Origin: Macrostomum lignano
Lineage: Eukaryota
Length of the DNA: 64,000 bases
Assembly (NCBI GenBank): GCA_002269645.1
Contig: NIVC01000977.1
Location: 310,001-374,000 of the forward strand
Reading direction: 5' to 3'
The translations under genes were made by a program, and so were the position numbers. The stretch's first letter is position 1; the number at the start of each line of letters is the position of its first letter. Shown here piece after piece: positions 1 to 64,000 of the stretch. The notes below the pieces were generated by a model that saw only the letters and a program-made list of their open reading frames with translations, was not told the origin of the DNA and did no database searches.

Positions 1-963
1 AAGCTATAGTGCTGTGCTGGGGAGAATTACTGAGATGTCAAGGCTCACAGAGAATAACTGAGATTACGAGGGGGTTTCTGAGAAGTCAAAGCAAAGTCAG
101 AAGCTACTTCAAAGTTCATGTACTTTACTCAATTTTTTATTACATTCTTTGTTGGCTCGCCACGGGGGGGCGCTGATAGAAGAAGAGTCATGTAAAAAAG
201 AAAAGTAGCACTATGTATACATAAAAGAATAGTCATCTCGAAGTTAAAAGATTCATTTGGGAATTGCTACGATGTCAAGGCTTGGAGGGAATCGTTATAG
301 TGCTTATAGTGATTCTTAAAGAAGGAATCACTAAAATGTCAAGGCTTAGGGGAGAAGAATTTTGCTGAGCTTTCAAGACTTTAGGTTGGGTTAAAGTAGG
401 TTTAGGTCAGTTTTGGGTTGAGGGTTAGATTTTAGCGGGTTTCAAGGTTAACAGGGGATTTTTTAGATTTCAAGGTTTATGGGGGCATCGCTGACATGTC
501 AAGCCTTACGGGGGGGGATGTAGCTGAGATGTTAAGGCTCACGGGGGAATAAATGAGATGTCAAGGCTAAAGTCAGAAGCTACATGTAGTTTATTGAAAA
601 CTTTTTATTACATTATTTGTTGGCTCCTCAGGGGAGGGATCGCTGATAGAAAAAGCGTAATGTAAAAAATAAAAGAAGCTTCATGTCGAAGTTAAGAGAT
701 TCATTTGGGAATCCCTACGATGTCGAGGCTTGCAGGGAATCGCTATAATGCTGTAGTAGTGCTATAATGACTCTTAGAGAGAATTACTGAAATGTCAATG
801 CTTTAGGGTTAGGGTTAGGGTTAGGGTTAGGCTAGGGTTAGAAAGTAGACAGATTTTTTAAGATTTCAAGGCTTATGGGGGCTGAGATGTCAAGGGGGAG
901 TTGATATGTTAAGGCTTGTGGGGGGAATTGCTGACATGTCAAGGCTTACAAGGGACTGCTGGG
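1..963. repeat. Left inverted-repeat arm of Maverick/Polinton-derived element, built from degenerate subrepeats (CTGAGATGTCAAGGCT motif; diverged ~470-bp internal duplication)
   Basis: The TGTCAAGGCT motif recurs more than 10 times. The block 'tttttattacatt..tttgttggctc..cgctgataga..tcgaagttaa..gattcatttggga' occurs at ~130-275 and again at ~600-715. It continues after the LTR at 5575-5670 and matches 6790-7075 in reverse complement. Confidence 0.65.
803..843 (+). repeat. Short interstitial telomeric repeat, (TTAGGG)4 plus degenerate units
   Basis: ttagggttagggttagggttagggttaggctagggttag read directly. Confidence 0.8.
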
Positions 964-1184
964 TGTAGCATGCGCAGGCAGGCAGTTCGGGCACCTAGTT
1001 TGCACTCCGTGACCCCCACCCAGCCTATCCACTCCCCTCTGCTCGAGCACATCCCAACGCGCACTCAATGAACCGGAAATCTGTGACCAGACAATAAATA
1101 TACAGGCACAGCCACATTCTATTTCTCCACCTTTTTGAGTGGCTAACTAACACTCGCAATAACCAGCCAGAGTTGCTCGCTACA
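964..1184 (+). repeat. 5' LTR
   Basis: TG...CA termini; about 96% identical to 5355-5574; contains AATAAA at ~1093. Confidence 0.97.
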
Positions 1185-1185
1185 T

Positions 1186-1200
1186 TGGCGTCGCAAGCCA
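1186..1200 (+). promoter_or_regulatory. Primer-binding site (TGGCGTCGCAAGCCA)
   Basis: TGG-starting motif 1 nt after the 5' LTR, complementary to a tRNA CCA end. The priming tRNA was not identified. Confidence 0.8.
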
Positions 1201-1207
1201 GAACCCA

Positions 1208-1960
1208 ATGGCGCTACTACAGCTACAGCCGCCATCCGCATTCAGCATCAGTGCGGACCCCCACACCGTCAGCAAGCGCTGGACAGAGTGGGCCACCACA
1301 CTAAAGCGATTCCTGGCAGCATCAGGAATCTCGGACGACGCCCAGAAGCAGGAAATCCTCCTGTACACCGCGGGTAAAAAAGTTGCAGACATCTTTAAAG
1401 AGATCTCAGAGTCGCGTCCCGCCCCTGATCAGCCGGAGCAGCAAACGCTCGACTCACTCATAGCGGCGCTAACTCAGCACTTTCAAGGACGCGACAATGT
1501 GGTGTTCACCCGGTACCAATTCCGCCAGTGCACGCAGCTGGACGGGGAAGCCATCGACAGCTGGTAAAACCGACTGTGCAACGCGGCTGAGGCCTGCCAG
1601 TTCGGCGAGCTGCGTCAGTCCCTCATCCGCGACCAGATCGTCGCCTGCTGCCGCAGCGAATCCCTCCGAAAGCGGCTGCTCAATGTGCCCAACGTCAGCC
1701 TCCCCGAGGCCCTCCAGCTGGCGAGAACAAACGAAGCAGCCAGCCAGCAAGCGGCCATCATGGAGCGCTCGGCAGCCGGACGAGCTGAAGAAGTGCATGC
1801 GGCTCGCGACAAGCGCCCGCCAGGCGCATGCCAGCCAGCCCGGCCGACAAATGCCTGCGGTGCGGAGAGCCCGGCCACCGCACTTGCAACCGGGCCCAAG
1901 GCAAGCGCTGCAGCAACTGCGGCAAGCTGCACCACCTGGCGAAGGCGTGCTTAAGCGGCC
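1208..1960 (+). pseudogene. gag: gag, with in-frame TAA at 1565-1567 and a frameshift near 1830-1850
   Basis: ORF 1208-1567 continues in frame past TAA as NRLCNAAEACQFGELRQSLIRDQIVACCRSESLRKRLL, a typical Gypsy capsid segment. The zinc knuckles CLRCGEPGH and CSNCGKLHHLAKAC lie in another frame (ORF 1828). Confidence 0.85.
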
Positions 1961-4900
1961 GCGCACGCATCAACATGGCAGAGCCTGAGCCAGAGGAACC
2001 AGCAGTGGCGCACCTGGCGGAGGCGGTATTCTCCAGCCTCGACCCCAGCCGCAAAAGCGCCACCTTCAAAGCGGTCATCAACGGCTCGAACGTACCCGTC
2101 CTGATCGACAGCGGCGCGAGCTGCAAAGTGCTCAGCCAGCAGACCCTTCGTCTAACGGGAGCACCCCAGAGGGCGCTTCAGCCCACGCACACAAGGGTCT
2201 ATCCTCTTGGAGCAGAGAGGCCCCTGACACCCGCCGGCCAGATCACTCTGCACACGAAGATCAACGGCAACTCGGAGAGAGTGCGCTTCATCGTCATCAG
2301 AGAAGAATGCATCACAATTCTAGGTCGCGAAACAAGCACGCAGATGGGGATGCTGAGGGTCGGACCGCAGGCCGAGACAGCTCTCACCGCCGGACTGACA
2401 CCAACAGTCAACGACCAGCACCTTCCACAAGACCTGCGACTGTCATCGATCATGAAGGAGTTCAGCGACAGGTTTCAAGGAATCGGCTGCATCAAGGGCG
2501 TATCAGTCAGCATCCAGCTGAAGGAAGAAGCGGTGCCAGTCTGCCACCCTCCGTCTCGAGTTCCGGTGCATCTTCGAACCGCCGTGGAAAAGGAGCTGAA
2601 GGACCAGCTAGCAGCCGGCATCCTGGAGCCAGTGACGGGGCCCAGTGCTTGGAGTTCATGCATGGTGGTCGTTCCAAAGGCCTCGCCAGGCGAGATCCGC
2701 ATCATGCAGGACCTGAGGGACGTCAATAAGTACGTCATCCCAGAAAAACAGCCAATACCGACATTCGAAGAAGTCACCGACGAGATGGCCAGCTCCACCT
2801 ATTTCTCCGAACTAGACGTTGCCAAGGCCTTCCACCAGATCGAGGTCAGCGAGGAGTCCCGGCAGCTGCTCACTTTCTCAACGCCTCTGGGCCTGCTCCG
2901 CCTCAAGCGCCTTTGCATGGGATTTACCTCAGCATCCGAAATCCTACAGCGCGTCATGACATCTATCCTGAGCGGTTTGAGAGGCGTGCAGTGGGTCCAC
3001 GACGACATCATTATCTTCGCCAGCACCATAAAGGAGCACAACGAGAGGCTGCGCAACTGCCTTGACAGGCTGCGCCAACACAACGTGACTCTGAACCCCC
3101 GCAAATGCCGCATTGCAACCCAGCATGCCGACTTCCTGGCCATGCGCCTCTCGGCGCCGGAATCCAACCGACCGATGAAAAGCTGGAGGCTGTGGCCAAC
3201 TTCAAGCGACCAGAAAATGCAACGGAGGTGCGGTCCTTCCTCGGGCTCGTCACATTCATAGCCCGCTTCATCCCAAACCTCGCCGACAAAGCGAGGCCAC
3301 TTCGAGAGCTAACCAAGAAGAGCGTGAAATGGTCGTGGGGCCCACAGCAAGCCTCAGCCTTTCAGTCAATCAAGCAGTCGATCGCTCACAGCACGACGCT
3401 TGCCTTCTTCAACAAGAACTGCGAGACCAGGTTGATCGTCGACGCCAGCCCGACCGGCCTCGGGGCGATCCTCGCCCAGGTGCAACCTGGCGGCCTCACG
3501 AGGCCAATCGCCTACGCCAGCCGCAGCCTCAGTGACACCGAGCAGCGCTACTCGCAAACAGAGAGGGAGGCGCTGGCCGTCAAATTCGGCTGCCTCAAGT
3601 TCCACCACTACCTTAGCGGCTGCCCAAAGTTCAAGGTCATCACCGACCACAAGCCGCTGGTCAGCCTGCTCAGCCCCGGTTCGCGGCCCCCGCCGCGGAT
3701 CGAGCGCATGGCACTTCGGCTGCAGGATCTCCACTTCGAAGTCACCTACCAGCCAGGCGCAGACAACCCGGCAGATGTCCTGAGCCGCCAGTCACGTCCA
3801 ACACCGCCGAACAACGAGGGCGAGGATCTCGACACGGCTTACATCGCAATGACAGCACAGGCAGCAGCACCGAACAGCATCAGCTTCGACACGATCAAGG
3901 TTGCCGCCGCAGGCGACAAGGCGATCCAAGCCGCCGTATCCGGGCTCCGGTCCCATCGGTGGCAACTCGATAGCCACGACACGCGCAACCTGCACGGCTT
4001 GCGGCACGAGCTCTCAAAACACGACGGACTCCTGCTCAAAGGGCACCAAATCGTCGTTCCCGCCATTCTGCGCTACCGCTGCCTGCAGCTGGCGCACCAA
4101 GGCCACCTGGGTGTCCAGAAAACATTGGCACGCCTCCAGACAAAGGTCTGGTGGCCCTCAATGCGGGCCTCCGTCGAGAACTTTGTAAACTCCTGCCTCA
4201 GCTGCAAGGCCTGCACGAACACAGCCGAATTGAAGGCAGCCCCACTCCAGCCGACTGAGCTGCCGCAGGGGCCGTGGCTAGAGCTGGGCCTGGACTTCCT
4301 GGGACCCATCAGAGGTCACATGCTGCTGGTGTGCACCGACTACTTTTCACGTTTCCCACTGGTACAGACGATGTCGGGGTCGACAGCGGCAGCTCTGGTC
4401 ATCCGAACCCTCCGCCAGTGGTTCAGCATGTTCGGCCAGCCAGTCAAGATCACCACCGACAACGGCCCGCCATTCTCGTCCGCAGAATTCAACGCCTTCC
4501 TGCGCAGCCAGGGCGTCCACCACCATCGGACTACGCCGTTGCATCCCCAAGCCAACGGACTCGTAGAGCGATGCAACCGAGGCCTTAATAAGGCAATCAG
4601 AGCGGCGATCCTGGAAGGCAGCGACTGGCAGGTGGCACTGGACGACTACCTGGCCGCATACCGGCGAACACCGCACGCATCAACCGGCATGGCCCCAGCC
4701 GACCTGCTATTCGGCCGACAGCTCAACGACACGATCCCCAGCTTGCGCCACTCCTGTCCAGTTGATGCCAGGCGACGGACCGTCCGCGGCCACGACTCTA
4801 GGGCCAAGGAGCGGATGAAGGCCTTTGCCGACAGCAAGAGGGGCGCCACCGACCACCAGATCACCGAAGGCGACCTCGTACTCCGCCGGCTCACCAACCG

Positions 4901-5261
4901 CAGCAAGACCGACCCCTTCTTCGAGGTCTCACCATGGACCGTGACAAAAGTCCACGGCAACACCCTGCAGATCCAGAGGGGCGGCCAGAGGTGCTCCAGG
5001 CACGCCACCCACGTCAAGCGAGTCTCCCAGGCAGCCGACGAGTGGCCGAGTGGCCCCGGGGAACGCGACAGCGGACAGAACAGCCGGCCGGATGAACCAA
5101 CCGGCCTGCCCGAGCCAACCGGCGACCAGGACGTCCAGCTCGCCAACAGGCCGCACCCCCCGACAGGCCAAGGAGACGCCGAATCGCTACGAAGATGGCG
5201 ACCGGCGAAAGGCTCCGTACATCTGACAGCTGGCGGAACAGCAGCAAGGACTGATCATTGA
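1961..5261 (+). pseudogene. pol: pol (aspartic protease, RT, RNase H, integrase) with a frameshift near 3150
   Basis: Protease LIDSGAS; RT QDLRDVNK, FSELDVAKAFHQI, WVHDDII. The frame changes at DFLAMRLS to AGIQPTDEK. RNase H VDASPTGLGA, YSQTEREAL, TDHKPL. Integrase HQGH..CLSC, LDF, TDNG, NGLVE. Confidence 0.93.
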
Positions 5262-5344
5262 CTCTATTGACTGACACTGATTGCTCGATCGCGCGTAACA
5301 TGAACCCATGTTGTACCCAACCCCACCCCGGGTTCCAATCCACC

Positions 5345-5354
5345 AGACGAGGGA
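5345..5354 (+). promoter_or_regulatory. Polypurine tract (AGACGAGGGA)
   Basis: Purine-rich run immediately before the 3' LTR. Confidence 0.75.
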
Positions 5355-5574
5355 TGTAGCATGCGCAGGCAGGCAGTTCGGGCACCTAGTTTGCACTCCG
5401 TGACCCCCACCTAGCCTATCCATTTCCCTCTGCTCGAGCACATCCCAATGCGCACTCAATGAATTGGAAATCTGTGACCTGACAATAAATATACAGGCAC
5501 AGCACATTCTATTTCTCCACCTTTTTGAGTGGCTAACTAACACTCGCAATAACCAGCCAGAGTTGCTCGCTACA
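5355..5574 (+). repeat. 3' LTR
   Basis: Direct repeat of 964-1184, followed by the TSD CTGGG. Confidence 0.97.
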
Positions 5575-5689
5575 CTGGGGTAAAATGTAAAGAGAGAGAA
5601 TGCAAATGTAGTTTATTAAAACAACTTGTATTGTACTGCATTTTTTGCTCCCCAACGGGGGACGCTGATTGCTAGTGTGTAGCTAAAGT

Positions 5690-6230
5690 TGCTTGTCAAC
5701 CGATTGAAGCTATTACAGAAACCACTCATAAACCTCAAAGGTACTAAAATATCTACAGACATAAACAGTGGGTTCTTAGCAGCATCGTTTGCACCCGCAA
5801 GCCCATAAGTATATCTTTCTTTTCTGTTTATGGAACTGGGGTCATTCACATTCATTCCCTTCCTGCTCATTGGGGATAAAGCCAGCCCCACTCCCCAACT
5901 GGATGAAAACCGGGTTCTCAATCAAACACTGGGTATCATAGACATTTTCAAAGTTGACTATATCCCCAAATCTGTGCTTCCATTCGACACGCTAAACTCT
6001 TTGAACATGCACACCCAGAAGTTACTGATCAGTGCCACATCTGCATTGTGCTTATCATCATTGATGTAAGCAGCATCGTCTCCAGCTTTTGTCTTGAATT
6101 GAAAAGTCATTTAGAATCCACTTCTTAGACTGTGGACACTGACCAATGATGAGCAACCGTTGTATATGTGAAAGTCAGCGTTTGACCTGGACCCAAATTA
6201 GATTCATTGATTAGAATTCATTAGAACTTG
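5690..6230 (-). pseudogene. Probable degenerate Maverick/Polinton major capsid protein fragment
   Basis: Minus-strand translation with stops: MTFQFKTKAGDDAAYINDDKHNADVALISNFWVCMFKEFSV...VDILVPLRFMSGFCNSFNRL. It resembles the recalled N-terminal jelly-roll region of Polinton-type capsids and adjoins a pPolB fragment. Confidence 0.45.
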
Positions 6231-6289
6231 AATGAGGAGAGGGAGAAACTTGAATGAGTTTATTCAAGCGGCCACCGAGTTTCTACATC

Positions 6290-6785
6290 TCTACATCTCT
6301 AGTCGACACGTCTACACCTCATAAATGTCGAAAAGTTCCATCCTTGTTTTGAGGTGTCCCATTTTAGTTCCTTAACTAAAGAACTTTTAGCTTTATATAA
6401 ATTCAGCCACTGGAAATCTCTAGCAGATAACTCCTGACTCATTGCCCAGCCATAGAGATTGTTAGCGTTCAGGTAGCTGATATAATTGGGGGGTTGCTCG
6501 CTGTTGTAAGATTACACGTAGGGATTCCTGCAAACACAAACAGAGATGTCTCCTTTTTTGAACTTTCCACAAATTATGCATGCCTATGTCTGTTAATAGT
6601 TCGATTCACCAATCTGGTTCTTGATCCCATTTCATTTTGAGCAAAGGCTCCCACGAGTAACTAGCTAGTGGCAGACAATGAAATAAAATGAGCAGGGTCG
6701 AGGCCATTTTGCGGCATTCCAGGTGTCTCTGAAGGTTGAAGACATCAGCGAATAGAAATGCATCAGTGAAAACATATAGCATATG
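6290..6785 (-). pseudogene. Degenerate protein-primed family B DNA polymerase fragment (Maverick/Polinton)
   Basis: Across frameshifts the minus strand reads TDAFLFADVF, GLDPAHF, YSWEPLLKM, IELLTDIGMH, GDISV and YISYLNANNLYGWAMSQELSARDFQWL (6484-6404). This matches the Polinton pPolB YLDANNLYGWAMSQ motif and its upstream motifs, in order. Confidence 0.85.
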
Positions 6786-6789
6786 ACAA

Positions 6790-7075
6790 GCAAACAGCGC
6801 CCCTTGTTATGGAGCCATCAAAAAATGTATTAAACATTTTTGAATAAACTACATGTAGCTTCTGACCTCAACCTTGACATCTCAGCAATCCACCCGTCAG
6901 CCTTGACATATCAGAAATTCCTTATGAGCCTTGACATCTTGCAATTCCCCAATGAAACTTTTAAGTTCGAAATGACTTCTTTCATTTTTAAAACGACGCT
7001 TCTTTTTTGTTTGACATGACGCTTCTTTCATGTCGTATACAAAAATTTTATTAGATGGCGATCTAAGAGGGAAGG
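6790..7075 (-). repeat. Right inverted-repeat arm
   Basis: The reverse complement gives gagatgtcaaggttgaggtcagaagctacatgtagtttattcaa (compare 555-600) and gtcatttcgaacttaaaagtttcattggggaattgc (compare 231-267). Confidence 0.7.
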
Positions 7076-7592
7076 CTATTTGGCCATTTCTTCCCAGAAG
7101 CCTCGTCATGACAACTACTTTTTTAAAACATATTGTTTCTTTTGCTTCTTACCTTTCTTCTCACTAAACCTAATCATTGCTGTTTTTGCTTATCTTTGCA
7201 ACTTTTTGATTTCTGGAAAAAAGTTTAATTCTGCGAAAAAGTTTTCGTTCAGGAGACTAAGTTTTCAGTTGATTCTTGCTAAACTACGTAGTCTCGTAGC
7301 AACTCTTACTGAGGTAGAGATCTGAGGTAAAGGATTACGAATGAATATTCTACTGCATTGTCTGAACAGAACTACGCAAATATACAATAGCTAAATCAAA
7401 CTAGCTAAACGGAAAACCAACGGAAGCCATAAAACGAAATTTAAAGACAAAGAGTTTTCTTCCCAGGAAATGGCTAGATGCGTTTCCTGACTCCATATCG
7501 ATTTTTTTGCCAACAGACAATGCTAGCTGGCTACTGTAACTCTCACAGGAGATGTCACGACGACTATCACAACTATTCATACTGGGCTACAT

Positions 7593-7959
7593 GTATTGGT
7601 TTTGTCAGCCTAACTGAGAATAAAGCCATCCAAAGTGAGAATCCTGCCTACGCTGAATACGAAGGGCCTAGCTGCGTCCAGCCTAGTCTATGAGCCATAG
7701 ACTATAAAGGATAAGCTAGGATTGGCTAGTCATATGGTCATGTCATATGGCTCAGAAGCTCAGAAGGTATAAAAATAAAAGAATACGACGCATAGACCAA
7801 TCGATTCTCACATTGGATGGCTTTTTATCACTTTGCTTGTCCTTTATTGTCTATGGCCCATAGACTAAGGCTGCACGCAGCCAGGCCCTTCGCAGTCAGC
7901 GTAGGCAGGATTCTCACTTTGGATGGCTTTATTCTCAGTTAGGCTGGCAAAAGCAATAC
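7593..7959. mobile_element. Palindromic MITE-like element with ~125-bp inverted arms
   Basis: 7593-7716 is nearly the reverse complement of 7835-7959 (cagcctaactgagaataaagccatccaaagtgagaatcctgcctacgctg). Confidence 0.7.
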
Positions 7960-8408
7960 TACTATACGATGATTCTAACTACCAGACCCAGTTCGTCTAG
8001 CTACATAAGTATAGAGTTAAAGACTGATCGGCTCACTTCTGAAGTGTAAAGATATGTACAGATTTTTTGGCAGCAATTTCGTAAGCTGAAGCTGCGTAGT
8101 GGCTGAAAGTAAAGCAAACAAAGCTGAAAGCTATGTAGTTATTGTTACTATGGTTTACCATACTAACAACGCTTCAGTCAAAGATTGATTGTTTAACGAT
8201 GATTGAAAATATTCACTCGATAGTCTATGGTACAGTTGGAATTGCTCCATAGCGCTTCCTATGGCAGTGTCGATGTCGTTGTCGATGTCTATGGCCAAAA
8301 CCTGCGCAGTCTAGGACGTTTCTGATTCGCTGAGACATCGTTAAACAACGCTTCAGCGTTAAACAATGCTTCTAGTCGAGTATGCTAAACGATAGTGACA
8401 ATAAGTCT

Positions 8409-8504
8409 ATACATACGGTACTATCGTTAAACAATAAGCAAAGATCACTCGTGGCTACGCCACTCGTGAATTTGCTTATTGTTTACCTCTAGTACCGTAT
8501 GTAT
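8409..8504. repeat. Short near-perfect hairpin or mini-MITE
   Basis: atacatacggtacta..taaacaataagcaaa pairs with tttgcttattgttta..tagtaccgtatgtat. Confidence 0.7.
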
Positions 8505-8699
8505 AATCTCCCATTGTATCCTTTTGGCACTTTGTCTATGGCACTTTGAAAGAGCAGCAAAGATCATTAGTCAATCGTCTATGGTACAACTGGAGAGGAT
8601 AGTAAAGACGACTAGCCAATCTGTCATGAATTAATCACTAGTGGATTTTGAGCTTTCCATAGCTACTTCCATAATTCCATATTGCCAATAGAAAAATGA

Positions 8700-9230
8700 G
8701 CTGTATAACTTGCGACGAAAATATTCCTGGTGGAGAAATATTCGGACTCTCCACGGACGATTTATGGCTTTTGTCACCCGAGAGTCGATCAATCGCTTTG
8801 GTCTGGAGATTGACAATTTGGATGTGTGGTCCAGTACCAAAGTGCTGCCTGAGCTGCAACTAGCAAAGATCTGCAAACGCTGGACCGGATTGACAATGAA
8901 TCTGTGCCGAAATCGACCGACACTCAACGAAAACTTCACGTGGCAAGGTTCCGCCAGTTCCTCAATGAGAAAGGGACTAAACGGGAGTTTTAGCGTGTAC
9001 CGGATCGATTCCTGAACGGTTATCTGAGGCTTTTCTATTTTGAAAGCAGGATGGAGCACACTACGTGCTGACGTCTCTCATCTGTTATCGTGCGGCCATT
9101 CAACGGCACCTGGAATCCCCGTCCGTCAAACGCCAGGTGAACATCACTACCGGAGAATTATTCAAGCGTTGCAACGGAATTATTGTCGAACTTATGGGTG
9201 ACAGAGGAACAAAACTACTCATTCGTTGTT
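8700..9230 (+). pseudogene. Degenerate non-LTR retrotransposon fragment (post-RT region of RLE-type LINE)
   Basis: Frame-broken translations WRNIRTLHGRF..., VSHLLSCG and QVNITTGELFKR resemble the LHGRF / ETVxHxLSGC / RHxxVxxIIH segments of RLE-clade ORFs. Confidence 0.4.
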
Positions 9231-10401
9231 TTTGTTGTTATGCGCCGTTGTCATGTTTCGATTCTTTTCTATAGCCTAATGCATTCATTAATTTTCCGGC
9301 AGCAATTGAAATGTTTCCAAAAGGCTTAATTTACTGTCGAAAACCATAGAAAATCAGCTAGCGCAACTGCTGCCAAACAACATGTGCAAATCGTTACTAT
9401 GGCAGAGGCTATTAGTAAGATAGTCTTGAGACAGCTAGGTAAATTTATATTAAAATATAGAGATTATTCTTCAATTCTAATTTGAAATTTTCCTTTAGAC
9501 TGCAGCTTTAAGGATTTATACTAATAGAACAGTTAATTTCATATTTTAACATCCTCCTTTTCTCTCCCATTTTCAAGCTAAAAGAAGAGCCTGCTTTTGT
9601 TAGTTTATTAAAATGAGTCTAAAGCCCCGTGTAAACAGCCAGGAAACCAAGTCTACATGTAGTCTAGGAAAAACCATAATCATATGAAACAAGCACTGGA
9701 ATTTTAAATGAGCTTACAGGATTTAAATGAGCTTACAGGATTTAAATGAGCCAACTCTTCAAGGCACAGAGTGTGCACATGCCTGACGATTAGAAAGTCA
9801 GATGGCCGCTGTACACCCCGTGTGAGCGGTGTATGAGTGCGTGTCTGTGTACCGCAGTATTGTTGCATTTGTGTGTGCTCAGGAGTCAGCGTAATGGGCA
9901 GAATTGCCTCAGCGATGGTTGCGGGACGATGTCGCCGGAAGCGTTGCGCCATGGGTACCTACCCACATGCCCTCCTGCAATTATTTTTACTTAGGCTTAC
10001 AGGAAGTGCAAACTGGGAGAGCACTTCAAAACGACCTGCTCGACTTACTTCGTTCTCTTTGACATGTACATGTAGTTTAACTGGAGCTGTAGTATGGAAC
10101 ACAGACAGTTGAAGCATCACGCTGCACTTTATTTTCTTAGAAATAAGCCTGGGGCCGCTCAGGAACGTCATGTTTATTGTATCGCCAGTGCATTCAGTAT
10201 GCTCACGAAAAAATCTGATTTTTGTCGGCTTAAACCAGTGAGCCGAAGTCAAGGCAGTTGGCATGAGAGGCGCAGGTTCGAGCCTGGCCCAATTCAAGCA
10301 AAGAAAATTTGACAGAGAGAGGTAGAGTTTGAGCGCGTCAATTCAACGAGCCAAGCCATGCATATCCGATTTTGCATTCGAGTCCTGAACAGATAGGTAG
10401 C

Positions 10402-10560
10402 GGAACACCGAGTTGCCCATCCAGTCGCCAAGCTTCCTGATCATCGACAGTGGAACACCGAGCTGCCCATCCAGTCGCCAAGCTTCCTGATCATCGGCAG
10501 TGGAACACCGAGCTGCCCATCCAGTCGCCAAGCTTCATGATCATAGGCAGCAGAACACCG
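10402..10560 (+). repeat. 50-bp tandem repeat, 3 copies plus a partial
   Basis: ggaacaccgagctgcccatccagtcgccaagcttcctgatcatc at 10402, 10452 and 10502. Confidence 0.9.
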
Positions 10561-11467
10561 AACTGTATGGCTACTTTAGCGCCGCCCCGCCGCAGCCAAT
10601 GAACTCACATGGCGTCAAACCCGCCGATGTGCACAGCGAGCGAAGCCTACCGTCAAAACCGCAAGCCGTCAGAGGCATGTTTAAGCATTCATTTATATAC
10701 TTATATAATATACGATATTTCGTATATTCCTGTTTTCTGACTAATTCAAAATCTTCATTTAACTTCACTTTCTTTTATTGCTACTCTTCAGTAGTGCCGC
10801 AACGCTTCATTTGCTCAGGTAGGCTCTCTCGTATGGCTTTACTTCTTGCGTACTTAGTATAATTGCTCCTTGTTTGCACGAGCGAGTGAGGTTCATACTC
10901 TTTTCCAGATAGCAGTCGAAATTCATTAGAAGTAGCCTCGTACATCGACTCGATAAGATAAACGAGCGATTTTGAGGAAGAAAATTTAGGGATTACGGCA
11001 GTACCTGTAATACGTCGTACGGCAGGCTCTCCTAAAAATACACAAGTGCCAGAGCCAATAGCCTCCGGTTCTAGAAGGTCTCCAGGCAAACTTATTAACC
11101 TCGGCCTCTCCGTTCGTCTGGATCGGGATCGTCTACGATTAAATAGAAAATTTAGGGTAAGGGAAAACTATAATAAACATTTTAGGTAGCACAGGTTGCA
11201 CTAATAGGAGTCGTGCCTCAATATATAATGCCAACTATGTTCGCAAGCTTGAAAATACACACGAAATATATATAAAACAATAATTAAGATTTACAAGTAC
11301 TTATTTAGATAATAAGCTTGAAAATTTCATAGGATAAATTAACTTGATCATTAAAACAAGGCTTATTGCTATAACGCGTCACATTGGTCGATTTCAACCA
11401 GACAAAAACTGGGAACAAATAAAAAGAAGTTTCTAGTTTTTAATTTAGCTTTAAGTTTAGATGACAC

Positions 11468-12100
11468 AAGTATCATTGTTTATCTATGGCCTGTGCATCA
11501 ATATCATTGTTTATCTATGGCCTGTGCATCAATATCATTGTTTATCTATGGCCTGTGCATCAATAAGTATCATTGTTTATCTATGGCCTGTGCATCAATA
11601 TCATTGTTTATCTGTGGCCTGTGCATCAATATCATTGTTTATCTATGGCCTGCGCATCAATAAGTATCATTGTTTATCTATGGCCTGTGCATCAATATCA
11701 TTGTTTATCTATGGCCTGTGCATCAATATCATTGTTTTTCTATGGCCTGCGCATCAATAAGTATCATTGTTTATCTATGGCCTGTGCATCAATAAGTATC
11801 ATTGTTTATCTATGGCCTGTGCATCAATATCATTGTTTATCTATGGCCTGTGCATCAATATCATTGTTTTTCTATGGCCTGCGCATTAATAAGTATCATT
11901 GTTTATCTATGGCCTGTGCATCAATAAGTATCATTGTTTATCTATGGCCTGTGCATCAACATTATTGTTTATCTATGGCCTGTACATATAATAGCATTGT
12001 TTATTTATGGGTAAACAATATATATATATATATTTATTGTATATATTGAATGTACATTAATATTATTGTTTATCTATGGCCTGAGCATCAATATATGTAC
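11468..12100. repeat. ~31/35-bp minisatellite just downstream of the Dicer 3' end
   Basis: Unit tatcattgtttatctatggcctgtgcatcaa with an optional taag. Confidence 0.92.
12033..12038 (-). terminator. Candidate polyadenylation signal AATAAA for Dicer
   Basis: tttatt on the plus strand, about 220 nt downstream of the Dicer stop codon. Confidence 0.4.
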
Positions 12101-12254
12101 AGAATATGGCCTTCACAATACCCAGCGCCTCAAAAGAAAGTCATTACAGTCATCTAATTTGGGACACCTATTATAGACTTTCAACCTTGGAGATTCGTTG
12201 CTAATTTGGCAGAACAAAAGCAATGAAAGAAACTGAAAATACAGAAATACAGCC

Positions 12255-15200
12255 TTAAATCAAAACAGCTGGCTGCGTGGTACAACTAACGCCAACAACA
12301 ACATCGGCAACATTATTGACAGCGGCAGTTTCAACCTCGACTTCGCCTTCGCCGTCGCCCTCGCTTTCGCTGACTGACGGTGGCGATTTACGCTTGCTGC
12401 CGCCGACGACACCGCCGCCGGCGCTGCTGCACACGGCCGGATCCGTCAGGAATCGCCTGGCCAGAGCCACCCGGCACAGCCGCTTGTTGCGCTCCGCCTC
12501 CTCGTAGACGAAGCCGCTGCCAACTCGCAAGCGCATCCGGGTGGCCGCCAGGGCGTCTGCGGCGGCAGCCACGTCGGGTGTCAACTGCGACTCTGTCGAC
12601 GACGACATGGACTGCAGCATCTCGAACTTGACCGCCAGGCCCATGGAGGCGGCGGTCTCGTGCAGCTGGCGCACCGGGTTGCGGGGCGGCTCGGCCAGGA
12701 AGTCGCGCATCGGCTCCGACATGAGGCGGCGGATCAGCGACCAGGCGGCCGACAGCGACCAGCCGGAATCGGCGAAGACGGCGCCAACCAGGGACTCGAC
12801 TAGGTCGCCAAGAGCCTGGGTTGATTATGAGACGAGGAGGGCAGATGACACAAATAAAATTGGAAAGAAGTGACTCCAAACCACTCTTAAAACAACGAGA
12901 TGTCACGATGCAAGTCATCAAAGAGTTGCTCAAGAGTCACGAGTCGTATCTGAGGCGTGCTTAGAGTCGCTATAGAGTCACTGGATTGTGTTTGAAGAAG
13001 CGCATTTGCGTCGCGCTTGTGACGCAACAGTTCGCCTCTCCGTCGCATTTGACGCGTTTTGAGTCGCTTAAAAAGTCGCAAGACTCGCCCCACAGTCGCT
13101 AGAGTCACCAGTGAGTTGTTTGCAACGACTTTTTAGTGATTATTGTCATGGTATCGTTTTTAACGGATACTCTACTCATGCACACGATCACACAGGGTGT
13201 ACAGCGACACCCTTCAACCGACTAAACTCATGACACAAACTCATATTCGTCCACAGTCTATTGGTCAAACTGGTCAAACTGTACATATCGGTAGTTACCG
13301 AACGTCCCTGGACTCACCTTGACGGCGGACAGACGGACAACCCGAGCTGCGTCGGCTCCAGCATCGGCCACGAACTGGTCGCTCAGCCTTCGGAACCGGT
13401 CCGGGCCATCGAACTGGGCGGCGCTTTCTCGATATTCCATAATGAGATCTTGCAGCGGCTCGTCCATCGAGAGCAGGTGCGACTCGAGGCCGTGTGACAC
13501 GGCCACTGCGGCAAACAGATTGTTGTTGGTCAGCGACATTCGGAGATCCGTGACGGCACCTGATTGAAGGAAATTTCAATAGCCAATCAGAATAGTCCAA
13601 CTAAAATGGCAGCCAATCAGAATGATCTAACTGGAATGACAGACAATCAGAATAGTCCAACTGAAATGACAGCCAATCAGAATGGTCCAACTGGAATGAC
13701 AGCCAATCAGAATAGTCCAACTGGAATGACAGACAATCAGAATGGTCCAACTGGAATGACAGCCAATAAGAATGGTCCAACTGGAATGACAGCCAATCAG
13801 AATGGTCCAACTGGAATGACAGCCAATCAGAATAGTCCAACTGGAATGACAGCCAATCAGAATGGTCCAACTGGAATGACAGCCAATCAGAATAGTCCAA
13901 CTGGAATGACAGCCAATCAGAATAGTCCAACTGGAATGACAGCCAATCAGAATAGTCCAACTGGAATGACAGCCAATCAGAATAGTCCAACTGGAATGAC
14001 AGCCAATCAGAGTCACACGCGGGACTCACCCGGCGAGCCAGTGTCCATGCAGTCGCAGACAGCGTAATGCGTCACCAAATAATCAATAACGGCATCGCCA
14101 AGGAACTCCAATCGTTGGTAGCAGTCGGTCACGTGATTCCACGTGAATGTCGAGTGAGTCACAGCCGACAGGAGAAACTCTCGCCGACGAAACTTGTAGC
14201 CGAGCTTCACCTCTAGCTGGTCGAGATCCGCCATCCCCCAAAACTTAACAAAATCGGGTGATTCGACGCCGATTTCGCCCGGCAACAGAAGCGTCGTAGC
14301 GGCCGGTTCCGCCGGGGTCGGCAGCGAGGCCGATGGAACGCCGAGCCAGCGCAAGAAGGCGTCGGCGGCGTCGCCACCGCAGGCAGACAGGATGAGGCCA
14401 GTCAGAGCTTCGGCCACGTCAGCGACACTTTTGTCGGCCAAATTGCAGCACCAGCGTCGGTTGGCAGAGCTAGCGTCGGCGGTGGGGTCGGCGTCGGGTC
14501 GGGCGCACGGCGGCTGATAGTTCTCCGGCTTGTTGGCGTCCTGCATGCGTCGGAGCAGAAATTCTTCAGTGCCTCACCTTACCTAATTATTCCGTAGGTG
14601 ACTTAAGTAGGTCCCCACCTGTCCATCACTAAACCACACCTGTCCATCACTAAGCTACATCTGTCCCTAACTAAGCCAAACCTGTCCCTAACTAAGCTAC
14701 ATCTGTCCCTAATCAAGCCACACCTGTCCCTAATCAAGCCACACCTGTCCCTAATCAAGCCACACCTGTCCCTAATCAAGCCACACCTGTCCCTAATCAA
14801 GCCACACCTGTCCCTAACTAAGCCACACCTGTCCCTCACTAAGCCACACATGTCCCTAATCAAGCCACACCTGTCCCTAATCAAGCCACACCTGTCCCCA
14901 ACCTACCTGAGCGAACACGAAGCGGTGCAGACGCTTCTCCTTGGCCGCACAGTGCAGGAAAGCATTGCGAATCTCACGCATTCGCAGCCGGGTGAGGCGG
15001 CCCTCCGACACGGTGTGGTCGCTATCATGGAACAGGCGGGTGCTGACGGTGAATTTCAGCCGAGCATCGCCCAGGGTCTCCAACAGCTCCATGCTGTGAA
15101 AGTCGTTGGCGTGGGTCAGCGTGACCGCTTGGAGGCAGCCGGTGAGGGTCAGACCTGACCCGCTGTCGGGGGAGCGGAAACTGGAGGGGGCAGGTGGGGG

Positions 15201-18200
15201 GGGGCGGAAGTGAAGTTGGCGCAACAAAAGATTTGGGAATGTGATTACATGCAATACTGTAGAGCAAGAGAAGTGAGGAGTCAGAGTGCGAAGTAAGGAA
15301 TCAGAGTGCCAAGTAAGGCATCAGAGTGCCAAGTAAGGCATTTAGAGTGCCAAGTAAGGCATTAGAGTGCCAAGTAAGGCATTTAGAGTGCCAAGTGAGG
15401 TATCAGAGTGACAAGTAAGGCATTTAGAGTGCCAAGTGAGGTATCAGAGTGCCAAGTAAGGCATTTAGAGTGCCAAGTAAGGCATTTAGAGTGCCAAGTA
15501 AGGCATCAGAGTGCCAAGTAAGGTATTAGAGTGCCAAGTGAGGAGTCAGAGTGCCAAGTGATGAATCAGAGAGCCAAGTGAGGCATCAGAGTGCCAAGTG
15601 GGGCATCAGAGTGCCAAGTAAGGCATCAGAGTGCCAAGTAAGGCATTTAGAGTGCCAAGTGAGGTATTAGAGTGACAAGTAAGGCATTTAGAGTGCCAAG
15701 TGAGGCATCAGAGTGCCAAGTGAGGCATCAGAGTGCCAAGTGAGGCATCAGAGTGCCAAGTGATCAGAGTGCCAAGTGAGGCATCAGAGTGCCAACTGAG
15801 GAGTCAGAGGGCCAAATGAGGCATTAGAGTGAATAGATAACCGTCAGCTAGTCTCACCCATTTGCAACAATCCATTCCATAACGTCAAACTTCATAAGAG
15901 CCCGCTGTTCCACAGACAGTTGCTGATCAGCCGCAAGACTACAGCCAGAGTAGATAAGTCGCGGGTTCGAATCCACAGCGCAGCCAGTTGACAGCGGAGC
16001 CGATTGAAGCAGGGACATGAGCTCGCAGCCTAGCAGCAGCTGGTTAATCCGGTACACAATGGCTGGCATGGCTCTCAGCTGACACCAAAGTCGCACTTGA
16101 ATGCCGGGCATCGCCAAGAGGCGGCTAACCCGGTCAACGCTGGTCTTGTTCTGCCGAGATAGCAGGCGAACCATGCGACCTTTGGCCGCATTGGGGTTGT
16201 ACACCAGAGCGTCCAGATGGGGCGTGCGGCTGAACTCAACCAGGCCGTTGGGTCGGATAGAGGTCACGTAGTGCCTGGGGTGGCCGGGTTGCCAGGATTT
16301 TAAAATTGCTATTCTTTTTAAGTACCAGATTCTTAGGTAGTTTATGGGGTAGATTCTCTGTGGTAGTTTATGGGGTAGATTCTCTGTGGTAGTTTATAGG
16401 GTAGATTCTCGATGGTAGTTTATGGGGTAGATTCTCTATGGTAGTTTATAGGGTAGATTCTCTGTGATAGTTTATGGTGTAGATTCTCTGTGGTAGTTTA
16501 TGGGGTAGATTCTCTGTGGTAGTTTATAGGGTAGATTCTTGATGGTAGTTTATGGGGTAGATTCTCTATGGTAGTTTATAGGGTAGATTCTCTGTGGTAG
16601 TTTATGGTGTAGATTCTCTGTGGTAGTTTATGGGGTAGATTCTCTGTGGTAGTTTATGGGGTAGATTCTCTGTGGTAGTTTATGGGGTAGATTCTCTGTG
16701 GTAGTTTATGGGGTAGATTCTCTGTGGTAATTTATAGGGTAGATTCTCTATGGTAGTTCATGGGGCAGATTCTCTATGGTAGTTTATGGGGTAGATTCTC
16801 TGTGGTAGTTTATGGGGCAGATTCTCTATGGTAGTTTATGGGGTAGATTCTCTATGGTAGTTTATGGGGTAGATTCTCTGTGGTAGTTTATGGGGTAGAT
16901 TCACTGTGGTAGTTTGTACTCACCAAGACTTTGTCCCCCTGTCCTGCAGCCGCTGTACCAGAACTCCAGGCTTCAGCACGTCGCGATTGGCAGCGACCTC
17001 CACAATGGCCGGTCCAATCAGTGGGTCCGGGCTGGTCAGGTGGCTGAGCAGGTCCCAGTCTATACTACCATTGGGCTGGTTGTCTAAATCGCCCCGAACC
17101 ACCGCAATCAGCTGACAGATAGGCTCCACAGCTCCGTCTGGGTGCTCTGATTCTGCCTCCTTGGGGCTGTCATGGGGAAGGAAGTCAGTTTAATTATTAT
17201 TAAACCGATATGTTTCGTACAACACGTTTTTAGGGAAACAAAACTGTTTATACTAGGGAGGGTTGAAGCCTAGTGGTTAGAGCGTCGGACTCACGGCTGA
17301 AAGGTCGGGGGTTCGATTTCTTTCCGCCCGTCGAACTACTAAGGGAAGATTTTGAGAGAACTAGAGAGACTAGCTAAGGATGTCCGGCAGTTCAGGTTTG
17401 CCCCATTATTGAGAAGCTTGATAAAAAAATCTGACATAGTCGCAACAGGATGTTCATAGTCGTCTGGTGTCCTCTTTTGAAGGTTCAGAAGCACCGCCTG
17501 GGTAAAAGCCAGTGACCAAGGAAGGCAGAGCTGATGCAGACAGTTTTACTGTTAATTTATGGAGGGCTGAAGTAACTATTAATTGAGATTCCTAAGAACA
17601 TGTCTACCATCATCCGCGTGCTGTTCAGAGTAATAATAATGATAATGATAATAATAATAACCGATTACACCTGCCTTAGTGAGCAGATGTGCAACCGACA
17701 GCTCAGCCGCAGCTATTGCGCGGCGCATCTGAAGGCTGCGTACGGCTGTTCAGTCCAAGGACTGGGGGGTCGCCACACACCCTCAATTATTAAAGCTAAT
17801 GCTGGCACCCATTTTACAGCTGGGTGAACTGAAGCAATGCAGAGTTAAGTTGTCTTGCTCAAGGATACAAATTGTTTCAGTAGGATCGGGAATCGAACCC
17901 CCGACCTTCCAGTCGTGAGTCCGACGCTCTGGCCACTAGGCTACAACCCCCCTTCCTCCTCCCTCCCTTCCGGACGCACCCGCCGCCGCTTGGAGGCCAA
18001 TAAAATCTCAGGCCCTTCATCTGCCCAGGCTCGTGCCACCGCAGCATCAGGCGGGTCAGAGGCGCCTGGGCGGCAACCAGCTGGGCCAGTTGACCCTCCG
18101 TCAGCCTCAGCGCCTGGCCGGGTCCTGGACGGAATTCGGCCGGCTCGCATCCGAGAAACAGCGGAAAAGCGAGGCTGTCGGGTAGCGGAGCGCCGCAGGT

Positions 18201-19164
18201 AAGCAGGGCGGGCTGCCAGTCGCAGGGGGGCAGGTGAAGGCCCGGCAGCTTCACGTCCAGCCTGTGACAGTAGAACAGTGGAGCTGCTGTTGAGGTGTGG
18301 CTGTCGCTGCCACTGTCGAAGGCAATCTGGTGCCCGATAGCAGCTGAGGAGCTGCTGGCTCTGGCGACGGGTTTCGGCAGCCAGGCGTGACGGCCGCGCG
18401 TGCCCTGCAAGGCATGAGACGTGTGGAGAATTTGTGCTGTACAAATCTTGGTGAAGGGGGATTTCAAGCAAGTGAATCTGGGGCCGTGGAGTCGTGGAAT
18501 CTCGGAAAGATGGAATTTTGGAGAATCTCCGGAAAGAGGGAATTTCGGAGAACCTCGAAAAGAGAGAATTTTATAAGAATCTTGGGAAGGGGGAATAAAG
18601 AGAATCTTGGGAAGGGGGAATTAAGAGAATCTTGGGAATGGGGAATTAAGAGAATCTTGGGAAGGGGGAATTAAGAGAATCTTGGAGAGGAAATTTAGGA
18701 AAACCTTGAAAAGAGGAGATTTAGAAGAATCTAAGAAATAGGGAAATTCCGAGAATATTGAAAGGTGAATTTCTGAAAAAGCTTTTAAAGGCAATAGACA
18801 GTGGTTTTGGAAAATCAATCTCAGTGTCACCTGTCCCGGCTCGTAGCTGCGCAGTTCTTCCACGGCGCAGCGAGCCTCCCGCTCACTCGGCAGCAGGTGA
18901 TCGTCCAGTTCGCCCGTCTTGTGCAGGAGGCGCACCGCCTCCAGAGCGGCAGATCGTCTGGCATCATCGGCGGAGAGTCGGTCGCCCCGGCACTGCACCG
19001 GCTGCACAATGGGGCAGGGCCTGGGCAGGAACAGGCGGCAGCGATAGCGGCCCGAGGTTGGGTTCAGCGCGGTGTCGAAGTACGGCGATGGGGGCCTGGT
19101 GCAGCCCATGGAGGCCAGCCTAGTGGTGTACCTAAGCGGTTGGAGAATCAGTCGGATGTTACTG

Positions 19165-19213
<49 letters not shown>

Positions 19214-19242
19214 GCTTGTCTGCCTGTCTGTCTGTCTGTCTG

Positions 19243-19315
<73 letters not shown>

Positions 19316-19486
19316 GTCTGTCTGTCTGTCTGTCTGTCTGTCAGTCAGTCTGTCTGCTTGTCTGTCTGTCTGTCAGTCAGTCTGTCTGCTTGTCTGTCTG
19401 CCTGTCTGTCTGTCTGTCTGTGTCTGTCTGTCTGTCTGTCAGTCAGTCTGTCTGCTTGTCTGTCTGTCTGTCAGTCAGTCTGTCTG

Positions 19487-19533
<47 letters not shown>

Positions 19534-22500
19534 GCATGTCTGTCTGCCTGTCTGTCTGTCTGTCTGTCTGCATGTCTGTCTGCCTGCCTGTCTGTCTGTC
19601 TGTCTGTCTTTGTCTTTTATAAAAACTGCAGGTCGGCAGTCATGTCAGAGCACACACCGGTTAATCAGGCTCACGGCAGTCTTCAGCCCGACTTTGGCTC
19701 CGGTAGAGGCCACTTCGTAATAAGCCGGGTGATCGCTCCGGACGCTCAGGTCCAGCGGTGCGGCGCCTTCGCTGGCGTCAGCTGTTGAAGCCGTCGCCCC
19801 TGATTCGTCGGGCTGAATGGATTAAGAAGAAGTGCAGATCCATGACTCAACAGTCGCCTCTCCGTCGCTTTATAGCCGCTTCAGTCATTAAAAAGTTACA
19901 AGAGTCGCCCCAGAGTCTCTAGGGTCACCAGTGAGTTGTTAGCAATGACTCTTTAGCGATTCTTGTCACTGTAACGTTCTCAAAGGAGATATTCTAGACC
20001 ATTTAAACTCATTTTAATACAGAGAATCGAATTCAAAACAATCCCTATCTCATAGTCATATCCCAAACCAAAAGCGATTGCCTCCATTATCATTTCATTC
20101 CTTTTCTTAGCACCAGAGGCGCCAGCACCAGAGGCGCCAGCACCAGAGGCGCCAGCACCAGAGGCGCCAGCACCAGAGGCGCCAGCACCAGAGGCGCCAG
20201 CACCAGAGGCGCCAGCACCAGAGGCGCCAGCACCAGAGGCACCAGCACCAGAGGCGCCAGCACCAGAGGCGCCAGCACCAGAGGCGCCAGCACCAGAGGC
20301 GCCAGCACCAGAGGCGCCAGCACCAGAGGCGCCAGCACCAGAGGCGCCAGCACCAGAGGCGCCAGCACCAGAGGCGCCAGCACCAGAGGCGCCAGCACCA
20401 GAGGCGCCAGCACCAGAGGCGCCAGCACCAGAGGCGCCAGCACCAGAGGCGCCAGCACCAGAGGCACCAGCACCAGAGGCGCCAGCACCAGAGGCGCCAG
20501 CACCAGAGGCGCCAGCACCAGAGGCGCCAGCACCAGAGGCGCCAGCACCAGAGGCGCCAGCACCAGAGGCGCCAGCACCAGAGGCGCCAGCACCAGAGGC
20601 GCCAGCACCAGAGGCGCCAGCACCAGAGGCGCCAGCACCAGAGGCGCCAGCACCAGAGGCGCCAGCACCAGAGGCGCCAGCACCAGAGGCGCCAGCACCA
20701 GAGGCGCCAGCACCAGAGGCGCCAGCACCAGAGGCGCCAGCACCAGAGGCGCCAGCACCAGAGGCGCCAGCACCAGAGGCGCCAGCACCAGAGGCGCCAG
20801 CACCAGAGGCGCCAGCACCAGAGGCGCCAGCACCAGAGGCACCAGCACCAGAGGCGCCAGCACCAGAGGCGCCAGCACCAGAGGCGCCAGCACCAGAGGC
20901 GCCAGCACCAGAGGCGCCAGCACCAGAGGCGCCAGCACCAGAGGCGCCAGCACCAGAGGCGCCAGCACCAGAGGCGCCAGCACCAGAGGCGCCAGCACCA
21001 GAGGCGCCAGCACCAGAGGCGCCAGCACCAGAGGCACCAGCACCAGAGGCACCAGCACCAGAGGCGCCAGCACCAGAGGCGCCAAAGCGAGTGTCTTACC
21101 TCAGAGTCCTCATCCGACATGGCATCAAAAGCGGCCCGCATTTTAAGCAGGCTGCGTTGAACCGCTTCGTCCAGCCACTGATAATAGACCAGCTTGGACT
21201 TGCAGTCGTTCTCCTCGTCCTCATTTACCAGCATAACGTAACGCGACTTAACAGCTCTGGCGCGTCCTTTCGATTGGACGTAGGAACGAAACTCTGGCGG
21301 GAAGTTGAACTTCACGACCAGATTGCACTGCCGGACGTTCATGCCTTCCTCGATGACTCGGGTGGCAATGAGTGTGTTGACTTCTCCTGTGCGGAACTGC
21401 TTGAGCACGCGGTCCTGCTGGGATAGAGACATCGCCACCTGGTTTGACTGCTCGCTGGACAGGCCGTGACCGGTGACGAACTCAGGCCGGAGGAAGCTCA
21501 GGTCGCTTTTGTAGCCGGTCATCTTTTAATTGGCGTAGCAACAAAACTCGACAGTTATTTTAGGCTATTTCCAGATCCCCGATGCTTGATTTCCAAATCC
21601 CAAATACCAGATGCTTGATTTTCAAGTCCCAAATATCAGATGCTTGATTTCCTGATCCCAAATACCAGATGCTTAATTCCAGATCCCAAATACCAGATGC
21701 TTGATTCGAGATCCCAGATCTCAGATGCTAGATCCCAAACACTAGATGCTTGATTCCAGATCCCAAATACCAGATGCTTGATTTCAGATCCCAAATACCA
21801 GATGCTTGATTCCAGATCCCAAATACCAGATGCTTGATTCCAGATCCCAAATACCAGATGCTTGATTCGAGATCCCAGATCTCAGATGCTAGATCCCAAA
21901 CACTAGATGCTTGATTCCAGATCCCAAATACCAGATGCTTGATTCGAGATCCCAGATCTCAGATGCTAGATCCCAAACACTAGATGCTTGATTCCAGATC
22001 CCAAATACCAGATGCTTGATTCCAGATCTCAAATACCAGATGCTTGATTCGAGATCCCAGATCTCAGATGCTAGATCCCAAACACTAGATGCTTGATTCC
22101 AGATCCCAAATACCAGATGCTTGATTCCAGATCCCAAATACCAGATGCTTGATTCCAGATCCCAAATACCAGATGCTAGATTCCAGATCCCAAATACCAG
22201 ATGCTTGATTCCAGATCCCAAATACCAGATGCTAGATTCCAGATCCCAAATACCAGATGCTTGATTCCAGATCCCAAATACCAGATGCTTGATTCCAGAT
22301 CCCAAATACCAGATGCTAGATTCCAGATCCCAAATACCAGATGCTTGATTCCAGATCCCAAATACCAGATGCTTGATTCCAGATCCCAAATATCAGATGC
22401 TTGATTTCCTGATCCCAAATACCAGATGCTTAATTCCAGATCCCAAATACCAGATGCTTGATTCGAGATCCCAGATCTCAGATGCTAGATCCCAAACACT

Positions 22501-25500
22501 AGATGCTTGATTCCAGATCCCAAATACCAGATGCTTGATTTCAGATCCCAAATACCAGATGCTTGATTCCAGATCCCAAATACCAGATGCTTGATTCCAG
22601 ATCCCAAATACCAGATGCTTGATTCGAGATCCCAGATCTCAGATGCTAGATCCCAAACACTAGATGCTTGATTCCAGATCCCAAATACCAGATGCTTGAT
22701 TCGAGATCCCAGATCTCAGATGCTAGATCCCAAACACTAGATGCTTGATTCCAGATCCCAAATACCAGATGCTTGATTCCAGATCTCAAATACCAGATGC
22801 TTGATTCGAGATCCCAGATCTCAGATGCTAGATCCCAAACACTAGATGCTTGATTCCAGATCCCAAATACCAGATGCTTGATTCCAGATCCCAAATACCA
22901 GATGCTTGATTCCAGATCCCAAATACCAGATGCTAGATTCCAGATCCCAAATACCAGATGCTTGATTCCAGATCCCAAATACCAGATGCTTGATTCCAGA
23001 TCCCAAATACCAGATGCTTGATTCCAGATCCCAAATACCAGATGCTTGATTCCAGATCCCAAATACCAGATGCTTGATTCCAGATCCCAAATACCAGATG
23101 CTTGATTCCAGATCCCAAATACCAGATGCTTGATTCCAGATCCCAAATACCAGATGCTTGATTCCAGATCCCAAATACCAGATGCTTGATTCCAGATCCC
23201 AAATACCAGATGCTTGATTCCAGATCCCAAATACCAGATGCTTGATTCCAGATCCCAAATACCAGATGCTTGATTCCAGATCCCAAATACCAGATGCTTG
23301 ATTCCAGATCCCAAATACCAGATGCTTGATTCCAGATCCCAAATACCAGATGCTTGATTCCAGATCCCAAATACCAGATGCTTGATTCCAGATCCCAAAT
23401 ACCAGATGCTTGATTCCAGATCCCAAATACCAGATGCTTGATTCCAGATCCCAAATACCAGATGCTTGATTCCAGATCCCAAATACCAGATGCTTGATTC
23501 CAGATCCCAAATACCAGATGCTTGATTCCAGATCCCAAATACCAGATGCTAGATTGCAAAGACGAACTTGCACACAAACAGTAACTGCACCAACCTCGCA
23601 CATGAACTCCTTCACAGCCATCGCAATGACCCGCTCCTGTGTGAACACCACGGCTCTGAAAGCCTCACCATCCGGCAGTTCTTTGTGATGTTTTATCAGC
23701 GAATCCATCAGCTTCAGACACTTCTCCGAGCACAGATCCTCAGGAGTCTGGGCTGATAGCGCCTTCAGCTTGTACTGCTCAGATGCATCCAGCAGAATCT
23801 GTTGCGTCTCTTTTAAAGCGTCCTGCTCTTCTGGTTTCAGCGGCCCGGATGCGCCCTGAATGACATCGCTCAGCTCCTTGACATACATCTGCATCACCCG
23901 GAAGCAGCAGAAGTGGCCGAGCTCTTTCAGCGAGCTCAGCGAATCCGACAGGGCTCGGTGGCATCTGCGAAACGGCGACTCGCTTGAGCCTGAGCCTGGG
24001 GCTGGCGATTCGAATTTGAAATGCGGAAATATTGTTCACACAAAATATAGAATACAGTACTCGTATATACCAGCGCTAGGGCGGCAATTCTGAACTGGTT
24101 ATCCCAGTGTCTAATCCTCCACAGGTTTGGATTATCCCAGTGTCTAATCCTCCACAGGTTTGGATTATCCCAGTGTCTAATCCTCCACAGGTTTGGATTA
24201 TCCCAGTGTCTAATCCTCCACAGGTTTGGATTATCCCAGTGTCTAATCCTCCACAGGTTTGGATTATCCCAGTGTCTAATCCTCCACAGGTTTGGATTAT
24301 CCCAGTGTCTAATCCTCCACAGGTTTGGATTATCCCAGTGTCTAATCCTCCACAGGTTTGGATTATCCCAGTGTCTAATCCTCCACAGGTTTGGATTATC
24401 CCAGTGTCTAATCCTCCACAGGTTTGGATTATCCCAGTGTCTAATCCTCCACAGGTTTGGATTATCCCAGTGTCTAATCCTCCACAGGTTTGGATTATCC
24501 CAGTGTCTAATCCTCCACAGGTTTGGATTATCCCAGTGTCTAATCCTCCACAGGTTTGGATTATCCCAGTGTCTAATCCTCCACAGGTTTGGATTATCCC
24601 AGTGTCTAATCCTCCACAGGTTTGGATTATCCCAGTGTCTAATCCTCCACAGGTTTGGATTATCCCAGTGTCTAATCCTCCACAGGTTTGGATTATCCCA
24701 GTGTCTAATCCTCCACAGGTTTGGATTATCCCAGTGTCTAATCCTCCACAGGTTTGGATTATCCCAGTGTCTAATCCTCCACAGGTTTGGATTATCCCAG
24801 TGTCTAATCCTCCACAGGTTTGGATTATCCCAGTGTCTAATCCTCCACAGGTTTGGATTATCCCAGTGTCTAATCCTCCACAGGTTTGGATTATCCCAGT
24901 GTCTAATCTTCAAAAAGATCGGATTATTTCAGTGTCTAATCCACAACAATATCGGATTATCCCAGTGTCTAATCCACAACAGGATCGGATTATCATAGTG
25001 TCTAATCCCCCATAGGATCGGATTATCCCAGTGTCTAATCCCCCATAGGATCGGATTATCCCAGTGTCTAATCCCCCATAGGATCGGATTATCCCAGTGT
25101 CTAATCCCCCATAGGATCGGATTATCCCAGTGTCTAATCCCCATAGGATCGGATTATCCCAGTGTCTAATCCCCCATAGGATCGGATTATCCCAGTGTCT
25201 AATCCCCCATAGGATCGGATTATCCCAGTGTCTAATCCACAACAAGATCGGATTATCCCAGTGTCTAATCCCCCATAGGATCGGATTATCCCAGTGTCTA
25301 ATACTTCATAGCATTGGATTATCCCAGTGTCTAATCCCCCATAGGATCGGATTATCCTAGTGTCTAATACTTCATAGCATTGGATTATCCCAGTGTCTAA
25401 TCCTTTATAGAATCATATTCTTAAAAAACTCAAACACTGCAGTGTATGACTTCAAACCCAGCTGATCAATATGATTAATAATTTGATCTGAAGCAACTAA

Positions 25501-28125
25501 CCGGAGCTCCGACCCCTCGAACTCCGACCCGAATTAGCTCTGCCGTTATCTAATCGCTGTTTAGCGTCAGCCAGGGAGCGGCACAGCAGCAGGTAGATCG
25601 GGTCGCTGATGGTCTCGGACTTCTCCTCCTCAGTGCTGTACAGCGGCTTGTAGAGCAGCGTCTCTTCGCTGCAGCGCAGTCGAAATCCTTCGGCCTCCTG
25701 GTGGGTGGAGGTGACGATGCGAGCGTCCAGCATCTTCCGCTGCAGTTCATCAAGTCGCTCCTGAAATGTCGCAACAGGTAGGTTAAAAAATTCACTTTTA
25801 GGGCTTAGAAATTAAGCTAGAACAATAGAAATGGGCAAATAGGCAGGGCCTAGAATAGTATAAGCAGCGTAGCAACGGAGGGGTGGACATACATGATCTT
25901 GAAGACCACGGTGTTTTTGTTTGTTTGAAGGCAGAAGATCGCATTATATCACTCAGTCATTAGGACTCAGGATTCTCAGCACCTAATAATCCATAAGATC
26001 GGATTATCCCAGTGTCTAATCCTCCATAAGATCGGATTATCCCAGTGTCTAACCCTCCATAGAAACGGATTATCCCAGTGTCTAACCCTCCATAGAAACG
26101 GATTATCCCAGTGTCTAATCCTCCATAAGATTGGATTATCCCAGTGTCTAACCCTCCATAAGATCGGATTATCCCAGTGTCTAACCCTCCATAGAAACGG
26201 ATTATCCCAGTGTCTAATCCTCCATAAGATTGGATTATCCCAGTGTCTAACCCTCCATAAGATCGGATTATCCCAGTGTCTAACCCTCCATAGAAACGGA
26301 TTATCCCAGTGTCTAATCCTCCATAAGATTGGATTATCCCAGTGTCTAACCCTCCATAAGATCGGATTATCCCAGTGTCTAACCCTCCATAGAAACGGAT
26401 TATCCCAGTGTCTAACCCTCCAAAGAAACGGATTATGCCAGTGTCTAACCCTCCATAGCAACGGATTATGCCAGTGTCTAACCCTCCAAAGAAACGGATT
26501 ATGCCAGTGTCTAACCCTCTATAGCAACGGATTATGCCAGTGTCTAACCCTCCAAAGAAACGGATTATGCCAGTGTCTAACCCTCCAAAGAAACGGATTA
26601 TGCCAGTGTCTAACCCTCCAAAGAAACGGATTATCCCAGTGTCTAACCCTCCAAAGAAACGGATTATGCCAGTGTCTAACCCTCCATAGCAACGGATTGT
26701 CCCTGTATCTAAAACGTTAGAGAATCGGATTATCCCAGAGTCTAATCCTTCGTAGGATCGGATTATCCCAGTGTCTAATACATTAAAGCATCGGATTATC
26801 CCACTATCTAATCCCTACCTGCAGCTTGTTCCGCCTGATATTGCCATTAAACAGACAGGCGGTGAGGCCAACCAGCCGCATTCCAGTCCGATCCCAGCCT
26901 TTCTGAGACATCTCCAACAGGCGCTGACAGATTGCGGCATAGGCGTCGCCCTTGTCAAGGTGGTGACACTCGTCCAGAACTAGCAGAGACACCCAGTGAG
27001 GCCTGGCCTTGGCGTGGTTGAGAAGGTCCTTGAAAATGTCGGCAGTCATCACCAGGACCCGGTGCTGCTCAAACATCTGACGCCATTTGTCGCCTGCCCA
27101 GAGGTCGATCATTTCGCCGCCCATGTCGCCAATGAATTCGCCAACGTCCTTGGAATCTTGGGCGGTGAACAGGCAGCGGCGAATCTCTGCGGCCTGCTGG
27201 CGGACCAGCGGCACTGGAGAGCAGCAGAAACAGGTGGCTGAGTGAGGGCTGAGGTGGCTGAGGTGGCTGAGTGAGGGCTGAGGTGGCTGAGTGAGGGCTG
27301 AGGTGGCTGAGTGAGGGCTGAGGTGGCTGAGTGAGGGCTGAGGTGGCTGAGTGAGGGCTGAGGTGGCTGAGTGAGGGCTGGGGTGGCTGACTGAGGGCTT
27401 TGGTGGATGAGTGAGGGCTGAGGTGGCTGAGTGAGGGCTGGGGTGGCTGACTGAGGGCTTTGGTGGATGAGTGAGGGCTGAGGTGGCTGAGTGAGGGCTG
27501 AGGTGGCTGAGTGAGGGCTGAGGTGGCTGAGTGAGAGCTGAGTTGGCTGACGGCTGGGGTGGCTGACTGAGGGCTTTAGTGGATGAGTGAGGGCTGAGGT
27601 GGCTGAGTGAGAGCTGAGTTGGCTGACGGCTGGGGTGGCTGACTGAGGGCTTTAGTGGATGAGTGAGGGCTGAGGTGGCTGAGTGAGGGCTGAGGTGGCT
27701 GAGTGAGGGCTGAGGTGGCTGAGTGAGGGCTGAGGTGGCTGAGTGAGGGCTGAGGTGGCTGAGTGAGAGCTGAGTTGGCTTAGGGCTGGGGTGGCTGAGT
27801 GAGGGCTTTGGTGGCTAAGTCAAGATTGGGTTTGTCAGTTCGCCTACCCTAAAAAAGGACTTTATAAACAAATACTAGAAGGCCAACTCACCATTCTTCA
27901 CCAGAAACACACACCGTTGACCGCCCTTGTCCAATTCAATTCGAGAGTTGGCCAGATAATACCGAATAAGCATAACGGAGATGAAAGTCTTGCCGCTGCC
28001 CGTGTCAAGCTTCACTATGATGTTGCGCTTGATGCCTTCGCTGGCGATGTCAATCTGAGGCGGGGGCAGTTAGGCAGGCAGATGCAGATGGACAGAGAGA
28101 CAAAGAGAGACAGACAGAGAGACAA

Positions 28126-28178
<53 letters not shown>

Positions 28179-28179
28179 C

Positions 28180-28230
<51 letters not shown>

Positions 28231-28231
28231 C

Positions 28232-28306
<75 letters not shown>

Positions 28307-28448
28307 CAAAGACAGATAGACAGACAGCCAATAGGACATATAGACACGAAGCCATTACAAGCTTTACCTGATATTGCCGAGGTGCATAGACAGGTGCAGC
28401 TTGCTGGTTTTGGTAATTTTCCCCATTGGCATCAGAATTGGTTTCCAT
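12255..28448 (-). CDS. Dcr: Dicer (DExD/H helicase, DUF283, platform/reduced PAZ, RNase IIIa, RNase IIIb, dsRBD); 15 coding exons, 4797 nt, about 1598 aa
   Basis: Exons (minus): 28448-28368, 28054-27892, 27213-26819, 25760-25502, 24001-23595, 21522-21100, 19812-19658, 19131-18831, 18404-18040, 17166-16924, 16274-15858, 15180-14907, 14540-14030, 13559-13318, 12815-12255. All introns are GT-AG and phases are consistent. Motifs: [89 protein letters not shown]. Confidence 0.95.
13025..13160 (+). repeat. Dispersed repeat in Dicer intron 14, second copy at 19845-19980
   Basis: caacagttcgcctctccgtcgc...ttaaaaagtcgcaagactcgccccacagtcgctagagtcaccagtgagttgtt, with a diverged same-orientation copy in intron 6. 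Confidence 0.75.
13575..14011. repeat. 30-bp minisatellite, Dicer intron 13
   Basis: (agccaatcagaatagtccaactggaatgac)n. Confidence 0.95.
14612..14899. repeat. 21-bp minisatellite, Dicer intron 12
   Basis: (ccacacctgtccctaatcaag)n ending next to the splice donor. Confidence 0.95.
15270..15832. repeat. 20/21-bp minisatellite, Dicer intron 11
   Basis: (cagagtgccaagtaaggcat)n and variants. Confidence 0.95.
16335..16915. repeat. 26-bp minisatellite, Dicer intron 10
   Basis: (ggtagtttatggggtagattctctgt)n. Confidence 0.95.
17260..17640 (+). mobile_element. tRNA-derived SINE-like element, plus strand, Dicer intron 9
   Basis: Head gggttgaagcctagtggttagagcgtcggactcacggctgaaaggtcgggggttcgatt has Pol III A and B boxes. 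The body runs to a (TAA)n tract at ~17631; the body extent is inferred. Confidence 0.55.
17631..17950 (-). mobile_element. tRNA-derived SINE, minus strand, Dicer intron 9
   Basis: The reverse complement reads ggggttgtagcctagtggccagagcgtcggactcacgactggaaggtcgggggttcgattcccg (A and B boxes), then ccttgagcaagacaacttaac..cacccagctgtaaaatgggt, similar to conserved central domains of metazoan SINE superfamilies, then an (ATT/ATC)n tail. Confidence 0.8.
18520..18765. repeat. Degenerate ~24-bp purine-rich repeat, Dicer intron 8
   Basis: gagaatcttgggaagggggaatta units. Confidence 0.8.
19162..19612. repeat. (TCTG)n microsatellite, Dicer intron 7
   Basis: Read directly. Confidence 0.98.
20108..21083. 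repeat. 15-bp minisatellite (~65 copies), Dicer intron 6
   Basis: (gcaccagaggcgcca)n, almost homogeneous, with rare G>A variants. Confidence 0.98.
21570..23552. repeat. 28-bp minisatellite with a 757-bp higher-order duplication, Dicer intron 5
   Basis: (agatgcttgattccagatcccaaatacc)n; the variant block aaatatcagatgcttgatttcctg occurs at 21631 and 22388. Confidence 0.95.
24097..25402. repeat. 33-bp minisatellite, Dicer intron 4
   Basis: (ggattatcccagtgtctaatcctccacaggttt)n, homogeneous to ~24905, then cccccataggatc variants. Confidence 0.97.
25995..26815. repeat. 33-bp minisatellite of the same family, Dicer intron 3
   Basis: (ggattatcccagtgtctaaccctccatagaaac)n and variants. Confidence 0.95.
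27232..27815. repeat. 20-bp minisatellite, Dicer intron 2
   Basis: (gagtgagggctgaggtggct)n. Confidence 0.95.
28088..28327. repeat. (GACA)n microsatellite, Dicer intron 1
   Basis: Read directly. Confidence 0.97.
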
Positions 28449-28454
28449 TATAGA

Positions 28455-28495
28455 CTGAAACAATCGGGTTTTAAAAAGAAGAAATCTAAATTAAA
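28455..28495 (-). promoter_or_regulatory. Splice acceptor 6 nt upstream of the Dicer ATG (5'UTR intron or trans-splice site)
   Basis: Minus strand reads tttagatttcttctttttaaaacccgattgtttcAG|tctataATG, preceded by about 2 kb of very AT-rich DNA. Confidence 0.5.
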
Positions 28496-31400
28496 ATAAA
28501 TTATCATAGATTAATTAAGAACAAAACTAACAAAAAAACAGATTAAATATTCTCATGGTAAGTTAAGATAAAAATACAAATAAATATCAGTACAAATCAG
28601 ATTGTATTATTGGTAAATATACTTAGGATACTTATCTTTATTAAAAATATAAAGATGCTTTAAAAAGATGTTTATTGTATAGCTCAAAGAACAAAAATAT
28701 ATGTACAATTGATTACATTTTTTAGTAATTTTGAAAAAGTAAAAAAGTGCAAGTGACACACAAAGGTCATTGTCTTTTCTTATCTCTAGCTATTAAAATT
28801 TTACTGTGCAACTGCTACTAACTTAAGCTTTTTAATATGTTAGTCATTTAGTTTTATTTGTTTATTTGTCTTTTCATTTTTGGAATTTAAAAGTTCAAAG
28901 TAAAAAACAGAAAAAGCCTTCCATAAATGGTAAAAAATCTATGAAAAGATTGTTTCCAAAGTTGGGTAATTTATAGCAAACATTGCTGCAGACTCAATTC
29001 CAATATTCCATGTGACTTATATGTAAATTTTGTTTAGAAATTTAGATGTTCTATTAAGCAGCATGTTTTTTACAAAGGAAAAATGAAGAACCACCTATAT
29101 ACTATACTAAGGTAAAAGAACATTAGATAAAATGATCATTGCTACTTTGTAAATAATGTTGTAAGAATAAATAGATTGGATACTTTAAAATAATTGATTA
29201 TTGACTACACAATGAAAATTCTTGTTTAAATTACTAAAATATTAAGCATTTTTATTAGAACCTAATTTCAATCAAAACTGACTATTTCAATCAAATAAAC
29301 AAATTGCCCTGTCTTGATAATGACTAATATAGTCAAAATGAAAATGCATGGAAAAAATAGAAACAGATATTGATATTATCTTTTCTTTTATTTAAAATTT
29401 TAAAAGATAGTTAAAATTATAAGTTGTTAATTTTTTTCAATTGTATACATAGATGGAAACATTTTAATTTTAGTTATAAGATTTTTTAATATAATCATAT
29501 CCTTTAATATTTATACTATTTTATCAAATCATATATACCCAACTGTTTATTAACCTAACCAATCTAAGTATCTAACTAATAGAAATTGTGGTAAACCAAG
29601 GATAGGTAGCTACAAAATTGATTACCAAAATCAAAAGATGAGAAAGCAGAAAGCAAAGAAACAAAAAAGCAAAAAAGCAAAAAAATGACAAATTAAAAAC
29701 AGTATATAAAAACTAAATAAAAATCATAACACATTAATACAAAATGCAAAAATGTTCAAAATGCAGCAAAATTATCAAATGAACAAATATTTTTTGAATA
29801 AATATAATGAGACCATACACATTTAATACTTGGCCAACCTAGCCCATTTTTCTAGCAAAAGATCTGGCCAAGGTAAATTGCAAAAACACTAACCTAAACA
29901 TAAAAACATAGTACTATAGGACAAAAAGGCATTTTGCCTTAATAATACAGTTATTTTTTGCCATTTATATAAAACTTTATAAATATTTGCTTTATTAAGG
30001 ATTTTTTAATTTAGACAAGTTGCATTTTTGGTTAAAAAATTAGTTATAAGTAATATAAATCATGGGGTTATACATATATACTATAGGCATTAGATACTAT
30101 TTACAAAATAAATTTTTTGTCATTGTCATTTATATTTTAGGGATATAAGGCCTAATAATCATCTTTAATTTTCTAATTTTTAGCTATTAGTCATTTATTA
30201 TATAAAAGCAATAAAAATGAATATTAATATTATAAATCTAGTAAGCCTATAAAAATATTTTGCTTTATCCTTTGGTTTAATAGACTTAAATGGATAATCT
30301 CTAATTGATAATGAATAATGTTCTCCATTTTGTTAATAGGATTTTATAAAATAGAATTTTAATAGGCCTATTAGCATTTTTAATTAAATAAGCACCAATG
30401 CTTTGATTCAAAATTTTTCATAAAAGTTATAGATTGGACCCTGTGTAGCTATGATAACTACATGTGACAAGTATGAGATTCAAATTATGCTTTTGCCTTC
30501 TATAACATTAATACCCTATATTAACTCTTTAGGCTCTTAGCTAAGCCTAGGCCCTAGGCCTATATAGAAAATTCTGATGGCTAACTTGAATCAGTACAGT
30601 GTGCTTTCAGTATTCAGATAGACATTCAGTCAGGCTAACAGTAGCAGCATATTTATCTTTGGTTCTAAAATATAAAATAGGAAATTTGGCGTTGCCAATG
30701 AGTAGCAGTAGTACTAAGTAACAAGAGCATTAGAGGAAATATGCTTGATTCCATACAGAGACACATAGTAAAATAGAGAATAAACTTGCTTTTTAACAAT
30801 CTGTTTCCTACGCTATAGCTTTGTGACACCCAAGATCTTTTTTATGCTTCGCGACGTGAGCCTCGAATCAGTTGGATCAGCTGGTTTCATTCAGGGACTC
30901 GAAAACAGTCATGCCACGGTAATATCGAAAACGAAAATTGTTTTCTCAGAAAATAAAGAGTTCATATACAATCAAGTCACTCGTAATAAAAACAAACAAT
31001 AAAATCAAAAAAATTTTTATAAAATAAGGAAAACTTTTTAAAACAAAGCATGCATTTTTTAGGAAAAAATTAATCCTATTTATGATTTTTCAGTAGTCTA
31101 GCAAAGTTTAATGTATTTGAACTCTTAACTTTGAGAAACGGCTTGCAAACCTTATGGTTGATTGAAAGGTGACACGGTAAACAAGGGACGCCCAATCGCT
31201 ACGACGGCGGCTTTGCTACTGGGTCCGTACTGCCTCCCTGTGGCGAACGCTATTCGCATCGCAAGAAAGGGGGGAAAGAAGCTCATCACACAACCTGTGC
31301 ATACATAATTTAATTTACATGTAAATGTACAACGTACACGTACACAGTGGCGTAGCCAGGAATTTCAATTGGGGGCCGGGCCGAGTCGGCTTGGCTGGCC

Positions 31401-32194
31401 ATGCCTTAAGCCATTGCTACTTTTGGCGCTTCAGGCACTCATTTTGGCGTCGCAGGCACTCATTTTGGCGCCGCAGGCACTTTGGCTATAAAAAAAACCG
31501 ATTTTAACATGTACATATTGTAACAGTAAAACTAAGTGTAGAGATTCATTCATTCATAAAATGCTACTGTTAGTAGAGCAACACTAACACGCAAGGAAAA
31601 AAATAATGTTACACATTTATAGGTGGTAATATTGAAAAAAATGAATCATATGTTACTATATTTAATATGACGCGCAAGAGATGAATCATGATAGCGTAAG
31701 CATGTGTAGCACGACCTCAAATAAGGTACATGTTAAAAACGTCCTCTCCTATAGTCTTTGCTAGAATTTCTACGATTTGACTTTAATTTCGGCCAATCAA
31801 ATTAAACCGAGATAAACCAGTTTTCGCAAAATTTGTGTATAGATATGTACATGTACATAAATACAAACACTCTGAGAGCCCGAAAAACTTCAGAGTCAGA
31901 GCAGTCCCAATTAAGATTAATTTGGTTTGATACAATCGAGAGGATCGGTTCTTTGAGACAAATCCGTACCGTTTGGTAAGCCTTCTGTGACGTCTTTGTT
32001 ATTTGATTATCGAGAGATGAATTGTTGTTAACCTAATGAATTGATTTCTGTTGAATTTTGAATTTTAATAGGCCTCAGCCATATTCCTACGGGATTGGCC
32101 ATGATAGGATCCTTTTGACCGATGATGCCGATACTCGATTAGACGATTTACTGATTGACGATTTATTACGATAACCATTGAAATTATGGGTAGC

Positions 32195-32852
32195 ACGACA
32201 ACTGCCTGCGCGACAACTGCCTGCACGACAACGCCTGCACGACAACTGCCTGCACGGCAACTGCCTGCATGGCAACTGCCTGCATGGCAACTGCCTGCAC
32301 GACAACTGCCTGCACGGCAACTGCCTGCATGGCAACTGCCTGCACGACAACTGCCTGCACGACAACGCCTGCACGACAACTGCCTGCACGACAACTGCCT
32401 GCTCGACAACTGCCTGCACGACAACTGCCTGCACGACAACTGCCTGCACGGCAACTGCCTGCATGGCAACTGCCTGCATGGCAACTGCCTGCACGACAAC
32501 TGCCTGCACGGCAACTGCCTGCATGGCAACTGCCTGCACGACAACTGCCTGCACGACAACGCCTGCACGACAACTGCCTGCACGACAACTGCCTGCTCGA
32601 CAACTGCCTGCACGACAACTGCCTGCACGACAACTGCCTGCACGGCAACTGCCTGCATGGCAACTGCCTGCATGGCAACTGCCTGCACGACAACTGCCTG
32701 CACGGCAACTGCCTGCATGGCAACTGCCTGCACGACAACTGCCTGCATGGCAACTGCCTGCACGGCAACTGCCTGCATGGCAACTGCCTGCACGACAACT
32801 GCCTGCACGGCAACTGCCTGCACGACAACTGCCTGCATGGCAACTGCCTGCG
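32195..32852. repeat. 15-bp minisatellite
   Basis: (gacaactgcctgcac)n with ggcaac/catg variants. Confidence 0.95.
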
Positions 32853-33222
32853 GAAACAACTGCTTTTATTCAAGTTAATAACTAAGTGAACAAATGTACT
32901 TTAGTAGCAAATTAAATCAAGTCTGGTGCTACGCTTCCACACTGCATTTTCAATTCAAGTCGGAGTTACAATTCAGTTATGATGCAATCTATTTCAGAAT
33001 CAGAATTCAACCAGTCAGTTTTTTCTCTAGCATTCTTACAATGCATCTCAAGTCGAAAAGTTTGCTTGACCTTTGCAAAAAAGCATGTTTTTCGAATATT
33101 TAATGCCTTTAGCATCGAGCAATTTCTTAGCCACGATGCATGTACAGTCACGGGAAAATTTCTGATCGAACAGTGCAAGTTCGAACAAAATCGGTCCAGC
33201 CATTTTTTCTCTAATCGATCAC

Positions 33223-33224
<2 letters not shown>

Positions 33225-33255
<31 letters not shown>

Positions 33256-33266
33256 CACAGACAGAC
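33225..33266. repeat. (GATA)n/(GACA)n microsatellite
   Basis: Read directly. Confidence 0.9.
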
Positions 33267-33772
33267 CATTTTTAGTATATTGGATAAATAGTTTCTGTCG
33301 ATGTAGAATTTCGCGTGAGCAGTTAAATATATATATATTTCATACTTTTGAATTCATTACACTAATAAAACCTGTTTTTTATTTCTCTGTTTGGTATTTT
33401 TTTCTAATTACTATAATAACATACTATGATGTTGCGCTCTGAGTTGTTGAACAAGTTCAGCTAGCAGTCTGCAGTTGTCTCCAGTCAGCTGTCGCCGCAT
33501 GCAGGCAGTTGTCGTAGAACCGCGGTACTACGAGCCCCGCAACAGTAAGTGAGAACTGATATCTGTTCCCTAGCCTGCAGACTTGCGGTCTGGAAATGGG
33601 AGTTCGTGCTCTTAGACACAATAGCGCGCAGTCCATTTTTACGACTATCCGGCACCAAGTCAGGAATTGCTTTATTTTCTCTATATTTATTTTTCACAAA
33701 CTTAAAATGTTCAGGCTTAAAATGTTAAAATGTTGCAATTAAAAAATGGTAAATGTTCAGTAGCTTCAGTAG

Positions 33773-35957
33773 CTTGTGCCAGACTCATGCATTTAAGATG
33801 CGCGCTTGTGCCGGACTCATGCATTTAAGATGCGCGCTTGTGCCGGACTCATGCATTTAAGATGCGCGCTTGTGCCAGACTCATGCATTTAAGATGCGCG
33901 CTTGTGCCAGACTCATGCATTTAAGATGCGCGCTTGTGCCAGACTCATGCATTTAAGATGCGCGCTTGTGCCGGACTCATGCATTTAAGATGCGCGCTTG
34001 TGCCGGACTCATGCATTTAAGATGCGCGCTTGTGCCGGACTCATGCATTTAAGATGCGCGCTTGTGCCAGACTCATGCATTTAAGATGCGCGCTTGTGCC
34101 GGACTCATGCATTTAAGATGCGCGCTTGTGCCGGACTCATGCATTTAAGATGCACGCTTGTGCCAGACTCATGCATTTAAGATGCGCGCTTGTGCCAGAC
34201 TCATGCATTTAAGATGCGCGCTTGTGCCAGACTCATGCATTTAAGATGCGCGCTTGTGCCGGACTCATGCATTTAAGATGCGCGCTTGTGCCAGACTCAT
34301 GCATTTAAGATGCGCGCTTGTGCCGGACTCATGCATTTAAGATGCACGCTTGTGCCAGACTCATGCATTTAAGATGCGCGCTTGTGCCAGACTCATGCAT
34401 TTAAGATGCGCGCTTGTGCCAGACTCATGCATTTAAGATGCGCGCTTGTGCCGGACTCATGCATTTAAGATGCGCGCTTGTGCCGGACTCATGCATTTAA
34501 GATGCGCGCTTGTGCCGGACTCATGCATTTAAGATGCGCGCTTGTGCCAGACTCATGCATTTAAGATGCGCGCTTGTGCCGGACTCATGCATTTAAGATG
34601 CGCGCTTGTGCCGGACTCATGCATTTAAGATGCGCGCTTGTGCCGGACTCATGCATTTAAGATGCGCGCTTGTGCCAGACTCATGCATTTAAGATGCGCG
34701 CTTGTGCCAGACTCATGCATTTAAGATGCGCGCTTGTGCCAGACTCATGCATTTAAGATGCGCGCTTGTGCCAGACTCATGCATTTAAGATGCGCGCTTG
34801 TGCCGGACTCATGCATTTAAGATGCGCGCTTGTGCCAGACTCATGCATTTAAGATGCGCGCTTGTGCCAGACTCATGCATTTAAGATGCGCGCTTGTGCC
34901 GGACTCATGCATTTAAGATGCGCGCTTGTGCCAGACTCATGCATTTAAGATGCGCGCTTGTGCCGGACTCATGCATTTAAGATGCGCGCTTGTGCCAGAC
35001 TCATGCATTTAAGATGCGCGCTTGTGCCAGACTCATGCATTTAAGATGCGCGCTTGTGCCGGACTCATGCATTTAAGATGCGCGCTTGTGCCGGACTCAT
35101 GCATTTAAGATGCGCGCTTGTGCCGGACTCATGCATTTAAGATGCGCGCTTGTGCCGGACTCATGCATTTAAGATGCACGCTTGTGCCAGACTCATGCAT
35201 TTAAGATGCGCGCTTGTGCCGGACTCATGCATTTAAGATGCGCGCTTGTGCCGGACTCATGCATTTAAGATGCGCGCTTGTGCCAGACTCATGCATTTAA
35301 GATGCGCGCTTGTGCCAGACTCATGCATTTAAGATGCACGCTTGTGCCAGACTCATGCATTTAAGATGCGCGCTTGTGCCAGACTCATGCATTTAAGATG
35401 CGCGCTTGTGCCGGACTCATGCATTTAAGATGCGCGCTTGTGCCAGACTCATGCATTTAAGATGCGCGCTTGTGCCGGACTCATGTATTTAAGATGCGCG
35501 CTTGTGCCAGACTCATGCATTTAAGATGCGCGCTTGTGCCAGACTCATGCATTTAAGATGCGCGCTTGTGCCGGACTCATGCATTTAAGATGCGCGCTTG
35601 TGCCGGACTCATGCATTTAAGATGCGCGCTTGTGCCGGACTCATGCATTTAAGATGCGCGCTTGTGCCGGACTCATGCATTTAAGATGCGCGCTTGTGCC
35701 AGACTCATGCATTAAGATGCGCGCTTGTGCCAGACTCATGCATTTAAGATGCGCGCTTGTGCCAGACTCATGCATTTAAGATGCGCGCTTGTGCCGGACT
35801 CATGCATTTAAGATGCGCGCTTGTGCCAGACTCATGCATTTAAGATGCGCGCTTGTGCCGGACTCATGCATTTAAGATGCGCGCTTGTGCCGGACTCATG
35901 CATTTAAGATGCGCGCTTGTGCCAGACTCATGCATTTAAGATGCGCACTTGTGCCAG
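33773..35957. repeat. 32-bp intergenic minisatellite (~68 copies)
   Basis: (cttgtgcc[a/g]gactcatgcatttaagatgcgcg)n. Confidence 0.98.
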
Positions 35958-36667
35958 TGCGCGCTTGCGTCACTGAGAGCTTAATCGCGCTTAGTTAAAA
36001 AAATGCGCGCTTAATCATGCGTCCCATTACGAGCGCGAGTATGTTGTAGCGAATATTGAACTCTGCTACAGGGTACATATACTGAAGCAATCTGTATGCA
36101 TACCTTCACCATGTGTATTCACTGTTACACAAAACCGTACGAACCGTACGCGAAAACATAAACATTAATTTCTAAAACTAACAATGCGTTTTATCCTCAA
36201 AAAAGAAAAAAATGACAGATGTGAAGTTCAACACGGCCAATTCAAATCATGAATCGTCATAAATTCGGGTAACAGAACAGAATAATGAATAAGAATATTT
36301 CTCTTTTGAGAAGGGAATCCTATAATTAAGAGCCTTAACGCTGACAAAAGTAATTTATTTAATTTTTTCTTAAACGAATGCCAAGGCCATTGGGGTCAAA
36401 TATTTCATTAAATAGCCGGCAAAAGACACTCGTATAGATCAAGTAGCTATAATTTACAACTAAAATAATTATATTTCAATTTCAGTACGAGTATCTACGA
36501 CCGAACGCTTTTCGTTTGAGACCCTACAGTTTTCACGGAATATAGTAGATTACAGTATTATAACAAAGGAATTACGCTACAAAAAGTAGTCACAGGAAAT
36601 TTTTTAAGGTCGAGAAAATTTGTAAATAATTGGATCAGTGAATCAATCAGTAAATTTGAAGGCCTCC

Positions 36668-38083
36668 TTACTCTTCATCCGGTGCAGCTGGGTTTTTATT
36701 GTCAACTTTGAAGTCGAGGAGAAGTCCCGGCTCGTCTTCGAACTTTCTTCTCATCCAGTCGATATGGTCGGGGTGTTTCTTGCAATAGTTAAAACATTTC
36801 TGCTGCACTTCATCATTCTTGCTAGCAATTGTGTGCTCAAGTCGACAGAATTCTTTAGGGTAAATCGGATTGCAAACTTTAAAATGGTGCTCCACTTGAT
36901 AGTACTCCACTTCTCTTTGGCCCGCCCACTTGATCTGACGGCTCAATGTTTTGAGAATTTCAGCAATTCGCTCCTTCTCTGAGTTGGTTGCCTTTTGATT
37001 GGAATGCGAGTTCTCGACAGAATAGTACAATGTAAGGCCTGTCCTAGGAATGCTTGGAATCTCCGGTGCCGGTGACAGGTAATTTTCTTTATTTTCTACG
37101 CCGGGCACACATGGTTTCTGCAGTCGTGGCAGGTCAGAATTTGGAAGACATGTCTCCAATTGGCTAACAATTAATTTAAAACTGGGTCGCTCCTCGGGTT
37201 CCGATGCAAGCAGTAATTTCATCACTTTTTCGTTGAGAAACTCAAATTTGTACTTCTTGTCCACCTCTTCTCCGAAAGTTGAATGCTCCGGTACATCTAC
37301 GTCGTTCGGTCGTTTTTTCGGAAACTCTCTAATCAGACACTCGAGCATGAGGACGCCGAATGAAAAGCAGTCGACCTTTAGTGTGTATTTGGACCTCCTA
37401 TCCAGTTGGATTTCCGGTGCCATGTAAGGACCAGTTCCTTTGCCTCCGCTCTTTTCAGGGGTGTCATCTTTTCTGCTCAAATCGAGATCGCATACTTTGC
37501 AAATTGTACCGTCCTCAAACAGCAGAACGTTGCCACTCTTGACGTCTCTATGCAGGATATTTTTACGGTGCAAATAATCCAGACCTTCGGCGATCTGCTT
37601 CAGCCATGTTAAACAGCGGCGCATGGTGTAACCAGTGGCGATTTCATTAGATGTATCGCCAGGGAAAGTCGGGACCTCAGAATAGAGAAAACCGTACAGA
37701 CTCTGCTCACCAGCTTCCATTACAAAGAAAATTGTCTCGCCGTTGTCTTTCATTGCAAATGTGGTTACAATATTTTTGTGATTACACTGCGAAAGTAGCT
37801 CATACTCCTGCTGCAGCTGCAACCTCTCTTCTTTGGTGTTGCAGATCGGTATCTTTTTGGCCAAAATTGTTCAAATCGGCAGTTTGGGTTTTAAGTCGGA
37901 TGGCGGAATCCAGTTTTTAATGAGTTTATTAGTGCGTATGTTTTGTACCGTTTTATTTAAAAAAGGTTCACAGTGCGGATCGAGGCAATTCAAAAGGTTT
38001 TCGTCATTTTCCTCCGTCTGGTTTGCCGCATCCTCTGCAATTGGCACGGTGCTGCCCGTGCAGTGTTGTTTCAAAATGCTCAA
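36668..38083 (-). pseudogene. Intronless TKL (TAK1/MAP3K7-like) kinase relic or pseudokinase
   Basis: ORFs 38083-37871 and 37864-36668 are in one frame, separated by a single TGA. Motifs: LAKK, QEYELLSQCNHKNIV, WLKQIAEGLDYLH, HRDVKSGNVLL, KVCDLDLSR (DFG replaced by DLD), GTGPYMAPE, DCFSFG. No GxGxxG loop and no in-frame ATG before the kinase domain. Confidence 0.75.
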
Positions 38084-39109
38084 ACTTTACGAACGCGAAT
38101 TGGCGTCAGATTATAGCTAGCGAAACTTTTTTTACGACTAGCTACACTTTGCTGCTTATATTGTCAAAAGAGCTCCATAACTGTTTCGCTCTCCCTTTGC
38201 CTGCATACCCCTCTCTGCCCGTGGATAGTAAGAGCACAGGAAAAGAAATGGAAGGCTGGAAGACCCTGGCGCACTTTAAGCGACATTGGCATACAACCGG
38301 CGAGAGGCATTGCTGCCCATTCCGCCGACTCCCCCTGAGCAGGCACACAAGTGCGCGGATACGTACGCAGTCATACACTCACGCAGGAGTGTACAGCTAC
38401 CCTAACTACCCTATTTATCGTTAGGCATGTAAACTTCATTGTGCCTTTGGGGTGGGGGGGGTTGGCCCTCAAGGCTATTAATTGTACGACCAGAGCTAAG
38501 CCGAGATTCCAACTTATAGCTTCAGATTAATGTGACTGCACTTGGGAATCGAGTCTGGGCCGCTGGCACATCAGAGCGCCGCGCCAGGCCAGAATGTTTG
38601 CCGCATGTGTGTATAATGTAATTTTAGTCAGTCGCTTTGGTCTTAGCAGAAGTTGCTCAACTATGGGATGTTGAGCTGCTGCTGCATAGCTGCAGTATGC
38701 GGGACGTTGTGACTAGGAGCGTAGTGGACGAGAGTTATTACAGTAAATAGTTGGATCTTCCCAATCCAGTTACTTCCCTGACCTTTCCAGACAATTGAAA
38801 CTTGGCTAGCTTTTATGTAATTTTGTTGGTCAAGTTGAATCGAAATGCTAATTCTCATTGACAACCTGCAGAAATAGAGCAAATTTGACCCAAATGTTTT
38901 ATAAAAATCGGAAAAGCAGAAGTGTTTCAATAGCTAAAAGTTCAATAAATTCTCGCTCACCTTTTACTACGTATTGTCTACTAAATTAACATATAGTCTA
39001 TGGCCCATGCCTCAGGACGTCACTCAGAAGATTACAGCAGACTTTTGCTCAGCTTTTGGCGCAGATTCCACGCGCGCAATTTATTTTTGACTAACTAAAC
39101 CCGCCCGCG

Positions 39110-40006
39110 ATGCTTCCCGACGGATTCAGCGACGAGGCCGATCGGCGTTCCACCGCCCGCTGGACGCCGCCGTCGGCGCTGCCCGAAGCCACCGAGGCCG
39201 ACCGGCAGCTGGTGCGAGCAACCCAAGCCGCAATTGACGCGGCCAGCGCCGAGTTGGACAGCAACTCGGATGAATTCGACGATCAAGAAATGGACAAACA
39301 ACGCAAGTTGTCCCGATCACTCAAAGGCCGTGTCCGGTCATTCTTCCGCTCCGTGCTGAACAGCGGGGGAGGCGGAGGCGGCCGGCTGAATGTCAGCAAC
39401 AGCACCGGCGCCGAGGGCAATCATCGCAAGACGACCGGCGGCTGCACTCAGCGACGCAGAAGGCCGAACGATCTCGACAAGCTGGAGAACGTGTCGAATA
39501 CGAAGCCGGTGTCGCCGACACCACCACCTGCCAACGAGGCCCAGCAGCAGAAAAACGGCGGCAACGACCCAGATAATAAGGACGAAGCGCAGGCGGAGGA
39601 TGAGCAGCTGCCACCAACGCCGCCGCCGCAGCCGGAGCCGGCCGAGGAACAGCAGCCGCCCGAGTCGCAGAAGCTGGCGCAATACCCGCCAATCGAACGG
39701 CCAAGGATTTTCCGCGGCGGTCCCACCACGGCCAGGCACAAACAGACCCAACAGACTCTGTTCAACGAGTGCCGCGTGATTCCCGTAGCCACGCTGTACA
39801 AGAAGGTTGCCATGGTGCCGGGCAGGGGCCGGCTGTTCCTGTCGGCGCCCAACAACCCGCGCCCGCTGGGCAGCAACATGCTGTACGACATCGCATACGA
39901 GAACAGGCGGCATCACAGCGACTGCAATCGCGATTTCGCCAGAGCTGGCTTGAAGAAAATCTGCTCCAACTATTGCAAGCCTAGCCAGTTTCGCTATGTC
40001 TACTGA
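39110..40006 (+). CDS. Intronless uncharacterised protein, 298 aa
   Basis: ATG-started, GC-rich ORF with coding-like codon usage in AT-rich surroundings. It has an acidic/Pro-rich disordered middle and an ordered-looking C-terminal ~90 aa. No family recognised. Confidence 0.65.
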   Translation: MLPDGFSDEADRRSTARWTPPSALPEATEADRQLVRATQAAIDAASAELDSNSDEFDDQEMDKQRKLSRSLKGRVRSFFRSVLNSGGGGGGRLNVSNSTGAEGNHRKTTGGCTQRRRRPNDLDKLENVSNTKPVSPTPPPANEAQQQKNGGNDPDNKDEAQAEDEQLPPTPPPQPEPAEEQQPPESQKLAQYPPIERPRIFRGGPTTARHKQTQQTLFNECRVIPVATLYKKVAMVPGRGRLFLSAPNNPRPLGSNMLYDIAYENRRHHSDCNRDFARAGLKKICSNYCKPSQFRYVY

Positions 40007-40984
40007 CAAGTGGCCAGTAGTATGAGCCGCGAATTTTATTAATTTTAAACAACAACTCATATTTTTTATACGCTTATCTTGTCGAAAGAGCGCGGCTTAG
40101 CAGAAAACTGAAAAAATATCGACATGAGCGTTTTTCTAATTACCACGCTTAGAAACTAAACACATCTTCGGTTGCCATCCCATCAATTGAAACACGCAAA
40201 ATAGTTAAAAAAACAAATGCACTTATTAATTTTCATACATCATCAATTTTTTTGACGGTCAAATAAACGAAAAACAGCATCGGCTAAAATATTAACTGAT
40301 CAATCTTCATCAAAACTTTGATTGTGAAGCAAGTCAAACTTATGCCAATAAGTTCAAGCCGTTTGGAGAAAACTTTTGCAATGCAACTTTTGCCTGATTG
40401 TACATGTAGAACTTCTCTTTGTGGATGAATCCTCTCTTCAACCAGTTGCCGCAAATTATTCGCGTCGCAATCGCTACTTTCTACTATTGGCAGTAGAGAA
40501 CTTCGCAAAGCGAAGCTAAACTGTCGTGACGAGAAACTAAAATAAGAAATAAGAAAAGAGCAGACAGAACGATTTCATTTCATTTCTCAAGCGAATCGCA
40601 CCATTATTTTATTTCGGACAAAACAGCCTATTTACATGGGCTTACGACAAATCAAGGATGGATATTGCTAGACTTTATACAGCAGCAGCGACAGGTAAGT
40701 GAAAAAATCTGCAGTTATAACAAATCCTAATACTGAGAACTCAATACGAGACATGCCATTTGGGGTGAAAAATCGTTAAAAATAATAGATAATAAACAGA
40801 CTCTGAATGACGGACTTGATTATAAACAAGGCTGAATTAATTTTAAACAAAGCACCGATTAAAAAATTCATTGCGAGAAAAAATCTGTTGATTAAATTTA
40901 AAAGTTCTGACGAAATAAGGTGCGCTAAAGCAACTGAATGAAATATTGGCTTCCTGACCTGCACTGATCCTCAACTAAGGACAT

Positions 40985-41215
40985 CCAACTCTACTCTACC
41001 CAAACCTACTTCTACCCAAATCTACCTTATTCTACCCAAACCTACCCTACTCTACCCAAACCTACCATACTCTACCCAAACCTACCCTACTCTACCCAAA
41101 CCTACCCTACTCTACCCAATCCTACTCTACTTTACGCAAACATAATCTACTCTACCCAATCCTACCCTACTCTACCCAATCCTACCCTACTCTATTCAAT
41201 CCTGCCCTAATCAAC
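40985..41215. repeat. 20-bp minisatellite immediately 3' of the TTC38 stop
   Basis: (ctaccctactctacccaaac)n. Confidence 0.88.
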
Positions 41216-41236
41216 TCTCAAGTCCAAGTCAGAGCA

Positions 41237-44200
41237 TCACTCTGAGCAGGTCTCTCCGTGACGCAGGTGCTCCCGACGAAGGCGAGCCATCGCCGCATCG
41301 TCCTGTCGACCTTCGGCCTCCGCCGCGGCCAGCAGACTGCTCAGCACGGGCCAGTCCTTGGCCAGGCAGGCCGACTGCGCCAGCACGCAGGTGAAAATCT
41401 CCCGCTGAGCCCGGCTGCCCCCGACGCCGGCCAGCCGGTGCCGCAGCGGGTGCAGCCGCCGGCACACCGCCGAGTGGTCGCCGGCGAGGAAATCTTGGGT
41501 AGCCGCCACCAGACCGGCGGCGCCGTCCTCGCCGAGGCCGCCGTCGACGGCGATGCCGCGGCACAGTCGGACGCTGTGATGCCACTCCGGACGCTGTTTG
41601 ATAGTGTCGGCCAGTCTGTCCGAGAATTCGGCCAGCTGATCTGTCCGGCCGGCGCAGGCCAGCGCCAGGGCCAGGTGGAAATCGTAAAACAGCAAATCAT
41701 GACCAGGCGTGGCGCCGGCTTTGCAGGCGGGCGCGGTGGCGGCGGTCATTTCGGTCAGGGCGGAGTCGCACAGCTCCTGCCAGCGCTTGCCGACGTCAAC
41801 GCCGGCCACCTGGAAGCGGGGGTGGGGGTGAAAATTAAATTATTGAAAGTTTTGCTTTTACAGCAAGACAGTAAGTTTTGTTTCGACTTTTAAATGTTTG
41901 ATTTGACCTTCAAGTGTTTCGTCAGACCTTTAAATGTTTTGATTGACCTTGAAATGTTTCAAATGACCTTTAAGTGTCTACTTTAACCTTCAAATTTTCA
42001 GTTTGATATTCTAATGTTCCGTTTGACCTTCTAATGTCCTGTTTGACCTTCGAATGTTCCGTTTGACCTTCTAATGTCCTGTTTGACCTTCGAATGTTCC
42101 GTTTGACCTTCTAATGTCCTGTTTGACCTTCAAATGTTCCGTTTGACCTTTACACGTCTACTTTCACCGTAATATGTTTTCTTAACCATAAAAGCTATTT
42201 TTAACTCTAGCAATGGTTTATTTGTAGGCATCTCTGTGACATAAAAAATGACAAGCAATAAACAGATGGCACTCACCTGCAGCCTAAACAGCAGTGACAC
42301 GCAGTCCGATGCGGGAAAGGCTCCCTTGCTAGCAGTCAGCGCGTCCAGCATGAACTGATCGTACAACTCCAGAGCCCGGTCTGTCCGGCCCGTGTTCATA
42401 TAAAACAGCGCAGTGTGCCAGGTGTTGTGACAGCTCAGATGGTTGCCGGGCAACCAGCCGGTCTCCCTGGTGCCGAGCATGTAGCCGAGGCCCTGAGCGT
42501 AGCGGCCAGTGGAGTGGAACACGTGAGCCATGGAGTGGTGGGCCCACGGGTCGGCCGGGTTGAGCCACAGCGCGCTGTCCAGCACGTCGGTGGCTCGCTG
42601 GAACTGGTAGCACTCCTCTAGGCCGAACCCGTGACGGGACAGGGCGAACGGCTTGAACAGATTGGAGTTCGAGTAGTGCGGCACGACCTGGCGGGCGGGT
42701 TTGTTCGCCAGTTTTTACTCGCTTTCCTAGAAATACAATATTCTCGATTCTCTTTAGGGGAGGGGCGATTCTCATGATGGGAGGGGCGATTCTCGTGAGG
42801 GGAGGGGCGATTCTCTTCAGGAGAGGGGCGATTCTCGTGATGGGAGGGGCGATTCTCTTCAGAAGAGGGGCGATTCTCGTGATGGGAGGGGCGATTCTCT
42901 TCAGGAGAGGGGCGATTCTCTTCGGGGAAGGGGCGATTCTCTTCAGGAGAGGGGCGATTCTCTTCGGGGAAGGGGCGATTCTCGTGATGGGAGGGGCGAT
43001 TCTCGTCAGGGAAGAGGCGATTCTCTCATCTGCCTCTCACCTGAGCGCCGAGGTCGCGCATCCGCAACGAGTTGCCGCTCATCAGCGCCACAATGAAGGC
43101 TTTCTGAAAGGCGGCATAGTCGCCTGGCCACTTCAGCAAGTGGCGGTCCAGCAGCGACTCCAGCGCAAGCCAGTCGCCATCGAGGCTGGTCTGAAGGTTC
43201 AACAAAGTTGAGTCCTCCCAATCGGTGAGACAGCCAGCTCTGTTGGGAGAAGCCGGGTGTCATTATCAATCTCTTTGTTTCATAACTTTTTGCTATGGCT
43301 TTGCGTGTCCGTTCCCCATCCGTTCATCTCGGTATCTCATGTCATCTTAGTTTTATATCGGTCCGTTCTAATCTCTCAATGTTTTGTCTCCTCTCTGATC
43401 CATCGGAATCTCCTTTCATCAATCGGAATCACATCTTTCATCTATCGGAATCCCATCTTTCATCTATCGGAATCCCATCTTTCATCTATCGGAATCCCAT
43501 CTCTCATTTATCGGAATCCCGTCTCTCATCTATCGAAATCCCGTCTCTCATCTATCGAAATCCCGTCTCTCATCTATCGGAATCCCGTCTCTCATCTATC
43601 GGAATCCCGTCTCTCATCTATCGGAATCCCATCTTTCATCTATCGGAATCCCATCTCTCATTTATCGGAATCCCGTCTCTCATCTATCGGAATCCCGTCT
43701 CTCATCTATCGGAATCCCGTCTCTCATCTATCGGAATCCCGTCTCTCATCTATCGGGATTCCATCTCTTATCTATCGGAATCCCATCTCTTATTTAATCT
43801 CATTTCTAATATTCTTTCATCTATTCTTTCCGAGTCTCATATCGTTTCTTCTTAACATCTCAGTCTCTATGGAATTTTTGGGCAAACCCGAAGCAAGTCT
43901 CAGCTCAGTTATAACCACTACCCCAGCTCCCCACATCCGCACCTTCTCTTGCTGTCCACCAGGTCGGTGACGCGGGCCATTCCGTCGGCAAACTCAGGCG
44001 AGCCTCGCTCTAAACTGGGCAAAACCAGAGAGGCGTGGAGCAGACAGCCAGGCAGAAATTCGGGCTCAGATTCGAGCAGGCGAGTGAGGCAGGCCTCCAA
44101 GCCGCCCAGAGACGGCTCATCTGTGAGGCTGGCAAACTGGTGCAGGGTGGCATGGTAGAGCTTTGCTGTGGCCTCGCTGGTGGTTGGCAAGGCAAAGCCG

Positions 44201-44250
44201 CACTCTTTCTGCCATTGGTGCAGGTTGTAGAAACTGGCTGGGCAGGACAT
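41237..44250 (-). CDS. TTC38: Tetratricopeptide repeat protein 38 homolog; 4 exons, about 496 aa
   Basis: Exons (minus) 44250-43943, 43239-43041, 42687-42277 and 41809-41237, GT-AG and in phase. Motifs LPTTSEATAKLYHATL, SLGGLEACL, NPADPWAHHSMAHV, LSCHNTWHTAL, DCVSLLFRLQ, RWQEL, LLFYDFH and VGGSRAQREIF match recalled TTC38 motifs in order. Confidence 0.92.
41890..42150. repeat. ~20-bp minisatellite, TTC38 intron 3
   Basis: gtttgaccttctaatgtcct and gtttgaccttcgaatgttcc units. Confidence 0.88.
42745..43027. repeat. 21-bp minisatellite, TTC38 intron 2
   Basis: (aggggcgattctcttcaggag)n and variants. Confidence 0.9.
43415..43795. repeat. 22-bp minisatellite, TTC38 intron 1
   Basis: (tcatctatcggaatcccgtctc)n. 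Confidence 0.92.
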
Positions 44251-46959
44251 GTAGCATGCATAGCATAGTATACTATTCTGTGTTGTTACAAAGCTTGACA
44301 TAATGTAAAAACATAACAATTCAATGAAAAATTATCTTAAAAAGACTTAATAGGCCTATATAACTAGCTTGAAAATTGAAAACAAAGCTCTAAATTTAGA
44401 ATAGTCCTAGTGAGGCTTGACAATTTAAAGATTTTATTATTAGTGATCAAACTGTAGTATTATAAATAAAAGCTAATAAGAAATATTTCTATAAAAAGCT
44501 TAGAAATATAATTTTTTAACATTGTATATATTTTGCACTAGTTTTTTTATTTTTGATACATTGTCTTTATTTGGCATTATTCTTTATTTGGACTCTTGAT
44601 TTCAATTTACATTTAAAATATAGTCAAGTTGAAAAAACTCCTACTAAAATAAAGAATATTCAACAATTATTCTATCAAGTTCCGTTTGTCTAGCTTTGGG
44701 ATAAACTTATTTTATATTGTATAATTTTGGGCACAAAAAAACTGTCATATACTATGGATACGTTTGTTCAGGACATTCGGTTAATAAAATAAAATACATA
44801 AATGATCCAGAAGCGGAATATGAAAAAAATTCTAGATATCTCATGGACATCAGTTAACGAGTTACATTGCATGAGTTAAGAGGGTCTACGAACTATTATA
44901 ATATTTATTAAGTTAATGTTCTTCTGTGCAACAAATAGCTAGGCCTAGGCCTACTTATACTTTACTTTGATACTCACTGTTCAATTGTGTTCTATTCTAA
45001 TACCAAAAATGAAATTCAATCGAGAAAGCTGAATCAAAATTTTGTACAATAAACAAAGTTAAACACCGTTTTTATCCTGCAGTAACTTTATTCGTAGCAA
45101 AAATGAAGCTTTTTAGAAACAAAACCGCATTTTGTCGCACCCTTCGATCAAACCCATGAAAAAAGTTGCCTGCATTTGTTTTAATATTTATCAGTTTAGA
45201 GTTCAATTTAATGTACATGTACACCACATGAACAAAGCGACCGTACGTGGAGTTCATGAATGAACTCAAGTCAAGTCCAGTCCTTACGTGTCTCAAGGAC
45301 GACTAATTGATACATATAGAAACAAAATGGAGCGCGCATTCAGGTCGTAAATCATCGATATGACTCCACACAATTCTGAATTACAGAAATAGATCGAAGA
45401 CCATTACATGTAAATCGTCAAAACAAGGACTAATGTACGTAAGAATTCAAAACAGTGCGCTAGTGTTCTTAAGTAAGTCCTTGATCAAAACATCCTGTCC
45501 ACTCCCTGGCCGATCTTCCCGTTCACTACACTTACACATGCATGCAGACGCTGGACCATGCACGATCGGGAGTATAATTACATGTACATGTACTCATGCT
45601 TTGACATAATTGTGGCTATATGCATGAAATACTGCCTACATACTTTTCATTCGTCGTATACGTCTGTACATGTATGTATACATTGGTCATACATGTAATA
45701 TAATGTTGACTTCTACCTGAACATACATGTACATGTACATATAACTGGTCAAATGTTTTGCACTTCTTTCTGTACAGTATGCGGTGCATGCATGATTGAT
45801 CTGTTTGTTGTGAGAATCGTCTATACATAGAACTTCTTATAACTTCTACTACGGTATGCAGACCTTGCATGTACATGTACAATGTAGGACACAGATCGAT
45901 TCCCAAAGATATACATGTACATTGCACAGATTACAATCGGATCGAGCTGGACCGTGTCACGTACTAGCTACTGTATCAAATAATTTGATCTTTTTTACGA
46001 ACATCATTAATTTGAAGCAATTCTGAAGGTTAACTTTTAATATTCCGAGAGTGCATGTGTATATATGTATACTGGGTTGAGGAAAATTTGGTTTGATCAT
46101 TCGATCACATCATGGATTCTTCTCAATACAGCTGTAAACTTGACTGACTGCATGCTATGGAATCGTGGTTTGTTACAAGTACGTTTTCGCGTTAAAATTA
46201 TAATGCGTTTTCTTAATTAGTTTGCGTGTTCATATACATGCGCAGTACACCAGTATCCGATTTATAATCACAGTATCCGATTATAAATCAAATTATAATC
46301 GCAGTTCACAGTTCATACAATGCAAAGTATCTAAGAAGAGGATACTGCGCAGTGTTACGGCCTGTTACAGTACGCGTTATTCATATTATAAAATTTTATA
46401 TTATGCTGATTAGAATAAACACCACACACACACACAATCACGCACCGGGCACTTGTTGGTACGGTATACAATGGTGGGCACTTATTTTGCAATTTTTTTT
46501 GACACACGAAAACACACACATACACACAGTGCAATGACCTATTAAGTATTTTTAGCATTTAAATGATGAAAAAAAGCATACATTGAAATAAAAAAGCACG
46601 TCCCATACTAATAGTATGATCTATTGAAAGTGAAGGAATAGCATATCATCGTGTAACTATATTGTCCTCAGTCCAGCGAATTCAGCATTACTTGAAATAC
46701 AAAAGGCTTCGTTAAAGCCAATCCACATGAAGGAAAAACTAGTTACAAGCAGTCTATTTACCTTTACCTTTACTAATACGCTATAATGCTGTACGCAATA
46801 TGCCTGACTAATATGAATAAAAAATTCAATTACACTTGCGCTTAGAAAAAAACCTAAAATTGACAGTGAAACTGAAAAACTGAAACGCAGAGATTAGTTA
46901 AGCAGATTAAACAACAAATTCCGGTCGAGTGAGAAAACAGGAGTCTCGTTATTTAGAGC

Positions 46960-48855
46960 ACTCTGGCATTCAGCATTACGCTCGTAGTCTATTAGCTGCT
47001 CTCCTGAGTTCGAAGCTGACAGGTCAGTTGCAGTCGGAATCGATTGAGTCGACTGCCAATTTAGTCGATGGGTTTCGTTTCTTCTTTTCACTGGAACCTG
47101 TGGTGGGATTAGCAAAAGATCGATTTCGCATATCGATTTAGTGATTTCAAGGACGACAAAATCATTCTTCTCTGCATGTCAGCTCCAGAAGATGCTAGTT
47201 TGCTTGCAGCTTTCTGTAGGAGCATTCTACTTTAGTAAAGTGTACCCATTCTAAAATAAGCTGTTTTTAATATGTCCCAACAAGTCTCTGTGCAGTGTGT
47301 CATCCGTTTGCCCATCAATTTGTTCTGGAGCCCTTTATTAATTGAGTTCTTTAGGTGACTTAACAAATGCGGAAAAAACTAGACACACACACAGTGGCCC
47401 AACACTTCGTGTCCCAATAATTGCTAGGAAAAATGCACTGCAGTGTTTAAGCATCTCCTCTGAGGGGCCCTTGCATGCATAGCTATAGAATCTGCTAAGA
47501 CCCGATCTGAGAGTTAAAAGTACAAAAAGTTATAACGCTTCTAGACACGAAAACGAATGCAGCCACAGCATGAACTAACCTTTCATTGAAGCTTCTGCTT
47601 AAGACTTTGATGCTGTGAAGCATTCTGGCATCTAGCATTACTCTCGTAGTCTATTAGCTGCTCTCCTGAGTTCGAAGCTGACAGGTCAGTTGCAGTCGGA
47701 ATCGATTGAGTCGACTGCCAATTTAGTCGATGGGTTTCGTTTCTTCTTTTCACTGGAACCTGTGGTGGGATTAGCAAAAGATCGATTTCGCATATCTGTT
47801 TAGTGATTTCAAGGACGACAAAATCATTCTTCTCTGCATGTCAGCTCCAGAAGATGCTAGTTTGCTTGCAGCTTTCTGTAGGAGCATTCTACTTTAGTAA
47901 AGTGTACCCATTCTAAAATAAGCTGTTTTTAATATGTCCCAACAAGTCTCTGTGCAGTGTGTCATCCGTTTGCCCATCAATTTGTTCTGGAGCCCTTTAT
48001 TAATTGAGTTCTTTAGGTGACTTAACAAATGCGGAAAAAACTAGACACACACACAGTGGCCCAACACTTCGTGTCCCAATAATTGCTAGGAAAAATGCAC
48101 TGCAGTGTTTAAGCATCTCCTCTGAGGGGCCCTTGCATGCATAGCTATAGAATCTGCTAAGACCCGATCTGAGAGTTAAAAGTACAAAAAGTTATAATGC
48201 TTCTAGACACGAAAACGAATGCAGCCACAGCATGAACTAACCTTTCATTGAAGCTTCTGCTTAAGACTTTGATGCTGTGAAGCATTCTGGCATCTAGCAT
48301 TACTCTCGTAGTCGATTAGCTGCTCTCCTGAGTTCGAAGCTGACAGGTCAGTTGCAGTCGGAATCGATTGAGTCGACTGCCAATTTAGTCAATGGGTTTC
48401 GTTTCTTCTTTTCACTGGAACCTGTGGTGGGATTAGCAAAAGATCGATTTCGCATATCGATTTAGTGATTTCAAGGACGACAAAATCATTCTTCTCTGCA
48501 TGTCAGCTCCAGAAGATGCTAGTTTGCTTGCAGCTTTCTGTAGGAGCATTCTACTTTAGTAAAGTGTACCCATTCTAAAATAAGCTGTTTTTAATATGTC
48601 CCAACAAGTCTCTGTGCAGTGTGTCATCCGTTTGCCCAACAATTTGTTCTGGAGCCCTTTATTAATTGAGTTCTTTAGGTGACTTAACAAATGCGGAAAA
48701 AACTAGACACACACACAGTGGCCCAACACTTCGTGTCCCAATAATTGCTAGGAAAAATGCACTGCAGTGTTTAAGCATCTCCTCTGAGGGGCCCTTGCAT
48801 GCATAGCTATAGAATCTGCTAAGACCCAATCTGAGAGTTAAAAGTACAAAACTTA
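46960..48855. repeat. 662-bp tandem triplication (~2.9 copies, near-identical)
   Basis: ctcctgagttcgaagctgacagg starts at 47001, 47663 and 48325. Confidence 0.95.
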
Positions 48856-50045
48856 TAATTTTTGTGGTTGGACACGTAGGCTATTGAATGTCAATGGATT
48901 CAGACGAAATGTCAAGTTTTACTCAAAGCTTTTACAGCTTACCGGTTAAAGTCGACGGATCCTTTGGCAATTGCGCCACATGGCAGTTGATCAAAGGTGA
49001 TATACCTGAAGTAAAGGTAGGTACTGCTTAGCAGGAGCAGTCTTTTTTATAGCATTTAAACATAAATGCTTCTTGTTTCCGACAAAGTTTTTTAATACCA
49101 CTTACATGTTTATCGCTGTGCCATTCCATGCTGTTCTTTCCATACCATGGTGACTCGGGTGCCATGGCAGAGGCAGAGTTGACCATTGATTTCAGCATGG
49201 CGAGTACATGCCAATTTTGTTTACCGTACGTTTGCGGGGTGGCGTCAATAATAGACCAAAATAAATGTACACTTAACTAGCAAGGGGACTCTGGTAAATT
49301 GGAGCCATGTACACAGGGGGTAGGGCTTAGTCCTAACATGTACGGGGTAAGTCCTAATATGAGTGGGCTTTTGTAAACGACACTCTAGCACACAGTTCCA
49401 ACAATTTATAGAATATCGAATGCGCGCAGCAGTCAATAGCATGAGTCCTAACAAGAGTGGGCTGTTGTATTCAACACTGCAACACTGTCCTAACAATTTA
49501 GTTCGTGTAGAGTACTGATGCCCATCACAGTCAGAAGTAAATTTAAGCCCTTGTCATTTCTTTAGGTTTATCTCCATCCAGAACCATCCTTTGACAATAA
49601 AATACCCTTAAAAGTGTTTTGCTATGCTTTGCTTTGTATGTATTTTAATGTATGCTATGTATTTACGTCTTGAAACAAAGACTGCAGCAAATGAATGCGC
49701 TTGAAATCTACTATTAGTAAAAATATGAGAAAAAACCAATAAAAATATGCGGGAGCAGATTAGCCATTTCAGTGTCCCAATAGTGATTTGGTCGAATTTT
49801 GTATCATTTTTCCTTATTGGGACGCCAGTTTTTGCTTATTTATTGACACAGCAAGTAAAATTATTAAAAATGAGTTGCACCATCAAAAAGAGGCTGTCGA
49901 GCTGAATCCATAGAGTATTTTTTTGAGCTGCTATTGTAACTTTTTTGGAAGTGTTGGACGGACTTGATGGGACAGTCCCAACATTTTTTTTGGCCCAACA
50001 GTGCGGGTCCCGTTGTACGCGTATGGCCCAACAAATGCCCCGTGC

Positions 50046-50048
<3 letters not shown>

Positions 50049-50090
<42 letters not shown>
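50049..50090. repeat. (CA)n microsatellite
   Basis: Read directly. Confidence 0.95.
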
Positions 50091-50092
<2 letters not shown>

Positions 50093-51562
50093 CCGATCTC
50101 ATACATGTATATCGGTTTTGGTTCTTAATTTAATCTATGACTATAGTTTAGTACGAGGTATTTGCCACTTGACTCGTACGTCATGTATACATGGCAATGT
50201 ACATGTGTATAGTTGCCAAGTTTATTCACAATAACAACTTTGAAACGTAAATGTACGTTTACTTTTGGTTCGAGTTTCCTTTACTCGTGTTTGACTCGAG
50301 TTGGGACAGCTACATGTGGTTTTAGTCTAGGCTTTATCGCTGTGTCGCTGCAGTACTTACGTAAGTCTCAATTCTGCTTGGTGCATGGGTAGCCACCAAA
50401 TGTAAGCAACTTTTCTGCGTTCGAGCCGATCCTGACCATAAAACACATACACGTCAATTGGTCTATAGGCATTACTGTGCATGCATGCTGTGCCAGGTCA
50501 TGCTACCTGAATAGCTACCTTAAATATCTGTGCCTGCACACAGTTTAAAATGTTACTGTGCGCCTGCATGACGCGTGCAGTGCGCTGGAATCGCACTGTA
50601 TAGGTAAGTATAGCCATGCGCTACATTTAGCAATTTTGGCAGTTAATTTGCCCCAAACTCAAAACTCTTTTGCTACCCATGCAGGCTCAGAAAGCTGACT
50701 TGATTATCTTTCAACTTGCATCCATACTTTTGTAGCTCTGCACGATCATTTAAGGTACAATTAAGGACGTATATATACTTTCAAGTTTTTTAGCTGAAAC
50801 TAAAAAAAAACAAAAAATCTGGTTAGTTTTTTATTTGAAACATTAAAAACTCAAGCGTAATAGAGTAAGCTGCGAAACGAATTTCGAAAAGATTCACTTC
50901 CTTTGCCATCGTAGTACATGTAAGGTAGTAATCCGGCATAATTAAGTGTAGCACCCAATCTACTCTAGTTAATGTCCATCAATGCGGCACAACCAATCTA
51001 TTATACCTAGCATAAACCGGGCCCGTGCGCGCCACACTTTGTGGCAGCCAGAAACCAAGAAAATCAGCCTCACAGTCAGTTGGTTCCCCCCTTACCAGCT
51101 CAAAACTCCCAATCGTTGAGTCTTCTGACTCCCTTCTCCCCCCCCGCCCACACACACACAGATGCGATCTGCTGGGGTGGCACAAGAGGAAATTAGTAGC
51201 CAACTCACGCTCTCCCAGAACGCGCATTTATCCCCGGCACGCTGGGCCGGCGCGGGGGCTCCCTTCGCTTCAACCCTCCCCCCGTCACTGCACTTCCTCC
51301 CCACCATATGCGAGGAGGGGATATATCAACGAGAAAGAGGAACTGCAGAGGCTGCGCCAGACAGAATCGAACAGTCCCGATTAGATCCGGTCAAACTAAT
51401 TGCTATTGGGGGCCATTGTAACTCCCTGGCATGCAATGGCACTCCTATTGTCGCTTGGCAGGCTCAGGATGCGAGTCGAAGGAAGCAGGCGGGCCCCCGG
51501 CGGCACTCTATATGATCGAAACTATAGTGCTATTGACAGGCTGGGCGGGACAGGTGAGTTGC

Positions 51563-51730
51563 TTGTCTGCTCTTGTCTTCTGTCCCATCACCATTGTGAG
51601 TCCATCCCTGTCTCCGGCGTTTCATTCTCTCCTCCGACTTGCCGTTTGTCTGCTCTTGTCTTCTGTCCCATCACCATTGTGAGTCCATCCCTGTCTCCGG
51701 CGTTTCTCCCTCTCCTCCGACTTGCCGTTG
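51563..51730 (+). repeat. Direct tandem duplication of ~83 bp
   Basis: ttgtctgctcttgtcttctgtcccatcaccattgtgagtccatccctgtctccggcgttt occurs twice. Confidence 0.9.
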
Positions 51731-51974
51731 ATATCGGTTACTTCGGATTAGGTTGAGCTAGAGCGATTATGGGAGGTCAGTCTTGAGTCCATTCTTCACG
51801 CACGTATCAGACCGCCGGTTCCAGACCTTCGGTTGCTAGACTCCTATGCTTACACTTGTACGCCCCCGCTACCGACCCCTAATCGTTTCATTTAGGCGTC
51901 TTTCTTTCACTTTCCACTTATAGCACTTCGAACCTGACCTCACCTCGCGCTTTGACGTTCTTCTGCTTTGCTTC

Positions 51975-52500
51975 CATTTCCCCTCTCTCCATCTCCCCTC
52001 TCTCTATCTCCTCTTTCTCTATCTCCTCTCCCCTCTCTCTATCTCCCCTCTCTCTATCTCCTCTCCCCTCTCTCCATCTCCCCTCTCTCTATCTCCTCTC
52101 CCCTCTCTCCATCTCCCCTCTCTCTATCTCCTCTCCCCTCTCTCCATCTCCCCTCTCTCTATCTCCTCTCCCCTCTCTCCATCTCCCCTCTCTCTATCTC
52201 CTCTCCCCTCTCTCCATCTCCCCTCTCTCTATCTCCATCTCCCCTCTCTCCATCTCCCCTCTCTCCATCTCGCCTCTCTCCATCTCCCCTCTCTCCATCT
52301 CCCCTCTCTCCATCTCCCCTCTCTCCATCTCCCCTCTCTCTATCTCCTCTCCCCTCTCTCCATCTCCCCTCTCTCTATCTCCATCTCCCCTCTCCCCTCT
52401 CTCCACCATCTCCCCTCTCCCCTCTCTCCACCATCTCCCCCTCTCCCCTCTCTCCACCATCTCCCCCTCTCCCCTCTCTCCACCATCTCCCCCTCTCTTC
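51975..52500. repeat. Polypyrimidine/polypurine CT-rich low-complexity repeat
   Basis: ctctctccatctccc-type units. Confidence 0.92.
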
Positions 52501-53068
52501 ATCTACCATTACCAATAGTAAAAGTATACAGTGATAATATTAATATTGATAACAATATAGGAAGTTCCATACTCCTATATCTTGCTCTGCAGTTAATATT
52601 GTTATTATTAACACACACTGGCACAGATGGTGCACGCGGAAAGACACTTTAGGATCGGTCGGGCGCGCCTGTAGGCTGAAGGGGGGGGGGTGTCAACCAC
52701 CAAACCCTGCAGTTCAATTCGATCGTATAGATAAGAAAATTTGCGCGCACCAAAAACTATTATTTTCATCGATCATGCTCACATTCCCTGAGAGAGCTGG
52801 CGTGTTATATTATACGAGCTATAAGTACTCTGGCACAGACTGCAGGGCCGCCCTCTGACCTCCCTCCCCCGTCGTGCCTCTCTTTACTCTCAGTGGGCAG
52901 TTTTGAGTCGAGGCGTTCTTATCAGCTAGCTTTGAAAAAGGGGGGAAAGAGGCCGTTTCTCTGCTTGAGCGCGAAGAGAGCAGCCGAAATCGAATATTAG
53001 CTGGCTATAATTCTTAAGTCACCACCACGACCGCCTTTGCATTGCATGCGGCAGCATTGCCAGGCCTC

Positions 53069-56000
53069 ATGTGGCGCCTTCGAAGGGCCGGCCGGATCTG
53101 CTCGGCCATCTGTCATCGAGCCTCCAACCGATTGAAGAGTCCCGACTGCCTGCTGTGCATCTTCACCTGTACCTTCGTGTACGTGCTCTGCTTCATATTC
53201 ATCCTGGCGATTGTCGTCCGCAGCGGCGGCTACGGCAGCGGCTCCAACAAGCACTCGATGCTCTTTCGCATGAAGGACGCGTCAGCTGAGGCCGCCAACG
53301 CGGCTGTTGAATCTGCCGGGCTGGCAGATTCTGATGATGCCACCGGCGGCGGCGCTGGCGCAGGCGCTGGTGCTGGCAGCAGCATGGGAGGCGGCAGCGG
53401 CAACGGCGAAGTGCTCTACGAACGGAAATCCCTCGACGACGTGTTCGTCGAGGAGAACGTCTTTAACGAATCGCCTGGTGGCGACGCTGGCAGCGACGGT
53501 CAGCGCTCGGAGCATCAGCTGGACCCGGAGGTGCTCACGGAGACCGGGTCGTTTGCCGGCTACGGCAGCCAGGACTTCCGCTATCCGCTCAGCGTCGACA
53601 TGCCGGAACTGCTGGCCAGACTGCGCTCCGACCTGCCAGTCTCCGTTAGCCCCATCAACCAGTTCAGTTCGCCCTGGCTGATTCAACACTCAGGCGAGTG
53701 CAACAGAACCGCAGGCGGCCAACCGACCGAGCTGCTGGTGCTGGTGAAGTCTCACCCGGCCAATCTGGCCAACCGCGAGGCCATTCGGCGCACCTGGGCC
53801 CGGCCCGACTGCTGGCGCCAGCGGGTTCGAGTCTACTTTTTGCTTGGCGCCGAGGCTGCCTACGGCGTCAGGCGGAGGCGCCGGATCCTCCGCCGGGTGC
53901 GCGACTGGCGCCAATCGCTGCTGGACGAGGACTCGCGCCATGGCGACCTGCTGGTGCGCGAGTTCGTTGATCACTACTTCAATAACACGCTCAAGCTGAT
54001 GTCGGGCATCCAGTGGTCCGACTCCGAGTGTCCCGGAGCTCGATTCACGGCGTTTGTCGACGACGACTTCTTTGTTAATCCGTATCAGGTGAGAGATGCG
54101 GGTCTGCAGCTGCATTGACTATTGAAGTTTGAAATCACACAGGTGGAGCCTCAATAGGTGATGGGACATGTGACGGCTAACACCTGAAATGATTGATTTC
54201 CCCTGACACTCAAAGTGGCTTCTCCTGACACTCAAAGTGGCTTCTCCTGACACTCAAAGTGGCTTCTCCTGACACTCAAAGTGGCTTCTCCTGACACTCA
54301 AAGTGGCTTCTCCTGACACTCAAAGTGGCTTCTCCTGACACTCAAAGTGGCCTCTCAGTGGCCTCTCAGTGGCCTCTCCTGACACTGAAAGGGGCTTCTT
54401 CTGACACTGAAAGGGGCTTCCCCTGACACTGAAAGTGGCTTCCCCTGACACTGAAAGGGGCTTCCTCTGACACTGAAAGGGGCTTCCCCTGACACTGAAA
54501 GTGGCTTCCCCTGACACTGAAAGGGGCTTCCCCTGACACCGAAAGTGGCTTCCCCTGACACTGAAAGTGGCTTCTCCTGACACTCAAAGTGGCCTCTCCT
54601 GACACTCAAAGTGTATTCTCCTGACACTGAAGGTGGCTTCCCCTGACACTAAAAGTGGCTTCCCCTGACAACCAAAGTCGCTTTGTGACAAGAATCAGTC
54701 AACAAAATCTGCAGGTGGAGCGTCAGTTGAACTCTGTCAGCGCCGCAGTCTATGGCAGATTCCTAGGCGGCTATGTCTGGCGCACCTCTCTGCCCAGAAG
54801 GCGAAGTCGGAAGCATCGCAGCAAGTGGGACATCTCCGTGTCCGAGTATCCATGGTCATCCTACCCGCCCTATGTAGCTGCCGGAGCTCTGTTCATGTCC
54901 AGACCGGTGCGTCTTGGGCAGTGGGAGCGGTGATGCAGGATTTGGTCAATAAAAAGAGGAAAAGCACAATGAACAGGAAAGTGTGCGGACAGGAAAACTA
55001 TGGGAGCGGACAAGCTGATTATAAAATATGGAAGTTGAGAGCGAAGACATTACAAGCAGGTGGGAACGGAAGCGAATATGGGAGCGGAGATTACATGTAG
55101 AACACAGGTGGGAGCGGAGATTACATGTAGAACACAGGTGGGAGCGGAGATTACATGTAGAACACAGGTGGGAGCGGAGATTACATGTAGAACACAGGTG
55201 GGAGCGGTGATTGCATGTAGGGACCGGAGATTCAAACTCAGGTGGGACCGGGGATTCAAACACAGGTGGGACCGGGGATTCAAACACAGGTGGGACCGGG
55301 GATTCAAACACAGGTGGGAGCAGGGATTCAAACACAGGTGGGACCGGGGATTCAAACACAGGTGGGAGCAGGGATTCAAACACAGGTGGGAGCAGGGATT
55401 CAAACACAGGTGGGAGCGGGGATTCAAACACAGGTGGGACCGGGGATTCAAACACAGGTGGGAGCGGGGATTCCAACACAGGTGGGAGCGGAGATTCAAA
55501 CACAGGTGGGACCGGGGATTCAAACACAGGTGGGAGCGGAGATTAAAACACGGGTGGGACCGGGGATTCAAACACAGGTGGGAGCGGAGATTCAAACACA
55601 GGTGGGAGCGGAGATTCAAACACAGGTGGGAGCGGAGATTCAAACACGGGTGGGACCGGGGATTCAAACACGGGTGGGAGCGGGGATTCCAACACAGGTG
55701 GGAGCGGGGATTCAAACACAGGTGGGAGCGGAGATTCAAACACAGGTGGGACCGGGGATTCAAACACAGGTGGGAGCAGGGATTCAAACACAGGTGGGAG
55801 CAGGGATTCAAACACAGGTGGGACCGGGGATTCAAACACAGGTGGGACCGGGGATTCAAACACAGGTGGGAGCGGGGATTCAAACACAGGTGGGAGCGGG
55901 GATTCCAACACAGGTGGGAGCGGAGATTCAAACACAGGTGGGACCGGGGATTCAAACACAGGTGGGAGCGGAGATTTAAACACAGGTGGGACCGGGGATT

Positions 56001-57980
56001 CAAACACGGGTGGGAGCGGGGATTCCAACACGGGTGGGAGCGGGGATTCAAACACAGGTGGGAGCGGAGATTCAAACACGGGTGGGAGCGGGGATTCAAA
56101 CACAGGTGGGAGCAGGGATTCAAACACAGGTGGGAGCGGGGATTCAAACACGGGTGGGAGCGGAGATTCAAACACGGGTGGGAGCGGGGATTCAAACACG
56201 GGTGGGAGCGGGGATTCAAACACAGGTGGGAGCGGGGATTCAAACACAGGTGGGAGCGGAGATTCAAACACAGGTGGGACCGGGGATTCAAACACAGGTG
56301 GGAGCAGGGATTCAAACACAGGTGGGAGCAGGGATTCAAACACAGGTGGGACCGGGGATTCAAACACAGGTGGGACCGGGGATTCAAACACAGGTGGGAG
56401 CGGGGATTCAAACACAGGTGGGAGCGGGGATTCCAACACAGGTGGGAGCGGAGATTCAAACACAGGTGGGACCGGGGATTCAAACACAGGTGGGAGCGGA
56501 GATTTAAACACAGGTGGGACCGGGGATTCAAACACAGGTGGGAGCGGAGATTCAAACACGGGTGGGAGCGGGGATTCAAACACAGGTGGGAGCGGAGATT
56601 CAAACACGGGTGGGAGCGGAGATTCAAACACAGGTGGGAGCAGGGATTCAAACACAGGTGGGAGCGGGGATTCAAACACAGGTGGGAGCGGAGATTCAAA
56701 CACGGGTGGGAGCGGGGATTTAAACACAGGTGGGAGCGGAGATTCAAACACGGGTGGGACCGGGGATTCAAACACGGGTGGGAGCGGGGATTCCAACACA
56801 GGTGGGAGCGGGGATTCAAACACAGGTGGGAGCGGAGATTCAAACACAGGTGGGAGCGGAGATTCAAACACGGGTGGGAGCGGGGATTCAAACACAGGTG
56901 GGAGCGGAGATTCAAACACGGGTGGGACCGGGGATTCAAACACGGGTGGGAGCGGGGATTCAAACACAGGTGGGAGCGGGGATTCAAACACAGGTGGGAG
57001 CGGAGATTCAAACACGGGTGGGAGCGGAGATTCAAACACGGGTGGGAGCGGGGATTCAAACACAGGTGGGAGCGGAGATTCAAACACAGGTGGGAGCGGA
57101 GATTCAAACACGGGTGGGAGCGGGGATTCAAACACAGGTGGGAGCGGAGATTCAAACACGGGTGGGAGCGGGGATTCAAACACGGGTGGGAGCGGGGATT
57201 CAAACACGGGTGGGAGCGGGGATTCAAACACAGGTGGGAGCGGAGATTCAAACACGGGTGGGAGCGGGGATTCAAACACGGGTGGGACCGGGGATTCAAA
57301 CACAGGTGGGAGCGGAGATTCAAACACGGGTGGGAGCGGGGATTCAAACACGGGTGGGAGCGGGGATTCAAACACGGGTGGGAGCGGGGATTCAAACACG
57401 GGTGGGAGCGGGGATTCCAACACAGGTGGGAGCGGGGATTCAAACACAGGTGGGAGCGGAGATTCAAACACAGGTGGGAGCGGAGATTCAAACACAGGTG
57501 GGAGCGGAGATTCAAACACGGGTGGGACCGGGGATTCAAACACGGGTGGGAGCGGGGATTCCAACACAGGTGGGAGCGGGGATTCAAACACAGGTGGGAG
57601 CGGAGATTCAAACACAGGTGGGACCGGGGATTCAAACACAGGTGGGAGCGGGGATTCAAACACGGGTGACATAACTGGCTCAACCCCGGCCGCAGGTGCT
57701 GGAAGACATCGCCGTTGCCATGCTGTACACCCGATACCTTCGCTTCGATGACATCTTCATCGGCCTGGTGGCGCACAAGCTGCTGCTGTCGCCGCTGCAC
57801 ATGGAGTCCGTCCGGGCCTACGAGCCCGTGTGGTCCAACTCCACGGACACACAGGCTTTGCTGAGACTGGCGGCCTCTCACGGCTACAAGGCGCCATCAG
57901 AATTGGACAAAATGTGGCAGCGGCTGCATCTGGCAGGGCTGTGCACCGCGGCAGCAGTCCGGACAGCCGGTGCCGGGTAA
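53069..57980 (+). CDS. brn: Brainiac-type beta-1,3-glycosyltransferase (GT31, Galactosyl_T); 3 exons, about 498 aa, type II membrane protein
   Basis: Exons 53069-54088, 54715-54906 and 57696-57980 (phase 0, GT-AG). N-terminal TM CIFTCTFVYVLCFIFILAIVV. Motifs LVKSHPANLANREAIRRTW, FVDHYFNNTLK, FVDDDFFV, KWDISVSEYPWSSYPPYVAAGA and RFDDIFIGLVA are closest to recalled Drosophila Brainiac. Confidence 0.88.
54200..54672. repeat. 22-bp minisatellite, brn intron 1
   Basis: (cctgacactcaaagtggcttct)n and variants. Confidence 0.93.
55075..57669. repeat. 24-bp minisatellite (over 100 copies), brn intron 2
   Basis: (ggattcaaacacaggtgggagcgg)n; the first four units are a 30-bp variant. Confidence 0.98.
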
Positions 57981-58059
57981 CGGTTGTTGAGGCTGCCTTG
58001 CTTTTCCCAATCCAACAACACAACAACAGCGGCAGCTCAGCAACACCAACAACTAAACA

Positions 58060-58970
58060 ACCCCAACAGCTCAACAACCCCAAGAATTCAACAACCCCAG
58101 CAATTCAACAACCCTAGAAATTCAACAACCCCAGCAATTCAACAACCCCAGCAATTCAACAACCCCAGCAATTCAACAACCCCAGCAATTCAACAACCCT
58201 AGAAATTCAACAACCCCAGCAATTCAACAACCCTAGAAATTCAACAACCCCAGCAATTCAACAACCCTAGAAATTCAACAACCCCAGCAATTCAACAACC
58301 CAGCAATTCAACAACCCCAGCAATTCAACAACCCCAGCAATTCAACAACCCTAGAAATTCAACAACCCCAGCAATTCAACAACCCCAGCAATTCAACAAC
58401 CCCAGCAATTCAACAACCCCAGCAATTCAACAACCCCAGCAATTCAACAACCCCAGCAATTCAACAACCCCAGCAATTCAACAACCCCAGCAATTCAACA
58501 ACCCCAGCAATTCAACAACCCCAGCAATTCAACAACCCCAGCAATTCAACAACCCCAGCAATTCAACAACCCCAGCAATTCAACAACCCCAGCAATTCAA
58601 CAACCCCAGCAATTCAACAACCCCAGCAATTCAACAACCCCAGCAATTCAACAACCCCAGCAATTCAACAACCCCAGCAATTCAACAACCCCAGCAATTC
58701 AACAACCCCAGCAATTCAACAACCCTAGAAATTCAACAACCCCAGCAATTCAACAACCCCAGCAATTCAACAACCCTAGAAATTCAACAACCCCAGCAAT
58801 TCAACAACCCCAGCAATTCAACAACCGCAGCAATTCAACAACCCCAGCAATTCAACAACCCCAGCAATTCAACAACCCTAGAAATTCAACAACCGCAGCA
58901 ATTCAACAACCCCAGCAATTCAACAACCGCAGCAATTCAACAACCCTAGAAATTCAACAACCCTAGCAAC
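58060..58970. repeat. 17-bp minisatellite downstream of brn
   Basis: (agcaattcaacaacccc)n. Confidence 0.95.
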
Positions 58971-59439
58971 TCAAAAAATTTCGCAATCGCAATAATCTCA
59001 TCATACCATCTCAACAACCTGGGGTCCGAAGGGAAGCGGAAGTCGTGCAAAATTGAAGCTCGTATTAAAACCCTGTCTTTTCTGTCCTTTCAATTGCCAT
59101 GAGCTCAAGCAAAGTTTCAAGTCGTACAAAAGTGATTTATATGATCGTCCTTAATAATTTATATCTTTAACGTATTCAAATTTTGATTTATCGGTTTTTT
59201 GTGAAACTTTTCTAGCCTGCAGTGTGCGAAGTTTTGCTCATGTCACTTTAGAAATGATTTCATGATTTCTCTGTGTTACAAATATATTGGATAATTTTTA
59301 ATATAAATAAATAGCTCAGAAAAGTACAGCTGAGAGTGTACTTTATTAATGCACAAGCGAATGATACTGAAAAATTGCATCTTTTCTTTGCTTTACTGAC
59401 ACGGTTATTGCAACAACAGCTCAAAAACTATGCACTACA

Positions 59440-59670
59440 TAACATCACACCATCTCAACAACCCCACACCATCTTAACAACCCCACACCATCTCAGCAAC
59501 CCCACACCATCTCAACAACCCCACACCATCTCAACAACCCACACTGTTTTAAACAACGCTACACCATCTCAACAACCCACACCATCTCAACAATCTCAAT
59601 ACCAACAACCCACACCGTTCTCAAAAACCCCACACCGTCTCAACAGCCCCACACTAACTCAACAACCGCA
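59440..59670. repeat. Degenerate ~20-bp repeat
   Basis: ccatctcaacaaccccacac units. Confidence 0.8.
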
Positions 59671-60035
59671 CATTACGCGCTCGTTCCATCCCCTACAGCA
59701 ACAAGCACAATATACTCGTTAAATCTCAACAATAGTGAAAACAGTGACCTAATTTCTAGAAAATTGAACATCTATAAGTATGGCTTAAACTAATTGGAGA
59801 AATTAATCTGCATGTGTAGGACAGGGTCGTAGACTAAACTCTGTACTTCCATATTTATTCAACAAACTATGCACGTACATCAAGTGTACAGATCAAATCA
59901 GTCACGTGACTTAGCAAAAAGTCAATAAATCAGTCAGCAACCTCAGCCAGAGAATATAAGACGTCTCCGTTGAAAGTGAGCTTGAATTTGATAGCATCAG
60001 ACGGTCAGCACAATCATAGCTAGCCAATTGAGACA

Positions 60036-60818
60036 ATGCCAAGGCTGCTACTGTTGCTGTTGCTCCTGACTGCACTTGCAGTGAGTCCTTCAACTCATGC
60101 TGACAACCACACTGAGCAGAAAAACCTGTTTGAGACCGCTTGGCGGCCGCATCTGTTCAGTCTGCAGAGGGACACCAGCAGCAGCAAAAACAAAAACAAT
60201 AATTGCAAATCTTCACCCCAATCCGGCGTCCTCTTCCAGCTGTTGTTGCCTAGCAACGCCGAGCGAATCATTGCGGCCGGCAAAGCTGCCAGTCGATGTC
60301 AACTTCACGAGGCCCGGCTGCCGACTTATCGAGAGGTGTACGCGATGCGAGCGGCCGTGTCGGCTGACAGTCTGGACGATTTGTTCCGAGTGAACGACAC
60401 GATGCTGCAGTTTGTAGCGACCGACCTGGCCGGGTACGCCTTGGCCACGGCTGCTCAGCGATTTCGCCTAATCCAGCTCAGTCCGCTGAGCGATGGCGCT
60501 CTCGCTCGCGTTGGAGTCAACTGCGTCATCTGCCTGCGCGATGTTGACAGCGACGGCAGCGATGGAGGCTGCGATTCAACACCAGCAACTGTCGATGGCA
60601 GCCTAGACGTTGGCAGGACTGTCTATATACTGATCTGCCTACTGTCAGTAGTGAGCTCGGTTCTGGTGGCGCTAATTATTGCCCTACTGTGCGTCAATGT
60701 TTGCCACCTGGTCTGCCGGCGTTCGGCTGTCGCTCTGGGCAACTCCGAGTTGGACGAGCTGGTGGATGCGGAGAAGATCGGGGAGCGACGGCGGCTGGAG
60801 TGCGAAAGCGGATTGTGA
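60036..60818 (+). CDS. Intronless type I membrane protein, 260 aa, possibly with a degenerate C-type-lectin-like ectodomain
   Basis: Signal peptide MPRLLLLLLLLTALAVSPSTHA, ectodomain with CQLHEARLPT and NCVIC, TM TVYILICLLSVVSSVLVALIIALLCV, and a short acidic/basic tail. Confidence 0.75.
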   Translation: MPRLLLLLLLLTALAVSPSTHADNHTEQKNLFETAWRPHLFSLQRDTSSSKNKNNNCKSSPQSGVLFQLLLPSNAERIIAAGKAASRCQLHEARLPTYREVYAMRAAVSADSLDDLFRVNDTMLQFVATDLAGYALATAAQRFRLIQLSPLSDGALARVGVNCVICLRDVDSDGSDGGCDSTPATVDGSLDVGRTVYILICLLSVVSSVLVALIIALLCVNVCHLVCRRSAVALGNSELDELVDAEKIGERRRLECESGL

Positions 60819-60984
60819 GCTGGGTGCGTTTACTCTTTCGAGGATGCGCGTAAATTTAATGTGTAGTGTGGTGGGAATTGTCTGTCAAATAGGGTCTGTC
60901 AGGGGGTGGGGTGTCTATCAGAGTGTCTCCCAGAGAGTTTCTGTCATGGAGTTCCCGTCAAAAATGTCTGCCAAAGACAGACTA

Positions 60985-61372
60985 TCGGAGAGTGTCTGTC
61001 AGAGAGTGTCTCTCAGGGCGTGTCTGTCAGGGCGTGTCTGTCAGAAAGTGTCTGTCAGGGAGTGTCTGTCAGGAAGTGTCTGTCAGGAAGTGTCTGTCAG
61101 GAAGTGTCTGTCAGGAAGTGTCTGTCAGGAAGTGTCTGTCAGGAAGTGTCTGTCAGGAAGTGTCTGTCAGGAAGTGTCTATCAGGAAGTATCTGTCAGGA
61201 AGTGTCTGTCAGGAAGTGTCTGTCAGGAAGTTTCTATCAGGAAGTGTCTGTCAGGAAGTGTCTATCAGGAAGAGTCTGTCAGGAAGTGTCTATCAGGAAG
61301 AGTCTGTCAGGAAGTGTCTATCAGGAAGTGTCTGTCAGGGAGTGTCTGTCAGGAAGTGTCTGTCAGAGTGTC
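60985..61372. repeat. 14-bp minisatellite
   Basis: (aggaagtgtctgtc)n. Confidence 0.93.
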
Positions 61373-63115
61373 ATCAAAATGAGTGTATGTTAGATAACAT
61401 CTGTAAAATATTTGCCAGTCAACTGACAATGAGATGAATTCTTGGCACCAAGTGCCACTTAAATATTAAGTGTTGGAGCGCGTGTCAGAGAAGCATTCTT
61501 GATGGTTTTGTAAAACTGAATATTTATTAATATTGTTCCTTTAATTGTTAATTTCTGTCTTTTCTGGTACAAAACAAATAAATCGTCATTTTAAACAAAT
61601 TTATTTTCGTGAAACACAATGACACCATAGTTTTAGCTGACAATTTTTTAATATTTAATAGTACTTTCTACATGTAGCTGGAAGAAATAGAGATGAAATG
61701 TCAGGTTGTCTTTGCTAGTTTTTTTTCTTCTGCGTATTTTACCCTCTCCATTCGCCAGAGGCGAACTGACATGGAGTTCTTCAAAGATGGAGCCTGAAAC
61801 GGAGAAATTAATAAAATCGCATCTACGTGTGGTGCTGATAAAAAAATGCAATCCAGAATTCTAGATTTTCAGTACTCCACGGCTATTGGGGCACGAATCT
61901 ATTAGCAAAGATAGCTATGGCCCCTGCGCTGCAGGCCAGAAGCAGACGGTCAGACACTGTTTCTGTATACCTAATTTAAGCCCCCGAAGGTAGGGTGGCG
62001 GCGGCGTCTTGACTGCATCGCAGCTACTAATAAATAGCTTCTATCAGTTGCTCGATCTTTGCGTAAATTCAAGAATTCTGTGCGATCAGCTAACCAGTCC
62101 GAAAAAAGACCTGTAGTTTTTATGATTTTGTTTTGCTTGCTAATAAAGTTTACGGTAGAAAATGTCTGCAAAAAACAAAAGTTATCTACGCAATTAAACT
62201 GTCGTTAAACTGACAACTATAGCTAGTAATTTTTGTAATTAACCCGTGCAAAGTCGAGTGAGGGTGGACCATTAAAGGACCATGGCTGATTTCTAGTGGC
62301 ATGCTACCCGAAGGCCACGTCTCTATTAGAATTGAAGCCTTTCGGTTTCGATGGACTCGAATTGTCTTGCAGCAACGGGGTGTCTATACTTCATGGATGT
62401 CGCCTGGTGCAGTGTCGAAAGGGTTCAGAGATCGGGACGGGCTGAAGATCCGTCATCTCGGTACACTTTTGTTGTATTGATTTTTATTGGTGTACTCGAA
62501 TATTCTTCACAGAACTGAATGGATGGTCAAGTTTACAAAACTAACAATAAAAAAATCAATACAATGATTTTTAGAACGAAAATCTTATGTAATAGAAAAC
62601 TATACCATATTGAAACAAAAAAGCCAAAATAAAAAATAGGAATAAAAAAGGAATAAAAAACTACCGTAATACGAGCTAAAACAAAAAACCAATAACTATG
62701 AAAGCTATTACAACAAAAAACTAATAAAATAAAGAAATAACACAACAAAAACCAATAGCTAGCTACATGCATTAAAAGCTGTAAGAAGAGATTCGAGAAT
62801 TATAAAGAGCTTAAATATTAAAATTCGTAAATTAATTTTTTTTCGTTTATTTCAGGTTTTTTAACGATTTGATACTAACCTACACTTCACTTGAGCTTAA
62901 TATTTTCAGATAATCAAAAGAGATTAAGTTAGCTGGAGATTTCGAGCCATTTTTACAAACTTGAATGAGTAAATTTAAGTCAATTGTACTTTAGTTGGAA
63001 AGGACCAGATGGTCTGGAAAGTGGAGCATTCGATAGTTTATGCGTTTAGAACAACCGCCAGCGGTTGACTTAAGCTGGTTCTCTTAAACTGTAAGCTCTA
63101 AATTACGCTAAAATG

Positions 63116-63610
<495 letters not shown>

Positions 63611-64000
63611 TATTGAGAGGCTGGGGCCGGAGGAAATCAAAAATGAATTATAACGCGTCGGGTGAAGTGAAAAGCAGATTAGGAAAGCAGGCAAAGCCGT
63701 GCAGAGAATTGGCTTAATTGCCACCGGTGCTGCTTACAAGGAAGGCATCTTGACCTGGCGTTTGTACTTAAGGAACCCCGCATGCGTTGCAATCCTTTCA
63801 GTTCTGCTGATCATGCAGCTCTATAGTTCTTTGCCGTGGCTAAGCCACAGCCTGCGATTCCATTCCTGTTTTGCTAATCCTCTCACATCCCCCTGCCTGC
63901 CACGGTGAATTCTTCTGCATTCCCATCATGTTCAGCCCAGCGCTTCGACTCAGCTGCCCAAGTCAGCAGTACAAGGATTCCAGCGTTTCTAGGCTGTCCG

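What the first reader, a model, noticed from the sequence alone, without database searches (positions are those of the whole stretch)
15858..17166. Dicer with intact helicase and RNase III sites but a collapsed PAZ domain
Seen: the spliced model keeps ATPase motifs (TGSGKT, DECH, QSKGRAR) and both acidic pairs in each RNase III domain (LETLGD/ADVAE and LEFLGD/GDLVE). Between the PAZ-start motif (WHYVTSI) and the connector helix ([19 protein letters not shown]) there are only 58 aa, versus roughly 100 in human Dicer as recalled. The TFxEYYxxKY 3'-overhang pocket motif is not recognisable. Known: PAZ anchors the dsRNA end and sets product length, and helicase-active Dicer-2-type enzymes handle long or viral dsRNA. 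Inference: this may be a lineage-specific Dicer paralog that measures or loads substrate differently and could give non-canonical small-RNA lengths.
Basis: partly seen in the sequence, partly recalled or inferred. Interest (0 to 1): 0.75.

Follow-up and report, generated by a model that had tools for sequence, protein, structure and literature searches.

The report
Flatworm Dicer-2 missing its PAZ pocket helix
This is the already catalogued Dicer-2 gene of the flatworm Macrostomum lignano; it really has lost about 30 residues of the PAZ domain that normally grip the RNA 3' end, which makes it a further example of the degenerate-PAZ Dicer-2 enzymes already reported in flatworms.

Summary
The window comes from Macrostomum lignano. 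Its minus strand (28448..12255) carries a 15-exon Dicer gene. The spliced product equals GenBank PAA74104.1 (BOX15_Mlig002075g4), a model built from RNA-seq.

The helicase motifs and all four RNase III acidic pairs are intact. The same interval is 82-98 aa in ten other Dicers, four of them flatworm Dicer-2 proteins.

The missing ~30 aa are the loop and helix that carry the TFxEYYxxKY motif. Pfam's PAZ model finds nothing here. It does score two of those flatworm Dicer-2 proteins and the M. lignano Dicer-1 fragment above threshold.

AlphaFold2 predicts the platform and connector well but only three PAZ strands. A control Dicer run with the same 17 sequences gives a complete, confident PAZ.

No hidden exon exists: introns 10 and 11 are about 90% and 83% minisatellite.

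The gene is not new. Fontenla et al. 2021 list BOX15_Mlig002075 as DCR-2 in their supplement and place a separate DCR-1 in their tree. HMM-undetectable PAZ domains in flatworm Dicer-2 are published. The deletion itself appears to be specific to Macrostomum. Any effect on product length is untested.

The parts
12255..28448 (-). Complete coding region of M. lignano Dicer-2 (BOX15_Mlig002075 family). It has 15 exons with GT-AG introns and encodes 1616-1618 aa.
   Evidence: Splice model. It is 100% identical to PAA74104.1. Pfam finds ResIII/DEAD, Helicase_C, Dicer_dimer and two Ribonuclease_3 domains. PDB phmmer best hits are human and mouse Dicer at E about 1e-112.
21100..28448 (-). Exons 1-6: DExH helicase. 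Motif I is TGSGKT (28003-27986), motif II is DECH (26974-26963) and motif VI is QSKGRAR (21276-21256).
   Evidence: The region scores 330 bits against the reconstructed AncD1D2 helicase-DUF283 entry 9mw6.
18831..19812 (-). Exons 7-8: Dicer dimerisation / DUF283 domain.
   Evidence: Pfam PF03368, E 1.7e-15.
17980..18404 (-). Exon 9: platform domain. It starts with the conserved basic motif GTRGRH.
   Evidence: AlphaFold2 pLDDT is 76-87 with a beta-sheet plus helix. Foldseek matches the Dicer platform-PAZ-connector cassettes with probability 1.0. hhalign gives probability 97.8%.
16924..17166 (-). Exon 10: linker and first PAZ strand (VLVQRL, about 16964-16947). The YR of the canonical 'PxYRN' strand is replaced by LQ.
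16121..16274 (-). First part of exon 11: PAZ remnant. It holds strands WHYVTSI and VEFSR, then a 35-aa low-confidence stretch.
   Evidence: AlphaFold2 gives pLDDT 58-70 for the strands and about 33 for model residues 967-1001. There is no Pfam PAZ hit.
16244..16258 (-). Deletion site. I955 is followed directly by RPNG, where other Dicers carry about 30 aa (a loop plus the helix with TFxEYYxxKY).
   Evidence: MAFFT and BLASTP alignments to polyclad DCR-2 Pvi60657 and others. Interval lengths are 55 aa versus 82-98 aa.
16001..16096 (-). Connector helix ([32 protein letters not shown]).
   Evidence: It is the only part of the middle region that tblastn and phmmer recognise in other Dicers. pLDDT is 82-84.
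16275..16923 (-). Intron 10. About 90% of it is a 26-nt minisatellite (16336-16915), which leaves no room for a hidden exon.
   Evidence: Tandem Repeats Finder. tblastn with 40 Dicer middle regions finds nothing here.
15181..15857 (-). Intron 11. About 83% of it is a 20/41-nt minisatellite (15271-15831).
17167..17979 (-). Intron 9. It has no tandem array, contains tRNA-like SINE-looking sequence and has no Dicer-like reading frame.
12255..15180 (-). Exons 12-15: RNase IIIa (LETLGD and ADVAE), RNase IIIb (LEFLGD and GDLVE), and a C-terminal region conserved with polyclad DCR-2 that looks like a dsRBD.

Best explanation
The locus is one of at least three near-identical copies of the Macrostomum lignano Dicer-2 gene. 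Shown: it is transcribed, intact and under purifying selection. It keeps a DExH helicase with complete ATPase motifs, DUF283, the platform, the connector helix and both RNase III catalytic centres. Within a single exon its PAZ domain lacks about 30 residues: the loop and alpha-helix that carry the TFxEYYxxKY tyrosines forming one wall of the 3'-overhang pocket. The YR of the first PAZ strand is also replaced. What is left is a three-strand remnant of the beta-barrel. Inferred: the enzyme can no longer anchor a 2-nt 3' overhang in the canonical way. It probably engages long dsRNA through its helicase, threading it with ATP as Drosophila Dicer-2 does on blunt dsRNA. Product length would then be set by the platform/PAZ remnant-to-RNase III distance, possibly with lower fidelity. 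Pre-miRNA processing, which depends on end recognition, would fall to the separate Dicer-1 (Mlig011615), whose fragment has a normal PAZ.
For: Identity and gene model: the product is 100% identical to PAA74104.1. The GenBank annotation of Mlig_3_7 comes from a genome-guided RNA-seq transcriptome (PMC5730564). Classification: the supplement of PMC8191739 lists BOX15_Mlig002075 as DCR-2. Its tree holds Mli02075g1 beside the flatworm DCR-2 proteins and Drosophila Dcr-2, and Mli11615g2 among the DCR-1 proteins. Polyclad DCR-2 Pvi60657 is the best-scoring relative, 571 summed bits against 470 or less for non-flatworm Dicers. Deletion: the interval is 55 aa versus 82-86 aa in four other flatworm DCR-2 and 82-98 aa in six other animal Dicers. 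Pfam PAZ is negative here. It is above threshold in Pvi60657 (31.7 bits), Mfu84166 (31.3) and the M. lignano DCR-1 fragment (52.6). Structure: in the AlphaFold2 model the platform and connector have pLDDT 75-87. The PAZ has three strands at 58-70, followed by 35 residues at about 33. Foldseek still finds the Dicer platform-PAZ-connector cassettes. The control (Scylla Dicer, same 17 sequences) gives a full PAZ with the helix at pLDDT 85-96. No hidden exon. Selection: against copy g1 there are 26 synonymous and 9 non-synonymous differences, pN/pS 0.11. The platform-PAZ-connector part gives 0.23. Catalytic and ATPase motifs.
Against: No biochemical or small-RNA evidence ties this protein to any product. 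The AlphaFold2 alignment is shallow (17 rows) and holds no close relative, because no homologue of the middle region outside M. lignano was detectable. The low-confidence 35 residues could therefore fold into a substitute pocket wall. The selection estimate rests on 35 substitutions between very recent copies. Six of the nine amino-acid changes fall in the platform-PAZ-connector part, so constraint there may be weaker. Flatworm sampling is thin, with no other macrostomorph, so the age of the deletion is unknown. The helicase motifs are intact, but vertebrate Dicer also keeps them without using ATP.
Confidence: 0.72

Rival explanations
1. Annotation artefact: a missed or alternative exon in introns 9-11 restores a full PAZ domain.
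For: Nearly every intron carries a repeat array that stays open in several frames, so exon calling by eye is risky. Older ML2 gene models of this gene are badly wrong.
Against: The strand before the gap (HYVTSI) and the strand after it (LVEF...) are contiguous in one exon, so no intron exists where the residues are missing. The model equals the RNA-seq-derived GenBank protein, and the same protein length is annotated in three genomic copies. tblastn with 40 Dicer middle regions finds only the connector helix between 14800 and 19300. Introns 10 and 11 are about 90% and 83% minisatellite.
Confidence: 0.03
2. The PAZ is fully functional but too diverged to recognise. Other residues, such as the low-confidence stretch 967-1001, rebuild a 3'-end pocket, and the enzyme works like an ordinary Dicer-2.
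For: The remnant is not decaying: codons 900-1040 show 5 synonymous and 1 non-synonymous difference. The overall cassette fold is retained. hhalign can align VEFSRTPH to the TFxEYYxxKY helix. RNAi by dsRNA soaking is said to work well in this species (general knowledge, not checked here).
Against: The interval is 27-31 aa shorter than in four flatworm orthologues. The better-supported alignment, to the closest relative Pvi60657, pairs [15 protein letters not shown] with LVEVCRLPTLHDTAVY, the strand after the helix. That leaves the helix deleted. The aromatic pocket residues are gone (YR to LQ; no EYY). AlphaFold2 places no helix there, whereas the control does.
Confidence: 0.17
3. The gene is a redundant, decaying or regulatory Dicer copy with no dicing role of its own.
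For: M. lignano is a recent polyploid with many duplicated genes (PMC5730564). Amino-acid changes between copies concentrate in the platform-PAZ region.
Against: Three copies keep full-length open frames. All ATPase and RNase III catalytic residues are intact. pN/pS is 0.11 overall and 0.05 in the RNase III half. The gene is the only DCR-2 listed for the species.
Confidence: 0.06

Closest known systems
Flatworm Dicer-2 (DCR-2) group, e.g. Prostheceraeus vittatus Pvi60657, Schmidtea mediterranea SmeT073604/SMESG000073604 and Mfu84166 (Fontenla et al. 2017, 2021)
   Same: [quoted passage not shown] It is 32-33% identical to Pvi60657 over about 1,300 aligned residues. It is listed as DCR-2 in the published table and included in the published tree.
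   Different: Those four proteins keep the 82-86-aa interval with the TF/YxE..xxKY helix. The two I scanned (Pvi60657 and Mfu84166) pass the Pfam PAZ threshold. The M. lignano protein lacks that segment.
Drosophila melanogaster Dicer-2 (PDB 7W0A-F, 7V6B/C, 6BU9)
   Same: The helicase has intact ATPase motifs. It is the siRNA-class paralogue that exists beside a miRNA-class Dicer-1. The modelled cassette matches its platform-PAZ region in Foldseek.
   Different: Drosophila Dicer-2 has a complete PAZ with 3'-end and phosphate pockets. These are reported to be needed for exact 21-nt products (Kandasamy and Fukunaga 2016, as cited in PMC11114477). Sequence similarity is low, 235 bits against 378 for human Dicer.
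Dicers reported with absent or divergent PAZ: cestode and planarian Dicer-2, Trichoplax DicerA (PMC3991619), lophotrochozoan DICER2 (PMC11114477), dust-mite Dcr2/3 (PMC5805368)
   Same: The PAZ is not found by HMMs and the 3'-pocket residues are not conserved.
   Different: Most of those lophotrochozoan DICER2 proteins are also reported to lack the helicase. Here the helicase is complete and the defect is a defined ~30-aa deletion. One published case may be a mislabelled Drosha: Gao's Smed Dicer-2 carries the same gene number, 000125.07, that Fontenla lists under DRSH-1.
Varroa destructor Dicer-like isoform X3 (P0009)
   Same: It lacks the same loop-plus-helix segment (58-aa interval) and the PAZ HMM is negative.
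   Different: It is an unrelated lineage (mite). The isoform label means the gap could come from alternative splicing, which I did not examine.
Budding-yeast Dcr1 (inside-out measuring)
   Same: It would be a precedent for dicing without a PAZ ruler (recalled from the literature, not tested here).
   Different: Yeast Dcr1 has no helicase, platform or connector and only one RNase III domain per chain. This protein keeps all of them, so it is not a member of that class.

Membership tests
Dicer (class 3 RNase III) | Two tandem RNase III domains, each with its acidic catalytic pairs | tested here: met
   Pfam Ribonuclease_3 is found twice. LETLGD/ADVAE and LEFLGD/GDLVE are present.
Dicer (class 3 RNase III) | N-terminal DExD/H helicase followed by the Dicer dimerisation (DUF283) domain | tested here: met
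   ResIII/DEAD, Helicase_C and PF03368 are found. Motifs I, II and VI are intact.
Dicer (class 3 RNase III) | Platform-PAZ-connector cassette | tested here: met
   Foldseek probability is 1.0 to the human cassette 4NGB/4NH3-6 and to full-length Dicers. hhalign probability is 97.8%.
Dicer (class 3 RNase III) | Complete PAZ domain with a 3'-overhang pocket (Pfam PF02170; TFxEYYxxKY helix) | tested here: not met
   There is no PF02170 hit at E<=10. The helix segment is deleted. AlphaFold2 shows three strands only, while the control shows a full PAZ.
Dicer (class 3 RNase III) | C-terminal dsRNA-binding domain | tested here: inconclusive
   Pfam reports no dsrm hit. The C-terminal ~80 aa do align with polyclad DCR-2 (NPVRxLHE ... 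RNKxxCxxALARxxL).
Animal Dicer-2 subfamily | Groups with Dicer-2 rather than Dicer-1 in phylogeny | tested here: inconclusive
   The published tree puts Mli02075g1 next to the flatworm DCR-2 proteins and Dme_dcr2, on a long branch (1.52), with SH-like support of 0.74 or less at the adjoining nodes. The authors call it DCR-2. My NJ tree places it inside animals (86%) but outside the Dicer-1 cluster, and it had no bona fide Dicer-2 reference. The best pairwise relative is polyclad DCR-2.
Animal Dicer-2 subfamily | Coexists with a separate Dicer-1 that has a canonical PAZ | tested here: met
   The M. lignano DCR-1 fragment Mli0017378 scores 52.6 bits on PF02170 and carries SFEEYYLKKY. Mli11615g2 sits in the DCR-1 clade.
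Animal Dicer-2 subfamily | ATP-dependent, helicase-driven processing of long dsRNA into siRNAs | not testable with these tools
   Only motif conservation can be shown. Enzymology is needed.

The most novel reading that the evidence does not exclude
M. lignano Dicer-2 is a natural pocket-less Dicer. It loads long dsRNA only through its ATP-driven helicase and measures with something other than the PAZ 3' pocket. It would then be the source of the uncharacterised, high-complexity ~20-nt small-RNA class seen in this animal (PMC4604429). That would give a natural experiment on what the PAZ pocket contributes to siRNA length.
Probability: 0.2. Interest if true: 0.55.

Novelty: new member of a known kind. 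Interest (0 to 1): 0.3.

Why it matters
PAZ is the textbook ruler of Dicer. Published surveys say that many flatworm Dicer-2 proteins lack a detectable PAZ, but their authors warned that some of this variation could come from fragmentary data. For M. lignano I show that the defect is real. It is a clean ~30-aa loss of the 3'-pocket helix inside one exon. It is present in the RNA-supported GenBank model and in the other two annotated copies, which differ by one residue in that interval. The enzyme around it is otherwise complete and under constraint. M. lignano is a tractable laboratory animal with RNAi by soaking and with transgenesis. It could therefore be used to ask how a helicase-bearing Dicer sets product length without the pocket. 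The finding refines an existing picture and does not open a new one.

Tried and rejected
1. Sequence relatives of the platform-PAZ-connector region. phmmer against 1.84 billion cluster representatives and a word-indexed search returned only M. lignano fragments, several of them misassembled ML2 models. This gave no outside diversity for covariation or for a deep AlphaFold2 alignment.

2. A third homologue search with the RNase III half. It was meant to pull out flatworm Dicer-2 proteins or a second M. lignano Dicer. It returned mostly unnamed 600-780-aa PAZ+RNase III proteins and no flatworm. The flatworm sequences came from the supplement of PMC8191739 instead.

3. A Biopython bootstrap tree timed out. 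I replaced it with a numpy NJ tree, which cannot separate Dicer-1 from Dicer-2 because no bona fide Dicer-2 reference was in the set.

4. hhalign's alternative alignment of VEFSRTPH to the pocket helix. I rejected it in favour of the alignment to the closest relative Pvi60657.

5. The 5'-phosphate pocket. The GTRGRH motif is retained, but the alignment around the second basic cluster is too uncertain to score, so I make no claim.

6. Drosha was considered and rejected, because the helicase and DUF283 are present.

7. ARAGORN finds no tRNA gene in the tRNA-like intron 9 sequences.
Full report
WHAT IS AT THE LOCUS

The window is eukaryotic.

I built a 15-exon model with GT-AG introns and consistent phases, running from 28448 to 12255 and encoding 1616 aa. 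Exon 10 is 17166-16924 and exon 11 is 16274-15858, so the finding's coordinates are exons 10-11 plus intron 10.

A search of the 5.8-billion-protein collection returned a 100% identical, full-coverage match. It is PAA74104.1, 'hypothetical protein BOX15_Mlig002075g4' of the flatworm Macrostomum lignano. My model differs from it only at the exon 4/5 junction, where GenBank uses an acceptor 6 nt upstream.

The GenBank annotation of this assembly was made from a genome-guided RNA-seq transcriptome (PMC5730564). The exon 10/11 junction therefore already has RNA support.

Two more genomic copies, g1 and g2, encode proteins that differ at 9 and 6 residues.

DOMAINS

- Pfam finds ResIII/DEAD, Helicase_C, Dicer_dimer and two RNase III domains. 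It finds no PAZ, even at E<=10, on the whole protein or on the isolated region.
- phmmer against PDB sequences gives human and mouse Dicer at about 1e-112. The platform-PAZ part is unaligned except for the connector helix.

THE OBSERVATION

HYVTSI and LWCQL... lie in the same exon with 55 residues between them. The same interval, measured between the homologous strand and the connector-helix tryptophan, is as follows:

| Protein | Interval (aa) |
|---|---|
| M. lignano Dicer-2 (this window) | 55 |
| Polyclad DCR-2 Pvi60657 | 84 |
| A second flatworm DCR-2 | 82 |
| Mfu84166 (flatworm DCR-2) | 86 |
| Planarian SmeT073604 | 86 |
| Amphioxus, nematode, cockroach, crab, springtail and predatory-mite Dicers | 82-98 |
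| Varroa Dicer-like isoform X3 | 58 |

Only the Varroa isoform is as short as the M. lignano protein.

MAFFT alignments and the BLASTP alignment to the closest relative Pvi60657 agree on what is missing. M. lignano [15 protein letters not shown] pairs with Pvi LVEVCRLPTLHDTAVY, which is the strand after the helix. The missing piece is the preceding loop and the helix that carries TFxEYYxxKY. In addition, the 'YR' of the first PAZ strand reads 'LQ'.

As a control for the HMM, PF02170 scores above its 28.8-bit threshold on the same region of three proteins: Pvi60657 (31.7 bits), Mfu84166 (31.3 bits) and the M. lignano Dicer-1 fragment (52.6 bits). It gives nothing on the M. lignano Dicer-2 or the Varroa isoform.

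IS A HIDDEN EXON POSSIBLE?

No. The residues are missing from the interior of one exon.

- tblastn with the middle regions of 40 Dicers against 14800-19300 recovers only the connector helix.
- Intron 10 is about 90% a 26-nt minisatellite and intron 11 about 83% a 20/41-nt minisatellite.
- Intron 9 holds SINE-like sequence with no Dicer-like frame.

STRUCTURE

AlphaFold2 was run on residues 727-1088 with a 17-row alignment. It gave mean pLDDT 60.5 and pTM 0.61.

- The platform sheet and helix are confident (pLDDT 76-87), and so are the connector helices (82-84).
- The PAZ part consists of three strands, VLVQRL, KSWHYVTSI and VEFSR, at pLDDT 58-70.
- These are followed by 35 residues at pLDDT about 33.

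Foldseek still retrieves Dicer platform-PAZ-connector cassettes first, with probability 1.0 and TM 0.47-0.53 normalised to the 4NGx crystal cassettes. hhalign against the canonical alignment gives 97.8%.

As a control I put the crab Dicer first in the same 17 sequences. The result was mean pLDDT 80 and a complete PAZ, including the pocket helix (residues 209-217), at pLDDT 85-96. The poor PAZ in the flatworm model is therefore not simply an effect of alignment depth. The caveat remains that no close relative of the flatworm sequence was available.

IS THE REGION DECAYING?

The evidence available says no, but the numbers are small. I aligned the window's coding sequence to copy g1 (locus L001). 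There are 35 differences, 26 synonymous and 9 non-synonymous.

| Region | pN/pS |
|---|---|
| Whole coding sequence | 0.11 |
| Helicase half | 0.06 |
| RNase III half | 0.05 |
| Platform-PAZ-connector | 0.23 (9 synonymous, 6 non-synonymous) |
| Codons 900-1040 | 5 synonymous, 1 non-synonymous |

These values are consistent with a constrained gene. Constraint on the middle part may be somewhat looser.

WHAT IT IS CALLED

The supplementary gene table of Fontenla et al. 2021 (PMC8191739) lists BOX15_Mlig002075 as the M. lignano DCR-2. Their alignment row Mli02075g1 starts with this protein's N-terminus. Their tree places it on a long branch next to the flatworm DCR-2 proteins and Drosophila Dcr-2. 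Mli11615g2 sits in the DCR-1 clade.

BLASTP agrees: polyclad DCR-2 gives 571 summed bits, against 470 or less for non-flatworm Dicers. My own NJ tree only shows that the protein lies within animal Dicers (86% bootstrap) and outside the Dicer-1 cluster.

The same supplement gives M. lignano DCR-1 fragments with a textbook PAZ motif, YRNFDQPQFYFVSQ...SFEEYYLKKY...QPLLDVE.

The protein is therefore an ancient paralogue, not a lineage-specific one. What looks lineage-specific is the deletion.

PRIOR KNOWLEDGE

- Gao et al. 2014 found no PAZ by Pfam or SMART in Dicer-2 of several flatworms, Trichoplax and Trichinella.
- Fontenla et al. 2017 and 2021 describe reduced domain sets in flatworm Dcr-2. 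They warn that variation among 'turbellarians' might come from fragmentary transcriptomes.
- The 2024 lophotrochozoan survey reports that most DICER2 proteins lack both the helicase and PAZ yet endo-siRNAs exist.
- Dust-mite Dcr2/3 have divergent PAZ domains.

The general phenomenon is published. The additions here are that, for M. lignano, it is real at genome level, that it is a defined deletion of the pocket helix, and that the helicase is complete.

LIKELY MECHANISM (INFERRED)

Without the aromatic wall of the 3' pocket, canonical anchoring of a 2-nt overhang is unlikely. Motifs I, II and VI of the helicase are intact. The enzyme therefore most plausibly engages long dsRNA helicase-first and cleaves processively, as described for Drosophila Dicer-2.

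Length would then be set by the geometry of the retained platform, PAZ remnant and connector relative to the RNase III centre. Dicer-1 would handle pre-miRNAs.

A published but uncharacterised ~20-nt, high-complexity small-RNA population in this species is a lead. It is not evidence.

VERDICT

This is a further, well-defined member of the known class of Dicer-2 enzymes with a degenerate PAZ. Interest is modest.

Noticed in passing
window 12000-29000 (all Dicer introns): Nearly every intron of the gene holds a tandem-repeat array (periods 4 to 41 nt, up to about 2 kb; adjacent introns 3 and 4 share a related 33-nt unit). Several arrays stay open in two or three frames for hundreds of codons. 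Older ML2 gene models (P0077, P0079) read through them and produced chimeric 'proteins'.
   Followed up: partly
window 1828-5261 (+): Two overlapping long ORFs encode aspartyl protease, reverse transcriptase, RNase H and integrase domains. This is a Ty3/gypsy-type LTR retrotransposon pol region.
   Followed up: no
window 36668-37864 (-) and 53042-54118 (+): There is a protein-kinase-domain ORF and a galactosyltransferase-domain ORF, so neighbouring genes exist. The kinase probably explains the UniRef name 'Protein kinase domain-containing protein' given to a fused ML2 model of the Dicer (P0077).
   Followed up: no
window about 17250-17330 and 17880-17940 (intron 9): Two tRNA-like stretches (…GGTTCGATT…) resemble tRNA-derived SINEs. 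ARAGORN calls no tRNA gene anywhere in the window.
   Followed up: partly
window 55050-57881, both strands: Very long ORFs (869-943 aa) are open on both strands with strong GC and AT skew and no Pfam hit. They are probably another repeat array rather than genes.
   Followed up: no
P0009 (Varroa destructor Dicer-like isoform X3), not in the window: This mite protein lacks the same PAZ loop-plus-helix segment (58-aa interval) and gets no PAZ HMM hit. It is either an independent loss or a splice isoform.
   Followed up: partly
literature (PMC3991619 versus PMC5594548): Gao et al. 2014 label mk4.000125.07.01 as S. mediterranea Dicer-2 and describe it as lacking PAZ. It carries the same gene number that Fontenla et al. 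2017 list as Drosha (Sme.000125.07). That published 'PAZ-less planarian Dicer-2' may therefore be a Drosha. The DCR-2 used by Fontenla (SmeT073604) keeps the helix segment.
   Followed up: partly
L001 (copy g1, NIVC01000176.1) versus window: The homeologous copies differ by 0.7% in coding sequence. Six of the nine amino-acid differences lie between residues 819 and 1062 (platform-PAZ-connector).
   Followed up: yes
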